In this document: positions 1-64,000 of the stretch, one piece after another | Position numbering within the stretch: position 1 is the first letter of the stretch | Layout: every line of letters begins with the position of its first letter | NCBI GenBank assembly: GCA_963697335.1 | Contig: CAVONQ010000002.1 | Coordinates: forward strand, 249,704 to 313,703 | DNA: 64,000 nt | DNA from: an uncultured cyanobacterium | GTDB taxonomy: Bacteria > Cyanobacteriota > Cyanobacteriia > PCC-6307 > Cyanobiaceae | Reading direction: 5' to 3' | Translations under genes and position numbers: made by a program | Notes under the pieces: generated by a model | The model's input: the letters and a program-made list of their open reading frames with translations, nothing else | Database searches by the model: none | Told to the model about the DNA's origin: nothing

Positions 1-738
1 GCCCACCGGCGGACGGGGGGCAGTCGGCGCTGGAGGAGAGTGGCCGTGGCTGCTGCTGAAGCCGCCGGCAGGCCGAAGCCGGCGGAACACCCGGTAGCCC
101 CGCCGCACCAAGGCCAGGAGGGGCCCAGGCGCCCGCAGCCCCGTGGGCGCGATCAGGGGCCGATACAGCACGTGGTAGGCCCAGCGCAGATCCCGCCAGG
201 CCCGGCAAGGGGTGGGGTCGAGGAAGTCGGAGATGTCCACGATGTGGCCCCGGCCACGGTGCTGCACGACATTGCGGCCATGCACGTCGTGCCCGTGCAG
301 GCCCCGGCTCTCGGCATGGGCGATGGCGGCGTCCACGTCGTCCAGCACCTGGGGCGGAATCGGGATTCCCAGTCGGACGCAGTCGTAGAGGGTGTGGCCG
401 AGCAGACGCTGGAGCACGAGGTAGCCGGCGCCGACGTGATGGCAGCGGGAAAAGGCCGGATGGTTGCCGATGCGGCGGTACACCTCGGCTTCCTCGGCCA
501 GGCCCGGGCGACCTGGGGCGTAGACCTTCACGACCAGCTGACAGTGGCGCGGATGCAGCAGCACCGCAGCGAAGTTTCCGGTACCGAGGATGCACCAAGG
601 CCGGGGCAGCCGCTTCACCACCACCGGGTCGCGCGGGTCGGGGCTGTGGAGCAGCAGCTCCGGCAGCAGCACGGACTCCACCTCCGCCAGGAAGGGCTGG
701 AGAGCCGGCAGGTCGAACCCGGCGTCGGCAGCGGACAT
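1..738 (-). CDS. Ser/Thr protein kinase-like protein (YrzF-like), 3' end outside the window
   Basis: Not in the ORF track. Manual translation from ATG 738 is open to base 1 and gives LGTGNFAAV (Gly loop), VVKVYAPGRPG, HGHDVHGRNVV (catalytic loop) and IVDISDF. Confidence 0.75.
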   Translation of the reverse strand, partial: MSAADAGFDLPALQPFLAEVESVLLPELLLHSPDPRDPVVVKRLPRPWCILGTGNFAAVLLHPRHCQLVVKVYAPGRPGLAEEAEVYRRIGNHPAFSRCHHVGAGYLVLQRLLGHTLYDCVRLGIPIPPQVLDDVDAAIAHAESRGLHGHDVHGRNVVQHRGRGHIVDISDFLDPTPCRAWRDLRWAYHVLYRPLIAPTGLRAPGPLLALVRRGYRVFRRLRPAGGFSSSHGHSPPAPTAPRPPVG

Positions 739-852
739 GGCGGGCACGGCAGAGGGGACGGGCCTTCGCGAGCGCAAGCTAAGCACCACGTCGCGCTAAC
801 GGCGCACCGATGAAGCCATCAAGCAGAATCGAAAACCCGCTGTTGCGACCCC

Positions 853-1944
853 GTGTCGTCTTCCCTGGTGAGCGGTGTCCAGATCGTTCTGGGCATCGCT
901 CTGCTCTTCGGTGGTGGAGAGCTGTTCGTGGCCGGGTCCGTGGCCCTCTCGCTGCTGCTGGGCATCCCACAGATCGTGATCGGCCTCACGGTGGTGTCGC
1001 TGGGCACCAGCGCCCCGGAGCTGTTCGTGAGCCTGATTTCCACCATCCAGGGGAATCTCGGCATGGCCGGTGCCGACAACCTGGCAGTCAGCAACATCGT
1101 GGGCAGCAACATCTTCAACGTGCTGGTGGTGCTCGGCCTCAGCGCCATGATCATGCCCCTGCGCGTTCAGAGCCGCCTGGTGCGGCGTGATGTGCCCCTG
1201 CTGCTGGGGGTGTCGATGGCGGTGTGGGGGATGGCCTCGGGCGGACGCGTCACCTGGCAGGCGGGTACGGCCCTGCTCGTGGCGACCGTGATGAACATCG
1301 TGTGGGAGATGCGCACCGCCCGGGAGAATCCGGAGGAAGGCAACGAGATCGACGCCTCCGAGCGCAGCACCCCCCAGGTGGCCGCGGTGAAGCTGGCGGC
1401 AGGCCTGGCGTTGCTGGTGGGTGGATCCCAGCTGCTGGTGCAGGGCGCCACGGCGGCGGCTCTGGCCCTGGGGGTGAGCACCACCGTGATCGGCCTCACG
1501 ATCGTGGCCGCCGGCACCTCGATGCCGGAGCTGATCACCTCTCTGGTGGCGGCCTACCGGGGCAAGGCCGACCTGGCTATCGGCAACGTAGTGGGCAGCA
1601 ATCTGCTCAACCAGCTGGTGATCCTGGGCCTCTGCGCCACCGTGTCCGGCACCCGGGGCCTGGGGGTGGATCCGGTGATGATCCAGCGCGACCTGCCGAT
1701 CATGGTGCTCACCACCATCGCTTGCCTGCCGATCTTCTGGACCCAGGGGGTGATCACGCGCCTGGAAGGGGGAGTGCTGGTGGCGCTGTACGGCGCCTAT
1801 CTGGTGGAGCAGCTGCTGCTGAGCATCGCGCCGGGCTATTCCGACGAATTCCGCCTGCTCGTGCTGGTGGTGATCGTGCCTGCGTTGATGGTGTTCCTCA
1901 GCTGGCAGGTACTGGCATGGCGGGAGGCGCGCCGTTCTCCCTAA
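853..1944 (+). CDS. Calcium/sodium antiporter (CaCA, YrbG-like)
   Basis: Two alpha repeats GTSAPEL/GTSMPEL and (S/G)N(I/V)VGSN; hydrophobic throughout. Confidence 0.92.
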   Translation: MSSSLVSGVQIVLGIALLFGGGELFVAGSVALSLLLGIPQIVIGLTVVSLGTSAPELFVSLISTIQGNLGMAGADNLAVSNIVGSNIFNVLVVLGLSAMIMPLRVQSRLVRRDVPLLLGVSMAVWGMASGGRVTWQAGTALLVATVMNIVWEMRTARENPEEGNEIDASERSTPQVAAVKLAAGLALLVGGSQLLVQGATAAALALGVSTTVIGLTIVAAGTSMPELITSLVAAYRGKADLAIGNVVGSNLLNQLVILGLCATVSGTRGLGVDPVMIQRDLPIMVLTTIACLPIFWTQGVITRLEGGVLVALYGAYLVEQLLLSIAPGYSDEFRLLVLVVIVPALMVFLSWQVLAWREARRSP

Positions 1945-1976
1945 CTTCAACCGTGCGCCACTCCCAACCAGACTCC

Positions 1977-2273
1977 ATGCCGGCTTTCCAGCTCCTGATC
2001 CGGGCCGTGGCGTTCGCGGCAGCATCGCTTGTTCTGGCCTCCTGCGGCCCTCCGGATACCCAGGCTCTGCAGCGCCTGGCCTGTCAGCAGGCTGGCGCCA
2101 ACCTCGACATGCAGTCGCTCACCCAGATGGAGGCCCTGCGCAAGGCTCTGGGCCTGGCACCGGATGTGGATCCAATCGCGGCCTGCCGCGCGGTCGGGGT
2201 GGAGCTGAATCCGTCGCCCACCACCCCTCAGTCTGCGGATCAACCCGAGGCCGGCTCCAACCGAGAGGAGTGA
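1977..2273 (+). CDS. Small putative lipoprotein
   Basis: MPAFQLLIRAVAFAAASLVLASC: signal peptide with lipobox LASC. Confidence 0.6.
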   Translation: MPAFQLLIRAVAFAAASLVLASCGPPDTQALQRLACQQAGANLDMQSLTQMEALRKALGLAPDVDPIAACRAVGVELNPSPTTPQSADQPEAGSNREE

Positions 2274-2398
2274 GGCATCCAGCCGCGACCGGCGTGGTGA
2301 GTGGCTGGCAGATCCGCCGCCGCTGGACGCTCCTCACCAACATGCCCCCTGGATTCGGATCCGTTGCACCCCACGTGCACCGCTCTGTTGCTGCTTGC

Positions 2399-2835
2399 CC
2401 CCTGGCCCTCGAGCCCGTTGAGGCCGGCCTGACGGACCGGCAGCCGGCCCGCCCCGGCGAATCGATCTTCGCCCGCGGCATCGGCCGGGACATCCTCAGG
2501 GTCGGTGTGATCTTCGCCCTGATCGTGATCGCCCTGATGGTGTGGAGCTACCGCACCCAGGGGCCCGACGGGCCCTGGAAGACGATGGTGTTCACCACCC
2601 TCTGCCTGGCCCACATGGGCCAGGCCCTCTCGGCCCGCAGCGACCGCCCCCTGATCCAGGTCAATCCTTTCAGCAACCCCTGGCCAGTTTCTTCGGCACG
2701 GTGCCCCTGGCGGCCGAGGATCTGCTGGTCTGCGTGGGGGTGAGCCTGGTGTTCTTCGTGGTTCTGGAAACGGACAGGATCGTGCGGCTGTGGTGGCGCA
2801 GTGCCACCTCCGATTCCCCTGCCGTTCAGGGTTGA
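2399..2835 (+). pseudogene. C-terminal remnant of a cation-transporting P-type ATPase
   Basis: ALEPVE...ESIFARG...WKTMVFTTLCLAHMGQALSARS...NPFSNP, then a frame change to LASFFGTVPL...VVLE; no N-terminal domains. Confidence 0.75.
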
Positions 2836-2843
2836 TTCCCTCC

Positions 2844-3503
2844 ATGCTGTCCGTGATCGAACAGGTGCCGCAGCTGATCCTGGCGGCGGTCGAGACCACC
2901 CCCCTGCTGGGCTACGGCGCCATCGCCCTGGTGATGCTGCTGGAGAACGTGGTGCCGCCGATCCCCTCGGAGGTGGTGATGCCCCTGGCGGGGTTCCTGA
3001 TTCAGCAGGGGAAGCTGGAGGTGGTGCCCACCGTCCTCGCCGGACTGCTGGGCACGGTGCTGGGGGCCTGGTTCTGGTATGGCGTCGGCAGGATGGTCAA
3101 CGAGAAGCGCCTCGAGCGCTGGCTGGAGCGACACGGCCGCTGGTTCGGCCTGAGGCCGGAGGATCTGGCCCGCAGCCGCCGCTGGTTCAACCGCCATGGC
3201 GTGGCGGTGGTGTTCTGGGGCCGCATCATTCCGGGCGTACGCACCTTGGTGTCGCTCCCGGCCGGCATCGAGCTGATGCCGCAGCCCCTGTTCCTGGCCT
3301 GGACCACCGCGGGCAGCCTGATCTGGATCCTGGCGCTCACCCTGGCGGGGCAGGCGCTTGGAGCCAGCTACGGCCGGGTGATGACCTGGCTGAAGCCGTT
3401 GGGGTCCATCGTGGCGATCACGCTGGTGGCCGCCGGGCTGCTGCTTCTGGTCGGGTACCTGCGCCGAAGGCGGCAGCGCCAATCCCTACCACCGATGCGG
3501 TGA
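2844..3503 (+). CDS. DedA family membrane protein
   Basis: ENVVPPIPSEVVMPLAG and GRIIPGVRTLVSLPAG motifs. Confidence 0.92.
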   Translation: MLSVIEQVPQLILAAVETTPLLGYGAIALVMLLENVVPPIPSEVVMPLAGFLIQQGKLEVVPTVLAGLLGTVLGAWFWYGVGRMVNEKRLERWLERHGRWFGLRPEDLARSRRWFNRHGVAVVFWGRIIPGVRTLVSLPAGIELMPQPLFLAWTTAGSLIWILALTLAGQALGASYGRVMTWLKPLGSIVAITLVAAGLLLLVGYLRRRRQRQSLPPMR

Positions 3504-3514
3504 GCAGCGCCGGC

Positions 3515-3742
3515 TCACTCGTCCTGCTTGCTGGCGGCCATCGGCGGATCCGAGATCAGGTGCAGATCCACTTGAAGCCCCTTCAGGCAGTGCTGCAGAC
3601 GCTCGGAGAGGGTGCGCCGCAGCACCGCCTGGCGCCTTGAGCGCAGGGTCTGTCCCATCACGATCTGGGTGATCCGCCGCTCGGCGACGATGCGGGCAAT
3701 GCTGCCGAGCACATCAGCGCTCTCCACCCGCAGCAACCTCAT
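3515..3742 (-). pseudogene. Remnant of a KdpD-type USP domain
   Basis: LRVESADVLGSIARIVAERRITQIVMGQT...VDLHLI resembles the KdpD USP domain; upstream part missing. Confidence 0.6.
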
Positions 3743-3902
3743 GGCCGCTTCCTGGATCCTTCCCAAGAAGGGTGGTTGCGCTCCGCCATGACCAGCCTGA
3801 GATAGATGCTCCAGAGCGGGAGGAGTCCGACCTCCGCGGGGCCGAGAAGGCACCTGCGGTGTCGGTACTGCTTTTTGCCATAGCATTAATGTCGGGTACC
3901 TG

Positions 3903-4058
3903 TGGCCTATTTCCGCTACCGATCGCCCCGATCTCAAGCTGTCCAGCAGCGACAAACAGCTGTTCGTGATGGCTGACGCTCTCGAGGGCATCTCTGTGGC
4001 TGCGTTCGTGCGACCTGCCGCCAAGCAGAAGGCAGCAGAGGCCATCCAGCGTGATTGA
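3903..4058 (+). pseudogene. Truncated DUF1778 (TacA-type RHH) antitoxin
   Basis: Manual translation ATDRPDLKLSSSDKQLFVMADALEGISVAAFVRPAAKQKAAEAIQRD*; no clean start; directly precedes a GNAT gene. Confidence 0.6.
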
Positions 4059-4371
4059 GCGGTGTCCCTATCCCAGGCGCCACAACCGCTCCAACTTCGA
4101 CAGCGGCGAGCCGATCCCCTGCTTTCGCATGGGTCGTCTGGCCAGGGATCTGCGCTGGCGTGGGGAGGGGATCGGCTCGCTGCTGGTCGGCCTTGCCGTT
4201 GAGCGCCGTCTGCAGGTTCGACAATCTGTGGGCGGCTATGCCCTGATCGTCGATGCCATAGGCGATGCCTCGAAGAGCTTCTACCTCCATTACAGCTTTC
4301 AGCCCTACCTCGACCCCCCCCCTCAGCCTCTCCCTCCCGCTTGGAGGACAGCCAGGCCAGGCCAGGCCTGA
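4051..4371 (+). pseudogene. Internally deleted GNAT acetyltransferase toxin (TacT/AtaT-like)
   Basis: HNRSNFDSGEP joined directly to IPCFRMGRLARD..RGEGIG...LIVDA...FY; central segment missing. Confidence 0.65.
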
Positions 4372-4527
4372 GCCCTGATGACGCTGACGCATGGGGATGT
4401 TGAAGGGTTCCTTGAGTCCGAATCGGAAAGCTTGCCCGTCCTTCGTGACCATCAGCGCTGACTCTCCGCCATGACCGGATCTCAACAAGTGACCTGAGCG
4501 GGACGGCTGAGGTCTGTCAGTGATCTG

Positions 4528-5535
4528 TCAGTCGGTCAGCACTTGCTTGAGCGCAACGCGGTCGACCTTGCCACTGGGGTTCAGGGGAATCTCCCTGAGC
4601 ACCACAATCTCCTCGGGAGCCTTGTAGCCAATGCGTTCGCGGGCAAAGCGGATCAAGTCACACCTTGATGGCACTGGGGCAACCTGCTGGAGCGTGATGG
4701 AAGAGAGCACGTTCTCGCCATGCATCTCGTCATGGATGCCGATTGCACCGGCCAGTTCCACGGCAGGGTGTTCGCACAACGCCTTCTCCACATCCTGGGG
4801 GCAGATCTTGGAGCCGTCGTGCACGATGCTCTGCTTGCGCCGACCACAGAACCAGAGATAGCCGTCTGCATCGGCCCGTGTCTCGTCGCCGGTGTCCAGC
4901 CAGCCCCCAAGGAGTGTCTCGGCTATGGCGGAGGGGTTGTCCCAGTAGCCCGTCATCGCAGAAGCTGAACGCAGCCAGACCCGGCCCACTGAACCGATCC
5001 GGTTCTCCCCGGAGGGGGGCGACACCGTGGCGACCCCGCACTCGCTCATGCGAGGCACTCGTCGATGGCAAAGGCCACGGAGGCCTCGAAATCCCGCCGC
5101 AGCTGCACCGGGACCTTGTCACCACCTGAGAGGCAGAGGCGCACAGGGGAGAAGTCCCGGGGATTGAGGTTCCGGTCATGCATCAGCCCCAGGGGAAGTG
5201 ATCCCGCCAGATCTGTGGCGTCCAGCTCGGCGCGGTGCTCATGGTGGTACAGCAACAACACCGCCCCGCTGACCTTCAGGGCATGGTCCATCTCCGGCAC
5301 CCATAGCGGTAGTTGAGTGGGGTGATCACCAGGCCCAGCCGGTTGGGCATGAGAGATGCCACCCGTTCTCCCTGCTGGAGCGGCAGGCCTGCATAGACCC
5401 CCACCAAGCGCTCCACCTGTTGCTCCAGCTCCTGCCAGCGGAGGCTGGTCCGCGGCTCCTGGAGGGCTGGTCCGGTGGGATCGCGGTCCAACCCCACGTC
5501 CAGCAGCCGATCGAGACGGTCGGGAAGTGTGAGGG
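4528..5535 (-). pseudogene. Fragmented class I adenylate-forming enzyme (acyl-CoA ligase)
   Basis: Three separate fragments: GERVASLMPN/TPLNYRY; PEMDHAL; GYW..GWLDTGD..DADGYLWFCGRRK..PLNPSGKVDR. Confidence 0.8.
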
Positions 5536-5540
5536 GCCGC

Positions 5541-6653
5541 TCAGCAGCAGCCGCCCGGCTCCGTGATCGGGGTGGAGGAGGGGGCCGAGCCCTGGGAGCT
5601 GAACGGCAGAGCCCCTCCGCAGCCGGGGAACAGGCCGTAGTGCTGGCTGAAGTCGCCGATGAAGCTGAAGTGCTCAGCGAAGCGGCTCTCCGCCAGCATG
5701 CGGTAGGTGTTGCCGCACACCGGGAACACACGGCCCGTCTCGATGCTGTGGTGCTTGTCGAACTCCAGCCGATGGGGCTGGCCCGGCACGCTGCCGCGAT
5801 AGATCACCGCCTGGCCGTGGTCCTCGCAGGCGTCCTCGAGGCTGTCGCTGTGGAACAGGCGGTAGGTGGCTGAGAAGAACTGCAGCTCGCCGGTGCGGGC
5901 CGCCAGCTGCGGATCGGTGATCGCCAGGGGGCGGTCCTCCACCAGGCGCGGGTCGGCAAAGCCGGCCTGGCGGGCCAGGCGCAGGAAGTCGTTCCAGTAC
6001 AGGGCGCCGCCGAGGCATTCGCCGTAGAGCACCGGATCGAGGCGCAGCGCCTCAGGCACCCGCCGGTCGGCATAGACATCGGCGAAATAGAACTCGCCCC
6101 CCGGCCGCAGCAAGCGGCGCACGCCGCTCAGCACCGCCAGCTTGTCGGTGCTCAGGTTCACCACGCAGTTGGACACCACCACATCGAAGCTGCCAGGCTC
6201 CAGGCCCAGGGCGTCGAGCTGCTCGATCCGCCCCTCCAGCAACTGCACGTTGGCAAAGCCGAACTGCTCGGCATGGAAGCCCTGGTGCTCCCGGGCCACC
6301 GCCAGCTGCTCGGCGGTCATGTCCACCCCCACCACGCTGCCCGTGGGGCCCACCAGCTGGGAGAGCAGGTAGACGTCGCGGCCGCTGCCGCAGCCCAGAT
6401 CCAGCACCCGGGCGCCCTCCAGCAGGGGGGGCATCACCAGGCCGCAGCCGTAGTAGCGGGCCAGCACTTCGGGATGGAGGCGGGCCAGGAGTGGTTTCAG
6501 GTCCGCCGGCAGGGCGGTGGCGTCGCAGCAGGCGCTGGTGCGCAGGTCAGCCGTGCTGCTCAGCACCGTGCCGTAGTAATGCTGCACCTGGCGGCTGAGG
6601 TCCTGGTCGGGCTGCGCAGCATCGCAGGCGGCCCGGTCACTGGTGGTGGTCAT
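5541..6653 (-). CDS. arsM: Arsenite methyltransferase-like SAM-dependent methyltransferase
   Basis: TSACC, YYGCG, VLDLGCGSG, SNCVVNL, YGECLGGA, terminal CC; adjacent to arsS. Confidence 0.85.
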   Translation of the reverse strand: MTTTSDRAACDAAQPDQDLSRQVQHYYGTVLSSTADLRTSACCDATALPADLKPLLARLHPEVLARYYGCGLVMPPLLEGARVLDLGCGSGRDVYLLSQLVGPTGSVVGVDMTAEQLAVAREHQGFHAEQFGFANVQLLEGRIEQLDALGLEPGSFDVVVSNCVVNLSTDKLAVLSGVRRLLRPGGEFYFADVYADRRVPEALRLDPVLYGECLGGALYWNDFLRLARQAGFADPRLVEDRPLAITDPQLAARTGELQFFSATYRLFHSDSLEDACEDHGQAVIYRGSVPGQPHRLEFDKHHSIETGRVFPVCGNTYRMLAESRFAEHFSFIGDFSQHYGLFPGCGGALPFSSQGSAPSSTPITEPGGCC

Positions 6654-6678
6654 GGGGAGAGGAGGGAGTCCGGGTGGG

Positions 6679-7692
6679 TCAGGCCAGGGAGCCGCTGCAG
6701 CTGGAGCCACTGCCGGCCGTGCAGCCGAAGCAATGCTCGCCCACGGCGATCGGCTGGTGCCTGGGATCCAGCCGCAGCAGATCCCTGAGATGGGGCCTGG
6801 GCTTGTCGCTGCCGCCGGCGGGCAGGTCGAGCATCTGATTGAAGTCACAGTCGAACAACTGCCCCTGCCAGTCGACGCTGATCAACGAGCGGCACATCAC
6901 CCCGTCCAGGTTGGCGTCGCGATGGCTGGAGCGCAGCAGCTCGAGGTAGCTCTCCAGCTGGCCGCTGACCCGCAGCACCGCCGCGAAGCGCTGGATCGGC
7001 ATGTTGGCCAGGGCGAACAGCTGGTTGAAGCGGATGCCGAAATCGCGCTCCAGCACCTGCTTGTATTGCGCCTCCAGCTGCTGCTGGGGCGGCGGCAGCG
7101 CGGCGCCCTGGGGGTTGTAGACGAGGTTCAGCACCAGGCCCGAGTCCGGCTGGCCGTAGCCGAGGCCCTGCAGCTGCTGCAGGCCGGCAATGCTGCGCTC
7201 GAACACGCCATCGCCGCGCTGACGGTCCACGTTGTCGGCGGAGTAACAGGGCAGGGAGGCCACCACCACCACCCCCTGGTCGGCCAGGAAGGCCGCCAGA
7301 TCCTCCTGGCCGGGTTCGCTGAGGATGGTGAGGTTGCAGCGGTCGATCACCGTCACCCCCAGCTGTCGCGCCTCCTGCACCAGCTGACGGAACAGCGGAT
7401 GCAGTTCCGGTGCGCCGCCGGTGAGATCGAGGCTGCCCAGACCCCTGGCCTTCAGCACCTGGGGGATCAGGGCCGCGGTGGCGGCGTCCATGCTCTCGGT
7501 GCGGGTCGGGCCTGCGCCCACGTGGCAGTGGCTGCAACTCTGGTTGCAGCGGTAACCCAGGTTCACCTGCAGGCAGCTGAGGGCCTGGCGCCGCAGGGCT
7601 GGAAAGCCCTGCGGGCCTGCCGAGACCCCGTTGCTGCCGCTGCTGGTGCCGGTGCTTGGACTGGTGCTGGTGCCGAGGGATGCGCTGGACAT
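6679..7692 (-). CDS. arsS: Arsenosugar biosynthesis radical SAM protein
   Basis: LQVNLGYRCNQSCSHCHV (CxxxCxxC), DLTGGAPE, C-terminal HCFGCTAGSGSSC. Confidence 0.9.
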   Translation of the reverse strand: MSSASLGTSTSPSTGTSSGSNGVSAGPQGFPALRRQALSCLQVNLGYRCNQSCSHCHVGAGPTRTESMDAATAALIPQVLKARGLGSLDLTGGAPELHPLFRQLVQEARQLGVTVIDRCNLTILSEPGQEDLAAFLADQGVVVVASLPCYSADNVDRQRGDGVFERSIAGLQQLQGLGYGQPDSGLVLNLVYNPQGAALPPPQQQLEAQYKQVLERDFGIRFNQLFALANMPIQRFAAVLRVSGQLESYLELLRSSHRDANLDGVMCRSLISVDWQGQLFDCDFNQMLDLPAGGSDKPRPHLRDLLRLDPRHQPIAVGEHCFGCTAGSGSSCSGSLA

Positions 7693-8423
7693 CAGACGCT
7701 GGTGAGGACGCGCGGACCCCGGGGCTGATCCCCCCCCGGGCGCAGGGGTTCGAGGCTGATGCTCAGCTTGGTGGCGCTGCTGGAGGGTTCGGTCGGGATC
7801 GGCATCGACACGCTGCCGGCCAGGTCGGGCACGAACTGCACACACCCCACCTGGCGGCCGTCCACCTCGGCCCAGAGGCGGTAGGCGTGCTGGGGTGGGG
7901 GAGCCGGCAGGCCCTTCAGCTGCAACAGGTTGTAGCCCTGGTCGGCCTGCACCACCACCTGGCCGCTCACGGCACCGCTGGGGGTCATGCCCTTGAGGGC
8001 CATGGTGCGGCTCACGGGCAGGGGATCGCCCGGCGCGCCGCTGGTCGCCGGCCGCTCGGCCAGCTGCTGGCGCAGCTGCTGCACCTGCACGCCCATCAGC
8101 ACCAGAGCGCCAGCCATCGCGGCCATGGCCAGTCCAGCCCAGCGGGGGCGCGGTGTCGCCGCCGGCCGGACCGGTGCGGGGGTTGCCGGTTTGAGCAGGC
8201 GCCGCCGCAGGCGCGCCGGTGGAAGCTCCTGGTTGGGCAGGGCCAGGGGCAGCAGCTGCAGGGTGGTGGTGAGCTCGTCGAGACGCACCTGCAGGCTCGG
8301 GTTGGCAGCCAGGTGACGCTGCAGTTCCGCCTGCTCGGCCTCATCGAGGTCGCCCAGGGCGTGGCCGGCCAGCAGTTCATCGAGGGCGCTGTCGGTCGGT
8401 GGTGTCAGATCGGGTGCAGACAT
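7692..8423 (-). CDS. Anti-sigma factor (RskA-like)
   Basis: ELLAGHALGDL N-terminus, one TM segment, LPAPP..AYRLW and ISLEP..G.DQPRGP C-terminal domain. Confidence 0.85.
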   Translation of the reverse strand: MSAPDLTPPTDSALDELLAGHALGDLDEAEQAELQRHLAANPSLQVRLDELTTTLQLLPLALPNQELPPARLRRRLLKPATPAPVRPAATPRPRWAGLAMAAMAGALVLMGVQVQQLRQQLAERPATSGAPGDPLPVSRTMALKGMTPSGAVSGQVVVQADQGYNLLQLKGLPAPPPQHAYRLWAEVDGRQVGCVQFVPDLAGSVSMPIPTEPSSSATKLSISLEPLRPGGDQPRGPRVLTSV

Positions 8424-9112
8424 CAGCGGCGCCGGGAGGGAGAGGGGGTGCTGGGCTGGTCCACGGGGCCAGGACCGGCCTGAAAGTCGACCATGTGGCG
8501 CCGCAGGGCCAGCAGGCCCTGGCGGGAGCGGGTCTTCACCGTGCCCAGGGGGATCTGCAGCCGCTCCGCCACCGCAGACTGGCTCAGGCCCTGGTAGTAG
8601 GCGAGTTCCAGCACCTGCCGCTGCTTGGGATCGATCTGCGCCAGGGCCAGGGCCATGCGCTCGCCCAGGTCGGTGAGTTCGGCCCAGCGCTGGGTGCTGG
8701 GGGGCTCGTGGCCCAGCAGCTGGTGGGACCACTGCTGCACGATCTGCCAGCGGTTGCGCTGCTGGGCCAGCCGGTTCAGGGCCATCGAGCGGGTGAGCAG
8801 CAGCAGATAGGCCAGCACGGGTCCACGGCTGGGGTCATAGCTGCCCTGCCGCCAGAAGCGCAGAAACACGTCGTGCACCAGGTCTTCGGCGGCGTGGCTG
8901 CTGCGGCAGAGCCGCAGGGCCAGGCGATAGACCGCCGGGCTGTAGGCGTCGTAGAGGGAGGCCAGATCGCCGTGGTCGATCTCCAGCTCCGGTGCGTCAG
9001 CTGAGCCGGCGTGCAGCGCCGCCGACTTCCGGAAGGCACCGGTTGTTCCCCGGGCGGATGGGGGGTGCGGGGGCGCCATGGCCGTCGGGGCAAGGAGCGG
9101 ATCTGGAACCAC
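8423..9112 (-). CDS. ECF RNA polymerase sigma factor (SigK-like); start may be ATG 9079
   Basis: AEDLVHDVFLRFW (region 2); LAYYQGLSQSAVAERLQIPLGTVKTR (region 4). Confidence 0.9.
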   Translation of the reverse strand: MVPDPLLAPTAMAPPHPPSARGTTGAFRKSAALHAGSADAPELEIDHGDLASLYDAYSPAVYRLALRLCRSSHAAEDLVHDVFLRFWRQGSYDPSRGPVLAYLLLLTRSMALNRLAQQRNRWQIVQQWSHQLLGHEPPSTQRWAELTDLGERMALALAQIDPKQRQVLELAYYQGLSQSAVAERLQIPLGTVKTRSRQGLLALRRHMVDFQAGPGPVDQPSTPSPSRRR

Positions 9113-9495
9113 TACCGACGAACGGGCCGATCGGATGGCGCCTCCCGATCAATCACCAGCAGCAGGCCCCCCATGATGGCCAGATTCTTGAACAGCTGGA
9201 TCCGTTCCTGGGGATCCTCCAGGGCGGTGTGGAACACCAGGGTGGCGGGCACGAGGAACACCAGCAGCAGGGTGGCTCCCAGGCGCTGACGCCAGCCACT
9301 GATCACCAGCACGGAGCCCACGGCCATCAGGGCCATCGACACCGCCAGCACCAACCCCGGGACGGGCAGCCCCCGCTGCTGCATCTGGGCCGCCACCGCC
9401 GCGAAGCCCCCCAGCTTGCCCAGCAGGGATTGCAGGAACACCAGGCAGAGCAGGGTGCGCCCGAGGACGGCCCACCAGGAAAAGGAACGGGTCAT
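9112..9495 (-). CDS. DoxX family membrane protein
   Basis: GRTLLCLVF...LVPATLVFH...FKNLAIMGGLL. Confidence 0.85.
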   Translation of the reverse strand: MTRSFSWWAVLGRTLLCLVFLQSLLGKLGGFAAVAAQMQQRGLPVPGLVLAVSMALMAVGSVLVISGWRQRLGATLLLVFLVPATLVFHTALEDPQERIQLFKNLAIMGGLLLVIDREAPSDRPVRR

Positions 9496-9515
9496 GGCCG
9501 CGGCAGGCAGGTGGA

Positions 9516-9767
9516 TCAGGCTGGGGCCGTGCCCGGCTTGCCGGAGGCCCCCTCCCGCTGGAACAGTCCGTCGAGATAGTGACGGGCCACGGCCCGATCC
9601 TGGCAGCCCTGCTGGAACAGGAACCCCGCCAGGGCGGCCTGCATCAGGCGGTACTGGTCCCATTGGGGATGGGTGCGCACAAACTCTCCCATCGCCTCGA
9701 ACAGGTCTTCGGGGAACTGGTTCTCGATCGACACGGTGGCCGGTGCGTGGTCGGGGACGGGGCTCAT
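9516..9767 (-). CDS. DUF2811 domain protein (paralog 1)
   Basis: PEDLFEAMGEFVRTHPQWDQYRLMQAALAGFLFQQG. Confidence 0.85.
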   Translation of the reverse strand: MSPVPDHAPATVSIENQFPEDLFEAMGEFVRTHPQWDQYRLMQAALAGFLFQQGCQDRAVARHYLDGLFQREGASGKPGTAPA

Positions 9768-10039
9768 CGGGCTGCGGCTCAACGGGGTGTCGTTCAAGGG
9801 GCTCGGTCGCGCTTCGACCCCATCAGGCCATGGCGAGTGGCCGCCGTCAAAGCGGTGCCCGGGGCCCCATCCCGCCTGGACGCACGCTGAGAAGTGAGTG
9901 GGGATGGGGTGTTCCGGGAGAACCGTTGCGGCCAGGCCCGGTCCCGTCAGGTCAGGCTCCGGGCCGTCAACGGGAGAACCGCTTTTCCCCGCCGATTGGT
10001 CCCAGGGGGGGCGCTGGGCCGGATGGCCGCCGTGAAGCC

Positions 10040-10116
10040 TGGGGAAAACCCCCCAGGCCAGTGGGGAAAAACGAGGGGAGTGGCGGAAAAGTTGATTGCT
10101 CAGCATTGGTGATCGG
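10040..10116 (-). promoter_or_regulatory. Triple TTTTCC(C/G)C(A/C) box element upstream of DUF2811 paralog 1
   Basis: Boxes at 10090-10082, 10070-10062 and 10048-10040; homologous to 26841-26918. Confidence 0.6.
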
Positions 10117-10248
10117 TCGCAGCGGTGCCGAGCCCCTCAGGTCATGGCCCGGCCCGGTGAGCCAGAAGCACTTCGACGAGTTGTATCAATCGCGCCATTA
10201 GGGGGGGTGGTCGACGGGCTTGGCTAGCCGTCAGCCCATTTCCGGACT

Positions 10249-12417
10249 ATGCCTTCCAACCCGCGGCTTCACGCCATCGACACGATCCTGGCGCGGCCCC
10301 TGGTGCCCACCATGCCTGCCACATCGCTCGAAGAGCTGTGGGCCAGCGATGTGTTCACGCTCGAGAAGATGAAGTCGGCGTTGCCGAAGAACGTCTTCAA
10401 GTCGATCCAGCGCTGCATCCGTGAAGGCAGCAAGCTCGATACCTCCGTGGCCGATGTGGTCGCCCAGGCGATGAAGGACTGGGCCACCGGCCGCGGTGCC
10501 CTGTACTACGCCCACGTCTTCTACCCGCTCACCAACCTCACCGCCGAGAAGCATGACGGCTTCATCTCGGCCCAGGGTGATGGTTCGGCCTTCACCGAAT
10601 TCAGTGGCAAGGTGCTGGTTCAGGGGGAGCCTGACGGCTCGTCCTTCCCCAACGGCGGCATTCGCTCCACCTTTGAAGCCCGCGGCTACACCGCCTGGGA
10701 CGTGACCAGCCCGGCCTATCTGATGGAGACCCCCAACGGGGTCACCCTCTGCATCCCCACCGTGTTCGTGTCCTGGACCGGTGAGGCCCTCGACAAGAAG
10801 ACCCCGCTGCTGCGCTCCAACAAGGCCATGAACAAGCAGGCCCAGCGCCTGCTGACCCTGCTGGGTGAAACCGAAATCGCCACGGTCAACTCCAGCTGCG
10901 GTGCTGAGCAGGAATACTTCCTGGTGGATTCGGCCTTCACCGCCCTGCGCCCCGACTTGCAGCTCGCCGGCCGCACCCTGGTGGGAGCCCCTCCGGCCAA
11001 GGGCCAGCAGTTCGACGACCACTACTTCGGCGCCATCCCCGAACGGGTGCAGGTGTTCATGCAGGACGTCGAGCGGCAGATGTATCGCCTCGGCATTCCC
11101 GCCAAGACCCGCCACAACGAGGTGGCTCCTGGGCAGTTCGAGCTGGCGCCCTTTTTCGAGGCCGCCAACGTGGCCACCGACCACCAGCAGCTCACGATGA
11201 CCTTGCTCAAGAGCACGGCCAAGAAGCACGGCTTCAGCTGCCTGCTGCACGAGAAGCCCTTCGCCGGGGTCAACGGCAGCGGCAAGCACGTCAACTGGTC
11301 GATCGGCAATCCCACCCAGGGCAACCTGCTCGATCCCGGCTCCACGCCCCACGAGAACATGCAGTTCCTGCTGTTCTGTTCGGCCGTGATCCGCGGCGTG
11401 CACCTGTTCGGTCCGCTGATGCGGGCGGCCATCGCCACCGCCAGCAACGACCATCGCCTCGGTGCCAATGAGGCGCCGCCGGCAATCATCTCGGTGTATC
11501 TGGGCAGCCAGCTGGAGGATGTGTTCCAGCAGATCCGCGCGGGCAACCTGCAGGGTTCGGCCCAGGCGGCGTTGATGTCCCTGGGGATCGACACCCTGCC
11601 CGAGCTCAACAAGGATCCCGGCGACCGCAACCGCACCTCACCCTTCGCCTTCACCGGCAATCGCTTCGAGTTCAGGGCCGTCGGCTCGGGCCAGTCGGTG
11701 GCCGGTCCGCTGGTGGTGCTGAACACGATCCTGGCCGATTCCCTGGAGTGGGTGAACGACCAGCTGGAGGCCGCCATGGCCGCCGGCAGCAGCCTCGATG
11801 AGGCGGCCCTGGCGGTGATGAAGGACGTCATGAATCAGCACGGTGATGTGGTGTTCGGGGGGGATGGCTATTCCGACGAGTGGCACCGCATGGCGGTGGA
11901 GGAGCGGGGACTCGAGAACCTGCCCACATCCGCCGATGCCCTGCCGGTGCTGGAGCGGCCTGACGTGAGGGCCCTGTTCGAGCGCCAGGGCGTGCTCTCG
12001 CCGCTGGAGCTCGAGAGCCGTTTCGAGGTGTATGCCGAGCAGTACGTGCAGGCCATCGAGGTGGAGGCCCGCCTGCTGCTGCGCATGGCCCGCACCCAGA
12101 TCTATCCGGCGGTGTCGGACACCCTGGGCAAGATGGCGTTCTCGATCAAGAGCCAGGAGAAGGTGGGTCTGTCCCCCGACACCTCCATGCTCAAGACGAT
12201 GGAGTCCCTGGGCAGCGATCTGCTCGCGGGCTGCACGGCCCTGGAGGAGGCCATGGCTGTCCATCCCGACGGCATTCATGCCCACCTGCGCCACTGCGCC
12301 GATGGGGTGCTGCCGGTGATGCTCAAGATCCGGGCCGCCGCCGATGGTCTCGAGCAGCTCATCGACGATGACGCCTGGCCGCTGCCCACCTACCAGGAGA
12401 TGCTGTTCATGCGCTGA
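10249..12417 (+). CDS. glnN: Glutamine synthetase type III
   Basis: 722 aa; [51 protein letters not shown]. Confidence 0.95.
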
Positions 12418-12485
12418 GGCCGGCTGGCTCGCACCTTCAGTTCCCTCTGGGCAGGATGGCAAAAGTCCCCTGCCCGGAATGTCCC

Positions 12486-12602
12486 ATGGATCCAGACGTG
12501 GCCCTTCCGATCGGCGCGGGCCTGGTGATGATTCTGTTGATCGTGGTGGGCGCGGTGGTGATCGTGCTGCGCCCCAGCGATCTCCCCGACCGCAAGCCCT
12601 GA
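12486..12602 (+). CDS. Small single-TM protein (38 aa)
   Basis: MDPDVALPIGAGLVMILLIVVGAVVIVLRPSDLPDRKP*, below the ORF-track cutoff. Confidence 0.55.
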   Translation: MDPDVALPIGAGLVMILLIVVGAVVIVLRPSDLPDRKP

Positions 12603-12654
12603 TTCGATTCGTTGCAGCAGGCATCGATCTGTTCCACTCCAGCCCGCCCCTCTG

Positions 12655-13158
12655 GTGGCCCTGGCGAGCCCCGTCTATGACGAGGTCATCCCTTCAGGAT
12701 CAGGAGGCCTGCCGTTGATCCGCGCCATCCCCAAGGATTGCCCAGCGGCGAGTCCAGCCCTCAGCCGCCTGGTGGTGGGCCAGGCCCTGGACTATTTCGC
12801 CCTCCATTTCCGGCGTCCGATCGCCATGGCGGCGGTGGCCGACGCCCTGGGCATTTCCGAGGCCTGCCTCGACTTCTGCTTTGACCAGTCGCGGGGCATG
12901 ACCCCCTACGAAGCCCTGCAGCACCATCGGCTCAATCGACTGTTCGCGGCCATCACCCTGCAGCCGCGTCGCTCGCTGACACGGGCCATCCTGGCCTGCG
13001 GCCTGCAGCGCAGTGCGGAGACGGTGAGCCGCTTCGAAGACACCTTCGGCATCGCCATGCCCCTGTTCCTGCTCACCTGCCGCCGGGCCGAGCAAGACCG
13101 CCACTTTCGCCGCCACCACCCGCAGCGGGAGGCCCTGGTGCAGGCCTCAACCGCCTAG
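12655..13158 (+). CDS. AraC-like HTH domain protein
   Basis: ALDYFALHF..IAMAAVADALGIS..F....GMTP; F...FG. Confidence 0.65.
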   Translation: MALASPVYDEVIPSGSGGLPLIRAIPKDCPAASPALSRLVVGQALDYFALHFRRPIAMAAVADALGISEACLDFCFDQSRGMTPYEALQHHRLNRLFAAITLQPRRSLTRAILACGLQRSAETVSRFEDTFGIAMPLFLLTCRRAEQDRHFRRHHPQREALVQASTA

Positions 13159-13272
13159 GGACGCTTCCCTAGGATTGATCTTCGACGTGAGACTTTTCTG
13201 TCAACCCTTGTTGCGGGCGGCCAACGCCCCTTCCTGCTGAGGCGGCTGCTGCACGGCCTGGGCCCCAAGCTG

Positions 13273-14073
13273 ATGCTTCTCATCCATCTGGGCTGCGCCC
13301 TGCTCCTCTGGACTGGACTCGGTGTAGGAGCGGTCCTGTGGGGGGTGGCCCTCTATCTGCTGAGGATGCTCGGCACCACCGCCATCTATCACCGGCTGCT
13401 CACCCATGGCAGCTACCGAGCTCCCCGGATGCTGTGGTGGATCGGCTCCCTGGTGGCCTGCTCCTCTGGCCAGATGGGCCCCAGCTGGTGGAAAGCGCAC
13501 CACCTGCAGCACCATCGCCACGTGGATACGGCCGCCGATCCCCACACACCGCTCCAATCCGCCAACGGCTGGCGCGGCTTCTGGCACTCCCAGGTGGGCT
13601 GGCTGTTCACGCCCCAGTTCCACCCTGCCGAGCTGCCGCCAGACATCGAAGCCGACCCAGTGTTGCGCACGATGGATCGGCTGCACGTGGTGCCCGTGCT
13701 GGCCCTGGGGGCTCTCTCCTGGGGCCTGGGGGGGCTGGAATGGTTGGGTGCCTTCTGTCTCAGCACCGTGGTGCTGTATCACGCTGTGGCCAGTGTGAAT
13801 TCCCTGGCCCACCTCTTTGGTGAGCAGCCCTTCAACACGGGTGATGACAGCCGCAACAATGGCTTCGTGGCCCTGATCACCCTGGGCGAGGGGTGGCACA
13901 ACCTGCACCATGGCTTCCAGGCGTCGGTGCGGCAGGGGTTCACGGTGCGCCACGGCAAGGTGCGCCGCCTGCCTGATCCCACTTACAGCTTCGTGCGCCT
14001 GCTGGAGAGGCTCGGCTGGGCCAGCCAGTTGCGGTTACCGAGTGATCACGCGCTCCTGGCCAGGGCGCGCTGA
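13273..14073 (+). CDS. Membrane fatty acid desaturase (delta-9-like); start may lie further upstream
   Basis: His boxes HRLLTH, HHLQHH, GEGWHNLHH; VNSLAH. Confidence 0.88.
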   Translation: MLLIHLGCALLLWTGLGVGAVLWGVALYLLRMLGTTAIYHRLLTHGSYRAPRMLWWIGSLVACSSGQMGPSWWKAHHLQHHRHVDTAADPHTPLQSANGWRGFWHSQVGWLFTPQFHPAELPPDIEADPVLRTMDRLHVVPVLALGALSWGLGGLEWLGAFCLSTVVLYHAVASVNSLAHLFGEQPFNTGDDSRNNGFVALITLGEGWHNLHHGFQASVRQGFTVRHGKVRRLPDPTYSFVRLLERLGWASQLRLPSDHALLARAR

Positions 14074-14143
14074 AGCTCCTGCTAGCGGCCCCATCCCTGC
14101 GCCACCTACCCCCGCAGTGGCCATCCCCACATCACGCCACACC

Positions 14144-14170
14144 AAAAAGCCGCCCCCGTAAAGGGACGGC
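14144..14170 (-). terminator. Rho-independent terminator of the rbp gene
   Basis: Minus strand GCCGTCCC-TTTAC-GGGGGCGGC-TTTTT. Confidence 0.75.
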
Positions 14171-14239
14171 CAGGTTGAGCTGAATCGGGGATTGGTTGGG
14201 TGGATCAGCTGGTGAGACCAGCCGATTCACCCGGCCAGA

Positions 14240-14557
14240 TCACCAGCGGTTGCCACCGCCACCGCCGTTGCCGCCACCGGCGCCGGCGAACTGGCGTCCG
14301 CCACCACCACCACCGGTGCGGGGCTCAGCCTTGTTGACACGGATGTTGCGGCCCATCCATTCGACGTTCTGAAGATCGTCGATGGCCTTGGTCTCGTCGG
14401 CCTCGTTGGCCATCTCGACAAAGGCGAACCCGCGCTTGCGACCGGTGTCACGGTCGAGGGGCAGGGTGCACTTGCGCACAGCGCCGTATTCGGAGAACAG
14501 GTGCTGAACGTCTTCAACCTCGGCGTCGAACGAGAGGTTGCCTACGTAAATGGTCAT
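14240..14557 (-). CDS. RRM RNA-binding protein with Gly-rich tail (Rbp)
   Basis: RNP2 IYVGNL, RNP1 RGFAFVEM, poly-Gly C-terminus. Confidence 0.95.
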   Translation of the reverse strand: MTIYVGNLSFDAEVEDVQHLFSEYGAVRKCTLPLDRDTGRKRGFAFVEMANEADETKAIDDLQNVEWMGRNIRVNKAEPRTGGGGGGRQFAGAGGGNGGGGGNRW

Positions 14558-14733
14558 GAAATCTGGTCTTTGAGTCAATGAATCGATTCTTCGAGCCCTG
14601 AGAAGAGTCGCTGGCCTAGTGGAGAAATCCTGTTGGAGCCGCCGTTTCGGAGAGAAACCTGCTGAAGACTGCTGTTGAACCTCAATCACCTTACACGACT
14701 GAAGCAGGACACTCCGGCAGCTGGCCTGGAGGC

Positions 14734-17160
14734 TCAGGCCTTCTGGAAGGCGCTTGTGGTGGCCTCCACGGCGATCGGCCGCACGTTCCAGATCCGCTCG
14801 GCGTACTCCTGAATCGACCGATCGCTGGAGAAGAAGCCGCAGCCCATGGTGTTCGCCACCGACATGCGGGCCCAGCGGCTGGGGTCCTGCCAGCAGGCAT
14901 CCACCTGCTCCTGGGCCAGGCGGTAGCTGCCGATGTCGGCCATCACCTTGAAGGGATCGTGGCTGGTGAGGTTGGCCAGCAGGGGGTAGAAGAGGTCGCG
15001 GTCGCCCTCACTGAAGTGGCCGGCGCCGATCAGCTCGATCGCGGCGCGCACCACCGGGTCTTTCTCGATCCAGGGCATGGGGTGGTAGCCCATCTGATCA
15101 AACTCCTGCACCTGTTCAGCGGTGTGGCCGAAGAGGAAGAAATTGTCGGCCCCAACCCGGTCGCGGATTTCCACATTGGCGCCATCGAGGGTGCCGATCG
15201 TGAGGGCGCCGTTGAGGGCCATCTTCATGTTGCCAGTGCCCGAGGCCTCCTTGCCGGCGGTGGAGATCTGCTCGGAGAGATCCACGGCGGGATAGATCTT
15301 CTGGCCGAGGCTCACGCTGAAATTCGGCACGAACACCACCCGCAGCCGCCCCTCCATGGCGGGATCCATGTTGACGATTTCGGCGATGCCGATGATCAGG
15401 CGGATGATCAGCTTGGCCATGGCATAGCCCGGAGCCGCCTTGCCGCCGAAGATCACCGTGCGTGGCGGCAGGTCCTCGCCATTGCGTAGCCGCAGGTAGC
15501 GCTCCACCACGTGCAGGGCCGCCAGGTGCTGGCGCTTGTACTCGTGGATGCGCTTCACCTGCACATCGAAAATCGAGGCCGGATCGAGCAGCAGTCCCTG
15601 GCTCTGGTGGATGTGGCGCACCAGCCTCTGCTTGGAGGCGTCCCGCACCTGCATCCAGCGGGCCAGGAAGCCCGGATCGTCCATGTGGCCGGCGAGTTCC
15701 TGCAGATGGGTGAGATCGCGGCGCCACTGGCTGCCGATCACCTCATCCAGCAGGCTGGCCAGACCGGGGTTGGACACCAGCATCCAGCGCCTTGGGGTGA
15801 CACCGTTGGTGACGTTGGTGAAGCGATCGGGCCAGAGCTCGGCAAAGTCGGAGAGCACGTGGCGACGCAGCAGCTCGCTGTGCAGTTCGGCTACACCGTT
15901 GGTCCTGTGGCAGCCCACCACGGCCAGGTTGGCCATGCGCACCTTGCGGTGGGGTCCCTCCTCGATCAACGAGAGGCGCGCCAGCTTCTCAGGCTGACCC
16001 GGATACTTGATGCGGGCCATGCGCAGGAAGCGTGCGTTGATCTCGTAGATGATCTGCAGGTGGCGGGGCAGCAACTGCTGGAACAGCTCCACCCCCCAGG
16101 TTTCGAGCGCTTCCGGCAGCAGGGTGTGGTTGGTGTAACTGAGGCTGGCGGTGGTGACCCCCCAGGCGGTCTCCCAGTCGAGCTGGTGCTCATCGAGCAG
16201 CAGCCGCATCAGCTCCGCCACGGCAATGGCCGGGTGGGTGTCGTTGAGCTGCACGGCGAACTTGGTGTGGAACGCGCTGGCGGGCAGGCCCTGACCCTTG
16301 AGGATCCTGAACATGTCCTGCAGGGAGCAGCTCACGAAGAAGATCTGCTGGGAGAGGCGCAGGCGTTTGCCCTGCTCCATCTCATCGTTCGGATAAAGCA
16401 CCTTGGAGAGGGTTTCCGACTGCATCTTGTGCAGCACGGCCTTGGTGTAGTCGCCGGCGTTGAAGGAGGCGAAGTCGAGGGCCTCAGGCGCCGCGGCGGC
16501 CCAGAGCCGCAGGGTGTTGGCGGTGCGCACGCCGTAGCCCAGGATCGGTGTGTCGTAGGCCACGCCGATCACCGTGTGCTGGCCGATCGTCACCGGGTAG
16601 CTCCACTCCGGCCGGATCACCTCCCAGGGGTTGCCCTGGGCCAGCCAGGAGTCGGTGACCTCCTGCTGGCCCCGGGAGGTGATCTGCTGACGGAAAATGC
16701 CGAACTCGTAGCGGATGCCGTAGCCGATGGCCGGAATCTCCAGGGTGGCCATCGACTCCTGGAAACAGGCGGCCAGCCTGCCAAGACCGCCGTTGCCCAG
16801 CCCCGGTTCCGGCTCCTCGCTGATCAGTTCCTCCAGATCGAGCCCCAGCTGCTCACAGGCCGCCTCGGCCTCCTGGCGCAGGCCCAGGTTCACCAGGTTG
16901 TTGTCGAGGTGGGGGCCCAGCAGATACTCCGCCGACAGGTACACCGCCGTGCGCACCTGGGCACGGGTGTAGGTCTCGGCGGTGTCGACCCAGTTGTGCA
17001 GCAGGCGATCGCGCACCGCCAGGGCCAGGCTGCGGTAGTGGTCGTGGCGGGTCGCCAGCGAGGGGGCCTTGGCCTGGCTGAAGAACAGATGCCGCTGCAT
17101 GTCTTCAGCCAGGGGCTGGTGGATGAAGCAGCTTCGGCTCGTGGAGCTGGGTTCGGCCAT
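14734..17160 (-). CDS. glgP: Glycogen phosphorylase
   Basis: GLGNGGLGRLAAC, QLNDTHP, NGVTPRRW, KEASGTGNMK (PLP Lys). Confidence 0.96.
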   Translation of the reverse strand: MAEPSSTSRSCFIHQPLAEDMQRHLFFSQAKAPSLATRHDHYRSLALAVRDRLLHNWVDTAETYTRAQVRTAVYLSAEYLLGPHLDNNLVNLGLRQEAEAACEQLGLDLEELISEEPEPGLGNGGLGRLAACFQESMATLEIPAIGYGIRYEFGIFRQQITSRGQQEVTDSWLAQGNPWEVIRPEWSYPVTIGQHTVIGVAYDTPILGYGVRTANTLRLWAAAAPEALDFASFNAGDYTKAVLHKMQSETLSKVLYPNDEMEQGKRLRLSQQIFFVSCSLQDMFRILKGQGLPASAFHTKFAVQLNDTHPAIAVAELMRLLLDEHQLDWETAWGVTTASLSYTNHTLLPEALETWGVELFQQLLPRHLQIIYEINARFLRMARIKYPGQPEKLARLSLIEEGPHRKVRMANLAVVGCHRTNGVAELHSELLRRHVLSDFAELWPDRFTNVTNGVTPRRWMLVSNPGLASLLDEVIGSQWRRDLTHLQELAGHMDDPGFLARWMQVRDASKQRLVRHIHQSQGLLLDPASIFDVQVKRIHEYKRQHLAALHVVERYLRLRNGEDLPPRTVIFGGKAAPGYAMAKLIIRLIIGIAEIVNMDPAMEGRLRVVFVPNFSVSLGQKIYPAVDLSEQISTAGKEASGTGNMKMALNGALTIGTLDGANVEIRDRVGADNFFLFGHTAEQVQEFDQMGYHPMPWIEKDPVVRAAIELIGAGHFSEGDRDLFYPLLANLTSHDPFKVMADIGSYRLAQEQVDACWQDPSRWARMSVANTMGCGFFSSDRSIQEYAERIWNVRPIAVEATTSAFQKA

Positions 17161-17281
17161 GGGAGCCGCGATGGGCAAGGAACGTCGGTCTGTTCTCCTG
17201 CCGGCTCAGCGGCGATGCTGTCGGGATGACTACAGAAGCCCCGACCTGTGAGGGAAGCGGGTCAGAGCTCGTCGGAGCAGC

Positions 17282-17563
17282 TCAGAGCTCGCTCTCCATG
17301 TCGGGCTTGATCGAGCAGTCGCTCTGGGGGTAGCTCACGCACAGCAGCGCGAAGCCGGCCTCGATCTGTTCGTCGTCCAGGAAGCTCTGGTCCGACTGGT
17401 CGACGCTGCCGCTCAGCACCTTGCCGGCGCAGGTGCTGCAGGCGCCGGCCCGGCAGGAATAGGGCAGATCGATGCCGGCTTCTTCAGCCGCATCGAGGAT
17501 GTACGTGTCGTCGCTGCAGCTGAAGCTGCGGCCGTCGTCGAGGCTGATGGTGAAGCTGGCCAT
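17282..17563 (-). CDS. petF: Plant-type 2Fe-2S ferredoxin
   Basis: [13 protein letters not shown]...LLC. Confidence 0.93.
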
Positions 17564-17704
17564 GGCTAGGGAGCCCAGGGCTCACGATGGGCAAATTCCA
17601 TTGCATCCCCGGCGCCGTTTCGTTCATGTGATCGGGAACACCGCTGTGATGATTCGATCACCTGGGCTCTCCTGCCCATCCCCGCCGCCGCAGGCCCGTA
17701 AGCG

Positions 17705-18316
17705 ATGACCACCCCGGCTCCGCCACCCCATGACCTGCTGCTGGTGCGCCACGGCGAGACGGCCTGGAGCCTCTCGGGCCAGCACACCGGCCGCACCGAT
17801 CTGCCGCTCACCGCGCGCGGGGAAGCCCAGGCGCGCCAGCTGCAGCCTGTCCTGGTGGGGCGATCCTTCGCCCTGGTGCTCTGCAGCCCGCTGCAACGCG
17901 CCCGCCAGACCTGTGCCCTGGCGGGACTGGCGGAGCGGGCGGTGCTCGACGCCGACCTGGAGGAGTGGGACTACGGGCGCTATGAGGGGCTCACCACCGA
18001 CCAGATCCATGCTGAGCAACCGGACTGGCTGGTGTTCAGGCACGGCTGCCCGCAGGGCGAATCCCCCGAGGCGGTGGCCCGCCGGGCGGATCGGCTGATC
18101 ACCAGGGCGCGGACGGCCGAGGGGCCGGTGGCGCTGTTCGCCCACGGCCACCTGCTGCGGGTGCTCGCCGCCCGCTGGCTGGGGCTGCCGGCGGCGGCCG
18201 GCGCCCAGCTGCTGCTCGACACGTCCTCCATCTCGGTGCTCTCGTGGTATCGGGGCATCCCGGCTCTCGGCTGCTGGAACGCCCCAGTAGCGGGTCCGGC
18301 TTGGCCTCAGAGCTGA
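17705..18316 (+). CDS. Histidine phosphatase family protein
   Basis: RHGETAW, SPLQRA, E..YG.YEG, AHG. Confidence 0.92.
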   Translation: MTTPAPPPHDLLLVRHGETAWSLSGQHTGRTDLPLTARGEAQARQLQPVLVGRSFALVLCSPLQRARQTCALAGLAERAVLDADLEEWDYGRYEGLTTDQIHAEQPDWLVFRHGCPQGESPEAVARRADRLITRARTAEGPVALFAHGHLLRVLAARWLGLPAAAGAQLLLDTSSISVLSWYRGIPALGCWNAPVAGPAWPQS

Positions 18317-19689
18317 TCGAGGGCTGAGCCCAGGGCGCTGTAGCAGTGCTCGAGCTGGGCCTCGTCGAGGCAGAGCGGCGGCAACAGGTACACCACGTTG
18401 CCGAGGGGACGCACGTACACCCCCTCGGCCAGGCAGTGGCGCTGAATCTGGCGCCCCACCGCGCTGAGGTAGCCCGGCCGGTCCACGGCCACGTCGAAGG
18501 CCGCCACGGTGCCGAGGCAGCGGGGGCGCCGCACCAGCGGCTGGCGGCTGAGGGCCTCCAGCCGCGGCCGGTGGCGAGCCTCGAAGCTGCGGTAGCGCTC
18601 CGGGCAGGCCTCCAGCAGATCGAGGCTGGCGAGGGCCGCCGCGCAGCCCAGGGGATTGGCGGTGAAGCTGTGGCCGTGGAAAAACGTGGCCAGCGGGTCG
18701 CTGCTGATGAAGCCCTGGTACAGCCGCTCGCTGGCCAGGGTCACCCCCATGGGCAGGAAGCCGCCGGTGAGCCCCTTGGAGAGGGCCATCAGGTCGGGCT
18801 GGAGTCCGGCCCGCTGGCAGGCGAACAGCGCACCGCTGCGGCCGAAGCCGGTCATCACCTCATCGGCGATCAGCAGGGCGCCGCTGGCCCGCACCCGCTC
18901 CTGAACCGCCTGCAGGAACGCCGGGCGCACCATGGCCATGCCGGAGGCTCCCTGGATCAGGGGCTCAAGGATCACCGCCGCCGTGGGCACGGCCAGGGCC
19001 CGCTCCAGGGCCTCGAGGGCCGCCTGCTCCCTCCCCTCCACGGTGGCGTCGTCCCAGCAGGTGTGGGGCCAGTCGACCCTGGCCACGGAGAACAGCCAGG
19101 GATCGAAGGGAGTGGTGAACAGGGAGCGGGCCCCCACGGCCATGGCCCCCACGGTGTCGCCGTGGTAGGCACCCTCGAAGGCGATCAGCTGGCGGCGCTC
19201 GGCCCCCTGGTTGTGCCACCACTGCCAGGCGATCTTGAGGGCCACCTCCACCGCCGTGGAGCCGTTGTCGGAGAAGAAGAGCCGCTCCAGCCCCGCCAGG
19301 GCGCTGAGCCGCTCCGCCAGGCGCTCGGCCGGGGCGTGGCTGAAGTCGGCGAAGATCACCTGCTCCAGGGCCTGACACTGGGCGCTGACGGCCGCGGCGA
19401 TGCTGGCTTCGGCGTGGCCGTGCAGGGTCACCCACCAGCTGCTGATGGCATCGATCAGGGTGCGGCCGTCATCGAGCAGCAGCAGGGCGCCGCGGCCGGC
19501 CACGGCCCGCAGCGGCACCGGCGCCGTGGCCACCTGGGTGGTGGGATGCCACAGGTGCGGATGCCAGCGGGGCTGGGGATCGGAGTTCTGCGGCACGTTC
19601 TGGGGGGTGTTCTGCTGCAAGTCCTGCTGCGTGGTGGGCGGGCTGATCCGGGCTGTGGGCGGGCCAGGGGGGGAAGTCTGCTCGGCCAC
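18307..19689 (-). CDS. bioA: Adenosylmethionine-8-amino-7-oxononanoate transaminase
   Basis: DAISSWW, FFSDNGSTAVEVALK, YHGDT, DEVMTGFGR, SKGLTGG. Confidence 0.93.
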   Translation of the reverse strand: MAEQTSPPGPPTARISPPTTQQDLQQNTPQNVPQNSDPQPRWHPHLWHPTTQVATAPVPLRAVAGRGALLLLDDGRTLIDAISSWWVTLHGHAEASIAAAVSAQCQALEQVIFADFSHAPAERLAERLSALAGLERLFFSDNGSTAVEVALKIAWQWWHNQGAERRQLIAFEGAYHGDTVGAMAVGARSLFTTPFDPWLFSVARVDWPHTCWDDATVEGREQAALEALERALAVPTAAVILEPLIQGASGMAMVRPAFLQAVQERVRASGALLIADEVMTGFGRSGALFACQRAGLQPDLMALSKGLTGGFLPMGVTLASERLYQGFISSDPLATFFHGHSFTANPLGCAAALASLDLLEACPERYRSFEARHRPRLEALSRQPLVRRPRCLGTVAAFDVAVDRPGYLSAVGRQIQRHCLAEGVYVRPLGNVVYLLPPLCLDEAQLEHCYSALGSALDQL

Positions 19690-19798
19690 GGCAACAAAGG
19701 TCCATGAACGGAGGTCACGCTCTGTGAGTTTTTACCCAGGGTCCGTCAGATTTTGGACAGAGCTGGATACCTTCCCTCCACGCCCTTTTCTCCCTTCC

Positions 19799-20551
19799 AT
19801 GGCTCTGCCCCTCCTGGATGTCAAGCCCACGGCTGTGAACGCCCGGGTCGCCAATTTCATGCCGGCCACCGAGGAGTCGCCGCTGAAGGCCCCCTTCGCC
19901 CTGACACCGCTCCAGGATGCCGCCAGCGTGGATCTGCAGATCGACCAGGCCTACCGCCAGATCTTCTTCCATGCCTTCCGCAGCGACCGCGATCCGGTGC
20001 TGGAGTCGCAACTGCGCTCCGGCCAGATCCGCATGCGCGACTTCATCCGGGGCCTGCTGCTCTCCGAGAAGTTCCGCCGGGATTTCTACCGCTGCAACAG
20101 CAACTACCAGATCGTGGAGCAGGTGGTGGGCCGGGTGCTGGGCCGGCCGGTGTACGGCGATCAGGAGCGGATTGCCTGGTCAATCCTGATCGCCGAGCAG
20201 GGTCTGCCCACGTTTGTGGATGCCCTGCTCGACTCCGAGGAGTACCTGTGCCAGTTCGGTGACGATCAGGTGCCGTTCCAGCGCTCCCGCACCCTGGCCG
20301 GCAAGGCGGTGGGCCAGGTCCCCTTCAACCAGCAGGCCCCCCGTTACGGGGCCTACTGGCGCGACACCAATGCCCGCCGCCTGCCCTCCGCTGGCTCCAG
20401 CCCCTGGCAGCCCGGTGTGCCCAGGCCCGCCTGGCTGCGCGACCAGCCCAGCCCCCTGGCCCGCAAGATCTGGAGCGGCACGATCCTCTTTGGTGCCGGC
20501 TTCCTCAGTGTGGTCGGGCTGATCACCGTGGTCGCCATGCTGAGCACCTGA
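19799..20551 (+). CDS. cpcL: Phycobilisome linker CpcG family with hydrophobic C-tail (CpcL/CpcG2 type)
   Basis: MALPLL, AYRQIF, LESQLR.G.I..RDFIRGL, SEEY..FG...VPFQR; hydrophobic C-terminal segment. Confidence 0.8.
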   Translation: MALPLLDVKPTAVNARVANFMPATEESPLKAPFALTPLQDAASVDLQIDQAYRQIFFHAFRSDRDPVLESQLRSGQIRMRDFIRGLLLSEKFRRDFYRCNSNYQIVEQVVGRVLGRPVYGDQERIAWSILIAEQGLPTFVDALLDSEEYLCQFGDDQVPFQRSRTLAGKAVGQVPFNQQAPRYGAYWRDTNARRLPSAGSSPWQPGVPRPAWLRDQPSPLARKIWSGTILFGAGFLSVVGLITVVAMLST

Positions 20552-20555
20552 GCCC

Positions 20556-21239
20556 TCAGGGGCTGGGTGGGGCTGGCTTCTCGCTGTCCTGAAGGGAGGG
20601 AAAACTCTCACGGATGGCAGTGGCCAGCTCCTGGCGGATGCTGGAGCGGAAGCCTGGGGCGGCCTCGGCCGTCAGCACCGGATAGGTCTGGTCGCTGTTC
20701 GCCTCGCCCCGCAGGGGCTTCCAGCTGGTGCTCTCCCGTTGCTTCAGTTCCGCCACAGGGGCCTGGAAGTCAAAGGTGAGGCTGCGGACGCCCTGGCCCA
20801 GGGCTGCGATCCAGGCCTCCCGCCGCTCCTGCAGGCCTCGGGCCTTGAGGGTGTCGGGCAGGCCCAGCACGGGCTGGTAGTGATCCAGCACGGCCAGCTC
20901 CTCCTCCAGCAGCACGCGCCAGGCGCCGATCTCCCCTTCCGCCAGCTGCTGCCCGGCTTCGCTGGCCGCCATGGCATCGCGGTGCAGGGCCAGCCAGCGG
21001 TAGTGGGACTTCTCCTGAAGCGTCTTCTTCTGGGCCGACTTCCCTTTCTGGCGTTTGGGCAGCAAGGCCTCGGCCTTGCGCAGGAAGGCCCGATCCTCCG
21101 GCTCGAGGTTGATCGCTCCCCAGCGCTGGCGGTACTCCCAGAGTTCCTCATAGCGGCGCAGGTCCTCAGCGGGCCAGCCCAGGGCCTGCAGTTCCTCGGT
21201 CCTGCTGCTCTCGTCCTTCACCACCACCAGCTCACGCAA
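20556..21239 (-). CDS. Hypothetical protein
   Basis: 227-aa ORF with natural composition filling the gap between genes. Confidence 0.7.
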   Translation of the reverse strand: MRELVVVKDESSRTEELQALGWPAEDLRRYEELWEYRQRWGAINLEPEDRAFLRKAEALLPKRQKGKSAQKKTLQEKSHYRWLALHRDAMAASEAGQQLAEGEIGAWRVLLEEELAVLDHYQPVLGLPDTLKARGLQERREAWIAALGQGVRSLTFDFQAPVAELKQRESTSWKPLRGEANSDQTYPVLTAEAAPGFRSSIRQELATAIRESFPSLQDSEKPAPPSP

Positions 21240-21260
21240 GGTTGCTGGGCAGCGTAAGGG

Positions 21261-21902
21261 TCAGCCCAGGGCCTGGCGCAGGGCCACCACGGCGAACAGC
21301 AGGAACAGGCCGCCCCCCAGGCGGTAGAGCAGGCGCTCATCCACCCTGTCGCCGATCCAGCGGCCGGACCCCACCGCCAGGGCCGTGACCAGGGCGTGGC
21401 CCAGCAGGGTGCCGGCCAGCAGCCCGATGAAGGTGAAGCCCGGGGCGGTGGCCAGCACGATCGTGGCCAGCTGGGTGCGATCGCCCAGCTCGGCGATGAA
21501 CACCAGGGCGAAGGCCTCCCAGATCACGGCCAGGGGTCGGCTGCTGAGCAGTTGTCGATCGGCGGCGATCACGGCCTGCTCCGCTTCCTGGGCCTCGCCC
21601 CGGGCCGCATCGGCCGGCAGCGTCTGGGCCTCCAGCAACAGCCGGATGCCGAACACCAGGAAGAGGCCGCCCGCCAGCCAGGGCAGCAGACGCACCGGCA
21701 GCAGCTCCCGCAGGCCGTAACCCACCCCCAGGGAGAGCAGGGTGACCACCGCCAGGGCCGCGAAACTGCCCAGGAACACCCAGCGACGCGGGTGCCGCAC
21801 CGCCAGGATCAGGGCCATGAAGAAGGTCTTGTCGCCGAGCTCCGCCACGGTGATGGCGCTCAGGCCGGAGCCGAAGGCAGCCAGGCCCGGATCCATGCTC
21901 AC
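21261..21902 (-). CDS. TMEM165/GDT1 (UPF0016) Mn/Ca transporter
   Basis: Duplicated motifs ELGDKT and ELGDRT. Confidence 0.92.
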   Translation of the reverse strand: MSMDPGLAAFGSGLSAITVAELGDKTFFMALILAVRHPRRWVFLGSFAALAVVTLLSLGVGYGLRELLPVRLLPWLAGGLFLVFGIRLLLEAQTLPADAARGEAQEAEQAVIAADRQLLSSRPLAVIWEAFALVFIAELGDRTQLATIVLATAPGFTFIGLLAGTLLGHALVTALAVGSGRWIGDRVDERLLYRLGGGLFLLFAVVALRQALG

Positions 21903-21978
21903 CGCCCCAACCCCCAGTGTGCCCCTTTAATACCACCAAAGCGGCGGCTGCCACCGCTCGACGGCCCCGGTCCGCCGG

Positions 21979-22425
21979 TCAGCGCACCACCAGCACCGGA
22001 CAGGGGCTCTGGGTCAGCACCCGCTGGGTCTCGCTGCCGAGCAGCAGCCCCTGGAGCCCGCGCCGGCCGTGGGAGGCCATCACGATCAGGTCGCAGGCCT
22101 CGCTGCGGGCCTCCTCCAGGATCGCCATCGCGGGCTGGGCACTGATCCGCTTCACCACCTCAGCGGCCACGCCGGCCTGCTGCGCCGTGGCGGCGGCGGC
22201 GGCCAGGATCTGCTCGGATTGCTGCTGGGCCGCCTGCATCAGCGCCTCGATGGCGCTGGTGTCCACCAGTTGCCCCGCCCCCACCAGGGATACCGGCAAG
22301 GTGCCCTGCACGGTGAGGATGCGCAGGCGAGCCCCGAGGGCGCCGGCCAGGGCGAGGGCCTGCTCCAGGGCCCGCTGCGACAGGGCCGAACCATCGGTGG
22401 CGACAAGCAGGTGCTGAAAGGTCAT
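21979..22425 (-). CDS. Universal stress protein
   Basis: LLVATDGS, DLIVMASHGRRG..LLGS, PVLVVR. Confidence 0.93.
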   Translation of the reverse strand: MTFQHLLVATDGSALSQRALEQALALAGALGARLRILTVQGTLPVSLVGAGQLVDTSAIEALMQAAQQQSEQILAAAAATAQQAGVAAEVVKRISAQPAMAILEEARSEACDLIVMASHGRRGLQGLLLGSETQRVLTQSPCPVLVVR

Positions 22426-22492
22426 GGCGGAGCCCGGGGCCTCTTCCAGGTTTAGCCCCGCCGCCACCGTGGCGCCCGGGCTGGGCGCCGCC

Positions 22493-24580
22493 TCAGTGCA
22501 GCGGATCGCTGATCACCAGCACGGAGATGGGCAGGCGGCGCATCAGCCGCCCCATGCGGTCGCCGGCGGGAATCGGCAGTCCGGCCACCAGGCGCCGTTG
22601 GGAGCGCAGGATCACCAGGTCGTGGCGGCGGGCCGCCGCCACGATGCAGGCGTCGATGCTCTGGTCGGACCGGATCTCCACCGTGATCGGCACGGCGGCG
22701 GCCTGCGCCTCGGTGCCGGGCTGCCAGCGGGCCAGTTGGGCCTCCACCGCAGCCCGCTGCTGGCTGCTCTGTCCGAGGTCGGGCACGTGCAGCAGGGTGA
22801 TGCTGCCGTCCAGGGCGGCGGCCAGCCGCTCGGCCAGCTGAAACTGCTCCAGGGCACCGGCGGTCACGTCCTTGATGGGCACCAGGAGCCGCTTCAGGCT
22901 GGCGGGATCCCGGCGCAGGCCGGCCACCACCACAGGGCAGCTCACCTGGCGGCAGGTGGCCTCCACCAGATCGCCGAACAGCCACTGGCCGAGCCTCCCC
23001 GGGCGAGCCAGGCCCATCAGGACCAGGTCACTGGCCTGCTCCATCGCCACCCGGGCAATGCCGGCCGCCACATCACTGTCCACCCGCAGCAGGGGCTGGC
23101 AGGGCACCTGATCGGCTCTGGCGATGCCGCTGGCGGTGTGGAGCAGCTCGCGGGCCCGGCCCAGACTCGCCGCCATCGCCGAGGGGCTGGAGTGCCCGGC
23201 TTCCGCCTGCCGCGGCGACACCACCGCCAGGGGCAGCACCAGGCCCGGATCCTGTGAGGAGCCACCGATCAGCAGCCCGGCCAGGGCGAACAGCCGGGCC
23301 TCACTGTTCGGATTCGACACCGGCAGGAGCACCCGCAGGGAACGCCTCACCAGGGCCAGGCGGCCGGTCGCCTCGGCCGTGAGGGAGGCGGCCGCCGCCT
23401 GGGCCAGCCTGGGGATCGCCTGGGCGGTGAGGGCGGGGCCGAGGGTGGCGGTCACCACCATCATCGCCAGCACGCTGTTGAGCACTGCGGCATCAAACAG
23501 GCCGGCCCGAAATCCCACGAAGGTGGCCGCCAGGGTGGCCGCCACCTGGGGCAGGGACAGCGACCACAGGGTGAGCACCTGGGTGCGGTTGTAGCGGTAG
23601 ATCCAGCCGGCCCAGAGGGCGGCCAGCCCCTTGGTGGTGATCAGCGTGGCGATCAGGGCGATGGCGAAGGGGCTGCCCAGGATCGTTCTGAAGAAGGTGG
23701 GCAGGTCGAGCAGCAGCCCCAGGTCGATGAAGAAGATCGGGATGAACAGGGCCGCCCCCACGAACACCACCTGCTCCTTCACCCTCCCTTCCGGCAGCAC
23801 GCGGTTGACCGCCAGGCCCGCCAGGAAGGCGCCCACGATCTTCTCCACCCCTGCCAGTTCGGCCCCCAGACCCGCCACAAACAGGGTCAGCAGCACGGCC
23901 ACAAACAGCTGGCTGTCGTTGTTGACGCTGCGGCGCACCAGGCCCGTGCCCAGCCGGGTGATCGTGCCCACCAGCAGCAGGGCGAACAGGGCCACCTTGC
24001 CCAGCAGCAGGGCCACTGCCGGCGCTGAGAGTTCGCCGCGGCTCAACCCCATGCAGAGGGCGAGCAGCAGCAGGGCGGCCAGGTCGGTGAAGATCGTGCC
24101 GCCGATGGCCACCACCACCGATTCCTCCCCCACGGCGCCGTAGCTGCGCACGATCGGATAGCCCAGGGGGGTGTGGGAGGCCAGCACCGAGCCCAGCAGC
24201 ACGGCGCTCAGAGGCGTGTAGCCGTAGGCCAGGGCCAGGGCGGCCCCCCCCAGCAGCGGCAGGCTGAAGGTGAGCAGGCCGAACTGGAAGGAGCGCTGGC
24301 GGATGCGGGCGAATTCGGCCAGGTCGATCTCCAGCCCTGCGATGAACAGCAGGTAGATCACGCCGATGTCGGAGAGCAGGCCCACGGTGGGGCCCTCGGT
24401 CTGCAGCCACCCCAGGCCATAGGGGCCGATCAGCACCCCGGCAGCCAACAGGCCCACCAGATCGGGCAGCCGCAGCCAGCGGGCCAGGGGGGGCACCAGC
24501 ACGCTCAGGCTGAGCAGCAGGGCGAACACGGCCAGGGGTGATCCCTGCAGGAAGGCGGCCATGCCGCTGCTGGGGGCCAT
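22493..24580 (-). CDS. CPA2 cation:proton antiporter with C-terminal USP-like domains (NhaS5-like)
   Basis: LFIAGLEID, ASHT, GTIFTD, IVGAFLAG, QVAATLAA; soluble C-terminus. Confidence 0.9.
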   Translation of the reverse strand: MAPSSGMAAFLQGSPLAVFALLLSLSVLVPPLARWLRLPDLVGLLAAGVLIGPYGLGWLQTEGPTVGLLSDIGVIYLLFIAGLEIDLAEFARIRQRSFQFGLLTFSLPLLGGAALALAYGYTPLSAVLLGSVLASHTPLGYPIVRSYGAVGEESVVVAIGGTIFTDLAALLLLALCMGLSRGELSAPAVALLLGKVALFALLLVGTITRLGTGLVRRSVNNDSQLFVAVLLTLFVAGLGAELAGVEKIVGAFLAGLAVNRVLPEGRVKEQVVFVGAALFIPIFFIDLGLLLDLPTFFRTILGSPFAIALIATLITTKGLAALWAGWIYRYNRTQVLTLWSLSLPQVAATLAATFVGFRAGLFDAAVLNSVLAMMVVTATLGPALTAQAIPRLAQAAAASLTAEATGRLALVRRSLRVLLPVSNPNSEARLFALAGLLIGGSSQDPGLVLPLAVVSPRQAEAGHSSPSAMAASLGRARELLHTASGIARADQVPCQPLLRVDSDVAAGIARVAMEQASDLVLMGLARPGRLGQWLFGDLVEATCRQVSCPVVVAGLRRDPASLKRLLVPIKDVTAGALEQFQLAERLAAALDGSITLLHVPDLGQSSQQRAAVEAQLARWQPGTEAQAAAVPITVEIRSDQSIDACIVAAARRHDLVILRSQRRLVAGLPIPAGDRMGRLMRRLPISVLVISDPLH

Positions 24581-24583
24581 GGC

Positions 24584-25255
24584 TCAGGAGCTCCGGCGTC
24601 GCAGGGCGCCCTTCCAGCCGGCCAGGTGGCTGGCGGCGGCGGAACGGGCCAGGGTGCGGGCGGCGGGCAGGGCCGGCTGCAGCTGCCCGGAGCTGAAGGG
24701 GGGCAGGGAGCGGCTGCGCAGCCAGGCGCCCCAGCGGAACTCGTGGAAGGGGATCAGGGGCGCCGGCTCGATCACCCCCTCCTTCTTCAGGCGCCACACC
24801 AGGCTGCGGAAGGGGTCGTCCTGCAGGCCCAGCAGCTGGTCCGGCAGCACCGAGGCGGGCAGCGGACCGTGGCCGCGGCCGTCATAGAGGTACAACCAGC
24901 CGAGGCCAAGCAGGTGCTGGAGCACCGCGGCGCGGTCGCCCGTGGGCAGATCCAGCACCACATAGCCGAAGGCGGTGGCGGCTGGATCCAGTTCCAGCAG
25001 GGCCCGCAGACGGTGGTGGCGATCCACCATCCACACCTCCCCGGCGCTGCTGCGGGCCAGGGGCACCGGTTTGGTGCCGAGGTAGCGCTGGCGCTCGCCC
25101 CGGTCTTCGGCCTGGAAGTCGTTCTGACGGCTGCGCACTTCTGCCATGCCCACGCAGAGCTGGGTGGGCCGCAGGCTGGCCACGGGCAGCTCGATCAGGG
25201 GAGTGTCCGGCCGGGGTGGGGGCAGCTGCTGGTAGGGGGGGAGGCGCAGCGCCAT
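24584..25255 (-). CDS. ParB-like (ParBc_2) protein
   Basis: LRPTQLCVG, MVDRHH, LQDDPFRSL, PFHEFRW. Confidence 0.8.
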   Translation of the reverse strand: MALRLPPYQQLPPPRPDTPLIELPVASLRPTQLCVGMAEVRSRQNDFQAEDRGERQRYLGTKPVPLARSSAGEVWMVDRHHRLRALLELDPAATAFGYVVLDLPTGDRAAVLQHLLGLGWLYLYDGRGHGPLPASVLPDQLLGLQDDPFRSLVWRLKKEGVIEPAPLIPFHEFRWGAWLRSRSLPPFSSGQLQPALPAARTLARSAAASHLAGWKGALRRRSS

Positions 25256-25318
25256 CGGCGAGGACGGACCGGATCGGTGCCATCCTCGCCCGGAACGCCC
25301 TGGAGCGCCCAAAAGGGC

Positions 25319-25522
25319 TCAGCCCTGGCTCAGCAGGGTGCCGAGGCCGATCTGGTGCAGGATGCCCTGGCCGGTGATGGCCTCGGTGAGCACGCCGATC
25401 ACAAAGCCGAGCATGGCGGCGCGGCCGTTGAAGCGCTCGGCCCGCTGGAGCTGCTCGGAGTGGATCTGGGCGGCGGCGGCGTTCTGGAACCAGCGATCGT
25501 CGGCCTGGGAGGAGGAGGTCAT
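25319..25522 (-). CDS. hli: High-light-inducible protein (Hlip)
   Basis: AERFNGRAAMLGF. Confidence 0.9.
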   Translation of the reverse strand: MTSSSQADDRWFQNAAAAQIHSEQLQRAERFNGRAAMLGFVIGVLTEAITGQGILHQIGLGTLLSQG

Positions 25523-25678
25523 GGCGGCGGAAGTAACGATGTCATCATGTTACGAAAGACTGCGAAATCTTGACGGTTGGGATGTTTTGGTTCCCTGATC
25601 TTTGATCTAAGGGTTTCTGATCGGAGTGGCTGGGGCTCGGCGGGGGCGGCGATAGGGTCGTCGCAGGCTTCCGCTGCC

Positions 25679-26785
25679 ATGAGTTCACCGGCTTCCGCTT
25701 CGTTTCTGGCCGATGCCGCCCTGACGGCCGGCGCCGGTTCCCTCGGGGTGCTGGTGTGTGGCCACGGCAGCCGCAACCGCCTGGCGGTGGCCGAGTTTGC
25801 CGCCCTGGCTGAGCAGCTGCAGCAGCGGCTGAGGCCGGTGCCCCTGGAGTACGGCTACCTGGAGTTCGCCAGGCCGATCCTGCGCGACGGTCTGGAGGCC
25901 TTGCGCCGTCGCGGTGCGGAGCACATCCTGGCGGTGCCGGCGATGCTGTTTGCGGCGGGCCATGCCAAGAACGACATCCCTTCGGTGCTCAACACCTACG
26001 CCGCCGAGACTGGACTGCGCATTGATTACGGCCGGGAGCTCGGGGTGGATCGCCGCATGATCCAGGCCGCCGGGGCCCGGATCCGGGAGGCCCTCGCCAG
26101 CGCCCCCAGCCCCGTGCCCCTGCAGGACACCCTGCTGGTGGTGGTGGGGCGCGGGTCGTCCGACCCCGACGCCAACTCCAACGTGGCCAAGGTCACCCGC
26201 ATGCTGGTGGAGGGCTTTGGCTTCGGCTGGGGCGAAACGGTGTACTCAGGCGTCACCTTTCCCTTGGTGGAGCCAGGCCTGCGCCAGGCGGTGCGTCTGG
26301 GCTACCGCCGGGTGGTGGTGTTTCCCTACTTCCTGTTTTCGGGCGTGTTGGTGAGCCGGATCGTGCAGCACACCGAGCGCGTGGCGGCCGATCATCCCGA
26401 TGTGGAGTTCATTCAGGCCGCCTATTTAGGCGACCATCCCCATGTGCTCGACACCTTCGAAGAGCGGGTGATGGATGTGGTGCGGGGCGACACCGCCATG
26501 AACTGCTCCCTCTGCAAATACCGGGCCCAGGTGCTCGGCTTTGAAACAGATGTGGGGGCGCCGCAGCACAGCCACCACCACCACGTGGAAGGGCTCACGG
26601 ATGGCTGTGACCTGTGCGAGCGCGAATGCACGGGAGCCTGCCAGCCCGATGGGGTTCCCATCCCGTTGGGGGCCGCGGCCACAGACCACGGCCATGCCCA
26701 TGGGCACCACCACCACCCCGCCTACCCCCACGCCGACCACCCCCTGGGCCCCCGCACCCTGCGCTCCGGTGGCGCGACGGGGTAG
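25679..26785 (+). CDS. cbiX: Sirohydrochlorin cobaltochelatase CbiX
   Basis: GHGSR, AGHAKNDIP, MNCSLC, His-rich tail. Confidence 0.92.
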   Translation: MSSPASASFLADAALTAGAGSLGVLVCGHGSRNRLAVAEFAALAEQLQQRLRPVPLEYGYLEFARPILRDGLEALRRRGAEHILAVPAMLFAAGHAKNDIPSVLNTYAAETGLRIDYGRELGVDRRMIQAAGARIREALASAPSPVPLQDTLLVVVGRGSSDPDANSNVAKVTRMLVEGFGFGWGETVYSGVTFPLVEPGLRQAVRLGYRRVVVFPYFLFSGVLVSRIVQHTERVAADHPDVEFIQAAYLGDHPHVLDTFEERVMDVVRGDTAMNCSLCKYRAQVLGFETDVGAPQHSHHHHVEGLTDGCDLCERECTGACQPDGVPIPLGAAATDHGHAHGHHHHPAYPHADHPLGPRTLRSGGATG

Positions 26786-26840
26786 TCGGCCGCACCTGGC
26801 GCAGTTGTCTCGCGTGGGGGGGTCGGTGCTCCCGGCCCCC

Positions 26841-26918
26841 CAGATCAGCAAGGCTGATCATCGAAGGCTTTCCCCATGTTTCGGGGCTTTTCCCCAGATC
26901 CGGAGGGGGTTTTCCCCA
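26841..26918 (+). promoter_or_regulatory. Triple (C/T)TTTCCCCA box element upstream of DUF2811 paralog 2
   Basis: Boxes at 26868, 26888 and 26910; homologous to 10040-10116. Confidence 0.6.
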
Positions 26919-27156
26919 GAACGGTGCCGCCGATGACCGTTGCGGCGTGGGGGCTGGGGATTTCTGCGATCTGTTCAGCTTCGTCTTGACAGCGTGGCGC
27001 TGGGTCGGTCCCGGCTCGGCAGCCGCTGGTTCAGCTCACCAGGATCTGCTGCGCGGCAGGAAGTCTCAGCCTGCAATGCCCTGCCGAGGCCAGGGCGCTC
27101 CGGCTTTGACGGCGGCTCGCGGATGTGGCGTACTGGGCCCCACTGCCGCAGCGCCG

Positions 27157-27411
27157 ATGCCGATGGACTGCACCCCTTCCCCTGCCGGAGAGCCTGAGGC
27201 TGGTGATGGCGCCAGGGGAGAGTCCGCGGCGGTTCTGGAGAGCGAGGTGGCAGATGTGGTGTTCAGCGCGCTGCAGCGCTTTCTTGCTACTCACCCAGGC
27301 TGGAATCAGCATGGCTTCACGACTTCGGCCCTGGCCACCTTTCTGTTCCAGAACGGTTGCACCGATGCCTGCGTGCAACAGCACTACCTGAATAGTCTTT
27401 TCATGCTCTGA
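27157..27411 (+). CDS. DUF2811 domain protein (paralog 2); start uncertain
   Basis: LQRFLATHPGWNQ...ALATFLFQNGC..HYLNSLF, similar to 9516-9767. Confidence 0.75.
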   Translation: MPMDCTPSPAGEPEAGDGARGESAAVLESEVADVVFSALQRFLATHPGWNQHGFTTSALATFLFQNGCTDACVQQHYLNSLFML

Positions 27412-27483
27412 GGCGCAACGACGAAGCGGACTCTGAACGTCCACTGCCAGCCAGCCGCGCCGGCCGCTGCTGCAATCGCCCAT

Positions 27484-27515
27484 AAAAAAAGAGCGAAGGC
27501 GCCAACCTTCGCTCT
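27484..27515 (-). terminator. Rho-independent terminator
   Basis: Minus strand AGAGCGAAGG-TTGGCG-CCTTCGCTC-T7. Confidence 0.8.
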
Positions 27516-27580
27516 CGTTCTCCCTTGCCCGACCCTGTTAAAGGTCGCTCAGTCATTGTGCGGAGTGGCGCCCTGAACGG
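27484..27580 (-). ncRNA. Candidate structured small RNA / attenuator
   Basis: CGTTC...GAACG closing stem, internal hairpin CGACC-TTTAACAG-GGTCG, then the terminator. Confidence 0.35.
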
Positions 27581-27661
27581 TTGTGCCAACAGACACAGGA
27601 ATCGCCCGGCTGTGCCTGTCTCCTGACGCAGCGGCCCCGGATGGTCCCCCCGGCACTGGGC

Positions 27662-29296
27662 TCAGTCCCCCCGGACCAGCCGCTGGCAGGCGGCCTCGCA
27701 GGCCCGCCAGGTGATCGCCATCGCCGTGAGCGTGGGGCTCTGCCAGCCGGCGCCAGGCCAGCAGGCCCCGTCCACCACCAGCACATTGGGAGCCCGCCAG
27801 CACTGGTTGAAGGGATTCACCACGCCCTCTTCCTCCCTGGCGGCCATGCGGGCGCCGCCCAGCTCATGGATGTAGTAGCCGGGCGGGGCAGCACCCTGGC
27901 CCGCGGCATGGCTGCGGAGGATCCAGGGCTCCAGCAGGGGCAGCACGAACAGGTCTTCGAGCGGGCGGATCGTGCCCCCAGCCGCGGCCACCACCGCCGC
28001 CATCCGCCCCTGCATGTGGGCCACCATGGCGGTTTCATTGGGTCCCCAGCCCATGGAGATGTGCGGTGTGGGCAGCCCCCAGGCATCGCTCTGGTCGCTG
28101 TTCAGGGTGACCCGGTTGTCGGCCCGGGGCAGCACCTCGCCATGGCCGATCAGGAAGCCCACGGCCTCGCCGCGGCGGCGCTGCAGCAGGCTGGGCGGAT
28201 CGAAGCGCTGCACCGCCGCCCAGATGCCGTAGCCGCGCTGGAAGCCCTCCTGGCTTGCCCCGTCAAGGTTCACGGTGTTGGGGATGAAGCAGCTGCCGGC
28301 GCCGGAGAGCTCGGCCGGTTCCGCAGGTTGCTCCAGGTCGGGAATCGAGAAGAAGCGGCTGCTGGACACGTGGTCCATCAGATAGTGCCCCAGGCTGCCG
28401 GAGGGATCGATCAACCCGCCGCTCCTGCAGGCCTCGCCGGAGTGCAGCAGGATCCGCAGGGTCTCGATCGTGGAGGCGCACAGCACCAGCAGCGGAGCCT
28501 GCAGCTCCTGCCGTTCGCCGCTGTGGCTGTCGATCACCACCACGCCCCGGGCCCGCCCCTGGCCCGGCTCCATCACCAGATGGCTCACCAGGGCGCCGCT
28601 GCGCACCGCGGTGCGGCCAGTGGCCAGGGCCCGGGCCAGGGTGCTGCCGGGGCTCGACGAGCGGCTCCAGCCCGGGCCGCGGTGCAGGTTGAAGCCCCGC
28701 GAGTGGATCAGGGGCAGGTCCAGGTCGCGGCCGATCGCCTGGCGCAGGTGCTGTTCGCCCGGGGTGAGGGGCAGGGGATCGAGGAACTGGCCATCGGGGA
28801 GCTGGGGCAGGCCGTCGGCCTGGCCGTGCACCCCGAGCAACCGCTCCAGGCGGTCGTAGTAGGGGGCCAGATCCGGCTCGTCGATCGGCCAGCTCGGACC
28901 ACAGCCATCGCGTTCGCCGGCCTTGAATTCGTGGTGGCTCAGCCGCAGGGTGATGCCACCCCAGGTGAGGCTCTTGCCGCCGAGCTGGCGGCCGCGGGTC
29001 CAGAGGAAGGGGCGCTCAGGCGGGGTGGAATAGGGATTGAGCCGCTCGTCGGCGAACAGTTCGGGGTTGTTCTTCCAGTAACCGGGGTGGTGGGCCTGCA
29101 GGCGCTGACGGCCACTGGCGAGATGGGCAACCCGCCTCAGGCTGTTGAGCGGCTCGGCGCCGCGGGCGCGGGCGGCGCCGAGCTCCGCCCCGGCCTCGAG
29201 CACCAGCACCCGCAGGCCAGCCTCCGCCAGCACCATGGCCGCCACCCCACCGGTGGCGCCGGAACCCACCACGATGGCGTCAGGGCGCTCTGTCAT
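27662..29296 (-). CDS. GMC family oxidoreductase
   Basis: VVGSGATGG FAD motif, GGKSLTWG, HELGGARM, SPTLT. Confidence 0.92.
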   Translation of the reverse strand: MTERPDAIVVGSGATGGVAAMVLAEAGLRVLVLEAGAELGAARARGAEPLNSLRRVAHLASGRQRLQAHHPGYWKNNPELFADERLNPYSTPPERPFLWTRGRQLGGKSLTWGGITLRLSHHEFKAGERDGCGPSWPIDEPDLAPYYDRLERLLGVHGQADGLPQLPDGQFLDPLPLTPGEQHLRQAIGRDLDLPLIHSRGFNLHRGPGWSRSSSPGSTLARALATGRTAVRSGALVSHLVMEPGQGRARGVVVIDSHSGERQELQAPLLVLCASTIETLRILLHSGEACRSGGLIDPSGSLGHYLMDHVSSSRFFSIPDLEQPAEPAELSGAGSCFIPNTVNLDGASQEGFQRGYGIWAAVQRFDPPSLLQRRRGEAVGFLIGHGEVLPRADNRVTLNSDQSDAWGLPTPHISMGWGPNETAMVAHMQGRMAAVVAAAGGTIRPLEDLFVLPLLEPWILRSHAAGQGAAPPGYYIHELGGARMAAREEEGVVNPFNQCWRAPNVLVVDGACWPGAGWQSPTLTAMAITWRACEAACQRLVRGD

Positions 29297-29306
29297 CGGC
29301 GCGAGC

Positions 29307-30638
29307 TCAGCTGCCCGAGAGGCTGGCATCCAGCCGGATCAGGCTCTGCAGCAGCACATTCACGCCCTGTTCGCACTGCTCCGGCGTGGTGAACTCCGCG
29401 GCGGAGTGGGACACGCCATCGCGGCTGGGCACGAAGATCATGCCCATGGCGGTGAGCCTGCCCAGCTCCTGGGAGTCGTGGCTGGCGCGGCTGGGCAGGT
29501 GGGTGTGGCTCAGCCCCAGCTGCTGGCAGCTCTCGGTGATCAACTCCTGCACCATCGGATCGGCGGGGCTGGGATCCACCACGAACTGGGGTGTCATCGC
29601 GATGCGGGTGCGGCTGGCCACAGCGATGTTCTCGATCTTCCGCTCCAGGTGGGCGCGCATGTGGTCGATCACGCTGTGGGAGAGGTCGCGCATGTCGAGG
29701 GTGAACTCCACCCGTCCCGGCACGATGTTGGCGGCATTGGGCCATACCTGCAGCTTGCCCACCGTGGCCACCGGATCGCCGGGGAAGTGGAGGGCCATGT
29801 CCTCCACTGCCAGGATGATCTGGGCCGCGGTGGTGAGGGCATCGCGCCGCATGCCCATCGGCGTGGTGCCGGCGTGATTGGCCTGGCCGGTCACGCTGAT
29901 CGTGTAGCGCTGCTGGCCCACAACGCCCTCCACCACGCCGATGTCCTTGCCCACGGCCTCCAGCACGCCCCCCTGCTCCACATGCAGCTCCACGAAGGCG
30001 GCGATCTCCCCGGGCGCCCGGCGGGCGCTGGCGCGGTGCTCCCAGGAGCCGCCGATGCTGGCCAGGCCCTCCTGAATGGGCACCCCCAGGGCCGTGGTGT
30101 AGCTGCTGGGGTCGTCGGAAGCGCGGCCCACCAGGCTCTTGCAGCCCACCATGGTGCTCTCCTCATCGGCGAACACGATCAGCTCGAGCGGGTGCTGCAG
30201 GCGCTGGTTGTGCTCCGAGAGCACCCGCACCACCTCCAGCCCGGCCAGCACGCCCAGGGCGCCGTCGTAGTGGCCCCCCTCCGGCACCGTATCGATGTGG
30301 GAGCCGGTGGCCAGCACGGGGGCTCCCGGCTCGAGGCCCTCGTAGCGGCCGATCATGTTGCCGGCGGCGTCGATGCGCACCGCCATGCCCGCCTGCTCCA
30401 TCCAGCCCTGCACCAGGGCGCGGGCGGCGCGGTCTTCATCGCTGAAGGCCAGCCGCCGCACGGCCCCGGAGGGCACCCGGCCGATGCTGGCCAGGGCTTC
30501 GAGGTTGAGGGCCAGGCGTTCACCGTCGGCCCGCAGCGCCAGCAACGAGCTGACCGCGGCCAGGGAGGCGGTGTCGCTGCCGAGATGGCCGTTGCTGAGG
30601 GGGCCTGGGCCCAGGGGAGCGGCGCTAAGCTGAGTCAT
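29307..30638 (-). CDS. M20 Zn amidohydrolase (N-carbamoyl-L-amino acid/allantoate hydrolase family)
   Basis: GSHIDTV, YDGALG, DEE, ELHVEQG, NHAGTTPM, SHD, GVSH. Confidence 0.9.
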   Translation of the reverse strand: MTQLSAAPLGPGPLSNGHLGSDTASLAAVSSLLALRADGERLALNLEALASIGRVPSGAVRRLAFSDEDRAARALVQGWMEQAGMAVRIDAAGNMIGRYEGLEPGAPVLATGSHIDTVPEGGHYDGALGVLAGLEVVRVLSEHNQRLQHPLELIVFADEESTMVGCKSLVGRASDDPSSYTTALGVPIQEGLASIGGSWEHRASARRAPGEIAAFVELHVEQGGVLEAVGKDIGVVEGVVGQQRYTISVTGQANHAGTTPMGMRRDALTTAAQIILAVEDMALHFPGDPVATVGKLQVWPNAANIVPGRVEFTLDMRDLSHSVIDHMRAHLERKIENIAVASRTRIAMTPQFVVDPSPADPMVQELITESCQQLGLSHTHLPSRASHDSQELGRLTAMGMIFVPSRDGVSHSAAEFTTPEQCEQGVNVLLQSLIRLDASLSGS

Positions 30639-30844
30639 GGAAAGGACCGTATCGGCTGAGGAGAATCGGCTGATCAGGGTGCGGGCGATTCCCCTTGATC
30701 CATCCGGCCGGAGGCGGGTCTGATCAAAGGTGCCCTTAGGCACAAACTCACGGACCAGGATCGTCAATCATCTCCAGAACCTAATTCTCCGCATCACGCG
30801 TGGTGGACCCCATGGGCCCATCACGTCCAACCCACCCACCTGCG

Positions 30845-31591
30845 ATGACCTACTCGATCGTTGCCTGGGACAGCCCCACCGGGATGACCGGTGTGGGCGT
30901 AGCCACCCGCCACCTGGCCGTGGGATCCCTCGTACCCCACGCCAGACCTGGTGTGGGGGCCGTGGCCACCCAGGCCGGCACCAACCCCTATTTCGGTCCG
31001 TGGGGCCTGGATCGGTTGGAGCAGGTTCAGCAGCAGAGCGGCGGGGAGCTGGGGGCTGAGGCGGTGCTGGAGTCGTTGCTGCAGGACGATCCGGGGCGGG
31101 ATGGCCGCCAGGTGCACCTGGTGGACAGCCAGGGCCGCACCGCCGCCTGGACAGGCCCCGACTGCGCCGGCCTCGCGGCCCATCGCTGCTATCCCGGCTT
31201 TTCGGTCGCGGGCAATTACCTCGCCTCCGAGCTGGTGCTGCTGGCCATGGCCGAGGCCTACATGGCCGCCGAGCGCCATGGTCTGGCCCTGGAGGAACGC
31301 CTGATGGCGGCTCTGGAGGCGGCTGAAGCCCACGGCGGCGACTATCGAGGCCGTCAGTCGGCCGCCCTGCTGGTGATGCACCAGGAGAGCTATCCCCACA
31401 TCGACTTCCGGGTGGACCATCACCCTGAGCCGCTGGTGGCGCTGCGCGAGATCCTGGCCGAAACCAGCCAGCCCTACTACACCGGTTTCCGCGCCACCCT
31501 GCCCACCACCCTCGGGGTGGCCCAGACCGCAGAGCTTCCAGCGGCAGGGGTGGAGTCGCCTCAGCCGCCCGACATGCCGATCAGCGCGTAG
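30845..31591 (+). CDS. DUF1028 (Ntn-hydrolase fold) protein
   Basis: MTYSIVAWD, GVGAVATQ, GGDYRGRQSAA, RVDHH. Confidence 0.88.
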   Translation: MTYSIVAWDSPTGMTGVGVATRHLAVGSLVPHARPGVGAVATQAGTNPYFGPWGLDRLEQVQQQSGGELGAEAVLESLLQDDPGRDGRQVHLVDSQGRTAAWTGPDCAGLAAHRCYPGFSVAGNYLASELVLLAMAEAYMAAERHGLALEERLMAALEAAEAHGGDYRGRQSAALLVMHQESYPHIDFRVDHHPEPLVALREILAETSQPYYTGFRATLPTTLGVAQTAELPAAGVESPQPPDMPISA

Positions 31592-33627
31592 GCCGGCTCT
31601 GCCTGATCGGCAGCCCCGGGCCTCCAGCCCAGCCGGTCGGCCAGTTCCCTGGCCTGGGCGGGCACATCGGCGGCCACGAACAGCTCGTGCATGATCTGCA
31701 CGCCGATCAGGTGATTGATCACGGCGTCGAGCTGCACCCGCGTTGCCGGGCTGGTGGCGGGATCGTCGTGGCGGGCGAACAGCGCCGCCACCCCCGCCCG
31801 ATCCAGCAGCCCGGCCCGCTCGATGGCCTCGGCGCTGAGGTGGCGGTCGGCCAGCACCTGCATGGCGGCGCGCTTCTCGGGGTCGGCGTGGGCCGGTGGG
31901 GCCATGAAGGCAAACTTCTCGCGGCGGTAGAGCTGCTCGGGCAGCAGGCCGCGCATGGCCTCGCGCAGCACGTATTTCTCCGTTTTGCCCTTGATGCGCA
32001 GCTCCGGCGGCACCTGCACGGCAACGGCGGCCAGATGGTGGTCGAGGAAGGCGGGGCGCGCCTCCATGGCGTGGGCCATGTCCACCCGGTCGCCGCCCCA
32101 GGTGAGGATCTGGCCCTCCAGCATCGTTTTGATCCACACATACTGGGCCCTGTCGAGGGCATGGCGGCCCTCGAGTTGGGAGGGATCGAGGCTGGCGGCG
32201 ATGGCGGCGCCGGGCTCATAGCCGGCGCAGGCCTGGCGGTGCAGCGGAGCCAGCAGGGCCGGCACCAGGGGAGCGCAGGCCAGCCAGGGCTGGAGGCAGC
32301 TGGGCGTGAAGCCCACCACGGCCTCCAGGGCCGGATCGTGCACCTGCTCCTCGGCCAGCATCGCCCCCTGCACCAGCTGGTTGGCCTCCTGCAGCAGCTG
32401 CTCCCACTCCTGGCGATCGGCCTCCGGCAGGTCCTGCAGCCCGTGCAGGAACATGTCGCGACGGAAGGCGGGATACCCCCCGAACAGCTCATCGGAGCCC
32501 TCGCCGGTCATCACCACCTTGTAGTGGGAGCGGTTGACCTCGCGGCTCATCAGGAATTTGGCCACCGCCAGGGTGTTGTAGATCGTGCGCTCGGTGTGCC
32601 AGATCGTGGCCTCCAGGTGGCCGTAGAGCTCATGGCCGGAGAGCCGCATCACCAGTTGGTCGGCGCCGGTGGCCTCGGCCATCGAGGTGGCGATCGGGGT
32701 TTCGTCGTAGCGGCTGTCGTCGAAGCCGATCGTGAACGCCTTCACCGGGTTCTGGCTCACCGCGGCGGCCAGGCCCAGGATCGAGCAGGAGTCGATGCCG
32801 CCGGAGAGGTAACAGCCCACGGGCACATCGGCCACCATGCGCACTTCCACGGCTTCCAGCAGGGCCTGGCGCACGGCGGCGATGTGGTCGGCCTCCGTGC
32901 GGTCGGGATCGCGCTCGCCGCTGCGGGGGAAGTCCACGTCCCAGTAGGGCTGGTCGTCGATGCTGAAGCGCCCGTCGTGGCGGCGCACGGTGAGCACGTG
33001 GCCGGGTTTGAGCTGGTGCACCCCCTCAAAGGCCGTGGTGCCCGGCACCATGGTCTGCATCAGCTGGTGGAACAGGCCTTCGGAGCTGAAGCGCCGTTGC
33101 ACGCCGGGGTGGGCGAACAGCACCTTGAGCTCGGAGCCGAACACCAGGCCCTCCTCGGTGAGGGTCCAGTACTGGGGCTTGACGCCGAAGCGGTCGCGCA
33201 CCAGGTAGAGGCTGTCGAGGCGGCTGTCGAACAGGGCGAAGGCGAACTCCCCGCGCAGCAGCGGCAAGCTGGCTTCCAGGCCCCGCTGCTGGTAGAGCCG
33301 CAGCAGGATCTCGGAATCGCTCTTGCTGCTGAAGTGATGGCCCTGGGCCGTGAGCGAGGCGCGGATCGCCTGGAAGTCGTAGAACTCACCGTTGTGGGCC
33401 ATCAACAGCTGGCCGTCCTCAGACACAAACGGCTGGCGGCCGCGGTTGGCATCGAGGTCGATGATCGAGAGGCGGGCATGGCAGAAGCCCACGCCCTGAT
33501 CCGGCAGGCCCCTCACGCCGAAGCCATCGGGGCCCCGGTGAACCTGGATCGCCGCCATGTTGACGAGCACCTGCTCGTCGATCGGCTGCTGGGGCTGGAG
33601 CTGAAATACTCCCCCGATGCCACACAT
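31561..33627 (-). CDS. asnB: Asparagine synthase-like glutamine amidotransferase
   Basis: N-terminal MCGI, HRGPD, LSGGIDS, TGEGSDELFGGY. Confidence 0.9.
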   Translation of the reverse strand: MCGIGGVFQLQPQQPIDEQVLVNMAAIQVHRGPDGFGVRGLPDQGVGFCHARLSIIDLDANRGRQPFVSEDGQLLMAHNGEFYDFQAIRASLTAQGHHFSSKSDSEILLRLYQQRGLEASLPLLRGEFAFALFDSRLDSLYLVRDRFGVKPQYWTLTEEGLVFGSELKVLFAHPGVQRRFSSEGLFHQLMQTMVPGTTAFEGVHQLKPGHVLTVRRHDGRFSIDDQPYWDVDFPRSGERDPDRTEADHIAAVRQALLEAVEVRMVADVPVGCYLSGGIDSCSILGLAAAVSQNPVKAFTIGFDDSRYDETPIATSMAEATGADQLVMRLSGHELYGHLEATIWHTERTIYNTLAVAKFLMSREVNRSHYKVVMTGEGSDELFGGYPAFRRDMFLHGLQDLPEADRQEWEQLLQEANQLVQGAMLAEEQVHDPALEAVVGFTPSCLQPWLACAPLVPALLAPLHRQACAGYEPGAAIAASLDPSQLEGRHALDRAQYVWIKTMLEGQILTWGGDRVDMAHAMEARPAFLDHHLAAVAVQVPPELRIKGKTEKYVLREAMRGLLPEQLYRREKFAFMAPPAHADPEKRAAMQVLADRHLSAEAIERAGLLDRAGVAALFARHDDPATSPATRVQLDAVINHLIGVQIMHELFVAADVPAQARELADRLGWRPGAADQAEPAYALIGMSGG

Positions 33628-33673
33628 AGATCGTCTCCTGGATGAAAGCTTGTACGGCTGAACGTGGCGGACT

Positions 33674-34759
33674 TCAGATGATGTCCATCACCTGGTCTGT
33701 GCGCTCCACCATGCAGGTGAGCAGGGCCATGCGGATGAACACGGCGCCGCGGGCCTGGGAGAAGTACCAGTTGTGGGGGCTGCCATCGAGGCAGGTGCCC
33801 AGCTCGGCCCCGCGGGCCAGGGGGTGGAGGATGATCGCTTCAGGCCGGTAGGGCAGATCGGCGGTGAGGTGGAAGCTGCGGCCATGCACCTCGTAGTTGT
33901 CCCCCACCCAGGCGATCGCGTTGATGTAGATCACATCGAGATCGGGCACGGCGGCGCTGAGGTCATCGCTGGTGAGCACCTTGATGCCGGCCTGCTCCAG
34001 CTCCTCCCGCTGGCCTGGATCAAAGTAGCTCTCGGCTTCCCCAGGGTCGATGCCAGGCTCGTGGAACAGCACCAGTTCATCGATCATCTGCGGGAATTTG
34101 GTGAGGATGCGCAGCAGGGAACGCACCGTGCGCATGCGCTTCGGGATGCCCACGATGCCGATGCGGATGCGTTGATCGGTGGGCACATCCTGCTCCACCA
34201 GCTGGGGCCGCCACTTGAAGATGGTGTAGAGGTCGGCCATGGCCTGGGTGGGATGTTCATCGATGCCATTGCCGGCATTGATGATCGGAATCCGCAGAGA
34301 TTCCGTCATCTCGTAGATGGCCTGGGCATTGGTATCCCGCAACACCACGCAGTCGCCGTAGTTGTTGAACATCTCGGCCACATCCCGGAGCGTTTCCCCC
34401 TTGGCGATACCAGTGGTGCTGCGATCCGTGATCGTGATCGTGTCGCCGCCGAGCCGGTGCCAGGCGCTGTCGAAGGAGAGTCGGGTGCGGGTGCTGGGCT
34501 CGTAGAAGGCGTTGATCAGGATCTTGCGCTGCAGCGGGCTGTTGAAGCGGATGTAGCGCTGGGGATTGCTCTCGAACTTCGCCGCCAGCCGAAACACCTG
34601 CAGCAGGGAAGTGGCGCTGTATTGCAGCGTGGAGATCACATGCTGATTCATCAGATCACTCAGGGCCCCGCCGTGCTCGCGGATCTGCTCGAGCAGGGCC
34701 TGTGGGTGAGCGTTCCCATAGACATCAGGGCCGAGCCGATTGAAGTGGGGAGAGTGCAT
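33674..34759 (-). CDS. Aspartate carbamoyltransferase-like carbamoyltransferase (non-canonical)
   Basis: FYEPSTRTRLSF, KGET, NAG..EHPTQ, RTVRSL, HPLAR; lacks RxQxER. Confidence 0.85.
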   Translation of the reverse strand: MHSPHFNRLGPDVYGNAHPQALLEQIREHGGALSDLMNQHVISTLQYSATSLLQVFRLAAKFESNPQRYIRFNSPLQRKILINAFYEPSTRTRLSFDSAWHRLGGDTITITDRSTTGIAKGETLRDVAEMFNNYGDCVVLRDTNAQAIYEMTESLRIPIINAGNGIDEHPTQAMADLYTIFKWRPQLVEQDVPTDQRIRIGIVGIPKRMRTVRSLLRILTKFPQMIDELVLFHEPGIDPGEAESYFDPGQREELEQAGIKVLTSDDLSAAVPDLDVIYINAIAWVGDNYEVHGRSFHLTADLPYRPEAIILHPLARGAELGTCLDGSPHNWYFSQARGAVFIRMALLTCMVERTDQVMDII

Positions 34760-34885
34760 CGTCAAAGGTGATCCCGGGGGCTGGGGATGTTGTGGTCGAA
34801 CGGGGTGGAAGGCTCCATCTTCCGCCTCAACCGGGTTGTTGTCTGGAATCTCTTGTGTTTTCTGCAACATCGGAACCGCAAAAAA

Positions 34886-34899
34886 GTAGCGGTATTGAC
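34886..34899. promoter_or_regulatory. Possible NtcA site upstream of the carbamoyltransferase gene
   Basis: GTA-N8-GAC (one mismatch to GTA-N8-TAC) with an A-rich flank; no clear -10 at the usual spacing. Confidence 0.3.
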
Positions 34900-34925
34900 C
34901 GTTTTGTGATCAGTCGGCCCTGGCG

Positions 34926-35117
34926 CTACCAGACCCGGCCGTTGCGCCACTCCACGAACCAGATGCCCAGGATCACCAACACGGCCAGCACGAGGCCGGC
35001 GATGCTGCCGTACACCACCAGGCCGAACCACCAGCCGGAGATCAGCCAGGAGCCGGCGGGGGCGCTGGTGCTCAGCAGCAGGGAAGGGAACAGGGCCATG
35101 GCTTGGGGGATGGGCAC
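34926..35117 (-). CDS. Small membrane protein downstream of the SSS transporter
   Basis: Hydrophobic segment ending IWFVEWRNGRVW; 3 bp after the SSS stop. Confidence 0.6.
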   Translation of the reverse strand: MPIPQAMALFPSLLLSTSAPAGSWLISGWWFGLVVYGSIAGLVLAVLVILGIWFVEWRNGRVW

Positions 35118-35120
35118 GAC

Positions 35121-36554
35121 TCAGGGGCTCTCGGGATCGCCGGCCAGCTGGCGCCAGTCGTACTGCTCGGGCCAGTAGTGGCTGCCCAGGCCCATCACCA
35201 GGGCCGAGACGGCGGCGGAGACCAGGGCGGCGCAGTAGGGGGCGATCAGCCCGTAGGCCAGCAGGCCGCTGACCGAGCCCAGCAGCATGGCGGCGGTGGC
35301 CGCCTGGCGGTTGGCCTGGCGCCAGTAGAGCCCCATGGCAATCGGCCAGATCGTGGAGGCCACCAGGGCGCCGGTGAACAACAGCAGCTGGTACATCGAC
35401 GTCACGTATTGCCAGGAGAGCAGCATGGTCAGCAGGCCCAGGGCCACCACCACCCGGCGGGCGGCCTGGCGGATCTGCTGGTCGGTGGAGTCGGGGCGTA
35501 ACCAGTGGGCGATCACGTCCTCGGCGATCAGATCGGCCGTGGCGGCGAGCAGGGAGTCGAGGGTGGAGGTGAGCGAGGCGAAGATGATCACGAACACCAC
35601 CGCGGCGCCGCTGCTGCCCAGCAGCTGGGCGGTGACGATGGGGAACACCATGTTCACCTGGGGAATCTCGAGGTTCTGGGCCAGGGCCATCAGGGCGATG
35701 GCGCCCGTCACGATCGGCACGGTGACCCAGGCCAGGCCGCCGAGCACGAAGGAGCGGAACACCACCGAGGGGCGGCTGGCGAACACCCGCGACCACCAGA
35801 TGTTGTTGTGGAACACCTCGCCCATGCTGAACAGCCCGGTGTTCCAGGCGAAGAGCAGACCTGCCGGCAGCAGCAGATTCAGTCGCTCGGGATGCTCGCT
35901 GGCCAGGGCCGTGTACACCTGATCGGTGCCGAAGCGGCTGAAGCCGAGCACGGCCACCAGCACCAGCAACGCCATGATCAGCAGCGACTGGATGAAGTCG
36001 GTGCCCACCACCGCTCGCATGCCGCCGAACAGGGTGTAGGTGGTGGACACGCCGATCACACACACCATGCCAAGGCGGTAGTCGAAGCCCGAGAGCGACT
36101 GCAGCAGCAGGCCGGCCCCCATGCCCTGGGTGATCAGAAAGCCCAGGGTGTAGGCCATGGTGATCAGCAGGAACAGGGCCCAGCAGAGCCGCCCGTAGCG
36201 CAGCCGCACGAAGTCGCCGCTGGTGCGGGCCCGGGGCATCAGCCGCTTGATCCGCACCGCCAGGGGAGCGAACAGGAACAGCCCCAGGCCGGCGAGGGCG
36301 TAGCCGAACATGCCCCAGAGGCCGAGGGTGTAACCCACCTCCGGCGCCGCCAGGGTGGTGTTGCCGGTGACCCAGCTGGCCATCAGGGTGGCCGTGCTCA
36401 GGGCCAGGCCGATGTTGCGGCCGGCGAGCAGGTAGTCGTCGGCGTCGCCGCTGCCGCGCCGGCCCCACCAGATGCCCAGGGCGATCCAGAGCACGGAGAA
36501 GCCCACCAGGAGCAGCCAGGCGGCGCCCGGCGCCAGCATCGCGTCAGTCGTCAT
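35121..36554 (-). CDS. Sodium:solute symporter (DUR3-like)
   Basis: YLLAGR, ASWVT, YTLFGGMRAVVGTDFIQ, STLDSLL; many TM helices. Confidence 0.9.
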   Translation of the reverse strand: MTTDAMLAPGAAWLLLVGFSVLWIALGIWWGRRGSGDADDYLLAGRNIGLALSTATLMASWVTGNTTLAAPEVGYTLGLWGMFGYALAGLGLFLFAPLAVRIKRLMPRARTSGDFVRLRYGRLCWALFLLITMAYTLGFLITQGMGAGLLLQSLSGFDYRLGMVCVIGVSTTYTLFGGMRAVVGTDFIQSLLIMALLVLVAVLGFSRFGTDQVYTALASEHPERLNLLLPAGLLFAWNTGLFSMGEVFHNNIWWSRVFASRPSVVFRSFVLGGLAWVTVPIVTGAIALMALAQNLEIPQVNMVFPIVTAQLLGSSGAAVVFVIIFASLTSTLDSLLAATADLIAEDVIAHWLRPDSTDQQIRQAARRVVVALGLLTMLLSWQYVTSMYQLLLFTGALVASTIWPIAMGLYWRQANRQAATAAMLLGSVSGLLAYGLIAPYCAALVSAAVSALVMGLGSHYWPEQYDWRQLAGDPESP

Positions 36555-36566
36555 CGGGGCAGGGCA

Positions 36567-36695
36567 TCAACCGGGGTCATCGAAGGGATCGCGCTGGTGC
36601 CAGCGCCGGTGGCCGCGCAGCACCATCACCACGGTGGTCAGGGTCACCAGGCCGCCGAGCACGAAGATCAGCAGGGCCCGTTGCAGCTCGGTCAT
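36567..36695 (-). CDS. Small single-TM protein upstream of the SSS transporter (42 aa)
   Basis: MTELQRALLIFVLGGLVTLTTVVMVLRGH; GGAGG upstream. Confidence 0.55.
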   Translation of the reverse strand: MTELQRALLIFVLGGLVTLTTVVMVLRGHRRWHQRDPFDDPG

Positions 36696-36729
36696 GGCAC
36701 CAGCCTCCAACGCAGCACAGCCTGAACAC

Positions 36730-36752
36730 AAAAAAGCCCCGGAAACCGGGGC
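36730..36752 (-). terminator. Terminator downstream of tRNA-fMet
   Basis: GCCCCGG-TTT-CCGGGGC-T6. Confidence 0.85.
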
Positions 36753-36771
36753 CTGTTGAAGAGCAAACAAG

Positions 36772-36848
<77 letters not shown>

Positions 36849-36894
36849 GCACCAGAGGAGTGTACCAGCCGGTGTCCTGCGCTACAGGTGGATC

Positions 36895-37866
36895 TCAGTC
36901 GAAGCGCAGCTCGCCGCGCACGTCCAGCTTCAGGTGCGGTGCCGGCTCCAGGAACGAGCGGCGCAGCTCCTCGAGGGTCATCGGCGTCAGCCAGTCGAGC
37001 TGCTCCAGCAGGTGCAGGGCCACGGCGTGCTTGGCCCGCCCGGCGCCGTCCTCCACCTTGATCGCCACCCCCAGCCCCTCGCCCACCCGGCTGAGGCACT
37101 GAATCCCCTCGGCACCTCCCTTGCTGAGCACCTGGCCATGGCCCAGGCGCATCAGCTCGGTGTCGAAGCGGCCCTCGCCGGCCACCAGCTCCGGATGGCT
37201 GAGCATCGCCCGGCTGAGCCGCTCCAGGTCGGGTTGGGCGCCAGCTCCGAGGTGGGCGTAGAGCAGGGCCATCTGGGCCAGCTGCAGCTGCAGGGTGGGT
37301 GCGCCGCAGTCGTCGCGGGCCGTGACCAGTTCAGCGGCGGGCAGGCCGAGCAGTTCGGCCACCCGCTTGAGCACCTCCTGCTGCAGGGGATGCTCCGGCT
37401 GCAGGTAGCTCTCCAGGGCCCAGCCCATGCGCCGGCAGGTGGCCAGGAAGGCGGCGTGCTTGCCGGAGCAGTTGTGCTCCAGGGGGCTGCTGCCGTGCTC
37501 GGGCACGGGGCTCTGCAGCTGCTCGGCCTCCACCTCGGCGCCCCACAGCAGCCGGAAGGCCTCGCGGGCATGGCCGGAGGTGCCGGCATGGGAGGCGCAG
37601 GCAATGGCCAGGCCCCGGTCGCCGCAGTTGATCTGGTCGGCGGTGCCGCTGGCCACGAACACGGAGGCCTGAAAGGGCTTGAGGGCCGAGCGCACGAAGC
37701 TCAGCTGCTGGGGATCGCCGGCCCGCATCAGCACGCGGCCGCGGCCATCGCACACCACCGCATGCACCCGATGGCGGGATTCGGTGATGCCGTTGCGCAG
37801 CAGTCGCACCTCCAGGGGAGGAATGGAGGTGCGGGCCGATCCGCCGAAGCTGGGGGGCAGGGACAT
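36895..37866 (-). CDS. ansA: L-asparaginase II family
   Basis: RSALKPFQ, CASH, HNCSGKH, KGGAEG. Confidence 0.88.
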   Translation of the reverse strand: MSLPPSFGGSARTSIPPLEVRLLRNGITESRHRVHAVVCDGRGRVLMRAGDPQQLSFVRSALKPFQASVFVASGTADQINCGDRGLAIACASHAGTSGHAREAFRLLWGAEVEAEQLQSPVPEHGSSPLEHNCSGKHAAFLATCRRMGWALESYLQPEHPLQQEVLKRVAELLGLPAAELVTARDDCGAPTLQLQLAQMALLYAHLGAGAQPDLERLSRAMLSHPELVAGEGRFDTELMRLGHGQVLSKGGAEGIQCLSRVGEGLGVAIKVEDGAGRAKHAVALHLLEQLDWLTPMTLEELRRSFLEPAPHLKLDVRGELRFD

Positions 37867-37894
37867 ACAGGGGAGTCGGTCGATCTGGCCGTGC

Positions 37895-38389
37895 TCAGAG
37901 AGCCTGACAGAGGCTCGCCCCCAGCAACATCAAGGTGACGGCCAGGCCGATGGCCTGCTGGAGCCGGGCCAGGATCGGCCTCACCTGGTGCTGGGCCACC
38001 AGTAGATCCTGCTGGCGCCAGGCCAGCGGCTTTTCCCACACCTGGCCGTCGTACCAGCCGGACTCCTCGTAGTCGACCCGCTCGCTGATCAGGCGCCGGT
38101 GGATGGTGCTCCAGCCCAGCCACTGGCGCACCAGCAGCAGGGTGGGCAGGGCGATGGCGGCGGCCACCCCTGCCGCCACCATGCGGGCCGGATCGTGGCG
38201 CAATACCCAGCTGCCGCTGGCCACGATCACGCTGAGGGGCGCCACCAGCAGCCAGCTGATCAGCAGCGGACGCATCAGGCCATCGAGACTCTCGGCAGGC
38301 CAGGCGAAGAACCAGGAGCTGCGCAGTTCTTCGTATTGCTTGAGCGGGCGTTGCTCCGGCGGTACCGGGCAGGGCCCGAGCAGCTCCAT
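37895..38389 (-). CDS. CGLD27 (DUF1230) family protein
   Basis: CPVPPEQRP, YEESGWYDGQVWEKP. Confidence 0.9.
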   Translation of the reverse strand: MELLGPCPVPPEQRPLKQYEELRSSWFFAWPAESLDGLMRPLLISWLLVAPLSVIVASGSWVLRHDPARMVAAGVAAAIALPTLLLVRQWLGWSTIHRRLISERVDYEESGWYDGQVWEKPLAWRQQDLLVAQHQVRPILARLQQAIGLAVTLMLLGASLCQAL

Positions 38390-38397
38390 GGTCACGC

Positions 38398-38871
38398 TCA
38401 GGCGTTGAGATCTGGCCCTGAGCCTACGTAGGGCACCTGTTCGCCGTGGCCCCAGAACGACTCCAGGTCGTAGTAGCTGCGCTCCGCCGGGGTGAGCACG
38501 TGCACGATCACCTCGCCGTAGTCGAGCAGCACCCAGCGACCCTCCGCCTGGCCCTCGCGGCGCAGGGGCAGGCGGCCATGCACCTCCTCGAGCTTGTCTT
38601 CCACCGAGCGGGCGATGGCGCGCACCTGCACCTCTGAGAGGCCACTGCAGATCACGAACCAGTCGGCCAGAGAGGACACTTCATCCACCCGGATCAGGCG
38701 GATGTCCACGGCTTTGCGGTCGTCGCAGGCGTCGGCCACCAGCTGGGCGAGGGCTTCGGTCTGGGGATCGCGGGGCGACGACAGGGCCGGAGCTGCTGGG
38801 TGGGCCGTGGGCAGCGGGGCTGCCGTGGCCATGGCTGCGGGCGTATGGGCGGGGGTGATCGGCTCAGCCAT
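38398..38871 (-). CDS. rsfS: Ribosome silencing factor
   Basis: DRKAVDI, WVLLDYGEVIVH, YYDLESFW. Confidence 0.92.
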   Translation of the reverse strand: MAEPITPAHTPAAMATAAPLPTAHPAAPALSSPRDPQTEALAQLVADACDDRKAVDIRLIRVDEVSSLADWFVICSGLSEVQVRAIARSVEDKLEEVHGRLPLRREGQAEGRWVLLDYGEVIVHVLTPAERSYYDLESFWGHGEQVPYVGSGPDLNA

Positions 38872-39499
38872 AGACGTTTTCACTCGTGACCGACTGGCGT
38901 GATCCCTGTTGCTGGGCCATCTCGGCCCGGGCCTTGCCGGCGCTCTTGCGCAGGGCTTCGAGGCGGTCTTCGTAGAAGGTGCGCTTCTTTTTCTTGCGGG
39001 TCTGCTCGGCCAGTTCCTTCAGGGCGCCACCGAGGCTCTTGTAGGCGTTGGGCAGGGTGTAGCCGAAGCGGCAGGCCAGATCGATCGCCCGCTCATCGGC
39101 GCTGATCGCCTCCTGAAGCCGCTTTTCGGAGTTGTTCTTGAGGTAGAGCCGGTAACCCGCGAAGCCCGAGAGGCCCAGGGCCATCAGCAGCAGCAGACCG
39201 TCCTGAACCCAGAGCTCACCGATGGCGCCGCCCAGGCCGATCGCCAGGGCCGCCATCTCCCAGCCGTCCCGGGGCACGGCGTCGTTCTGAATCCGGCCCA
39301 CCTCGTGCCAGAACAGCAGATTGCGGTGGTCGAGGGCGAGGCCATCCCAGGTTTCGAGATCCACCTGGATCTCGATCTCATCGCGGCCGATCTCCTCGAG
39401 GGTGATCAGGGGGGGCTCAACCGAAGCCGCGGCTTCCACGAACACCCAGCTCTGCATTTCCGGAGGCAGCAGCCCCTTGAGGCGCTGGAGTTCGCTCAT
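38864..39499 (-). CDS. DUF3318 family protein
   Basis: Cyanobacterial protein with RNLLFWHEV and two TM segments, in its usual position next to rsfS/carB. Confidence 0.8.
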   Translation of the reverse strand: MSELQRLKGLLPPEMQSWVFVEAAASVEPPLITLEEIGRDEIEIQVDLETWDGLALDHRNLLFWHEVGRIQNDAVPRDGWEMAALAIGLGGAIGELWVQDGLLLLMALGLSGFAGYRLYLKNNSEKRLQEAISADERAIDLACRFGYTLPNAYKSLGGALKELAEQTRKKKKRTFYEDRLEALRKSAGKARAEMAQQQGSRQSVTSENVYG

Positions 39500-39622
39500 C
39501 GACGGGAATGGTTAGCTGGTGGACACTCAGCCTAGCCACCATTGCGGCATGGCCTGGTTGGCGCTGAACCGCGTGGGCCACCGAGGCATGAGAGCCTGAT
39601 CGGGTTTGGCCGACGACCCCCC

Positions 39623-42943
<3,321 letters not shown>

Positions 42944-42987
42944 GCCGGCCCCGCGGTTTGCCTGGGTAGCGTTGGGGCCCTGCGCCC

Positions 42988-43686
42988 ATGCCCGTGACCG
43001 CCACCACCAGCTCTGCCAGCACGACTGCCGTCGCCATTCCAGAAGGCAGCGACTGCACCGCCGCCTTCCGCGCCGCCTACGAGAACCGCTACACCTGGGA
43101 TCCCGGTTTCGCGGGCTATCAGGGCACCTGCTCCTGGGAGCAGGGTGATCGCCGTGCTGAGGGCCGGTTCACGGTGGGCGCTGACCTCAAGGCCCAGGTG
43201 GAGGGCATCGCCGACGAGGAGATCCACAAGGCGATGGCCTCCCAGCTCTGGGAGGTGGCGATCCACCGGGTGCGCCGCAGCTTCGAGCAGACCCACGGCG
43301 CCAACACCTTCACGGCGGGCAACACCGACGCGGTGGGCACCGAGGTGATCGTGGGCGGCAAGAACGACGGCGACCGCTACCGCATCCAGGACGATGTGGT
43401 GACCATGGTGCACCGCCACATCCACGGCACGGTGGTGACGATCTTCACGGAGTCGGTGACCCACACCGGCGCCGGTTACCTGAGCCGCTCCTACACCAGC
43501 CAGTACGCCGATCCGGCCACGGGCGCCGCCCGCGGCGGCCTCAGCCGCTTCACCGACACCTTCGTGCCCCTCAGCGACGGGGGCCCCTGGGTGCTGAGCG
43601 AGCGGGAGGTGGCCACCGAGGCCCATGGCGAGACCCCGGCCAGTCGGCAGCTGTTTCGTTTCGAACACCTCGAGCCCCTCGCCTAG
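42988..43686 (+). CDS. DUF3386 family protein
   Basis: FRAAYENRYTWD, IHRVRRSFEQTHG. Confidence 0.85.
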   Translation: MPVTATTSSASTTAVAIPEGSDCTAAFRAAYENRYTWDPGFAGYQGTCSWEQGDRRAEGRFTVGADLKAQVEGIADEEIHKAMASQLWEVAIHRVRRSFEQTHGANTFTAGNTDAVGTEVIVGGKNDGDRYRIQDDVVTMVHRHIHGTVVTIFTESVTHTGAGYLSRSYTSQYADPATGAARGGLSRFTDTFVPLSDGGPWVLSEREVATEAHGETPASRQLFRFEHLEPLA

Positions 43687-43741
43687 GGGTGGCCGGATCC
43701 CAGGCCCCGTGACACCATCGCGGCAACACTGAGATCCTGCC

Positions 43742-45067
43742 TTGGAGTTGCTGCAACAGATCAATAGCCTGGTGTGGGGCCCACCCACCCTCTGGCTGAT
43801 CGGTCTCACGGGCCTGTATCTGATGCTCGGGCTGCGGTTCATGCCGCTGCTGAAGATCGGCTTCGGCTTCCGGCAGGCGATCGCCTCGATCCGCAGCTCC
43901 AAGGGCGAGGGCGACGTGTCGGCCTTCGAATCCCTGGCCACGGCCCTGGCGGCCACGATCGGCACCGGCAACGTGGCCGGCGTGGCCGGGGCGATTGCCG
44001 TGGGCGGTCCCGGCGCCGTGTTCTGGATGTGGGTGATCGCCTTCGTGGGCATGGCCACCAAGTACGCCGAATCGCTGCTGGCGGTGCACTACCGCGAAGT
44101 GGATGGCCTCGGCGAACACGTGGGCGGGCCGATGTACTTCATCCGCAATGGCCTGGGGCCCCGCTGGGCCTGGCTGGGGGTGCTGTTTGCCCTGTTCGGC
44201 ACCCTGGCCGGCTTCGGCATCGGCAACGGGGTGCAGGCCCACGAGATGGCCAAGGCCCTCAATGAAAGCCTGGCGATTCCGCCCCTGGCCACGGGCATCG
44301 GCATGGCGGTGCTGGCCTATCTGGTGCTGATCGGCGGCATCGAGCGCATCGGCAAGGTGGCCGAGGTGGTGGTGCCGCTGATGGCGGCCGTTTATGTGGT
44401 GGGGGCGCTGATCATTCTGGCCCTGCACATCGACAAGATCCCGGCCGCCTTCGGTGTGATCTTCAGCAATGCCTTCTCGGGCCAGGCCGCCGCCGGTGGC
44501 GCCCTCGGCACCGTGATTCAGATGGGCATCGCCCGGGGCATCTTCTCCAATGAGGCGGGCCTGGGCACCGCGCCGATCGCCCAGGCCGCGGCCAAGCCCG
44601 GCGATCCGGTGCTGCAGGGGAGTGTGGCGATGCTCGGCACCTTCATCGACACCCTGGTGATCTGCACGATGACGGCCCTGGTGATCGTGGCCAGCGGCCT
44701 CTATGACAGCGGCGATCGGGGCGTGACGCTCACCATGGCGGCCTTCGACTGGGGCCTGCCGGGGGGCCGCTGGCTGGTGACCTTCGCCACCGTGTTCTTC
44801 ACCGGCACCACGATCCTGGGCTGGGGCTACTACAGCGAGCGCTGCCTCGAGTTCCTGGTGGGCACCGGTGGCATCAAGCCCTTCCGCCTGCTGTGGGTGG
44901 CCGTGGTGGTGCTGGGCTCGGTGGCCAGCTTCGACGCGATCTGGACAATCGCCGACATCCTCAACGGCCTGATGGCGATCCCCAACCTGATCGGCCTGCT
45001 GCTGCTCTCCGGCACCGTGTTTCGGCTCACCCGGGCCTACCGCTTCGATGGGGAGGCCCGCAGCTGA
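43742..45067 (+). CDS. agcS: Alanine/glycine:cation symporter
   Basis: IGTGNVAGVA, GGPGAVFWMW, GGPMY, FSNEAGLG. Confidence 0.92.
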   Translation: MELLQQINSLVWGPPTLWLIGLTGLYLMLGLRFMPLLKIGFGFRQAIASIRSSKGEGDVSAFESLATALAATIGTGNVAGVAGAIAVGGPGAVFWMWVIAFVGMATKYAESLLAVHYREVDGLGEHVGGPMYFIRNGLGPRWAWLGVLFALFGTLAGFGIGNGVQAHEMAKALNESLAIPPLATGIGMAVLAYLVLIGGIERIGKVAEVVVPLMAAVYVVGALIILALHIDKIPAAFGVIFSNAFSGQAAAGGALGTVIQMGIARGIFSNEAGLGTAPIAQAAAKPGDPVLQGSVAMLGTFIDTLVICTMTALVIVASGLYDSGDRGVTLTMAAFDWGLPGGRWLVTFATVFFTGTTILGWGYYSERCLEFLVGTGGIKPFRLLWVAVVVLGSVASFDAIWTIADILNGLMAIPNLIGLLLLSGTVFRLTRAYRFDGEARS

Positions 45068-45113
45068 GGGCGGGCCCCACCGCTTGATCAGGGCAGGGGC
45101 TCAGGACAGGGGC

Positions 45114-45335
45114 TCAGGGCAGGGGCGCAATCGCCCTGAGCTTGTCGTTCAGCTGGCTGGCCATGGCCTGACGGCCTACGGCCAGCACCTTGAGCGTGTC
45201 CTCGTGCATGCGCAGCTGGGCATCGGCCACCTGCATGCCCTTCACCAGTTCCTTGAGTTCATTGGGAAGGCTGTTGAGGTCATAGCGCTTGCCCTCGAAG
45301 GTGAGCACAGGCGGCTGCTGGGGGGTGGAGGTCAA
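45114..45335 (-). CDS. Conserved small protein (DUF6447-like)
   Basis: LTFEGKRYDLNSLP followed by a coiled-coil. Confidence 0.7.
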   Translation of the reverse strand: MTSTPQQPPVLTFEGKRYDLNSLPNELKELVKGMQVADAQLRMHEDTLKVLAVGRQAMASQLNDKLRAIAPLP

Positions 45336-45357
45336 GATGCGGAACGCTCAGGTGCCC

Positions 45358-45720
45358 TCAGGTTACGGACGGACCCGCACCGGGATCAACGCGGCGAGTC
45401 GCTCCGCCGCTTCCCAGGGGGCGCTTGAACACGAACATCAGCAGCGGCCCCACCTGGGCCGCCTCCACCAACTCCCAGTGCTCCCGGCCCAGGGCATTGA
45501 GGAAGAACTGCAGCTGCTCGGCCGGGTGCCGGGGGGTGCTGTTGAGGGGGCTGTACTGCTGGGGGAACTCCCGCTCCAGGAACTCAGGGCTGAGGGCGCC
45601 CCCCAGCCGCTCGCTGTCGCTCTGGGGCGACGGCGGCTGCGGTGGGTTGCCGCTCTCCACGTCGATGTGGATCACCCGGTATTCCCAGCCGAATTCAGAG
45701 CCGATGGGGGTGTCCGTCAT
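45358..45720 (-). CDS. Conserved hypothetical protein
   Basis: WEYRV...FLNALG...WELV...FKRP; start overlaps the ABC gene stop. Confidence 0.7.
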   Translation of the reverse strand: MTDTPIGSEFGWEYRVIHIDVESGNPPQPPSPQSDSERLGGALSPEFLEREFPQQYSPLNSTPRHPAEQLQFFLNALGREHWELVEAAQVGPLLMFVFKRPLGSGGATRRVDPGAGPSVT

Positions 45721-47501
45721 GGTTCGAGGTGGATGAACTGGCGGCGGCAGAGCTGCCGGTAGCGACCGTCCTGGGCCATCAGCTGATGGTGGCTGCCCTG
45801 CTGCACGATCCGTCCCGCCTCCAGCACCACGATCCGATCCGCCTTCTGCACCGTGGAGAGGCGGTGGGCGATCACCAGCACGCTGCGGCCGGCCATGGCG
45901 GTCTGCAGGCCGGCCTGCACGGCCTCCTCGGCCTCGGCATCGAGGGCACTGGTGGCCTCATCGAGCAGCAGCACGGCGGGATTGCCCAGCACGGCGCGGG
46001 CGATCGCCAGCCGCTGCAGCTGGCCGCCGGACACGTTGCGGCCCCGCTCCTCCAGCCGGCTCTCATAGCCGTGGGGCAGCTGGCTGATGAAGCCATCGGC
46101 GTTGGCCAGGCGGGCCGCCTGGCGGATCGCCTCGGCGGTGGCCGGCCGCCCGAAGGCGATCGCCTCGGCCACCGTGCCCGAGAACACGCTGCTCTGCTGG
46201 GGCACCAGGGCCACGGCCTGGCGCAGCTCCCGGGCGCGCAGGTCGGCCAGGTCGTGGCCATCCAGCAGCACCCGGCCCCGCTGGCAGTTGTTGAAGCGCA
46301 GCAGCAGGGAGAACAGGGTGCTCTTGCCGGCTCCGGAGGGACCGACCAGGGCCACCACCTGGCCGGGTTTCACCTCCAGGCTCACCTGGCGCAGCACCGG
46401 CTCGCCATCGCCGTAGGCGAACCACACCTGCTCGAGTTGGAGGGCGCCGCGCACCGGACCCAGCGGTCGTGCCTGGGGGCGGTCGGGCGTTTCCACGGGC
46501 TCGTCCTCGATCGCCCGCAGCCGCTGCAGGGAGGCCTGGCCCTGCTGGAACTCGTTGAAGTTGGTGGTGAGGTGGGCGATCGGATCGATCAGCATCAGCA
46601 GGGCGGCCACGTAGCTGCTGAAGCCCTGGCTGTCGAGCTGCCCCGACTGGATCCGCCAGGCGCCGATCCAGAGCACCGTGAGGATGCCGGCGGCCTCCAG
46701 AAATCCCACCACCGGATGCTGCAGGGCGAGCAGCCGCAGGGTGCGGTAGCGGGCCTGGCGGTGCAGGTCGATCTCCTGGTCAAAGCGCCGCTGCAGCCAG
46801 GGCTCGGCGGCGAAGGCCCGCACCAGGGGAAGCCCGGAGATGGCCTCGCCCAGCAGGCTGGCCAGCTCGCTCACCTGCTCCTGGCTGCGCTCGGCCGCCC
46901 CCATCACCCGCGCCCCGAAGCCGCTCACCAGCAGGGCCACCAGGGGCGCCAGCAGCAGGGTGGCCAGGGCCAGGGGCCAGTCGAGCCACAGCATGTAGCC
47001 CAGCACCGCCACCAGCTGCAGGGCACTGGGGGTGGTGTCCTGGATGGTCTTGTAGATCACCTCGCCCACCCGGTCGGCATCCTCGGTGAGGCGGTAGGTG
47101 AGGTCGCCGGCGGAGAGCTTCTCCAGGGCGTTGAAGTCGAGCTGCTGCAGCCGCGCGAACAGCTGTTGGCGCAGGGACTGGCTGACCCGCAGGGCCGGGT
47201 TGGCCAGCAGCGTGTCCTGGCCGTACTGGGCCGCCTTCTGCACCATGAACACCGCCAGGGCGGCCAGGATTGACTGCAGGGTGAGGGCCACGTCGCCGGC
47301 GCCGATCGCCGGAATCAGCCGCCCCGCCAGCCAGGCCAGCACGGGCCAGCAGAGCACGAACACCAGGATGCAGGCACCGCCGGCCAGCAGGCGCCGGCGG
47401 TGGGGTCTGAGCAGGGGCCAGAGCCGTCGCACCGTGCCGGCCAGGCTGGGGGCAGAGGTCCGCTGCAGCTGGGGCAGGCTGTCCGGAAGCGGTGCGGGCA
47501 T
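45717..47501 (-). CDS. ABC transporter ATP-binding/permease (MsbA-like)
   Basis: TM domain plus GPSGAGKS, VSGGQLQR, LLLDEATSALD. Confidence 0.93.
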   Translation of the reverse strand: MPAPLPDSLPQLQRTSAPSLAGTVRRLWPLLRPHRRRLLAGGACILVFVLCWPVLAWLAGRLIPAIGAGDVALTLQSILAALAVFMVQKAAQYGQDTLLANPALRVSQSLRQQLFARLQQLDFNALEKLSAGDLTYRLTEDADRVGEVIYKTIQDTTPSALQLVAVLGYMLWLDWPLALATLLLAPLVALLVSGFGARVMGAAERSQEQVSELASLLGEAISGLPLVRAFAAEPWLQRRFDQEIDLHRQARYRTLRLLALQHPVVGFLEAAGILTVLWIGAWRIQSGQLDSQGFSSYVAALLMLIDPIAHLTTNFNEFQQGQASLQRLRAIEDEPVETPDRPQARPLGPVRGALQLEQVWFAYGDGEPVLRQVSLEVKPGQVVALVGPSGAGKSTLFSLLLRFNNCQRGRVLLDGHDLADLRARELRQAVALVPQQSSVFSGTVAEAIAFGRPATAEAIRQAARLANADGFISQLPHGYESRLEERGRNVSGGQLQRLAIARAVLGNPAVLLLDEATSALDAEAEEAVQAGLQTAMAGRSVLVIAHRLSTVQKADRIVVLEAGRIVQQGSHHQLMAQDGRYRQLCRRQFIHLEP

Positions 47502-47540
47502 CAGGGCACGCTATCGCCCGTCCCTTTGGCCAGATTCGCC

Positions 47541-47735
47541 GTGAAGCTCGACCAATTCCTCAAATACCAGGGGCTGGCGGCCACCGGTGGTGAGGCCAAG
47601 ATGCGCATCCAGCGCGGCGATGTGCGCGTCAACGGCCTGATCGAAACCCGCCGGGGCCGCCAGCTGGCCCTCGGCGATGCTGTGAGCCTGGACGGCCGCG
47701 AGATGATCGTCACCCCCACGGCCAACAGCCGCTGA
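47541..47735 (+). CDS. S4 domain RNA-binding protein
   Basis: KLDQFLK..G.A.TGGEAK...G.V.VNG..ETRRGR. Confidence 0.9.
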
Positions 47736-47779
47736 CAGGCGGACCATTAGCTTTTCAGCACGTCGCTGGGAGAAGACCT

Positions 47780-48520
47780 TTGGCCAAGGCTGTCATCGCA
47801 GGCAATTGGAAGATGCACATGACCTGCGCCCAGGCGCGGGAGTTTGCTGCCACCTTCCGGCCCCTGATCGCCGCCCTGCCGGACGACCGCCAGGTGGTGA
47901 TCGCTCCGCCGTTCACGGCGATCCCCACCCTGAGCCGCCATCTGGAGGGTGCCGGCGTGGCGATCGCCGCCCAGAACGTGCACTGGGAGGAGCAGGGGGC
48001 GTACACCGGCATGGTGTCGGCGCCGATGCTGGTGGAGCACGCCGTGACCCACGCGATCGTGGGCCACAGCGAGCCGCGCAAGTACTTCAGCGAGTCCGAC
48101 GAGCAGATCAACCTGCGGGCCCGCACGGCCCAGAAGCACGGCTTGATTCCGATTCTCTGTGTGGGCGAGAGCCTCGACCAGCGCGAGACGGCGGAAACCG
48201 AACGGGTGATCCACCGCCAGATCGAACAGGGTCTGGAGGCCGTGGACCCCACCCGGCTGATCGTGGCCTACGAGCCGATCTGGGCGATCGGCACCGGCAA
48301 GACCTGCGCCGCCGAGGAGGCCAACCGCATCTGCGGCCTGATCCGCGGCTGGGTGGGCAACCCCGAGGTCACGGTGCAGTACGGCGGCTCGGTGAACCCC
48401 GCCACCATCGACGACCTGATGGCCCAGAGCGACATCGATGGCGTGCTGGTGGGCGGCGCCTCGCTGGATCCCGAGAGCTTTGCGCGCATCGCCAACTTCC
48501 GGGTGTCGGCGGCGGTGTGA
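47780..48520 (+). CDS. tpiA: Triosephosphate isomerase
   Basis: [25 protein letters not shown]. Confidence 0.97.
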
Positions 48521-48523
48521 GCC

Positions 48524-49363
48524 ATGGCCAGCCAGCCCCTGAGCTGGGGTGAGCGCACGCTGGTGATGGGGGTGCTCAACCTCACCCCCGACTCCTTCAG
48601 CGATGGCGGCCGCTACCTGGATCTGGAGCCGGCTCTCGGCCATGCGGCCCGCCTGGCTCGCGAGGGTGCCCACGTGCTCGATCTCGGCGGCCAGAGCACC
48701 CGTCCGGGGGCCAGCGAGGTGGGCGCCGCCGAGGAAGCCGCCCGGGTGCTGCCGGTGCTGCGAGCCCTGCTGCAGGGCCGGCTGCCGGCGAACCGGCCGC
48801 TGCTCTCCATCGACACCTTCCGCGCCGCGGTGGCGGAAGCGGCCCTGGAGGCCGGGGCCGACTGGATCAACGACGTGAGCGGCGGCCGCCGCGATCCCGC
48901 CCTGCTCAAGGTGGTGGCCGCGGCGGGCTGCCCGCTGGTGCTGATGCACAGCCGTGGCGACAGCCGCAGCATGGATGATCTGGCCGTCTACACCGACGTG
49001 GTGGAGGAGGTGCGCCAGGAGTTGCTGCGGGCCACCGACGCCGCCCTGGCGGCGGGGGTGCGGGCGGATCGGCTGATCTGGGATCCGGGCCTGGGCTTTG
49101 CCAAGACCACCGAGCACAACCTCACCCTGCTGCGGGGATTGGCGGTGCTGCGGCGGGAGGGCTTCCCCCTGCTGGTGGGGCCCTCCCGCAAGCGCTTCAT
49201 CGGCGCGGTGCTGGAGGAGCCCCGGCCCAGGGCCCGGCTCTGGGGCACCGCGGCGGTCTGCTCCCAGGCGATCACCGCCGGCGCCGATGTGCTGCGGGTG
49301 CATGACGTGGGGCCGATCGTGCAGACCGCCCGCATGGTGGATGCGATCGTGCGCGGTGCCTGA
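48524..49363 (+). CDS. folP: Dihydropteroate synthase
   Basis: MGVLNLTPDSFSDGG, STRPG, DPGLGF, SRK, RVHD. Confidence 0.96.
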   Translation: MASQPLSWGERTLVMGVLNLTPDSFSDGGRYLDLEPALGHAARLAREGAHVLDLGGQSTRPGASEVGAAEEAARVLPVLRALLQGRLPANRPLLSIDTFRAAVAEAALEAGADWINDVSGGRRDPALLKVVAAAGCPLVLMHSRGDSRSMDDLAVYTDVVEEVRQELLRATDAALAAGVRADRLIWDPGLGFAKTTEHNLTLLRGLAVLRREGFPLLVGPSRKRFIGAVLEEPRPRARLWGTAAVCSQAITAGADVLRVHDVGPIVQTARMVDAIVRGA

Positions 49364-49390
49364 ACCGATGCTGGCGTGGAGGCCTGAGGG

Positions 49391-52300
49391 TCAGGCCTTG
49401 GTGACCCCCTCGATCCGGTCTTCGATCTCCTGGTAGATCTCCTGGAGCTGCTGGATGTTCTCGTCTGAGGTCTCCCAGTAGCCGCGGCCGTTCACTTCCA
49501 GCAGGGTGCCGACGATGCGGCGGAAGCTGTGGGGGTTGAGCTCCATCAGCCGCTGGCGCATCTCCGGATCGTTGATGAAGGTGTCGTTGGCCTCTTCGTA
49601 CACGAAGTTGTCCACGGCGCCGCTGGTGGCACTCCAGCCCAGGGTGAAGTTGAGCCGTTTGGCCACCTCCCGCACGCCCTCGTAGCCGGAGTTGAGCATG
49701 CCCTCGTACCACTTGGGGTTGAGCAGCTTGGTGCGGGAATCGAGCCGGATCGTTTCGCTCAGGGAGCGCACCTGGGCGTTGGCGGTGGTGGTGTCGGCGA
49801 TGTAGCTGGTGGGGGCCTTGCCGTCGTCGCGCAGGCCGGCGATCAGCTTGGTGGGGTCGGAGTCGAAGTAGTGGCTCACATCGGTGAGCGAGATTTCGGC
49901 TGAATCCAGGTTCTGGAAGGTCACGTCGGCGGTTTTCATCGCCGCCTCGAACACGCCGCGCTTCTGGTTCATCTCGCCGGGATTGTCGGCGTTGAAGGCG
50001 AAGGTCTTGCGGGAGAGATACATCTCCTGAAGCTCACCCTCCTCCTCCCAGGTGCTGTTCTCCACCGCCAGGTTCACATTCGAGCTGTAGCTGCCGCTGG
50101 CATTGGAGAACACGCGGGTGGCGGCATCGCGCAGGGAGATGCCCTCCTGCTCGGCCTGCTCCTGGGCGTGCTTGCGCACGAAGTTCATGGCCAGCGGTTC
50201 GTCGGCCTCGGCGGCCATCTTCACGCCCTGGTCGATCAGGCCCATCTGGTTGATGAACAGGTCACGGAACACGCCGCTGCAGTTCACCACCACGTCGATG
50301 CGGGGCCGGCCCAGCTCTTCCAGCGAGATCAGCTCCAGCTTGTTGACGCGGCCGAGCGAATCGGCCACCGGGCGCACGCCGATGAACCAGAGGATCTGGG
50401 CCAGGGATTCGCCGTAGGTCTTGATGTTGTCGGTGCCCCAGAGCACGCAGGCGATCGTTTCCGGCCAGGTGCCCTGCTCGGCCTTCTGGCGTTCGATCAG
50501 CCGGTCCACCACCACCTTGGCGGCGGCGATGGCGGCCTTGGTGGGGATCGCCTGGGGATCGAGGGCGTGGATGTTCTTGCCGCTGGGCAGCACGCCGGGG
50601 TTGCGGATCGGATCGCCGCCGGGGCCCGGCAGCACGTATTCGCCATCCAGGGCCCGCAGCAGGCTCTGCATCTCGAAGTCGGCGCAGATCTGCTCCAGGC
50701 AGAACTGCAGGTAGCCGAACAGCCGATCGAGTTCGGTCTGGTCCACCTGGGCGAAGCCGGCCGAGCAGCAGGCGCCCAGCCAGGGGCTGGGCAGCTTGAA
50801 GCCGAAGCGCTCCAGCAGGTTGAAGAACCAGGCGAAGTTGCGGCGCAGGGTCACCCGGCCGTCGCTGCCGGTGACGGCCTTCACCATGGCGCCCACGGCG
50901 GCGCGGGAGGTTTCGGTGATCACCCGGTTGAGTTCCACGTCGGCGAGCACGCCGTCGTCGTTGCCCTTGTAGATCTCGGCGATGGTGCGGCCGCGGCTCT
51001 CGGCCAGCAGGGCCGGCAGGGAGCGCAGGCCGTCCTCCTCGCGCTCGAGGGCAGCGATGTTCACCAGGGTGGCGATCGCCTCCTCGGCGGTGGGGGGCTT
51101 GCCGATGGTGTGCAGGCCGCAGGGCAGCAGCCGGCTCTCGATCTCCATCAGCTGGCGGTACACCTGGCCGATCACGGCATCGCGCTCAGCCAGGTCGAGC
51201 TCAGCGGCATCGCCCTGGGGCAGGGCCACGTCCTTGTCGAGGTTGCACTGGCGGGCGGTTTCCACCGCCGCATTGACGATCTGCACGCCGCGGCTGCTCT
51301 CGCGCAGCTGCTGGTAGGAGCCCACCAGCTCGCCCAGTTCCTTGAGGCCCCGGTAGAGGCCGGCATTTTCCGCCGGCGGCGTGAGGTAGCTGATCGTTTC
51401 GGCGTAGCCGCGCCGCTTGGCGATCGTGGCCTCTGAAGGGTTGTTGGCGGCGTAGTAGTAGAGGTTGGGCAGGGCGCCGATCAGCGAATCGGGGTAGCAG
51501 GTTTCGCTCATGCCCATCTGCTTGCCGGGCATGAACTCCAGCGAGCCATGGGTGCCGAAGTGCAGCACCGCATCGGCGCCCCACACCTTCTCCAGGTAGG
51601 TGTAGTAGGCGGCGAAACCGTGGTGGGGGCTGGCGCTGCGCGAATACAGCAGCCGCATCGGATCGCCCTCGTAGCCGAAGGTGGGCTGCACGCCCACGAA
51701 GACGTTGCCGAAGTGGCGGCCGTAGATCAGCAGGTTGGTGCCGTCGGAATTGAGGTTGCCGGGGGGCTTGCCCCAGTTCTCCTCCAGCCGCTCGGAGTAG
51801 GGGGTGAGCCGCTCGTACTCCGCCACGCTCATGCGGTGGGCGATGGCCAGTTCGGGGGCGCCCTCGAGGGCCTCGGGGTCCTGCAGCACCGACTCCATCA
51901 GCTCCTTGGGGGTGCGGGGCAGGCTGCCGAGGTCGTAGCCCTGGGCGGCCATCTCCTCCATCACCCGGTGGATGGAGCCGAACACATCGAGGTAGGCGGC
52001 GGTGCCCACATTGCCCTTGTCGGGCGGGAAGCTGAACACCGTGATCGCCAGCTTCTTGGTGGCCCGGGGCTTGATCCGCAGGGAGGCCCAGCGGATCGAG
52101 CGCTCGGCGATCGCCTCCACCCGGTCCTGCAGGGTGTGGGCCTTGCCGGTGGCGTCGTCGCGGCCGCTGAGCACGATCGGCTCGATGGCGCCATCGAGCT
52201 CGGGGATGGCGATCTGCAGGGCCACCTGCACCGGGTGCAGACCCAGGTCGCTCTCTTCCCATTCCTGGGTGGTCTGGAACACCAGCGGCAGCGCCACCAT

Positions 52301-53395
52301 GTAGGGGCGGTTGAGGCTCTTGAGCACCTCGATCGCCTTGGGGTGGTCCTGGCGGGCCGGACCGCCCACCAGGGCGAAGCCGGTGAGTGATACCACGCCG
52401 TCCACCAGGGGGCTGCCTGGCTTGAGCGGGTCGTAGAAGAAGGCGTTCACCGGCCGGGTGAAGTCGAGGCCGCCGCAGAACACCGGAATCACGGTGGCAC
52501 CGCGGTATTCCAGTTCCTGGATCACGGCCACGTAGTGGGCCTCATCGCCGGTGACGATGTGGCTGCGCTGCAGCACCAGGCCGATCACCGGGCCGCTGCG
52601 GGCCTTTTCACTCAGATCGGAGCGGCTGGCGCTCCAGTTGAGGTATTCCTTGAGGTCCTCGAACATGGACGGCGCCAGGGGGTGCCAGATGCCCAGGTCG
52701 GGGAACACCACCGGCTCGGCCACGGCCACCGCGGCCCGGTCACTGCCGCTGCGGGGGAACACATACTTGTCGGCCAGCATCAACAGGAAGTTGCGCAGGT
52801 TGTCCGGCGTGCCGCCCAGCCAGTACTGGAAGCTGAGCATGAAGGAGCGGGCGTCCTGGGCCTTCTCCACCGGCAGATACTTGAGAACCGTGGGCAGGGT
52901 GTTGAGCAGCTTGAGCATGGCGTCCTGGAAACCGGCGCCGCCGGCCTCCTTCCGCTTCTTCATGAAGCCGGCGATGGCGCTCTTGCTCTGGCCCAGCTGG
53001 GCCATCGAGAAGGTGCCCAGCTTGTTGAGACGCATCACCTCCGGCATGGAGGGGAACACCACGGCGGCCTTGAGGTTGTCGCGGTGGGGCGCCACGGCCT
53101 CCACCACCTTCTGGGCCAGGTCCTCGATGAAGATCAGCGAGGCGATGAACACATCCGCCGCCGCCACATCGGCGCAGAAGTCGGCGTAGTTGGTGGGGTC
53201 GCGCAGCTCCTCGATCAGGTAGCCGCTCAGCTCGATCGCCAGGGGACCGTTCTGGTCATTCAGCGCCGTGGCCGCCTGGGTGAGGGCGTTCTGGTACTGC
53301 GGCTCCAGCACCACGTAGACGGCTTTCATGACCGCACCGCAATGGGAGGCGGCAGGGCTGACCCGACGGTTGGCGGAACGGACCTGCGTGAACAT
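49391..53395 (-). CDS. chlH: Magnesium chelatase subunit H
   Basis: 1334 aa; [25 protein letters not shown]. Confidence 0.97.
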
Positions 53396-53498
53396 GCGGG
53401 CGCTGGAAGGGGTGGGCAGAGTTTACGAAGCCCCTACCCAGGGCGGTGGCTGCCCCATAGGCTCTGCTGCAAGCGTTGATGAGAACGGTTTCGAGACC

Positions 53499-54380
53499 AT
53501 GACCAGCACCGCCGCCAGTGCCCCCACCGCGTCCTCCGCAGCGGCCCCCTCGATCGCGGTGGTGGTGGCCGGCGCCCTCGGCCGCATGGGCGCGGAGGTG
53601 ATCCGGGCGCTGCTGGCGGCGCCCGACTGCCGCCTGGTGGGGGCGATCGACACCACCCCCGGCAAGGAGGGCGCCGATGTGGGCCTGGAGCTGGGCCTGG
53701 GCGAGCTGGAGGTGGCCGTGACGGCCGACTTCGAGGGTTGCCTCTGCCAGGCCAGCCAGCTGGTGCGCCAGGACGGCCCCGGCCAGGGGGCGGTGCTGGT
53801 GGACTTCACCCATCCGAAGGTGGTGTACGAGCACACCCGCGGCGCCATCGCCTACGGGGTGCACCCGGTGATCGGCACCACGGGCCTGAGCCCCGAGCAG
53901 CTGAACGATCTGGCGGTGTTCGCGGGCAAGGCCTCGATCGGGGGCGCCGTGATTCCCAACTTCTCGGTGGGCATGGTGCTGCTGCAGCAGGCCGCCGCCG
54001 CCGCCGCCCGCTTCTACGACTTCGCCGAACTCACCGAACTGCACCACAACCGCAAGGCCGATGCCCCCAGCGGCACCTGCATCAAGACCGCCGAGCTGAT
54101 GGAGGAGCTGGGCAAGAGCTTCAATCCCCTGCAGGTGGAGGAGCACGAAACCCTGGCCGGCAGCCGCGGTGGCCGGCGCGAGAGTGGCCTGCGCCTGCAC
54201 TCGGTGCGCCTGCCCGGCCTGGTGGCGCATCAGGAGGTGATGTTCGGCGCTCCGGGCGAAACCTATACGCTCCGCCACGACACGATCGACCGGGCCGCCT
54301 ACATGCCGGGCGTGCTGCTGGCGGTGCGGCGGGTGAGGTCGCTGCCAGGCCTGGTGTATGGCCTGGAGCGCCTGCTGTGA
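53499..54380 (+). CDS. dapB: 4-hydroxy-tetrahydrodipicolinate reductase
   Basis: [28 protein letters not shown]. Confidence 0.96.
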
Positions 54381-54414
54381 GGGACGCCAGGGTGAGGCCC
54401 GGAAGGGGGACGCG

Positions 54415-55062
54415 ATGCTGATACCGCTCAAACCAGGGGAGCTGACGCGGCTGATCCCGGCGGTGGCCACCGGCCCCCAGTTCAACGCCTGCAGCGGCTC
54501 GCCCCGCAAGCTGCTGCAGCGCTTCTTCATCTCGGTGATCGGGGGTGTGATCAGCCTGCTGGTGAGCCAGACCCTGCTGTTCTCCAGCCAGGCCGGCCCG
54601 ATCATGCTGGTGACGGGCTTCGTGTTCCTGCTCTACATGCTGTGGGGGCCGATCCTGGAGGCCGGCCGCCGCAACGCCACCCTGCGCAAATACCCCGCCG
54701 CGGCGATCTTCGAGGGCCAGGTGGGCGACCTTTACACCACCGAGGTGGTGGAGAACCGGCGCGAACAGGCCGACAAGGGCGGCCGGCTGGAGCTGGTGGA
54801 GAACCGCCGCACCTGGCTGACGCTGGAGCTGGGGGACGAGGAGGGCTACCTGGGCAAGCTGCGCTTCCCGATGGACAAGAAGCATCAGCTGATCCGGCGG
54901 GGGCAGGTGGTGCGGCTGTTGGTGCTGAGCGAGCGGCGCGACTTCTCCCGCATCGGCGCCATCACCGACGCCTGGCTGCCCCAGTTGAAGCTGTGGGTGG
55001 GCGAGTATCCCTTTCTGCTGAAGCCGGCCTTCGAGGAGCTGTGCCTGCGGCGCCTGAGGTAG
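54415..55062 (+). CDS. Conserved hypothetical membrane protein
   Basis: LIPAVATGPQF, two TM segments, ELVENRR. Confidence 0.75.
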   Translation: MLIPLKPGELTRLIPAVATGPQFNACSGSPRKLLQRFFISVIGGVISLLVSQTLLFSSQAGPIMLVTGFVFLLYMLWGPILEAGRRNATLRKYPAAAIFEGQVGDLYTTEVVENRREQADKGGRLELVENRRTWLTLELGDEEGYLGKLRFPMDKKHQLIRRGQVVRLLVLSERRDFSRIGAITDAWLPQLKLWVGEYPFLLKPAFEELCLRRLR

Positions 55063-55093
55063 GGGCGAGCCGGCCAGGGGAGCCAGCCCATGG

Positions 55094-55131
55094 GCAACAC
55101 CCCGTCACACTGCGCAACAATGTGTTACATT
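55094..55131 (+). promoter_or_regulatory. HLR1-like (RpaB) direct-repeat array upstream of hli
   Basis: GCAACACC/GTCACACT/GCAACAAT/GTTACATT at a 10-bp period. Confidence 0.55.
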
Positions 55132-55155
55132 TCATGCAGTGAACGAGCTTCTCCC

Positions 55156-55401
55156 ATGACCCAAGCCAATCCGGCCATCATCCGCGGCGCCACCGTGACC
55201 ACCGAAGACGGCGGTCGCCTCAACGCCTTCGCCAGCGAGCCCCGCATGGAAGTGGTGAGCCCCGAGAGCGGCTGGGGTTTCCACGAGCGTGCCGAGAAGC
55301 TGAACGGCCGCATGGCCATGCTGGGCTTCATTGCCCTGCTCGCCACCGAATTCGCCCTGGGCGGTGAGGCCTTCACCCGCGGCCTGCTGGGCATCGGTTG
55401 A
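55156..55401 (+). CDS. hli: High-light-inducible protein (Hlip)
   Basis: EDGGRLNAFA, AEKLNGRMAMLGF. Confidence 0.92.
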   Translation: MTQANPAIIRGATVTTEDGGRLNAFASEPRMEVVSPESGWGFHERAEKLNGRMAMLGFIALLATEFALGGEAFTRGLLGIG

Positions 55402-55468
55402 TCCCACCTGTGGCGCTTCTCTGAGGGCGCCTGACTGAGCGCGGCTCACTGAGCACCCCTTCTCCTTG

Positions 55469-55495
55469 AGCCGCAGACTGACCTGCGGCTTTTTT
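55469..55495 (+). terminator. Terminator after hli
   Basis: AGCCGCAG-ACTGAC-CTGCGGCT-T5. Confidence 0.8.
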
Positions 55496-55511
55496 GATGC
55501 CTGGCTCCGCG

Positions 55512-56687
55512 ATGGTGACCCCCCCCTATCGGGCCCTGGTGCACGGGGCCGGACCCACCGGCGCCCTCAGCGCCCTGGCCCTGGCCGAGGCCGGCTGGCA
55601 GGTGACCCTGGCTGACCCGATGGACGCGCAGCAGCTGTGCAGCCGCCAGCGGGCCTACGCCTTCAGCCACGCCAGCCGGCGCCTGCTGGAGCAGCTCGAT
55701 CTCTGGCCGGCCCTGCAGGAGGTGATGGTGCCGTTTCGGCGCCTGCTGCTCTGTGATCAGGAGCTGGGGGCGTCGGTGCCGTTCGGGCTGGGCGATCTGG
55801 CCCCGGCCCTGCGCCGTGGTGCCGGCGCCGCCGTGGGCTGGGTGGGGCTGCACCGGCCCCTGATGGAGCTGCTGCTGGCGCGGCTGCGGGCCCACCCGGC
55901 CGTGGCCCTGAAGCTGGGCGGTTCCCTGGAGGCCGCTGCCTCCCCGGGGGCCGGGGCGGACCGCGAGGCCCCCGATCTGGTGGTGGCCGCCGATGGCCCC
56001 CACTCCCCCCACCGCGAGGCCCTGGGCATCGGCGTGTGGCAGCACACCTACCGCCAGAGCTGCCTCACGGCCCAGGTGGCCCTGCGCGGCAGCGCCGTCG
56101 ACGAGGCCTGGGAGCTGTTTCGGCCCGAGGGGCCCTTTGCCGTGCTGCCCCTGGCGTCCGGCCAGGCCCAGATGGTGTGGAGCGCCGCCAGTGGCCGCTG
56201 CCGCCAGCTGGAGAGCCTGGGCTCCAATGCCTTTCTGGATGTGCTGGCCGCCAGCCTCCCGGACGGCCTGCAGCCCGATGGGCTGCTGGATCGGCCCCGG
56301 GCCTTTCCGGTGGGCCTGCTGCTGGCCCGCCGGCTCAGCCGTGGCTCCACGCTGCTGGTGGGGGAGAGCGCCCACCGCTGCCATCCCGTGGGCGGCCAGG
56401 GGCTCAACCTCTGCTGGCGCGATGTGGCGGTGCTGCATCGGCTGGCCCGTCGCACCGCCGCCGGACGGCTCAGGCCCGAACGGCTGCCGGGGGCCTACGG
56501 CCGCCGCCGCTGGCCCGACCTGCTGCTCACCCTGGCGGCCACCGATCTGCTGATGCGCCTGTTCTCCAACCGTGTCAGGCTGCTGCTGCCTTTTCGGCGC
56601 CTGGGCCTGGCCGCTCTGGCCTCCGTGGCTCCGCTGCGACGGCTCAGCCTGGGGGCCATGACCCACGGCCCCTGCCAGCCATGGTGA
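55512..56687 (+). CDS. FAD-dependent monooxygenase (UbiH-like)
   Basis: GAGPTG, VAADG, GESAH..HPVGGQGLN. Confidence 0.88.
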   Translation: MVTPPYRALVHGAGPTGALSALALAEAGWQVTLADPMDAQQLCSRQRAYAFSHASRRLLEQLDLWPALQEVMVPFRRLLLCDQELGASVPFGLGDLAPALRRGAGAAVGWVGLHRPLMELLLARLRAHPAVALKLGGSLEAAASPGAGADREAPDLVVAADGPHSPHREALGIGVWQHTYRQSCLTAQVALRGSAVDEAWELFRPEGPFAVLPLASGQAQMVWSAASGRCRQLESLGSNAFLDVLAASLPDGLQPDGLLDRPRAFPVGLLLARRLSRGSTLLVGESAHRCHPVGGQGLNLCWRDVAVLHRLARRTAAGRLRPERLPGAYGRRRWPDLLLTLAATDLLMRLFSNRVRLLLPFRRLGLAALASVAPLRRLSLGAMTHGPCQPW

Positions 56688-56712
56688 TGTCTCCGCTGAT
56701 GGCGCCCTGACG

Positions 56713-56925
56713 ATGGTCATCAGCTCCAGCCCCCAGTCGCCGCCTCCCCAGGCCCTGCTGCGCTACCTGCGCAACCAGCTGGGCCTGAGCGAGAGCGCCC
56801 TGGCCCTGGGCATCAAGCAGGCCCAGCTGGAGCAGGCGCCGCTGCCGGCGGTGCTGTGGCGCTACGGCCTGATCAGCCTGGAGCAGCTCGAGCAGGTGTG
56901 GACCTGGCAGGACAGCAACCTCTAG
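56713..56925 (+). CDS. DUF2949 family protein
   Basis: PLPAVLWRYGLISLEQL. Confidence 0.8.
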   Translation: MVISSSPQSPPPQALLRYLRNQLGLSESALALGIKQAQLEQAPLPAVLWRYGLISLEQLEQVWTWQDSNL

Positions 56926-56939
56926 GTCTGGCCGAGAGC

Positions 56940-57464
56940 TCAGTCGTAAATGATCAAGGAGGTGATCGACTGGGCCTCGGGCAGGCGACTGCGGCCGGAC
57001 AGACCGGCCAGTTCGGCCACAAAGCTGAAGCCGCACAGCTCGCCCCCGGCGCTGCTCACCAGCTCGGCGCAGGCGGCTGCGGTGCCACCGGTGGCCAGCA
57101 GATCGTCCACCACCAGCACCCGGGGGCTGCCTTCGAGGGCATCGCTGCAGATTTCGAGGCGGTCGCTGCCGTATTCGAGGGCGTAGTCGACGCCGGTGAC
57201 GGCGCCGGGGAGCTTGCCGGGCTTGCGCACCGGCACGAAGCCCAGCTCCAGGCGGGTGGCCAGGGCCATGCCCACGATGAAGCCCCGCGATTCGATGCCC
57301 ACGATCAGATCCGGCTGCAGGGCGTTGGCGGCCAGCTCCAGTTGGCGGATCACCTCCTGCCAGCCCTGGGGATCGCGCATCAGCGGCGTGAGATCGCGGA
57401 ACAGGATGCCGGGCTTCGGGAAGTCGGGCACATCGCGCACGAACTGGCGCAGATCAACGGCCAT
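56940..57464 (-). CDS. apt: Adenine phosphoribosyltransferase
   Basis: [29 protein letters not shown]. Confidence 0.96.
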
Positions 57465-57505
57465 CGGCGTGACGAAGGGGCGCGGGAGCTGGCATCATCG
57501 CAGCC

Positions 57506-58066
57506 ATGAGCGACCCAGCTGCAGCACCGCCAGCCCCGCCCCGGGCCGCTGAGCAGACCAGGCTGCCCCGCCGGGGACTGGAGCGGCTCGACCTGTTGCT
57601 GCTGAGCGTGGAGGCCCTCGACCTCAACGGCGGCGAGGCGATGGTGTGGATGAGCGAAGAGATGGGCTTCACCGGCCTGTTCCCCAACCGGGTGGAGCTC
57701 TGGAAACGGCGCTGCTACAACCCCCTGCGCCGCACCACCCGGCGCGGCGAGCTCGATCCGGCCGAGACGGACGCCCTGATCCGCATCCTCTGCGCCCTGG
57801 CCGACCGCCTCTACCCCCTGCTGCGGGCGCTGCTGTCGGAGGCCGAATCGCCCCAGGTGCGCGAGCAGCGCTGGCAGCTGTTCCAGGGGCGCCTGGGGGC
57901 GCTGCTGAACGAACGCATGAATCCCCGCCGGGTGGGGGTGCAGCGGCTGCTGGATCCCGTGCTGGGGGCCCCCCAGCGCCATCAGCTGGTGCAGACCCTC
58001 GCCCTCGGCGGCGGCATCGGTGGTTTCGAGCGGCTGCGCGCCAGCCTGATGGACCCCGGCGGCTGA
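57506..58066 (+). CDS. DUF3038 family protein
   Basis: LDLLLLSVEAL, NRVELW..R..NPLR. Confidence 0.8.
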   Translation: MSDPAAAPPAPPRAAEQTRLPRRGLERLDLLLLSVEALDLNGGEAMVWMSEEMGFTGLFPNRVELWKRRCYNPLRRTTRRGELDPAETDALIRILCALADRLYPLLRALLSEAESPQVREQRWQLFQGRLGALLNERMNPRRVGVQRLLDPVLGAPQRHQLVQTLALGGGIGGFERLRASLMDPGG

Positions 58067-58119
58067 GCCCCCTTGCCCCGACCTGACCCCACCCGCCATG
58101 ACCCCACCCTGAGTCCGCC

Positions 58120-58767
58120 ATGAAACAGACCCTGCGCTTCGAACAACTCAGCTGCCGGCTGCAGGTGGAGGGTCTGCCCGATGTGTCGGTGGGGCAGGGG
58201 GGCGAGGCGATCGGGATCATCACCGGCTGGAGCCTGAGCTGGGCCGGCCGGCCGGAGCTGGAGGGGCGCAAGGAGCACCTGCTGGCCCTGATGCAGGTGG
58301 TGTTGCCCTATGCCCGCCATCTGATCAGCGGCGTGCGCCGCCGCTTCGGCGGCCCGCCCCTGCCCGTGGAAATCGCCCCCGCTGGGGCAGACACCGCCGG
58401 GGCGAGCCACACCCTGCTGCTGCGCAGCAGCCAGCCCGACACCCCGCCTCTGACGATCGGCCTGGATGACGCCGAGCTGGCGGATCTGGTGCGGGTGCTG
58501 GACCAGCTGCGCCTCGATCCGCGCCTGCAGATGCCCCTGGATCTGCCCGTGCCCCAGCCCCTGAAGCCGCGGGAGGTGCAGGGGCGGCTGCCGCGGCGGC
58601 AGCGTCTGGCGGCTCCGCTGGGGGGAGCCGTGGCCCTCGCCATGGCCGCGGGGGTGAGCCTGCTGCTGCCCGAACCCCGCCCCCAGCCGGTCGCCGCCCC
58701 CCAGGCCCCTGCGGCCGCGGGCGCCCCCGCCGCTGGCTCCACGCCTGAGCCAGGTCCGAGTCCCTGA
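58120..58767 (+). CDS. DUF4335 family protein
   Basis: CRLQVEGLPD, YARHLISG, ELADLVRVLD. Confidence 0.8.
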   Translation: MKQTLRFEQLSCRLQVEGLPDVSVGQGGEAIGIITGWSLSWAGRPELEGRKEHLLALMQVVLPYARHLISGVRRRFGGPPLPVEIAPAGADTAGASHTLLLRSSQPDTPPLTIGLDDAELADLVRVLDQLRLDPRLQMPLDLPVPQPLKPREVQGRLPRRQRLAAPLGGAVALAMAAGVSLLLPEPRPQPVAAPQAPAAAGAPAAGSTPEPGPSP

Positions 58768-58880
58768 ACTTGACGCCGGCGCCAGGCTGGTCACACTGAG
58801 TCCAGGATTCAGGTTCCTTGGGCTACGTCAGCCAACGCCCTTCGTTTCCCGTTCTCTTTGCGCTTTGATCTGTCCGCTGC

Positions 58881-59129
58881 ATGACGACACTGAGCTGGTC
58901 TGAGTTGCGGATCCGGGTGGCGCGCCTGGGCGCCAGCCTCGATGTGGTGGTGCGCAGTGATCCCGAGGTGTGTGGCCTCAGTGGTGAGGAGTTTCGGCTC
59001 ACCCTGCACCACGGCGGCCAGGGCGACTGCACGGTGGGCGGCCTGCACCTGATCGACTGCCCCAACGAGCTGGTGCTGATGGAGTTCGAGCGCTGGATGC
59101 GTGGCGCCGGCCACGCCCTCGAGGCATGA
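58881..59129 (+). CDS. Hypothetical protein
   Basis: 82-aa ORF whose stop overlaps the next gene's start (ATGA). Confidence 0.6.
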   Translation: MTTLSWSELRIRVARLGASLDVVVRSDPEVCGLSGEEFRLTLHHGGQGDCTVGGLHLIDCPNELVLMEFERWMRGAGHALEA

Positions 59130-59488
59130 CCTCCTCCCGCCGTCCCCTGCTGCAGCTCCCCCAGAAGGCGGCGGGCCAGCGCAAGGTGTTTCGGCGCAAG
59201 AGCCGGCCGACGCGGCTGCGGCAGTTTGGCTCCGGGCTGCTGCTGGGGGCCCTGGGCTGTGGCCTGCTGGCGGGGCTGCTGCAGATCCCGGCGCGGCTCG
59301 ATGCCTTCCTGCTGCTCAGCGAGGCGCTCGTCCACCTGATCGAGGGGGTGAGCACCTTCCTGCTGGGGTTCGTGCAGCTGCTGGCCGTGGTGCTGCTGGT
59401 GGTGGTGGCCCTGGGGGCGCTGGTGCTGGTGGTGGCTGGGGTTGTGCGGCTGGTGCGGGCCTGCCTGCCCCGCCGCCCCTCGAGCTGA
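59126..59488 (+). CDS. Hypothetical membrane protein
   Basis: Basic N-terminus followed by hydrophobic helices. Confidence 0.6.
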   Translation: MTSSRRPLLQLPQKAAGQRKVFRRKSRPTRLRQFGSGLLLGALGCGLLAGLLQIPARLDAFLLLSEALVHLIEGVSTFLLGFVQLLAVVLLVVVALGALVLVVAGVVRLVRACLPRRPSS

Positions 59489-59502
59489 GGGCGGGAGCGG
59501 GC

Positions 59503-59616
59503 TCAGCCGTGCAGGCGCGAGAACCAGAGGCCGGTGAGCTGCCAGCTCGACCACAGAAAGGCGGCCAGAAACAGCCAGTTGAGCCAGGCGGGGCGCTGGC
59601 GGGGCTCCTGGGCCAT
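59503..59616 (-). CDS. Small membrane protein (37 aa)
   Basis: MAQEPRQRPAWLNWLFLAAFLWSSWQLTGLWFSRLHG. Confidence 0.5.
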   Translation of the reverse strand: MAQEPRQRPAWLNWLFLAAFLWSSWQLTGLWFSRLHG

Positions 59617-59719
59617 GGGGGTGTGGGGGGAGGGGATCCCCTCAGCCTGCCACCTGAACGGGTGTGTCGTTCCTTGTCTGTTTGTCGCTGAGGCTGGCCA
59701 GTTGCTTAGTCTCTGTGCC

Positions 59720-60076
59720 ATGGGAAATCCGATCAGCCGGGAATTATTTCTGGAACGGGCCCGTTCGCGCTTTGGCGATCGCTATGACTACGGCGAAATA
59801 ATCTACAAAAGCTATAAATCACCCATCAAGATTCGCTGCAAGATGCATCCGGTGAAGCAGATCTGCATCACCCCTGAAAAGCATCTGCAAACCACCGGCG
59901 GCTGCAAGTACTGCCTGCGGGAGATGCGCATTCAGATGCTGGAGCGGGAGCTCAACCGCCAGAGCGCCCAGCATCCCCCCGTCCAGGCGGGCGAGGCCGC
60001 TCGGCTGGAGCCCCAGACCGCTGCTGGCCTGGGCCCCCAGACGCCGCCGCCGCCGGCCTCACCACCCGCCCCCTGA
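59720..60076 (+). CDS. Stand-alone DUF723/CapR-like zinc-binding domain protein
   Basis: FLERAR..FGDRYDY...Y...SPIKIRCKMH......TPEKHL...GGCKYC. Confidence 0.65.
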   Translation: MGNPISRELFLERARSRFGDRYDYGEIIYKSYKSPIKIRCKMHPVKQICITPEKHLQTTGGCKYCLREMRIQMLERELNRQSAQHPPVQAGEAARLEPQTAAGLGPQTPPPPASPPAP

Positions 60077-60209
60077 GCCCTGGCCTGTCGCCCGTAGCCC
60101 GGCAGCTCAAGACCCAGGCCCTGGAGGTGTTCCGCGACCCCGCCGCAGCGCTGAGGCCACCCCTTTCGATCTTCAAGACCGCACCCGCAGGCTCGGTCAG
60201 GGGGCGCCG

Positions 60210-60500
60210 CGGGAGCACAACGTGGCCCTCGATGCGCCGGCTTGGATGGCACCTTGATGAAGGAAGCGCCGCTGCTGGCGGTGACCCTGGTGGACAACCA
60301 GGATTTGGTTGAAGCCGCTGGCCTACGCCTTCATCCTGCTGCGGGATGAGGGCTATCCCTGCAGCTTCCGTGCCGATTACTGCGGGGCCTCCCACCCCGC
60401 CGCGTTCATCACCAACGCCGAAGGCTGGGCCGAGTGGCACTGCCAGGGAGGCTCGGTGACGGGGTGGGTGGAGGAGAGCTGGTGGGAGGAGCCGTCTTAG
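60210..60500 (+). pseudogene. Deleted remnant of a cytoplasmic alpha-amylase (GH13, AmyA-like) C-terminus
   Basis: DGTLMKEAPLLAVTLVDNQD / WLKPLAYAFILLRDEGYPC..ADY.GA / TNAEGWAEWHCQGGSVTGWV in broken frames. Confidence 0.7.
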
Positions 60501-60549
60501 CCGTAGGGATCCTCACGGGATCTGGAGTGTGCTAAGGGTATAGAGACCT

Positions 60550-60598
60550 GTGCTCAAAGGGCCTGCTGAGGGCCTGCAGTCCGGCTGACATTTTGTAG
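60550..60598 (+). pseudogene. intI: 3'-terminal stub of an integron integrase
   Basis: GTGCTCAA-AGGGCCTGCTGAGGGCCTGCAGTCCGGCTGACATTTTGTAG reads, with a frameshift, VL(N)..GLLRACSPADIL*, like the IntI tail VLNRGxxGVxSPxD; upstream of the cassettes. Confidence 0.5.
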
Positions 60599-60853
60599 CC
60601 AATTGAACAGGTGGTTTGCGGACCCATGAACCACACTGAAGAAGACAGGAGCGGTGCTGAGATCCTAAGGTGGGCAAGGGATTTCCAGAATCGGGTGAGG
60701 ATTTCTAATTGTGGTTATCAGAAAGGTGAGGACCGGCTGCTGTGGTTCATGGAACCATCCAATGACTAGTTGGCAGGGCATCTAAGAGTCTCGTCAGACT
60801 TGACATACTTGCGGCACTGCTCTAAATTTTCAATTCCTATAGACCTTGGGCTA

Positions 60854-61273
60854 GTGGCAAGCTGGTTGACCGAGTTTCAGGAGTGGTACGCCGAGCAGCA
60901 CCCCATTGTTAAAGGCGCAGTTGTACTAGGCGGTGGCGCCGTTGCCTGCGCTGGTGGTGTTGTTGCTGCCCCCGTTGTCGGTGCGATGGCATCTGCAGCA
61001 GGTCTAGGGGTAGCAGGAGGATCCCTAGCGGGCGCTGCCGCGTCTTCGGCAGGTCTTGCTGCTTTGGGTGGAGGCTCCTTGGCTGCAGGTGGTCTGGGGA
61101 TGGCTGGAGGAACAGCTGTAGTAGCTGCAGCAGCAGGTGCGGCAGGTGCAGGTGCCACATCAATCCTAAGCAAGAAAGTTGATTCCGAAGGTGAACGCAC
61201 GAAGGAAGACTTCAAGAGGGCTTCAAGCGAAAGGGTTCAAAAAGGTGACATTCGTTTTGAGGATGAGGTTTGA
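60854..61273 (+). CDS. Glycine-zipper membrane protein A (cassette 1)
   Basis: Long Gly/Ala hydrophobic tract GAAASSAGLAALGGGSLAAGGLGMAGG. Confidence 0.7.
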   Translation: MASWLTEFQEWYAEQHPIVKGAVVLGGGAVACAGGVVAAPVVGAMASAAGLGVAGGSLAGAAASSAGLAALGGGSLAAGGLGMAGGTAVVAAAAGAAGAGATSILSKKVDSEGERTKEDFKRASSERVQKGDIRFEDEV

Positions 61274-61275
61274 CG

Positions 61276-61647
61276 ATGGCTTCTGTCGCTGACTTTGCAA
61301 CTGAATTTGCCAAGAGAGCTGCAAATGGCAAAAATCCTTCTGTTTATGTGTCTAAGTTGCATGTAGAGAGCTTCCTTCTGGTCTTGGCGCGAGAGGGGTT
61401 CTCGTTCGCTAAGGAGGCACTTGAGCAAATCACCGATCCAGATCTCAGAAGAATCATTGAGACGATCTTCTTCTCAACCGTGATTGGAGCGGGCGCGGGT
61501 GCTGTTATCGGGGGAGTAGTTGCTGGCCCCCCGGGAGCTCAAGTGGGAGCTGCTGTTGGTGCAGGCCTAGGTTTCGCAGCCGGCTGTATCGCCATAACAA
61601 TTACTGCTAAGCAAAAGGGGGATGGCCTTCAGATCTCTATGGCCTAA
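61276..61647 (+). CDS. Glycine-zipper membrane protein B (cassette 1)
   Basis: GAGAGAVIGGVVAGPPGAQVGAAVGAGLG hairpin; abuts gene A. Confidence 0.75.
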   Translation: MASVADFATEFAKRAANGKNPSVYVSKLHVESFLLVLAREGFSFAKEALEQITDPDLRRIIETIFFSTVIGAGAGAVIGGVVAGPPGAQVGAAVGAGLGFAAGCIAITITAKQKGDGLQISMA

Positions 61648-61725
61648 TACACTTTAGCACTTCCCTCTGGAGTTCAATAGGGATTATCATAGTTTGCGAA
61701 AGTGCATCAGGCTGCAACAGTTGCC

Positions 61726-61810
61726 TGCCAACATCAAGATACAGAAGACGGGAGCGATACGTAATGGCTGGTCTTGGGGTTGTTGCCCGCTTCTGATCTT
61801 GGCGTTATGC
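61726..61810 (+). repeat. attC site 1
   Basis: TGCCAAC-ATCAAGAT-A-CAGAAG-A-CGGG...CCCG-CTTCTG-ATCTTGG-C-GTTATGC imperfect inverted repeat with bulged bases. Confidence 0.85.
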
Positions 61811-61976
61811 GGCCTACCTGAAGCTAGCCATTCGAAAGCTTCCTACATCTGAGCTTTGCGCCTGCCTCGGGCTGCAATCCATGAACACTCAGCTTGGTGA
61901 GCCTATAATTTTGAAATCTGCCTTGGGGCGCACGTCATAGTGTCGGTTCAGTAAGCCTTCCGCGCAGGAGCCCTAA

Positions 61977-62702
61977 GTGCTACCACCCATCACGAGACAG
62001 AAGTACGCTGAAAGGTTGGCCGAGTTAATCAGGCGCGGGGAAGCGGTGCCTGTCTCAAGCAAGACTATATCGAGCGAGAATTGGGTCACTGGCATGACCA
62101 CCTCCAGGCTAGTCGAGACAGTTGATTGGCCAGAATTCGTAAAGTGGCGCACCAACTGCACGACTCTGCTCGACCAGCTGTTGCCTACTTCCAGTGCCCA
62201 TCGTGCCACCGCCGAGCAATTCAAAACAATAAAGAATAATCGTGATTCGCTGCAGTTTGGCATTCAGTTCATGAAAGCCGTTTCTGAAGACTTTGATCAA
62301 GGATTTTTTGACGACATCGGAATGCAGATTGAGACTGAGATCGCTGCTGATTATCTTGGTCAAGCGATAATGCTGGTCGAGTCGGAGTTGCGGGAACAGA
62401 TCAGCTCTGCCCCAGCGGCCGTCCTTGCCGGGGTGGTTCTTGAGAAGTGTCTTCGCTCAATGTGCGAACATTTGAGCCCCCCAGAGCCAACAACACTAAA
62501 TAACGGAAAGCCCCTAACATTGAACCCATTAATCGAAGCATTGCGAAAGAGGGGCGCATTCAACGAGGTACAGGCCAAGCACCTCCGAGCATGGGCTGAC
62601 ATTCGGAATAGTGCCGCGCACGGACAATTTGAAGAATTCACAACGGAACAAGTAAAGGCAATGATCAGAGGCATTGAATTGTTTCTGGCGCAAAGCAGAT
62701 GA
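61977..62702 (+). CDS. HEPN-domain (DUF4145-like) protein (cassette 2)
   Basis: AAVLAGVVLE..LR and RNSAAH (Rx4H); AGGAG RBS before the GTG start. Confidence 0.8.
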   Translation: MLPPITRQKYAERLAELIRRGEAVPVSSKTISSENWVTGMTTSRLVETVDWPEFVKWRTNCTTLLDQLLPTSSAHRATAEQFKTIKNNRDSLQFGIQFMKAVSEDFDQGFFDDIGMQIETEIAADYLGQAIMLVESELREQISSAPAAVLAGVVLEKCLRSMCEHLSPPEPTTLNNGKPLTLNPLIEALRKRGAFNEVQAKHLRAWADIRNSAAHGQFEEFTTEQVKAMIRGIELFLAQSR

Positions 62703-62703
62703 T

Positions 62704-62737
62704 CTCTAATATGAGCATCCAGAGAGTCCACTTAGGC
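62704..62737 (+). repeat. Degenerate, internally deleted attC site
   Basis: CTCTAAT-ATGAGCATCCAG right after the stop codon; ends CTTAGGC, complementary to the next R'' GCCTAAC. Confidence 0.45.
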
Positions 62738-62822
62738 CGCCAGCAGAGATTTCTGGCCTAGTAGCACCTATAACCTCAAGCTGCGCCTTAAACTTAGCTT
62801 GAGACAGATCTGGAAGAGCAGA

Positions 62823-63455
62823 ATGAACATTCATTGGACAAAGGAACACTTGCCGTTTCGGGAGAGCCTTATTGAGGTCAACATGGTTGTTGGGTATCGC
62901 GACCGCACCACTCAGAACATTACGGATTGCCCTGCTTATATTTTGCAAGGCATAAGAAATGGGGTCCTGAAGAATTATCCAACTGCATTGAAGAAATATA
63001 ACACGTCTTACTGCAACGCTATCCCCAAGATTATCAGTGGCTTTCTGACAGCATTCAAGGATCGTTGCGTTCACCATGCTGCCCTCATTGTGCCACCTTC
63101 CTCTCGGGATGACGCGCGGCCTTATGCGGAAGCTTTGTTGAAGGCTGGGATAGCGTACATCGACTTATCCGACTGTGTACAGAGAATCGATTCTTCTTTC
63201 CGCGCAGGTGGGGCGGTGTCGTTTGAAGATGTTTGCTCTTCAATCAAGGTTATTCAAGAACCACCGACCGAACCTTACGGCTCCCTAGTCGTGGTCGATG
63301 ATGTTTTGTCTTCCGGGCGTTCAGTCGCGGCAGTCGTGCTGGCACTTCGCAATTCAGGATTTATTCTTCAATCGACCGAGATTTTCGTGGCTGCTGTGCT
63401 CTCTGTCGAACGCAAGGTTCAGGTCGAACCGGCTGGCGAGGAAGAGACTGCCTAA
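62823..63455 (+). CDS. Phosphoribosyltransferase-like (ComF-type) protein (cassette 3)
   Basis: LIVPPSS and PRPP-loop LVVVDDVLSSGRS; stop codon lies inside the attC R''. Confidence 0.75.
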   Translation: MNIHWTKEHLPFRESLIEVNMVVGYRDRTTQNITDCPAYILQGIRNGVLKNYPTALKKYNTSYCNAIPKIISGFLTAFKDRCVHHAALIVPPSSRDDARPYAEALLKAGIAYIDLSDCVQRIDSSFRAGGAVSFEDVCSSIKVIQEPPTEPYGSLVVVDDVLSSGRSVAAVVLALRNSGFILQSTEIFVAAVLSVERKVQVEPAGEEETA

Positions 63456-63536
63456 CATCATCATCCAACCGGCCCGTTCAAACCAGTTTGTATAGTAGCC
63501 ATGATTGCCGCGCGCGGCTGATGATGGGCGTAATGC
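63450..63536 (+). repeat. attC site 2 (R' GTT mutated to GTA)
   Basis: GCCTAAC-ATCATCAT-C-CAACCG...CGGCTG-ATGATGGGC-GTAATGC. Confidence 0.75.
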
Positions 63537-63554
63537 GGAAACACAGCTTGAGCC

Positions 63555-64000
63555 ATGCCTAAGCGTCAGCGGTCGATAGGGTCGCTTCGGCGGGAGCTCG
63601 TCATGAAGTCTCGGGAGGCGGCGCTAACGGCAATTCGTGTCTTTAATGACCCACAGGTTAACTTCAAGTCGGAGACGTTTATCGTCTTGATGATGATCGC
63701 TTGGACGTATCTTCTGCACGCATACTATCGGGCACAGAAGGTCGAGTATAGGTACTATAAGCAGGGCCCAAAGCGGCGGATTTTCGATCGCACAAAGCAT
63801 GGCGCCTACAAATACTGGGAGCTGGAGGGCTGCTTGAACGAGAGCAGCTGTCCGCTCGACCGCGACACAGCGAACAACCTTCGGTTTCTTCTTGGCCTTC
63901 GTCATGAAATAGAGCACCAAATGACGAAGTCCCTGGACGCTTACCTAAGTGGCAGATACCAGGCATGCGCCCTTAATTTTAATGAGTATCTCAAGAGCCT
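63555..64000 (+). CDS. DUF3644-like HEPN protein (cassette 4), runs off the window
   Basis: Not in the ORF track. Manual translation: KSREAALTAIRVFNDP..FKSETFIVLMMIAWTYLLHAYY...YWEL...LRHEIEH. Confidence 0.8.
   Translation, partial: MPKRQRSIGSLRRELVMKSREAALTAIRVFNDPQVNFKSETFIVLMMIAWTYLLHAYYRAQKVEYRYYKQGPKRRIFDRTKHGAYKYWELEGCLNESSCPLDRDTANNLRFLLGLRHEIEHQMTKSLDAYLSGRYQACALNFNEYLKS

What the first reader, a model, noticed from the sequence alone, without database searches (positions are those of the whole stretch)
29307..36695. Carbamoyltransferase + AsnB amidotransferase + carbamoylase + Ntn hydrolase + SSS transporter: candidate synthesis/recycling pathway for an N-carbamoyl amino-acid amide
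Seen: SSS, an ATCase-like gene and asnB are co-oriented, next to a divergent pair DUF1028 / M20 N-carbamoyl hydrolase. Known: AsnB-family enzymes amidate carboxyl groups (AsnO in NAGGN osmolyte synthesis), M20 enzymes remove N-carbamoyl groups, and N-alpha-carbamoyl-L-glutamine-1-amide is a described bacterial osmolyte. Inference: the two synthetic enzymes add a carbamoyl and an amide group, the two hydrolases remove them, and the symporter takes the product up. This would be an N-rich compatible solute or N-storage cycle, not pyrimidine or asparagine synthesis. As I recall, similar clusters occur in marine Synechococcus with no assigned function.
Basis: partly seen in the sequence, partly recalled or inferred. 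Interest (0 to 1): 0.8.

Follow-up and report, generated by a model that had tools for sequence, protein, structure and literature searches.

The report
Carbamoyl-amide solute gene cassette
A seven-gene cassette in a salt-tolerant picocyanobacterium probably makes, re-imports and breaks down a small carbamoylated, amidated amino acid; the cluster is already listed in the literature, but nobody has tested what it does.

Summary
Window 29307-36695 holds seven intact genes:
- two single-pass membrane micro-proteins flanking a sodium:solute symporter
- a third ATCase paralogue that keeps the carbamoyl-phosphate motifs but has Ala-Ile-Ala where PyrB has Arg-x-Gln
- a 688-aa AsnB-type amidotransferase
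- a divergent DUF1028 Ntn hydrolase and an M20 carbamoylase

Canonical pyrB and argF lie elsewhere in the genome.

Five congeners without the ATCase-like gene show an empty site. The cassette sits between tRNA-Met and a GMC oxidoreductase, so asparaginase II and the GMC gene belong to the backbone.

The ATCase-like/AsnB pair is the invariant core (73 of 74 loci). Low-GC, Prochlorococcus-like genomes carry the four enzymes without the symporter. Idiomarina-group genomes carry symporter plus pair with no hydrolase within 10 kb. This points to synthesis of an endogenous product.

In 401 family genomes, 64 of 71 carriers also have glucosylglycerol-phosphate synthase. No NtcA box or carbamate kinase was found.

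The cluster is in print as the marine "pseudo-ATCase" block (Barba 2013) and the asnB-pyrB2-pydC eCAG (Doré 2023), untested. This scan found it before on other DNA. The product, possibly N-carbamoyl-glutamine amide, remains unproven.

The parts
36567..36695 (-). TM1: 42-aa single-pass membrane micro-protein directly upstream of the symporter (stop 12 nt before the SSS ATG)
   Evidence: Sequence read. Similar micro-ORFs ('ALLIFxxGxxVTLATVVMI..GH..W..RDP') lie upstream of the SSS in most of the cyanobacterial loci scanned. In gammaproteobacteria the matching TM helix is the C-terminal anchor of a 144-178-aa exported protein.
35121..36554 (-). Sodium:solute symporter family transporter, 477 aa
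   Evidence: PF00474 5e-27. NCBIfam gives only the generic sss superfamily, below cut-off (148 against 184), with PanF and PutP as weak best specifics. Adjacent to the ATCase-like gene in 72 of 72 loci with enough upstream flank.
34926..35099 (-). TM2: 57-aa single-pass membrane micro-protein between symporter and ATCase-like gene, ending ...VEWRNGRVW; predicted small subunit of the symporter
   Evidence: A TM micro-ORF at this position was found in 69 of 76 loci; all 21 aligned copies end in Trp. Complex prediction with the SSS: score 0.85, best of 3 controls 0.00. That mark was reached by 116 of 157 solved complexes and 2 of 215 mismatched pairs. Runs agree in >=91% of contacts and partner pLDDT is >=73. 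My own alignments were used, so the counts hold only roughly.
33674..34759 (-). ATCase-like carbamoyltransferase ('pseudo-ATCase', pyrB2), 361 aa from M38 (longest ORF reaches 34870)
   Evidence: PF02729 2.1e-40, PF00185 1.7e-10. TIGR00670 184.4 bits, below the 236.95 cut-off. STRTR, KGE, HPTQ and the MRTVRS Arg are kept; TR(I/L)QKER is replaced by NAIAWV and HPLP by HPLA. There is a conserved ~35-aa N-terminal extension, PDVYGxAHPxALL. Orthologues in gammaproteobacteria are 59-65% identical.
31561..33627 (-). AsnB-type glutamine-dependent amidotransferase, 688 aa, N-terminal Cys2 kept
   Evidence: PF00733 2.5e-91, GATase_6/7. TIGR01536 421.7 bits; NAGGN amidotransferase TIGR03104 311.9 bits, below the 570 cut-off. 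Only 32% identical to a paralogue on contig 14. Best solved relative is 7YLZ 'hydroxyamidotransferase'. Next to the ATCase-like gene in 73 of 74 loci with enough flank.
30845..31591 (+). DUF1028 Ntn-type hydrolase, 248 aa from M16 (ORF from GTG 30800); converges on and overlaps the AsnB 3' end by 31 nt
   Evidence: PF06267 3.6e-66. Solved relative 2IMH, function unknown. 24 of 24 orthologues begin (M/V)-T-(F/Y)-S-I, i.e. Thr directly after the start residue. Within 10 kb in 15 of 15 full-flank cyanobacterial loci and 0 of 42 other loci. Absent from 5 of 5 gammaproteobacterial genomes.
29307..30638 (-). M20 hydantoinase/carbamoylase-family amidase (pydC/amaB), 443 aa from M44 (ORF from TTG 30767); divergent from DUF1028
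   Evidence: PF01546, PF07687. NF006771 424.5 bits (cut-off 399), TIGR01879 410 bits, ErtE N-carbamyl-L-glutamate amidohydrolase 415 bits (below cut-off 520). The same NF006771 subfamily lies next to the cluster in Kangiella, Pseudoalteromonas and Aliikangiella (500-516 bits). It lies elsewhere in the genome in the 4 Idiomarina-group genomes tested and beside the cluster in Kangiella, 5 of 5 genomes in all.
36734..36848 (-). Boundary, not part of the cassette: tRNA-Met (36772-36848) and a strong terminator-like hairpin (36754-36734)
   Evidence: In 5 congeners without the cassette the same tRNA-Met is followed, after 0.13-0.2 kb or 2.2-3.8 kb of other genes, by the GMC gene.
27662..29329 (-). 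Boundary, not part of the cassette: GMC-family FAD oxidoreductase whose start overlaps the M20 stop by 23 nt
   Evidence: Pfam. Present at the same place in 5 of 5 congeners that lack the cassette. Terminator-like site at 27516-27489.

Best explanation
The cassette is one functional unit for a small N-carbamoyl (ureido) amino-acid amide that the cell makes itself.

**Inferred steps**
- The ATCase-like enzyme transfers the carbamoyl group of carbamoyl phosphate to the alpha-amino group of a neutral amino acid.
- The AsnB-like enzyme uses ATP and glutamine to turn the free carboxylate into an amide. The order of these two steps is unknown.
- The product, uncharged and nitrogen-rich, would serve as a compatible solute. 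[quoted passage not shown]
- The symporter with its two small membrane partners would recapture leaked product.
- The DUF1028 Ntn hydrolase (amide) and the M20 carbamoylase (ureido group) would take the product apart when it is no longer needed.

**Shown here**
- Gene content and intact frames.
- Loss of the aspartate side-chain ligands, with the carbamoyl-phosphate motifs kept.
- Canonical pyrB and argF elsewhere in the genome.
- Invariance of the ATCase-like/AsnB pair, with variable accessory parts.
- The boundaries of the insertion.
- Co-distribution with a salt-tolerance gene.

**Inferred**
Every chemical step, the product, and the physiological role.
For: 1. **Not PyrB.** The score is below the equivalog cut-off. 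R-x-Q is replaced by A-I-A and HPLP by HPLA, while STRTR, KGE, HPTQ and the Arg of the MRTVRS stretch are kept. This matches the published pseudo-ATCase motifs. The genome has separate pyrB and argF.
2. **The synthetic pair is the invariant core.** AsnB follows the ATCase-like gene in 26 of 27 cyanobacterial loci and 47 of 47 other loci with enough flank.
3. **Accessory parts vary.**
 - Three low-GC (33.6-33.9%), 1.6-1.7-Mb genomes of genus g19 carry ATCase-like, AsnB, M20 and DUF1028 with no symporter nearby or anywhere in the genome. This agrees with zero symporter entries in the Prochlorococcus columns of Doré's Dataset 6.
 - Idiomarina-group genomes carry symporter plus pair with no hydrolase within 10 kb.
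 - So the enzymes can act without import, on an internal substrate.
4. **A carbamoylase of one NCBIfam subfamily (NF006771) recurs** on either strand, on either side of the cluster, or elsewhere in the genome. That ties the pathway to a ureido compound.
5. **Empty-site comparison.** Exactly these seven ORFs are present or absent as a block between tRNA-Met and the GMC gene.
6. **Salt link.**
 - In 401 genomes of the family, 64 of 71 carriers also have glucosylglycerol-phosphate synthase, against 65 of 330 non-carriers.
 - In the window's own genus the split is 13 with both, 1 with the cassette only (an 86%-complete genome), 1 with GgpS only and 15 with neither.
 - The window's genome has GgpS at 722.6 bits.
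 - In 2 marine Synechococcus loci (L016, L035) the cassette lies directly beside two methyltransferases and an OpuAC-type ABC transporter.
 - Doré 2023 reports the Prochlorococcus copies 'notably in the Red Sea'.
7. **No sign of the catabolic route.**
 - No carbamate kinase above cut-off in the own genome or in 5 gammaproteobacterial genomes.
 - No GTAN8TAC NtcA box in the 400 nt upstream of the symporter in the window and 25 cyanobacterial loci.
8. **TM2 is predicted to bind the symporter** (score 0.85, best control 0.00).
9. **Precedent (NCBIfam naming; operon details recalled).** The NAGGN osmolyte system also pairs an N-capping enzyme with an AsnB-type amidotransferase and a peptidase.
Against: - No metabolite, enzyme assay, mutant or expression datum exists for any member. 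No RNA holder was listed for this stretch.
- In marine Synechococcus the synthetic and hydrolytic genes are co-oriented and closely spaced. Without further control that would be a futile cycle.
- Eight marine Synechococcus loci place the cassette between molybdenum-cofactor/nitrate-region genes and urease, and Doré 2023 finds it in N- and P-depleted waters. Both fit a nitrogen-related role and make a four-nitrogen solute look costly.
- The GgpS co-distribution is confounded by marine habitat and by shared ancestry. Kin are not independent, so I draw no probability from it.
- The absence of an NtcA box rests on the strict consensus only.
- The ectoine-synthase search in the gammaproteobacteria had no positive control.
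- Nothing in the sequence singles out glutamine over asparagine, alanine, glycine or another neutral substrate.
Confidence: 0.5

Rival explanations
1. Uptake and breakdown of an external ureido or amide nitrogen compound. The symporter imports it, DUF1028 and M20 release ammonia, and the ATCase-like enzyme runs in reverse to harvest carbamoyl phosphate. [quoted passage not shown]
For: - The cassette lies beside urease and the nitrate/molybdenum-cofactor genes in 8 marine Synechococcus loci.
- It is enriched in N- and P-depleted waters.
- The only assayed pseudo-ATCase, Rubrobacter Rxyl_2847, works phosphorolytically on allantoate.
- The M20 falls in a subfamily named allantoate amidohydrolase.
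Against: - The ATP- and glutamine-consuming AsnB-like enzyme is the most constant partner (73 of 74 loci) and has no place in a catabolic route.
- Three Prochlorococcus-like genomes keep the enzymes without the symporter.
- Idiomarina-group genomes keep symporter plus synthetic pair with no hydrolase nearby.
- No carbamate kinase was found.
- No strict NtcA box was found.
Confidence: 0.15
2. A biosynthetic route in which the carbamoyl group is a transient protecting group, as acetyl is in arginine synthesis. The steps would be carbamoylate, amidate, then remove the carbamoyl with M20, giving a free amino-acid amide or a further product.
For: - In marine Synechococcus and the Prochlorococcus-like genomes the order is ATCase-like, AsnB, M20, DUF1028 on one strand.
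- M20 enzymes of the ArgE/DapE type play this role elsewhere (established knowledge).
- It avoids the futile-cycle problem.
Against: - Idiomarina-group cassettes have no M20 within 10 kb (27 of 42 full-flank non-cyanobacterial loci lack one).
- In this window, M20 and DUF1028 are on separate, divergent transcription units.
- No known metabolite fits the scheme.
Confidence: 0.12
3. Guanidino-group synthesis. The ATCase-like enzyme makes a ureido compound. The AsnB-like enzyme then adenylates the ureido oxygen, as its relative argininosuccinate synthetase does, and adds ammonia to give a guanidine.
For: Only chemical plausibility from the shared PP-loop fold (established knowledge) and the constant pairing of the two enzymes.
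Against: - No precedent in the AsnB family that I know of.
- The recurrent carbamoylase points to a ureido end product or intermediate that is hydrolysed as such.
- No arginase- or amidinohydrolase-type gene is in the cassette.
Confidence: 0.06
4. Alternative pyrimidine biosynthesis (Doré 2023), or plain asparagine synthesis next to a second PyrB.
For: Database names (pyrB2, asnB, pydC) and the suggestion in Doré 2023.
Against: - The aspartate side-chain ligands are lost and the score is below the PyrB cut-off.
- A canonical pyrB is present.
- No dihydroorotase-like gene is in the cassette.
Confidence: 0.03

Closest known systems
Marine 'pseudo-ATCase' subgroup and its synteny block (Barba, Dutoit, Legrain & Labedan 2013, BMC Syst Biol 7:99, PMC4016543; passages read)
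   Same: - Same motif set: STRT, HPTQ, HPLA, and AIA in place of RxQ.
[quoted passage not shown]
- An authentic pyrB elsewhere in the genome.
- The paper's examples include Synechococcus WH 8102 and Kangiella koreensis.
   Different: - The paper calls the third neighbour a 'putative asparaginase'; here and in 73 of 74 loci it is an AsnB-type synthetase.
- The paper proposes no function for this subgroup.
- Its table lists the HPLA/AIA motifs under 'pseudo-ATCase 1' while its text calls the marine set 'Subgroup 3'. I could not resolve this because figures are not held.
Syn-eCAG_003 / Pro-eCAG_007 'asnB, pyrB2, pydC' of marine picocyanobacteria (Doré et al. 2023, ISME J, PMC10119275; passages and Dataset 6 rows read)
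   Same: Same six gene families, listed as Cyanorak clusters:
- CK_00001890, symporter ('ureP/DUR3')
- CK_00055201, membrane protein
- CK_00001891, pyrB2
- CK_00001822, asnB
- CK_00001892, pydC/amaB
- CK_00001893, Ntn aminohydrolase

The table's Cyanobium columns also show carriers.
   Different: - Here DUF1028 is inverted, so the hydrolases form a divergent pair, and the cassette sits next to tRNA-Met rather than next to urease.
- The paper suggests 'alternative pyrimidine biosynthesis', which the active-site changes do not support.
- The 'urea-proton symporter' name is not backed by my family scan.
NAGGN (N-acetylglutaminylglutamine amide) osmolyte system, asnO-ngg with a peptidase (NCBIfam TIGR03104 'trio' name seen; operon details recalled and as worded in earlier scan notes)
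   Same: Same logic: cap the alpha-amino group, amidate the alpha-carboxylate with an AsnB-type enzyme, and encode a hydrolase alongside. The product is an uncharged, glutamine-derived solute.
   Different: The cap would be carbamoyl from carbamoyl phosphate, not acetyl. There is no GNAT/ATP-grasp Ngg gene. The AsnB-like protein scores 311.9 bits against a cut-off of 570 for TIGR03104, so it is not AsnO.
Ureidoglycine carbamoyltransferase Rxyl_2847 of Rubrobacter xylanophilus (Barba 2013)
   Same: An ATCase paralogue without the RxQ motif that acts on a ureido compound. It is the only pseudo-ATCase with an assay.
   Different: It belongs to a different subgroup. It sits with carbamate kinase, allantoinase and uricase in a purine-breakdown cluster and works phosphorolytically. 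Here there is no carbamate kinase and the partner is a synthetase.
Aspartate carbamoyltransferase PyrB (EC 2.1.3.2)
   Same: Same fold and the same carbamoyl-phosphate site. The best solved relatives are ATCases (E 2e-40).
   Different: About 30% identity to the genome's own PyrB. Arg and Gln of RxQ are replaced by Ala, Pro of HPLP by Ala. It has an extra conserved N-terminal extension and scores below the equivalog cut-off.

Membership tests
Marine pseudo-ATCase subgroup (Barba 2013) | Carbamoyltransferase signature motifs S-T-R-T and H-P-T-Q kept | tested here: met
   FYEPSTRTRLSF and EHPTQAMADL in P0001; motif table.
Marine pseudo-ATCase subgroup (Barba 2013) | HPLA in place of HP[LG]P, and AIA/AIS/SIA in place of RxQ | tested here: met
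   ILHPLARG and YINAIAWVG, aligned to HPLPR and TRIQKER of M. jannaschii ATCase and to RLQKER of the genome's own PyrB.
Marine pseudo-ATCase subgroup (Barba 2013) | Authentic ATCase encoded elsewhere in the same genome | tested here: met
   Three OTCace_N genes in the genome. The one on contig 18 has FFEPSTRTR, HPSQ, RLQKER and HPGP. The one on contig 11 is OTCase-like.
Marine pseudo-ATCase subgroup (Barba 2013) | Synteny with a Na+ symporter and an N-carbamoyl-amino-acid amidohydrolase | tested here: met
Aspartate carbamoyltransferase PyrB | Score above the curated equivalog cut-off | tested here: not met
   TIGR00670 184.4 against 236.95; NF002032 182.7 against 263.
Aspartate carbamoyltransferase PyrB | Arg and Gln of the RxQ motif that hold the aspartate beta-carboxylate (role from established ATCase structural work, recalled; motif) | tested here: not met
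   Both are Ala, invariant or nearly so across 12 orthologues.
Syn-eCAG_003 / Pro-eCAG_007 (Doré 2023) | Adjacent asnB, pyrB2, pydC, with symporter, membrane protein and Ntn hydrolase | tested here: met
   Gene map; Dataset 6 rows 54-59. Formal assignment to the Cyanorak clusters is not testable here.
NAGGN osmolyte system | AsnO-type amidotransferase above the TIGR03104 cut-off | tested here: not met
   311.9 bits against 570.1.
NAGGN osmolyte system | Ngg (GNAT plus ATP-grasp) gene in the cluster (feature recalled) | tested here: not met
   No such domain among the ORFs of 27-38 kb.
Catabolic carbamoyltransferase module (UGTCase, catabolic OTCase and PTCase types) | Carbamate kinase to turn carbamoyl phosphate into ATP | tested here: not met
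   TIGR00746: best 24 bits against a cut-off of 358 in the own genome, and none above cut-off in 5 gammaproteobacterial genomes.
N-carbamoyl-L-glutamine 1-amide pathway (no genes in print that I could find) | Cassette-dependent production of the compound | not testable with these tools
   The compound and its only named producer come from Roberts 2005 and Imhoff 2020. Full-text searches for the compound's names found 4 papers; the passages I read in two of them name no genes, and the other two I saw only as listings.
N-carbamoyl-L-glutamine 1-amide pathway | Cassette present in the genome of Ectothiorhodospira marismortui | not tested
   - Claimed by earlier scan notes e1-3607570 and e1-1235665.
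- I could not check it: only the best 80 of 542 loci were returned.

The most novel reading that the evidence does not exclude
[quoted passage not shown] That nitrogen-rich ureido-amide would then be an unrecognised compatible solute of warm, salty-water Synechococcus, some Prochlorococcus, salt-tolerant Cyanobium-like cyanobacteria and hundreds of marine and soda-lake bacteria, with its own three-part symporter and a dedicated two-step breakdown.
Probability: 0.3. Interest if true: 0.8.

Novelty: new member of a known kind. Interest (0 to 1): 0.6.

Why it matters
Relatives of the ATCase-like enzyme are encoded in 542 of the stretches matched in 185,579 species genomes. They occur in 71 of 401 genomes sampled from the picocyanobacterial family, which includes lineages that dominate warm oligotrophic oceans. 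Databases still call the genes pyrB and asnB.

If the pair makes a ureido-amide solute, three things follow:
- An orphan osmolyte known since 1991 would be assigned to genes.
- A nitrogen-costly solute would be added to the budgets of marine picocyanobacteria.
- A widespread mis-annotation would be corrected.

If instead the cassette is a nitrogen-scavenging route, it would name a new dissolved organic nitrogen source. Either outcome can be tested with two cloned genes.

Tried and rejected
- **Rfam scan of 27-40 kb.** Only tRNA-Met was found; no riboswitch.
- **Promoter scan.** No sigma-70-like site; only terminator-like sites.
- **NtcA box GTAN8TAC.** None in 26 upstream regions.
- **Attachment-site repeats.** No shared word of 10 nt or more between the tRNA side and the M20/GMC junction. 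Cassette GC (0.679) and GC3 are close to the flanks, so there is no sign of a recent transfer.
- **Asparaginase II and GMC oxidoreductase as pathway members.** Rejected, because both stay in place in 5 of 5 congeners that lack the cassette.
- **Context of the unlinked M20 in three Idiomarina-group genomes.** AhpC/AhpD-like, FixG-like, APH and DsbA genes; uninformative.
- **Ectoine synthase in 5 gammaproteobacterial genomes.** No match, but the control genomes did not ring either, so this shows nothing. No Glyco_transf_20 match was above cut-off in those genomes.
- **AsnB paralogues.** All three in the genome pass the generic TIGR01536 cut-off, so family scores cannot say which, if any, makes asparagine.
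- **Names for the more distant relatives** found in the 50%-identity library.
- **Full-text searches.**
 - 'DUF1028': 1 unrelated paper.
 - 'pyrB2': 9 papers; by title and abstract only Doré 2023 concerns cyanobacteria.
 - The four-term Synechococcus query: 0 papers.

Full report
**What is in the window.**

The window comes from a 2.58-Mb, 69% GC picocyanobacterial genome. Its neighbours include CGLD27, DUF3318, DUF2811 and CbiX genes. Pfam and NCBIfam scans of the long ORFs give this map:

| Gene | Coordinates | Strand |
|---|---|---|
| GMC oxidoreductase | 27662-29329 | - |
| M20 hydantoinase/carbamoylase-type amidase | 29307-30767 | - |
| DUF1028 | 30800-31591 | + |
| AsnB-type amidotransferase | 31561-33627 | - |
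| ATCase-like carbamoyltransferase | 33674-34870 | - |
| Sodium:solute symporter | 35121-36554 | - |
| Asparaginase II (PF06089) | 36895-37866 | - |

The backbone continues with CGLD27, RsfS, DUF3318 and carB.

Reading the intergenic DNA added two features.
- There is a 42-aa single-TM ORF at 36567-36695, 12 nt before the symporter.
- There is a 57-aa single-TM ORF at 34926-35099, between the symporter and the ATCase-like gene.
- A tRNA-Met (36772-36848) and a strong terminator-like hairpin (36754-36734) separate asparagin­ase II from the cluster.

Its coordinates run exactly from the M20 stop codon to the start codon of the first micro-ORF.

**The ATCase-like enzyme is a third paralogue that cannot bind aspartate in the usual way.**

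The genome has three OTCace_N genes.
- The one on contig 18 has the PyrB motifs FFEPSTRTR, HPSQ, RLQKER and HPGP.
- The one on contig 11 is OTCase-like.
- The cluster's protein scores 184.4 bits on TIGR00670 against a cut-off of 236.95.

Aligned to solved ATCases and to the genome's own PyrB, the protein shows these features:
- It keeps STRTR, KGE, HPTQ and the Arg of MRTVRS.
- It has NAIAWV where ATCases have TR(I/L)QKER, and HPLA where they have HPLP.
- These changes, and a ~35-residue N-terminal extension (PDVYGxAHPxALL), are invariant or nearly so in 12 orthologues.

From established ATCase structural work (recalled), the lost Arg and Gln hold the beta-carboxylate of aspartate, while the retained residues hold carbamoyl phosphate and the alpha-carboxylate. 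The likely acceptor is therefore an alpha-amino acid with an uncharged side chain. That last step is inference.

**The cluster is widely conserved, and its parts are not equally constant.**

Orthologues 59-65% identical occur in these genera:
- Idiomarina, Pseudidiomarina and Aliidiomarina
- Kangiella and Aliikangiella
- Pseudoalteromonas, Pleionea and Thiothrix

In all, 542 stretches in the species-genome collection encode a relative, and the best 80 were returned. I searched those 80 loci by tblastn with the window's proteins.

| Feature | Cyanobacterial loci | Other loci |
|---|---|---|
| AsnB-like gene directly after the ATCase-like gene (loci with enough flank) | 26 of 27 (exception L042) | 47 of 47 |
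| Symporter directly before it | 27 of 27 | 45 of 45 |
| M20 relative within 10 kb (full-flank loci) | 15 of 15 | 15 of 42 |
| DUF1028 within 10 kb (full-flank loci) | 15 of 15 | 0 of 42 |

The M20 genes beside the cluster in Kangiella, Pseudoalteromonas and Aliikangiella belong to the same NCBIfam subfamily, NF006771, at 500-516 bits. Five of five gammaproteobacterial genomes tested hold such a gene: unlinked in the four of the Idiomarina group and beside the cluster in Kangiella. None of the five has DUF1028.

A TM micro-ORF between symporter and ATCase-like gene was found in 69 of 76 loci; all 21 aligned copies end in Trp. A complex prediction supports, but does not show, that it binds the symporter:
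- The score was 0.85 and the best of 3 controls was 0.00.
- That mark was reached by 116 of 157 solved complexes and 2 of 215 mismatched pairs.
- The runs agree in at least 91% of contacts, and the partner's pLDDT is at least 73.
- My own alignments were used, so the counts hold only roughly.

In the window's genus, 13 of 29 other genomes carry the ATCase-like gene. I looked at five congeners that lack it. The backbone is unchanged: CGLD27, asparaginase II, tRNA-Met, then the GMC oxidoreductase, CbiX, the ParB-like gene and the Na+/H+ exchanger. Between tRNA-Met and the GMC gene lies one of two things:
- 0.13-0.2 kb of DNA, in two genomes.
- 2.2-3.8 kb of other DNA, in three genomes. In the two annotated it encodes a response regulator and a histidine kinase, with a binding-protein-like domain in one.

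Asparaginase II and the GMC gene are therefore backbone, although the GMC start overlaps the M20 stop by 23 nt. The unit gained or lost is exactly the seven ORFs of 29307-36695. No attachment-like repeat was found, and base composition is close to the flanks. This looks like an old, well-adapted cassette at a variable tRNA-adjacent site.

**Tests that separate a synthetic from a scavenging role.**

1. Three genomes of genus g19 carry ATCase-like, AsnB, M20 and DUF1028 on one strand with no symporter.
 - They are 1.6-1.7 Mb, 33.6-33.9% GC and 99-100% complete, i.e. Prochlorococcus-like.
 - No symporter lies within 9 kb, and there is no match to a symporter profile anywhere in these genomes.
 - Doré's Dataset 6 likewise shows zeros for the symporter in all Prochlorococcus columns.
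 - The enzymes therefore work without this importer.
2. The Idiomarina group keeps symporter plus the two synthetic enzymes with no hydrolase nearby. The only invariant element is the pair that would build something.
3. No carbamate kinase above cut-off occurs in the window's genome or in five gammaproteobacterial genomes. It is the usual partner of catabolic carbamoyltransferases.
4. No strict NtcA box lies upstream of the symporter in 26 cyanobacterial regions.
5. Carriers are mostly genomes that also have glucosylglycerol-phosphate synthase (TIGR02398).

| Sample | Both | Cassette only | GgpS only | Neither |
|---|---|---|---|---|
| Family, 401 genomes | 64 | 7 | 65 | 265 |
| Own genus, 30 genomes including the window's | 13 | 1 (86% complete) | 1 | 15 |

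Three of the seven 'cassette only' genomes in the family sample are the Prochlorococcus-like ones. Related genomes are not independent and all carriers are marine or saline. This shows restriction to salt-adapted lineages, not a salt function.

**Evidence that cuts the other way.**

- Eight marine Synechococcus loci place the cassette between molybdenum-cofactor/nitrate-region genes and urease. Two (L016, L035) place it directly beside two methyltransferases and an OpuAC-type ABC transporter, which are probably glycine-betaine genes. One (L029) places it beside a fused hydantoinase/oxoprolinase.
- Doré 2023 finds the cluster in warm, iron-replete, N- and P-depleted waters. That fits a nitrogen role as well as it fits the saltier subtropical seas.
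- In marine Synechococcus the synthetic and hydrolytic genes are co-oriented, which would need post-transcriptional control to avoid a futile cycle.
- There is no expression, enzyme or metabolite evidence for any member.

**Comparison with what is known.**

- The enzyme and its neighbours match the marine 'pseudo-ATCase' subgroup of Barba et al. 2013 (passages read). That paper gives the HPLA and AIA motifs and the symporter/amidohydrolase synteny, but no function.
- The same paper shows that a Rubrobacter pseudo-ATCase from another subgroup cleaves allantoate phosphorolytically.
- Doré et al. 2023 (passages and Dataset 6 rows read) list all six gene families as an ecologically coherent cluster and suggest alternative pyrimidine synthesis. 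The active-site changes and the canonical pyrB argue against that.
- The nearest working analogy is the NAGGN osmolyte system. Membership fails: the AsnB-like protein is below the AsnO cut-off and there is no Ngg gene.
- The best solved relative of the AsnB-like protein is 7YLZ, a 'hydroxyamidotransferase'. This shows that the family amidates carboxylates other than aspartate.
- My full-text searches for the compound's names returned 4 papers. The passages I read in two of them name no genes; the other two I saw only as listings.

**Relation to earlier notes of this scan.**

The scan has met this module before on other DNA. Eight notes share sequence words with the ATCase-like protein, and two more turned up by word search. 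All reach the carbamoyl-amide solute reading. I treat that as a lead, not as support.
- The notes led me to Barba 2013, which I then read.
- I re-observed the 'osmolyte supercluster' context in L016 and L035, and the micro-proteins.
- The claim that the E. marismortui genome holds the pair (e1-3607570, e1-1235665) I could not test.

**Verdict.**

This is a real, intact, conserved cassette and a new member of a kind already listed in print but never tested. The most likely function (about 0.5) is synthesis, recapture and turnover of an N-carbamoyl amino-acid amide solute. The specific product N-carbamoyl-glutamine amide stands at about 0.3. The main rival is a nitrogen-scavenging role (about 0.15).

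Noticed in passing
L102:2236-6082, L100:15225-17412 (congeners without the cassette): The same tRNA-Met/GMC site holds a response regulator and a histidine kinase instead of the cassette (plus a periplasmic-binding-protein-like domain in L102). L103 has a similar gap that I did not annotate. The site is a variable spot in this genus.
   Followed up: partly
Proteins P0133, P0135, P0137, P0138, P0142-P0147, P0152-P0155: A more distant clade of 355-374-aa ATCase-like proteins, 31-41% identical. They share part of the N-terminal extension ('LPGP...EH.VA.P') but have degraded STRTR, lost KGE and changed HPLxR. They may be inactive or differently acting relatives. Their organisms could not be looked up.
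   Followed up: no
L029:15742-19413 (-) (Synechococcus sp. MIT S1220): A 1223-aa fused hydantoinase/oxoprolinase A+B gene lies directly beyond DUF1028, which hints at a link to hydantoin or 5-oxoproline-type ring chemistry in that strain.
   Followed up: no
L042:11009-13284 (Aphanocapsa feldmannii 277cV, sponge symbiont MAG): The only locus where no AsnB-like gene follows the ATCase-like gene. A 2.3-kb gap lies before M20, and 786 nt with no micro-ORF lie before the ATCase-like gene. The cassette may be decaying.
   Followed up: no
L036 (record titled Gammaproteobacteria bacterium CPC316): It carries a cyanobacterial-type cassette (71% identity, with M20 and DUF1028 co-oriented). This is probably a mis-binned Synechococcus contig.
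   Followed up: no
L043:7889-8425, L052:8000-8449, L073:8005-8439, L071:7927-8415: Gammaproteobacteria have a 144-178-aa exported protein with no Pfam family before the symporter. Its C-terminal TM anchor resembles the 42-aa cyanobacterial TM1, as if the cyanobacterial gene kept only the anchor.
   Followed up: partly
window 60001-64000: GC falls from about 0.70 to 0.58 and then 0.51 at the end of the window, suggesting foreign or atypical DNA.
   Followed up: no
L017, L020, L021, L023, L024, L027, L030, L032, L038, L039: about 5.4-7.9 kb (3.1-5.6 kb in L027): In 10 marine Synechococcus loci a circularly permuted ATP-grasp (PF14403) plus Alpha-E (PF04168) pair lies directly upstream of the symporter on the opposite strand. 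Its function is unknown.
   Followed up: no
window 29307-29329: The GMC oxidoreductase start overlaps the M20 stop by 23 nt, although the GMC gene is backbone and M20 is cassette. The insertion may have put the GMC gene under the cassette's transcription.
   Followed up: no

Follow-up and report, generated by a model that had tools for sequence, protein, structure and literature searches.

The stretch of DNA analysed here (the window, 64,000 nucleotides from an uncultured cyanobacterium) carries on its minus strand a gene belonging to a family that public databases call 'aspartate carbamoyltransferase'. The gene runs from an ATG at 34759 to a stop at 33674 and codes for 361 amino acids; the segment singled out by an earlier, sequence-only reading is exactly this one open reading frame. 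A longer reading of 398 residues from an ATG at 34870 finds no support, as homologues are 352 to 378 residues long and conservation starts near residue 6. The gene is part of a mobile cassette of seven, coding for a small membrane protein, a symporter, a micro-protein, the protein resembling aspartate carbamoyltransferase (ATCase), an AsnB-like amidotransferase, a DUF1028 protein and an M20 carbamoylase. Its surroundings are unrelated to pyrimidine synthesis (pyr genes). The features are:

29307..30767, minus strand: predicted M20 carbamoylase (TIGR01879, 410 bits, cut-off 204; NF006771, 424.5 bits, cut-off 399)
30845..31591, plus strand: DUF1028 protein, starting MTYSI (Pfam DUF1028, 3.6e-66)
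31561..33627, minus strand: AsnB-like glutamine-dependent amidotransferase, 688 amino acids (Pfam Asn_synthase, 2.5e-91, with GATase_6/7)
33674..34759, minus strand: ATCase-like carbamoyltransferase (pseudo-ATCase, 'pyrB2'; open reading frame, translation, Pfam, AlphaFold2)
34926..35117, minus strand: small membrane protein of up to 63 amino acids, in the interval between the symporter and ATCase-like genes (open reading frame, tblastn)
35121..36554, minus strand: sodium:solute symporter of the SSF family, 477 amino acids (Pfam SSF, 5e-27)
36567..36695, minus strand: small membrane protein upstream of the symporter, 42 amino acids from a conserved Met (open reading frame, homologue starts)
36734..36754, minus strand: terminator-like hairpin after the tRNA, 9 pairs, 7 of them G-C, followed by a T run
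36772..36848, minus strand: tRNA-Met(CAT), bordering on its upstream side the variable slot occupied by the cassette (ARAGORN; Rfam tRNA, 64.3 bits)

The AsnB-like protein starts with MCGIGG, preserving an intact Cys2 glutaminase start, and has an SGGIDS PP-loop. It exceeds the cut-off of TIGR01536, the broad model for asparagine synthases (421.7 versus 267.1 bits), and stays below the cut-offs for E. coli-type AsnB (NF006949, 267.7 versus 499 bits), for the XrtA amidotransferase (TIGR03108) and for AsnO, the NAGGN amidotransferase (TIGR03104, 311.9 versus 570.1 bits). Its scores are higher with models of long amidotransferases that do not make asparagine than with the E. coli-type AsnB model, and the genome has two other Asn_synthase paralogues. 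The symporter reaches 148 bits with TIGR00813 and falls under the PanF and PutP cut-offs. Neither small membrane reading frame has a meaningful Pfam family. The one at 34926..35117 displays a conserved C-terminal W-x-E-W-R-x-G-x-V-W and is detected by tblastn, identically placed, in 29 cyanobacterial-type loci (E at most 1.2e-7), with weaker matches in locus L074 and in four gammaproteobacterial loci. For the other, at 36567..36695, an internal Met is the start of the homologues in 24 cyanobacterial-type loci, with one weak gammaproteobacterial match (L082); the longer reading of 67 residues, extending to 36770, overlaps the terminator at 36754-36734.

On the other side of the AsnB-like gene, the DUF1028 gene is convergent with it, the two 3' ends overlapping by 31 bases. 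In the longer open reading frame the profile is matched from residue 17 onwards; the start is probably at MTYSI, judging from a Synechococcus homologue in which the match begins at residue 2. Its sole relative in the PDB, 2imh, is annotated as hypothetical, and we infer that the protein is an Ntn-hydrolase and an amidase. The M20 neighbour, whose best PDB match is an N-carbamoyl-L-amino acid hydrolase (3n5f, 2.1e-93), comes close to the ErtE N-carbamyl-L-glutamate amidohydrolase model, a near-miss at 415 bits, below the 520 of the cut-off. Judged from these profiles it would be a carbamoylase, reversing exactly the bond formed by a transcarbamoylase.

The hairpin at 36734..36754 sets asparaginase II and the tRNA apart from the cassette operon. 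The M20 gene is transcribed separately from the operon of the ATCase-like and AsnB-like genes, and the DUF1028 gene is inverted. With Rfam the tRNA was the sole match, and neither a riboswitch nor a leader was found in the cassette. A search for canonical NtcA boxes (GTA-N8-TAC; imperfect sites were not scored) gave 0 matches in the 64-kb window, for 0.34 expected, and, ahead of the operon in 32 loci of the cyanobacterial type, no canonical site that recurred consistently. A scan for sigma-70-type promoters between 27000 and 39600 returned 0 sites. Among the sequencing data sets listed for the operon there was none of RNA, only DNA sets with a small share.

Active site of the ATCase-like protein

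Pfam recognizes both OTCace domains in the protein (OTCace_N, 1.7e-40; OTCace, 1.4e-10), which is about 30% identical to ATCases. The AlphaFold2 model (pLDDT 91.9, pTM 0.92) has ATCases as its best fold matches in the PDB, with target-normalised TM-scores of 0.85-0.89, and PALA-bound (closed-form) ATCase structures are among them. In NCBIfam the protein is under every equivalog cut-off: 184.9 versus 236.95 bits for the best ATCase model, TIGR00670, 183.2 versus 263 for the ATCase model NF002032, and 111.3 versus 306 for the best OTCase model, NF001986. It is a third paralogue, as the same genome also carries a canonical PyrB (at L003 1468-2505, with the motif RLQKER) and, as a separate gene, its own ArgF. 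Comparison of cyanobacterial with gammaproteobacterial sequences leaves 121 of the 361 positions unchanged, and a further 57 reach at least 90% conservation; the protein is therefore strongly selected as an enzyme.

Residue equivalences come from an HMMER alignment, read position by position, with the catalytic chain of the E. coli enzyme (1ezz_A). The motifs quoted in the sequence-only reading are all present: STRT (residues 89-92), KGET (120-123), HPTQ (169-172) and RTVRSL (210-215), as well as YINAIAW (278-284) and HPLA (312-315). With PyrB (EC 2.1.3.2) the protein shares the fold and the carbamoyl-phosphate site. Retained are S52-T55 (here S89-T92), K84 (K120), R105 (R141), H134 and Q137 (H169 and Q172), L267 (L314) and R167 (R210), the ligand of the alpha-carboxylate. 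Altered are T228 (N280), R229 (A281), Q231 (A283), K232 (W284) and P268 (A315), together with three further positions that had gone unmentioned, S80 (G117), H106 (D142) and D162 (I205). The protein also differs from PyrB by a conserved N-terminal extension and by the 240s segment, which is a beta-hairpin in the model.

The pattern holds across a family set of 81 sequences, the window protein plus those of 80 loci (the best 80 of 334 relatives), compared with 42 canonical ATCases (alignment A1). Position 281 reads A in 74, S in 5 and T in 2 sequences of the family, and position 283 reads A in 53, S in 27 and V in 1, whereas 39 of the 42 canonical enzymes have R and Q, respectively, at these positions; position 315 is A in 81 of 81 against P in 42 of 42. 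The STRT, K120, R141, H169, Q172 and R210 positions are the same in 81/81. Such a residue pattern is not due to chance. The claim that ligands of the beta-carboxylate are missing while those of carbamoyl phosphate and the alpha-carboxylate remain is thus borne out family-wide (R229/Q231 in 0/81), and in the alignment with PyrB the Arg/Gln pair is matched by A281 and A283. R208, at the position of E. coli Y165, is an unlikely substitute for R229; the family reads R36/K32/Y5/Q5/F3 there.

As the beta-carboxylate ligands are lost, the genome has its own PyrB and ArgF, and the gene context is not that of pyrimidines, an alpha-amino acid other than aspartate is the natural reading for the acceptor. 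Quite probably the protein is an active, carbamoyl-phosphate-dependent transcarbamoylase using such an acceptor. The sequence-only reading went further in proposing a neutral side chain, with Gln or Asn as examples, and this part stands less firmly. It would suit both the constant AsnB-like partner and the M20 neighbour of carbamoylase type. Two arginines are invariant and specific to the family: R113, in the 80s loop at the position of E. coli S76, and R337. Should they contact a negatively charged side chain, glutamate would be a better candidate than glutamine.

The loss of the motif is not new. It has been published as that of a marine 'pseudo-ATCase' subgroup (Barba, Dutoit, Legrain & Labedan, 2013, BMC Syst Biol 7:99, PMC4016543), whose motif table already has STRT, HPTQ, HPLA and, where ATCases have RxQ, AIA, AIS or SIA; each of these three variants is represented in the best 80 of our 334 relatives. 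In the table the HPLA/AIA row bears the number 1, whereas the marine group is subgroup 3 in the text; we matched row and group by motif and by the H(T/S)LP of the ureidoglycine carbamoyltransferase UGTCase (Shi et al., 2015). The published member list has Synechococcus WH 8102 and Kangiella, two genera recovered in the present search, and the contexts described are alike, with a Na+ symporter on one side, a gene annotated as 'asparaginase' (actually of the AsnB type) on the other, a HyuC-like carbamoylase nearby and a genuine ATCase in the same genome (Barba et al., 2013). Our protein is another member of that subgroup, with no difference in kind.

The one enzyme assayed in that study was that of Rubrobacter, not one of the marine subgroup, and UGTCase from Rubrobacter xylanophilus (Rxyl_2847) is the only characterised pseudo-ATCase (Barba et al., 2013). 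It too is an ATCase-like paralogue that lacks RxQ, and it carbamoylates an alpha-amino acid whose ureido side chain is neutral (Barba et al., 2013; Shi et al., 2015). Unlike the window protein with its HPLA, it has H(T/S)LP, and its gene belongs to an operon for purine degradation that also has allantoinase and carbamate kinase, whereas here the partner is an amidotransferase and the genome has no carbamate kinase. ArgF, AOTCase, SOTCase and PTCase are set apart by a motif of the HCLP type.

Cassette conservation and the salt link

Gene order was counted over 80 loci, the best 80 of 334 relatives, of which 32 are of the cyanobacterial type and 48 are others; M20 and other hydrolases were sought within 8 kb of each locus. 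In all 80 of these best loci the ATCase-like gene is followed immediately by the AsnB-like gene. A symporter match is present in 78, directly upstream and on the same strand in 77, and none was found in the two Prochlorococcus loci; import of a substrate is therefore not required. M20 is present in 42 of the 80 best loci and missing within 8 kb in 38, and DUF1028 is present in 25 of the 32 cyanobacterial-type loci and in 0 of the 48 others, so that the hydrolases are dispensable to the core. Annotated loci of the Idiomarina type have the symporter and no hydrolase within 8 kb, which makes the hydrolases accessories. The invariant core is the pair of ATCase-like and AsnB-like genes. Their products diverge in step (the pairwise-identity matrices correlate with r = 0.91), with about 63.5% identity for each when cyanobacterial and gammaproteobacterial copies are compared. 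The ATCase-like, AsnB-like, M20 and DUF1028 genes of marine Synechococcus and Prochlorococcus follow one another in this order on one strand.

Within the genus, the cassette is a presence/absence insertion beside tRNA-Met, and the same tRNA-Met precedes an empty or differently filled slot in five cassette-free congeners. GMC oxidoreductase, asparaginase II and carB were rejected as parts of the system, being limited to one lineage (6, 7 and 7 of the best 80 loci of 334, respectively). The first two are backbone genes, both present in the five cassette-free congeners, and carB is 4.7 kb away in the lineage of the window.

The same gene type appears as pyrB2 in a study where the same three enzyme genes form a cluster of Synechococcus and Prochlorococcus with a patchy, 'flexible gene' distribution (Dore, 2023, ISME J, PMC10119275). 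Alternative pyrimidine biosynthesis or the recycling of complex nitrogen is proposed there, without tests. Neither the symporter nor the small membrane proteins nor DUF1028 come up in the accessible part of that paper; the window further departs from the published cluster in coming from a high-GC, Cyanobium-type relative with DUF1028 inverted. Beside this study, a literature search for pyrB2 gave only unrelated organisms. What the present analysis adds is the fixed synteny with the AsnB-like gene and the symporter, the boundaries of the cassette at tRNA-Met, the co-occurrence with glucosylglycerol-phosphate synthase (GgpS) and the reduced versions in Prochlorococcus and Idiomarina.

The distribution of the ATCase-like gene is patchy in our sample too (30 of 151 genomes of the same family, each at least 90% complete), and the cassette is also present in many marine gammaproteobacteria. 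The genome of the window carries GgpS. So do 28 of the 30 relatives with the ATCase-like gene, versus 23 of the 121 without it; within the genus the gene is in five of six GgpS-positive genomes and in none of four GgpS-negative ones. This association shows a restriction to salt-adapted lineages and not an osmolyte function, as it is confounded by habitat and shared ancestry, and 23 GgpS-positive relatives manage without the cassette. The field data show an enrichment of the cluster in warm waters, replete in Fe and depleted in N and P, 'notably the Red Sea' (Dore, 2023). A solute with four nitrogen atoms looks expensive in nitrogen-depleted waters. As salinity is high in the Red Sea too, the field pattern does not discriminate.

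Possible function of the cassette

Our best reading of the cassette, which we hold with a probability of roughly 45%, is that it makes an N-carbamoyl amino-acid amide as a solute, perhaps N-carbamoyl-glutamine amide. The ATCase-like enzyme would cap the alpha-amino group of an amino acid with a carbamoyl group, and the AsnB-like enzyme would then amidate a carboxylate of the carbamoylated product, using ATP and glutamine-derived ammonia, so that the N-carbamoyl amino-acid amide formed would be uncharged. Recapture of the solute might be the task of the symporter and its two small membrane partners, and its dismantling that of the M20 carbamoylase and of DUF1028, acting as an amidase. The enzyme classes, as assigned from profiles, fit a product for which glutamine, carbamoyl phosphate, ATP and an amide donor are the starting materials. 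The likeliest acceptor is L-glutamine, glutamate and asparagine being candidates as well. That the two core enzymes jointly build a carbamoyl amino-acid amide seems to us somewhat better than an even bet; that this compound serves as an osmolyte or solute pool falls slightly short of one, and its being carbamoyl-glutamine amide in particular is doubtful.

A comparable logic exists in the NAGGN (N-acetylglutaminylglutamine amide) osmolyte system, asnO-ngg, which pairs an N-capping enzyme with an amidotransferase of the AsnB family. There, capping and amidation of glutamine-type building blocks lead to a capped amide osmolyte without charge; the difference is that Ngg provides an acetyl cap, where a transcarbamoylase is proposed to provide a carbamoyl one. 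No Ngg homologue was found in the cassette. To our knowledge, the only producer of the proposed solute is Ectothiorhodospira marismortui, a purple sulfur bacterium. Our literature searches found the solute mentioned only in reviews, with no paper assigning genes to it, and nothing relevant that ties a transcarbamylase or ATCase and an asparagine synthetase to a gene cluster, salt stress, a symporter or an osmolyte.

Other explanations have to be weighed against solute synthesis. The public annotation would make the protein a second ATCase isozyme for pyrimidine synthesis, as its fold and its identity to ATCases would have it. This is barely credible for a protein that has lost R229/Q231 in all 81 family members, reads HPLA for HPLP, fails all ATCase equivalog cut-offs, has a canonical PyrB beside it in the genome and no pyr context, and is kept by only 30 of 151 relatives. 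Alternatively, the symporter would import an external ureido compound for scavenging, the ATCase-like enzyme working in reverse (phosphorolysis) to free carbamoyl phosphate for arginine and pyrimidine synthesis, and M20 and DUF1028 releasing ammonia; the proposal made for the pyrB2 cluster (Dore, 2023) goes in this direction. A transporter at the head of the operon in 77 of the best 80 loci, the two hydrolases of the cyanobacteria and the enrichment of the cluster in N- and P-depleted waters (Dore, 2023) would suit this, as would carB at 4.7 kb and the existence of catabolic transcarbamoylases, among them the characterised pseudo-ATCase, UGTCase (Barba et al., 2013). However, an amidotransferase that consumes ATP and glutamine, the one invariant partner in 80 of the best 80 loci, has no role in such a scheme, Prochlorococcus keeps the enzymes without the transporter, and annotated Idiomarina-type loci have no hydrolase nearby. 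Carbamate kinase is missing from the genome (best score 24 bits, cut-off 358) and from the 84 Pfam-scanned open reading frames of seven related loci, which disfavours a catabolic transcarbamoylase yielding ATP; the proximity of carB is that of one lineage, and the lack of canonical NtcA boxes argues weakly in the same direction, imperfect sites having gone unscored. We consider scavenging unlikely.

The presence, within the same cassette, of hydrolases that would destroy the product is a counterpoint to solute synthesis, and their same-strand order after the AsnB-like gene in marine Synechococcus and Prochlorococcus also fits a linear pathway. In analogy with the N-acetyl intermediates of arginine synthesis, the carbamoyl group may mask the alpha-amino group while the AsnB-like enzyme amidates a carboxylate, M20 then unmasking the product and DUF1028 performing a further step, so that a free amino-acid amide or a derivative of it would result. 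The four enzyme genes do follow in order on one strand in marine Synechococcus and Prochlorococcus, and a streamlined genome of the latter retains all four together without a transporter. Yet 38 of the best 80 loci of 334 do without M20 within 8 kb, none outside the cyanobacteria has DUF1028, and in the window itself DUF1028 is inverted and M20 separately transcribed, which leaves this pathway quite improbable. A similarly low probability goes to a scheme centred on asparagine, in which the AsnB-like protein would be a plain asparagine synthetase and the ATCase-like enzyme would carbamoylate asparagine to N-carbamoyl-asparagine. It has for it that the AsnB-like protein passes TIGR01536, that a switch from Asp to Asn would need the loss of both beta-carboxylate ligands, and that asparaginase II is the next gene upstream. 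Against it, asparaginase and tRNA are backbone, present in cassette-free congeners and cut off by the terminator; the AsnB-like protein, at 688 residues, is far under the E. coli-type AsnB cut-off; the product would remain anionic and have no known role; and the closest carbamoylase model has a glutamate derivative as its substrate.

The name 'aspartate carbamoyltransferase' is almost certainly wrong, and it swells the calls of pyrimidine pathways in marine genomes. More specifically, and this we regard as a rather unlikely, bolder version, the enzyme could be a glutamine N-carbamoyltransferase and the solute widespread, traded horizontally among marine picocyanobacteria (some Prochlorococcus included) and marine gammaproteobacteria, and not the peculiarity of one purple sulfur bacterium. 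Should a carbamoylated amino-acid amide indeed be made, a new transcarbamoylase specificity would be at hand and an orphan osmolyte would be given its genes. It would also identify a nitrogen-rich solute pool in abundant phototrophs of the ocean, and explain a gene cluster already linked to particular niches in the Tara Oceans data.

The ATCase-like protein and its family

The ATCase-like gene is a single minus-strand frame running from an ATG at 34759 to a stop at 33674 and coding for 361 amino acids; a longer ORF starting at 34870 is unsupported, homologues having 352-378 residues with conservation beginning at about residue 6. Its product matches both halves of the aspartate/ornithine carbamoyltransferase fold in Pfam (OTCace_N, 1.7e-40; OTCace, 1.4e-10) and reaches no curated equivalog cut-off in NCBIfam, where the top model is the ATCase TIGR00670 (184.9 versus 236.95 bits). 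An AlphaFold2 model built from an alignment of 66 sequences is confident (pLDDT 91.9, pTM 0.92), and ATCases head its PDB matches, some of them closed forms with PALA bound (target-normalised TM-score 0.85-0.89, identity 27-32%).

When aligned by HMMER with the E. coli catalytic chain 1ezz_A, the protein retains S52-T55 (here S89-T92), K84 (K120), R105 (R141), H134/Q137 (H169/Q172), R167 (R210) and L267 (L314). Residues R229, Q231 and P268 are replaced by A281, A283 and A315, and further replacements affect S80 (G117), H106 (D142), D162 (I205), T228 (N280) and K232 (W284). In a set of 81 sequences, the window protein and 80 orthologues (the best 80 of 334 relatives), K120, R210 and the residues of the carbamoyl-phosphate site occur in 81/81. 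Position 281 is alanine in 74, serine in 5 and threonine in 2, position 283 alanine in 53, serine in 27 and valine in one, and position 315 alanine throughout, whereas the equivalent columns of 42 canonical ATCases hold R in 39, Q in 39 and P in all 42. The sequence-only reading, according to which motifs for carbamoyl phosphate and the K84 and R167 equivalents are kept while R229, Q231 and the final proline of HPLP are lost, is therefore confirmed and valid family-wide, none of the 81 sequences having the Arg/Gln pair. In the alignment only, no cationic ligand appears to compensate for this loss. The model predicts a beta-hairpin (282-285 and 288-291) in place of the ATCase 240s loop. Specific to the family are a conserved N-terminal extension (P11-D12-V13-Y14-G15) and two invariant arginines, R113 and R337, on whose account the absence of a compensating ligand is limited to the alignment; R113 falls opposite S76 of the E. 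coli chain, at the base of the 80s loop.

R210 is the counterpart of R167, which binds the alpha-carboxylate in ATCase structures. Its retention, with the beta-carboxylate ligands lost, points to an alpha-amino acid as acceptor, one whose alpha-carboxylate would be free and whose side chain would differ from that of aspartate. The earlier suggestion of a neutral-side-chain acceptor is partly supported. The family was described by Barba et al. (2013; PMC4016543) as a marine subgroup of 'pseudo-ATCases', and their Table 1 gives the identical HPLA with AIA, AIS or SIA. The synteny described there comprises a symporter, an 'asparaginase' and a HyuC-like protein in Synechococcus WH 8102, Kangiella, Nitrosococcus and Rhodopirellula, and the sole characterised pseudo-ATCase named there is the Rubrobacter ureidoglycine carbamoyltransferase, which falls in a different subgroup, marked by H(T/S)LP rather than HPLA (Shi et al., 2015). 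The cluster is given as asnB-pyrB2-pydC by Dore et al. (2023; PMC10119275). A literature search found no experimental test of the HPLA family, and the present gene is an additional member of a known, functionally uncharacterised family.

The source genome (2.58 Mb, 98.8% complete) has three OTCace_N genes, a canonical ArgF, a canonical PyrB with RLQKER and the ATCase-like gene, whose product is 27% identical to that ArgF and 31% to that PyrB. Among the best 80 of 334 relatives, the closest named ones come from Aphanothece stagnina (one record, 86%) and Cyanobium sp. (records at 80-85%). A genome of the same taxonomic family, G144, carries two copies of the ATCase-like gene on one contig, at about 1.68 and 2.54 Mb (70% and 72% identical to that of the window). 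A further, more distant set of ATCase-like proteins with about 355 residues (P0132, P0134, P0136, P0137, P0141-P0146, P0151-P0154 and P0208; 35-43% identity to the window protein) shares with it the N-terminal extension and a W-R-P-[ED]-L segment. Its S-T-R-T is degenerate (e.g. SNSRTR, SQCTGR), the HPLA position is lost too, and the HPTQ site reads mostly (E/R)-N-P-(T/S)-H, -Q or -V (E-H-P-T-H in P0134 and P0151, E-R-P-V-H in P0153); these proteins may have another activity or be pseudo-enzymes.

A cassette beside a tRNA-Met gene

Cassette region of the window (coordinates, strand, feature)
36772-36848, minus: tRNA-Met(CAT), first in minus-strand order
36754-36734, minus: terminator-like hairpin after tRNA-Met
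36567-36695, minus: 42-aa membrane protein, upstream of symporter
35121-36554, minus: SSF sodium:solute symporter
34926-35117, minus: small membrane protein, between symporter and ATCase-like gene
33674-34759, minus: ATCase-like gene, 361 aa
31561-33627, minus: AsnB-like glutamine amidotransferase, 688 aa
30845-31591, plus: DUF1028 gene, start MTYSI, convergent with AsnB-like
29307-30767, minus: M20 gene, divergently placed, after DUF1028

Five congeners without the ATCase-like gene keep the order asparaginase II, tRNA-Met, GMC oxidoreductase, CbiX, ParB-like, Na/H exchanger, Usp, so that everything from the 42-aa ORF to M20 (seven genes, about 29307-36695) forms one insertion/deletion unit, lodged in a variable slot next to the tRNA gene; GMC oxidoreductase, asparaginase II and carB are backbone, outside the cassette. 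The tRNA-GMC gap is 133-200 bp in two of these congeners and holds a 2.2-3.8-kb two-component cassette in three, made of genes for a response regulator and a histidine kinase, which flank a periplasmic-binding-protein gene in the two longer slots. Filled in three congeners and empty in two, the slot is thus a variable integration hot spot.

Two-component slots in congener contigs
L092, 1322-4685: with periplasmic-binding-protein gene
L094, 1604-4940: with periplasmic-binding-protein gene
L093, 9763-11563

At 29307-29329 the 3' end of M20 and the beginning of the GMC oxidoreductase ORF share 23 bases, and the insertion may have put M20 in transcriptional read-through with GMC, which is followed by a strong terminator (27516-27489). 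The neighbouring genes in the window (ChlH, CGLD27, DUF3318 and DUF3386) and a GC content of about 69% are the marks of a Cyanobium-type picocyanobacterium. At 60001-64000 GC drops from about 0.70 to 0.51-0.58 and ORFs have no Pfam family or only DUFs (DUF4145, DUF3644), probably a foreign island.

The top solved relative of M20 is an N-carbamoyl-L-amino-acid hydrolase (2.1e-93), and its top equivalog-type model the N-carbamyl-L-glutamate amidohydrolase ErtE (415 bits, below the cut-off of 520). The AsnB-like protein has Cys2 and the PP-loop intact and scores nearer to long non-Asn amidotransferase models than to E. coli-type AsnB. Two other Asn_synthase-family genes lie on contig 14 of the source genome (122672-123784 and 165734-166681), and it is therefore not the sole paralogue; near the second, at 158-171 kb, the sucrose-phosphate-synthase model has weak glycosyltransferase-domain matches. 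Thr2 of the DUF1028 protein would be an N-terminal (Ntn-type) nucleophile. The two small membrane ORFs keep their position in cyanobacterial-type loci (24 for the upstream one, 30 for the downstream one), and their gammaproteobacterial matches are weak.

Conservation of the core

Among the best 80 of 334 relatives found in a genome-collection scan, several of whose loci end at contig ends, the AsnB-like gene lies directly downstream of the ATCase-like gene in 80/80 and a symporter directly upstream in 77 (any symporter match, 78). An M20 match occurs within 8 kb in 42 and DUF1028 in 25, cyanobacterial-type in every case. Two Prochlorococcus loci have the ATCase-like, AsnB-like, M20 and DUF1028 genes and no symporter. 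All five gammaproteobacterial loci scanned show an unannotated ORF, then symporter, ATCase-like and AsnB-like genes. Pfam scans place M20 upstream in Kangiella and Pseudoalteromonas and downstream in a Thiotrichaceae locus, and find no hydrolase among the ORFs beside the operon in Idiomarina xiamenensis. Identity between cyanobacteria and gammaproteobacteria is about 63.5% for the ATCase-like and for the AsnB-like protein and 45% for the symporter, and the pairwise-identity matrices of the two enzymes correlate over 69 loci (r = 0.91). The core that never varies would thus consist of a single carbamoyl transfer and a single ATP-dependent amidation.

Two loci deserve mention. L028, from a record titled Gammaproteobacteria MAG, has a cyanobacterial-type cassette with M20 and DUF1028 (ATCase-like protein 71% identical to that of the window) and is probably a mis-binned Synechococcus contig, or else a recent transfer. 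In L021 (Synechococcus sp. MIT S1220) a fused, oxoprolinase-type hydantoinase A/B gene (13742-16909, 1055 aa, opposite strand) lies about 0.6 kb past the cassette, on its DUF1028 side, with a 107-aa ORF between, which suggests a possible connection with ring chemistry of the hydantoin or oxoproline type.

A candidate solute pathway

The ATCase-like enzyme would carbamoylate an alpha-amino acid, the AsnB-like enzyme would next amidate a carboxylate of the product, DUF1028 and M20 would reverse the amidation and the carbamoylation, and the symporter would take back solute that leaks out. That the product accumulates as a carbamoyl amino-acid amide, an osmolyte or solute pool, we hold at a probability of about 0.45; that it is specifically carbamoyl-glutamine amide is a more doubtful proposition. 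Roberts (2005) describes this last compound as an Ectothiorhodospira marismortui osmolyte with both charged groups masked, and Imhoff et al. (2020) mention it but give no genes for it.

Scavenging, or carbamoyl-phosphate salvage along the lines of Dore et al. (2023), would account for the transporter and the hydrolases as well as for a niche poor in nutrients. This reading is nevertheless improbable, leaving the invariant ATP-consuming amidotransferase without a role and being at odds with the transporter-less Prochlorococcus copies; no carbamate kinase was found in the genome and, as weak evidence, no canonical NtcA box within the 64-kb window and none consistently upstream of the operon in 32 cyanobacterial-type loci. 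The one-strand gene order of marine strains agrees with a linear route of protection, amidation and deprotection, which the hydrolase-free gammaproteobacterial loci do not fit and which we regard as quite unlikely. An asparagine-centred function, equally unlikely, is weakened because asparaginase II is a backbone gene and the amidotransferase does not resemble AsnB in detail. The motifs rule out a genuine second ATCase, which we can scarcely credit.

The source genome encodes glucosylglycerol-phosphate synthase (GgpS; 723.5 bits, cut-off 569) and sucrose-phosphate synthase. One sample comprised 151 same-family genomes of 90% completeness or more. In it, 30 genomes from 9 of 36 genera have the ATCase-like gene (E<=1e-100) and 51 have GgpS; both occur in 28, GgpS only in 23, neither in 98 and the ATCase-like gene only in two (G025, 94% complete, and G060), relatives being non-independent and habitat confounded in this cross-tabulation. 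Within the genus, five of six GgpS-positive and none of four GgpS-negative genomes have the gene. The gene is shown by this to be confined to salt-adapted lineages, as it would have to be if the product were an osmolyte, but the pattern is no proof of function. Cassette boundaries, tRNA-Met slot and GgpS association are the new contributions of the present window, and the pseudo-ATCase family is an attractive, directly testable target.

Follow-up and report, generated by a model that had tools for sequence, protein, structure and literature searches.

A CALIN-type integron remnant with a retained attI site in a Cyanobium-like picocyanobacterium, with probable cassette exchange after loss of its integrase gene

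We analysed a stretch of 64,000 nucleotides from an uncultured cyanobacterium (the window) and identified at 60549–64000 a segment that very probably belongs to a chromosomal integron of a Cyanobium-like picocyanobacterium, of which it forms the integrase-proximal part; the integron is of the co-oriented (Treponema/cyanobacterial) class. The locus is a CALIN-type remnant that retains its attI site, a kind of element already known. Comparison with a sister species (genome G012) and with metagenome contigs suggests that the cassettes behind this attI were exchanged after intI had been lost. We put the probability of this reading, the anatomy together with post-loss exchange by some route, at about 0.8. 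The window stops at the end of contig C2, and the array is therefore cut.

The chromosomal flank is a frame-broken remnant of an alpha-amylase gene (60232–60500, + strand), now fused to an intI stub; the ORF at 60309–60500 resembles solved alpha-amylases (best E 4.3e-11). The stub spans 60549–60598 (+ strand) and corresponds to the last ~17 codons of intI, ending in SKGLLRACSPADIL and a stop codon; compared with intact genes it has a 2-nt indel. Its frame (CSPADIL-stop) terminates at 60596–60598, 170 nt before the GTTGGCA at 60769–60775. The preliminary description, made from the sequence alone, had read the SPADIL ending as an IntI C-terminus, and this assignment was borne out. Local DNA alignment of the stub and attI with the intI end and attI of the intact integron G004:C90 scored 113, against 28.5 +/- 4.1 (maximum 49) for 200 shuffles, and the SPADIL C-terminus is identical to the intI ends read in G009:C10 and G019:C2. 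A tblastn search with the C16 IntI against 58001–61000, the kind of search proposed earlier, did align the stub, but with 8/19 identities and E 0.49 the match was not significant alone, and recognition of the stub required the comparison at the DNA level with the closer G004 type. A TIGR02249 profile search of C2 identified no IntI near the window, its sole match being an unrelated recombinase (C2:1402–2181), and an Rfam search returned two matches, both at chance level.

The stub, the attC sites and all five cassette ORFs lie on the + strand, and the gene order in intact relatives is intI, attI, cassettes. The locus thus corresponds to the co-oriented ("inverted-integrase") integron with all but the 3′ end of intI deleted that had been proposed. 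In the integrons of Xanthomonas, intI is divergently oriented relative to the cassettes. The drop in GC noted earlier is also present, from 0.65–0.78 over 54000–60400 to 0.45–0.58 over 60400–64000. Each element of the preliminary description was recovered within 0 to 1–3 bases of its reported position. An old deletion removed ~95% of intI, joining its last ~17 codons to the alpha-amylase gene; because attI sits behind the gene in the co-oriented class, such a 5′ deletion leaves attI in place.

The attI itself (60605–60771, + strand) appears to have survived this deletion whole, with cassettes following on the same strand. It is composed of three conserved boxes. Box A (GAACAGGTGGTTTGCGGACCCATGAACCACA, 60605–60635) lies immediately 3′ of the stub stop codon and is identical to G012 at 29/31 positions, box B (TGTGGTTATCAGAA, 60710–60723) at 12/14, and box C (60741–60771) at 30/31; box C includes the crossover between the G and the TT of 60769–60771. 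This crossover falls within the interval 60740–60775 to which attI had been assigned, and the full site is longer. In an alignment of 10 attI regions of the same type, boxes A–C were conserved, the spacers between them showed no conservation, and every genome diverged directly after the GTT. Because the boxes align with the region between the intact intI and the first cassette of relatives, we predict that this segment is the attI at the head of the array; the comparison with intact integrons of the genus, suggested at the outset, thus yielded shared boxes and divergence from the GTT onwards. A 52-aa ORF within attI (60611–60769) was rejected as a gene, since it has no Pfam family and the attI spacers are unconserved. 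Matches to the box-C pattern number 26, spread over 17/32 genomes of the genus, against none in a reversed control, and 40 nt around box A (60594–60633) recur between other flanks in metagenome contigs. Of the 76 columns conserved among 8 other attI sites, the window retains 66/76 and G012 71/76. The attI sites of G000 and G012 agree at 68/76 conserved columns versus 69/99 variable columns (Fisher p 0.0016), which we take as a sign of constraint on the orphan attI.

The attC sites were located with R1, a covariance model distinct from that of IntegronFinder and derived from 19 attC sites that all come from relatives, none from the window; R1 contains compensatory changes in 11/12 predicted pairs. 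Across the whole 64-kb window it gave four matches at E ≤ 10, of which two were significant and on the + strand; the remaining matches (E 0.14 and 0.7) were partial and located in the GC-rich part. The first significant match, attC1 (61723–61813, + strand; 49.7 bits, E 8e-10), features R″ TGCCAAC at 61726–61732 and R′ GTTATGC at 61804–61810, and scores just 8.5 bits on the minus strand. Its R″/L″ arm bears two extra bases, and its family is also found in arrays of G002, G008, G016 and 8 further genomes of the genus. The second, attC2 (63447–63539, + strand; 35.9 bits, E 1.6e-6), features R″ GCCTAAC at 63449–63455 and R′ GTAATGC at 63530–63536, with GTA where GTT is expected; its type is also present in G002 and G028. 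Both adopt the imperfect palindrome R″-L″...L′-R′ with strand-specific scores and are genuine attC sites, in agreement with the hairpins described earlier (61726–61810 and 63450–63536). They lie 1.6 kb apart, so the locus carries two attC sites less than 4 kb apart with no intI nearby, as in a CALIN; a complete integron would have an adjoining intI gene, of which ~17 terminal codons are left here.

Other indicators of hairpins were less informative. Folding energies did not differ significantly from shuffles (z −1.8 on the bottom and −2.0 on the top strand for attC1; −0.4 and +1.1 for attC2), nor did regions 62690–62790 and 60700–60800 rise above them. A simple AAC...GTT hairpin scanner returned 44 matches over both strands and missed attC2 because of its GTA. 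The motif GCGTWATGC is present at 7 sites genome-wide, with an attC-like hairpin context, judged by eye, only at the two sites in the window. A possible third attC, seen by eye as an 8-bp stem (CTCAAGCT/AGCTTGAG) near 62775–62800, was rejected as no GTT follows it.

Three units follow the attI. Cassette 1 (60770–61804, + strand) carries two ORFs (60770–61273 and 61270–61647) for small membrane proteins that are Gly-rich and glycine-zipper-like (Pfam gives only weak glycine-zipper matches, for ORF 2), together with attC1. Its first seven nucleotides, GTTGGCA (60769–60775), are the exact complement of its own R″ TGCCAAC (7/7), as had been pointed out, and the two motifs deviate from the RYYYAAC/GTTRRRY consensus at one and the same position. 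Cassette 2 (61805–63530, + strand) carries a DUF4145/HEPN-like gene (61977–62702), a phosphoribosyltransferase-like gene (62799/62823–63455) and attC2; its Pfam matches are weak and under curated cut-offs, and its end complementarity is 6/7 (GTTATGC versus GCCTAAC). Cassette 3 (63531–64000, + strand), cut by the contig end, encodes a DUF3644 protein (from 63555 to beyond the end at 64000; Pfam E 3.7e-47) that matches the PADLOC candidate defence family PDC-S19 with 273 bits. Cassettes 1 and 2 have promoter-like sites of their own, that of cassette 1 at 60800–60828, and could therefore be expressed independently of the intI region that was lost.

At least four cassettes had been proposed, with a second complementary pair formed by CTTAGGC at 62731 and GCCTAAC. 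The latter motif is present, one base from its reported position, but CTTAGGC (62731–62737) matches it over 6 bases only, with the wrong first base, and such a match is near chance expectation in 1.7 kb. R1 found no attC at 62731 or ~62795 (best 3.5 bits, E 5.1, at 62701–62740), nor any separating the DUF4145/HEPN-like gene from the phosphoribosyltransferase-like gene. Moreover, in contigs of the metagenome runs X1 (61802–63318) and X2 (tiles 61803–63531) cassette 2 forms a single unit that follows other attC sites, and the proposed count thus gives way to three visible attC-bounded units, the third incomplete. In G028 a phosphoribosyltransferase-like gene, 76% identical, opens its own cassette directly after GTTAGAC; cassette 2 may descend from two cassettes that fused long ago. 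Run X2 also shows a joint of 34 letters at which 63531 leads back by 1748 to 61784; this could represent another attC of the attC1 family farther downstream, or else a tandem or circular arrangement.

The evidence for exchange comes from G012 and from the metagenome copies. G012 has the same amylase-stub-attI junction (local alignment score 441 over window 60344–60775), with an intact alpha-amylase gene (605 aa) that ends ~45 nt before the same stub. Identity by blast is 78.8% over 60392–60774 and 86.6% in the flank farther upstream. Homology stops at the GTT, with 3/19 positions identical beyond it, and blast of window 60775–64000 against 16 kb of the G012 locus gave no match. The G012 cassettes keep their own end complementarity (GTTAGCT/AGCTAAC and GTTAGAC/GTCTAAC). 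All three window units were found elsewhere with other neighbours, as expected of gene cassettes: single cassettes occur at 90–99% identity in contigs of 4 runs (4 studies), and the matches break at 60769, 61802–61807 and 63529–63531, where they abut other attC or attI sequences. Contigs of runs X6 and X8 carry cassette 1 at roughly 95–96% identity with breaks at 60769 and 61807, in an X6 contig directly after an attI box C of the window's type; an X8 contig has cassette 3 from 63529 after a different attC. None of the sequencing runs screened contained more than 0.23 of the sampled window words, and window parts lacking metagenome cover, such as 60424–60547, are uninformative. Based on these comparisons, we infer that the intI truncation is older than the split from G012, which dates intI loss before cassette turnover. 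The shared truncation, the wholly different G012 cassettes and the near-identical copies elsewhere together indicate that cassettes were exchanged at attI after integrase loss.

The preliminary description had instead inferred that the deletion froze the array, which on this reading would since then only have decayed. This fits the reduction of intI to ~17 codons, the attI drift at 10/76 conserved positions, the GTA of attC2 and the two genes of cassette 2 with no attC between them, which could reflect decay; remnants described as static after intI loss in Treponema phagedenis (PMC3607928) and the reported greater stability of Xanthomonas arrays once intI is inactivated (PMC12444791) offer precedents. 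However, a static array is difficult to reconcile with G012, where the same truncation is followed by unrelated cassettes from the GTT onwards, or with cassettes 90–99% identical to copies in other contexts, far above the 66–70% that the window and G012 share in the spacers and variable columns of attI. The GTA is part of the start of the next cassette, whose TAATGC opening also stands behind a different attC in X8, and contig C16 of this genome encodes an intact IntI. We consider a frozen array unlikely. A chimeric assembly, in which C2 would join this attI to cassettes of another integron such as that of C15, is highly improbable. Assembly does break at integron loci (the C2 end, the C15 start, and cassette-type low-GC sequence that runs up to the start of C16 and the end of C7), and C15 terminates within an intI of the window's attI type. 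Yet C15 and window 59001–64000 share no sequence, G012 confirms the left junction, GTTGGCA in attI complements the attC1 R″ exactly, an unusual 7-mer, and X6 likewise joins cassette 1 to a box C of the window's type.

Turnover might also have proceeded with no integrase at all, arrays being swapped by homologous recombination after DNA uptake from relatives, with crossovers in attI or its flank and downstream. The genus-wide conservation of the attI boxes would supply homology for such exchange, donor arrays that all differ from the GTT onwards would leave the same pattern, and in Vibrio cassette exchange is reported to be fuelled by natural transformation, although there it is integrase-dependent (PMC12614218). 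Against this, the conserved stretches are short (boxes of 14–31 nt; 170 nt in total at 66–93% identity), the upstream flank is just 86.6% identical even in the closest species, and the units that recur elsewhere are single cassettes rather than whole arrays. We regard this route as doubtful, though it deserves more weight than a frozen array. Under the reading we prefer, cassettes would have been swapped at the retained attI after integrase loss, in which case another source must have supplied the recombinase; candidates are the intact IntI on C16 and a now-decayed IntI of the cognate type on C15.

A genome search for an intI able to act in trans, as had been suggested, identified the C16 IntI (466 bits versus a cut-off of 265, no stops). 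It adjoins an attI of a related but different type, whose box C matches that of the window at 17/27 positions with one gap, by eye. The IntI that comes nearest to the attI type of the window, on C15, is a pseudogene that contains a TAA stop and has suffered an internal deletion, and the sole full IntI of G012 is of the C16 type, not that of the window's attI. The nearest named IntI relatives are from Cyanobium, freshwater Synechococcus and Vulcanococcus; the C16 IntI is 56–60% identical to Treponema IntIs, although other phyla score alike, and the stub offers too little sequence for a tree. Eleven attC matches at 5 loci were found in this genome, which has a single integron that is intact, a decayed intI, two heads made up of a stub plus attI (at the C2 end and on C7) and one or more additional attC clusters. 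IntI is present in 23/31 genomes of the genus, and 14/26 window-type attI sites lack an adjacent intI in a listing filtered at E ≤ 1e-40, outside which shorter stubs fall. IntI action in trans at the window attI is a plausible candidate mechanism, somewhat favoured in our assessment. More tentatively, orphan attI platforms may be working satellite docking sites under selection, with one IntI serving several scattered arrays in trans. The other attI type of the C16 IntI and of the sole full G012 IntI, the decay of the cognate C15 IntI, the GTA of attC2, hairpin energies within the shuffle range and an attI conserved at 66/76 weigh against the preferred reading. If orphan attI sites are served in trans, tallies of "active" integrons that rely on an adjoining intI would underestimate the gene-capture capacity of freshwater picocyanobacteria.

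Among known systems, the window resembles CALINs as described in 2016 (PMC4889954), having two or more attC sites within 4 kb, no nearby intI and an IntI elsewhere in the genome. That study lists intI loss as one origin of CALINs and allows that their cassettes may remain mobilisable; its pseudogene test, which requires >50% profile coverage and which 15/279 CALINs passed, would as described there miss a stub such as this one. The window differs in that attI and the 17-codon intI tail are still attached, which is why its origin by deletion is visible; surveys file such loci as CALIN and are usually silent on their origin or on continued exchange. Synechococcus IntI has been grouped with Treponema IntI, and Treponema denticola and T. 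phagedenis share with our locus an intI transcribed toward the cassettes and the occurrence of intI-less remnants (PMC3607928); the T. phagedenis remnant is called static there, whereas the window's comparisons with G012 and metagenome contigs point to post-loss exchange. In Xanthomonas, an ancestral platform at a fixed site has likewise undergone repeated lineage-specific intI loss with the array kept, but intI is reported to be mostly mutationally inactivated (PMC12444791), in contrast to a 5′ deletion sparing an attI 3′ of the gene. Intact integrons of the genus, such as G004:C90, G009:C10, G019:C2:2458575 and G002:C1:248362, share the attI type (boxes A–C), the IntI C-terminus and the attC families of the window and differ in having a full-length intI whose match contains no internal stop. 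A search by title and abstract within one literature library, covering integrons and cyanobacteria, found no paper devoted to Cyanobium integrons. Integron cassettes have been reported to carry phage defence (10.1101/2024.07.02.601719), and the visible cassettes, which include candidate anti-phage genes (PDC-S19), are in line with that report.

The window corresponds to C2:249704–313703; since contig C2 is 313,703 bases long, window position 64000 is a contig end, and the assembly truncates the feature that starts near 60550. No second copy of window 59001–64000 was found in the source genome. The GC content falls from 0.65–0.78 upstream to 0.45–0.58 from about 60400 on, in agreement with the drop noted at the array in a preliminary description. 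The reading frame that stops at 60598 has the C-terminal end ..GYRDLCSKGLLRACSPADIL, and the intact IntI on contig C16 of the same genome ends in ..IYTHVLNKGPLGVSSPVDLL. The proposal that this stub represents an IntI C-terminus was only weakly reflected at the protein level (E 0.49), whereas DNA alignment upheld it: window 60549–60775 can be aligned with the final ~50 nt of intI and the whole of the intergenic sequence preceding the first cassette in the related genome G004 (contig C90), with a score of 113 compared with 28.5 ± 4.1 (maximum 49) for 200 shuffles. The intI homology begins at about 60549 and includes a 2-nt indel; approximately 95% of intI has been lost. An alignment of ten attI regions identified three conserved boxes (A, 60605–60635; B, 60710–60723; and C, 60741–60771), and similarity stops right after the GTT in every genome. 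Based on these two features, attI appears complete, with a predicted G|TT crossover at 60769–60771, as had been guessed. The 40-nt stretch 60594–60633 following the intI stop (box A, with GTGGTT..AACCAC) was also found on contigs of three public metagenomes (X1, X2, and X6), where 2–3 letters differ out of 32–40 and both flanks are different. These matches point to an element conserved on its own, possibly a binding site or a terminator.

To locate attC sites we used a covariance model (R1) trained on 19 sites, none of them from the window, in cassette arrays of six related genomes (loci L039–L045); five of these arrays lie downstream of an intact intI, and the other is the array of the sister species G012 at the locus syntenic to the window. 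The consensus hairpin of the 19-site alignment shows compensatory changes in 11 of 12 predicted pairs. Across the 64-kb window R1 gave four matches at E ≤ 10, two of them significant, and these correspond to the two attC hairpins originally claimed: attC1 (61723–61813, + strand; 49.7 bits, E 8e-10) and attC2 (63447–63539, + strand; 35.9 bits, E 1.6e-6). With filters off, R1 found no further attC in 60000–64000. The remaining two matches (E 0.14 and 0.7) were partial and lay inside GC-rich coding sequence. The low score of attC1 on the minus strand (8.5 bits) establishes the orientation. Each of the two sites falls in an attC sequence family known from the arrays of relatives; their folding energy by itself is unremarkable.

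Cassette 1 (60770–61804) encodes two small Gly-rich proteins, with weak glycine-zipper matches for ORF 2. Cassette 2 (61805–63530) encodes DUF4145/HEPN-like and PRTase-like proteins, for which all matches fall under curated cut-offs, and cassette 3 (from 63531) encodes a DUF3644 protein matching the PADLOC candidate defence family PDC-S19 (273 bits). Promoter-like sites are predicted at 60800–60828 and 61882–61909; a scan of the region counted seven such sites, with 2.3 ± 1.7 expected.

None of the public runs contains the full stretch (best share 0.23). We compared contigs from four runs of four studies with window 60300–64000 and found single window cassettes at 90–99% identity. In X6, cassette 1 follows a different attI box C and begins at 60769; in X1 and X8 it stops at 61807, with other sequence beyond. 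Cassette 2 is preceded by one attC site in X1 and by a different one in X2, beginning at 61802/61803, and stops at 63531 in X2. Cassette 3 is preceded in X8 by a further, different attC and begins at 63529. The unusual GTA of attC2 is part of cassette 3 and moves with it. A cassette boundary had previously been placed at 62731. Because 61803–63318/63531 is unbroken in X1 and X2, its two genes now make up a single cassette. In the related genome G028 a PRTase-like gene, 76% identical, opens its own cassette, which makes a past fusion of two cassettes possible; the old boundary would then have lain nearer 62795 than 62731.

Among the other 31 genomes in the genus, IntI was found in 23. A search for the box-C pattern gave 26 sites, spread over 17 of 32 genomes, and no match in the reversed control. 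We paired these sites with IntI matches at E ≤ 1e-40: six lie behind a full-length, stop-free match, two behind a full-length match containing a single stop, three behind C-terminal or internal fragments, and one at a contig edge, whereas 14, including that of the window, have no listed intI at this threshold, which misses short stubs. Together with a second such head on contig C7, this shows that the beheaded state is ordinary in the genus. The locus is a CALIN by IntegronFinder's terms (PMC4889954); the same source gives intI loss as one proposed origin of CALINs and a recognisable intI pseudogene near 15 of 279. Both co-oriented integrons and remnants lacking an integrase are known from Treponema, whose IntI is grouped with that of Synechococcus (PMC3607928), and in Xanthomonas intI inactivation is widespread and arrays are retained (PMC12444791).

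The age of the truncation was approached through G012, which is the closest among the relatives whose genomes are closed. Its alpha-amylase gene is intact (605 aa; L039:12545–14362) and is followed after ~45 nt by the same stub and attI. In the source genome the amylase beside the stub (window 60127–60500) consists of frame-broken fragments, a decay that came later than the shared truncation. The two genomes are 86.6% identical in the upstream flank and 78.8% in the stub and attI stretch. After the GTT they agree at 3 of 19 positions, and window 60775–64000 has no match in 16 kb of the G012 locus, where the array spans at least 12 kb and the cassettes obey the end-complementarity rule. The simplest reading is a single truncation in the common ancestor, followed by divergence in cassette content. 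We infer that cassettes changed at this attI after its integrase was lost, which would be new beyond the literature cited here; homologous replacement is a live alternative to such change at an integrase-less attI. Of 76 columns that are conserved among eight further attI sites, the two genomes agree at 68, compared with 69 of 99 variable columns (p 0.0016), and this higher agreement suggests constraint on the orphan attI after intI loss. The window attI has drifted at 10 of the 76 conserved positions.

A search of the source genome for an intI acting in trans, as had been recommended, identified one IntI above the curated cut-off (C16:4656–5735; 466 bits versus 265), whose closest named relatives are from Cyanobium, freshwater Synechococcus, and Vulcanococcus. 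In the C16 integron, which is co-oriented, attC sites at C16:1869–1961 and 1064–1172 flank a pair that, from reading the translations, we take to be MazEF-like. The attI there belongs to a related type distinct from that of the window and shares 17 of 27 positions with the window's box C (count by eye). An intI pseudogene interrupted by a TAA stop and shortened by an internal deletion lies at the start of contig C15 (C15:5–701). The type it most resembles is that of G004:C90, which goes with the attI of the window (73.6% identity, versus 67.6–69.2% for the remaining intI loci across that stretch). The sole full IntI of G012 also carries the other attI type. With the C15 gene decayed and both full integrases paired with the other type, neither genome retains an intact cognate integrase. 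The attI of the G012 gene (L041, G012:C1, ~995300–995580) appears interrupted by what, read by eye, is presumably an IS3-family transposase orfA.

The second beheaded head (C7:221240–226877) comprises a stub plus attI at ~221240–221372, with a tiny intI tail (..CCAGCCTTCTGTAA) and the attI end GTTACCGGACCCGGATAATCAGCGTT, then a 140-nt cassette that lacks an ORF and has its attC at 221422–221513; beyond it, the sequence is low in GC up to the end of the contig. In several genomes a conserved mini-cassette without an ORF (GTTGCTTAGACCGTGTTTTTACGG..TAGAAT..) lies directly behind attI (C7:221370–221510; C16:1872–2014; L020 in G019; L015 in G008; L041 in G012), possibly supplying the array with a promoter. 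A lower-GC stretch at C14:78435–83894 contains five co-oriented attC matches (50.8–71.9 bits), the 4.5 kb upstream of which show no similarity to IntI, and C9:7964–8058 is a single attC match. The first cassette at attI of the intact C16 integron is a 2.45-kb unit (C16:2033–4488; L047) coding for a tyrosine recombinase of 302 aa and a second protein, of 352 aa, that we take, read by eye, to be an IS91-like transposase. Its start lies at CAGCG|TTGAAC, and an attC-like hairpin of 54 nt (GTTCAAC...GTTGCTA) closes it. A copy 99.1% identical opens C2 (C2:1–2456, outside the window) behind ..CCGTT, and the unit also lies behind attI of G002 (GTTGAACTAAGCC..). It may be either an IS moving as an integron cassette or an IS targeting GTT. 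Its terminal hairpin precedes window cassettes in X2 and X8.
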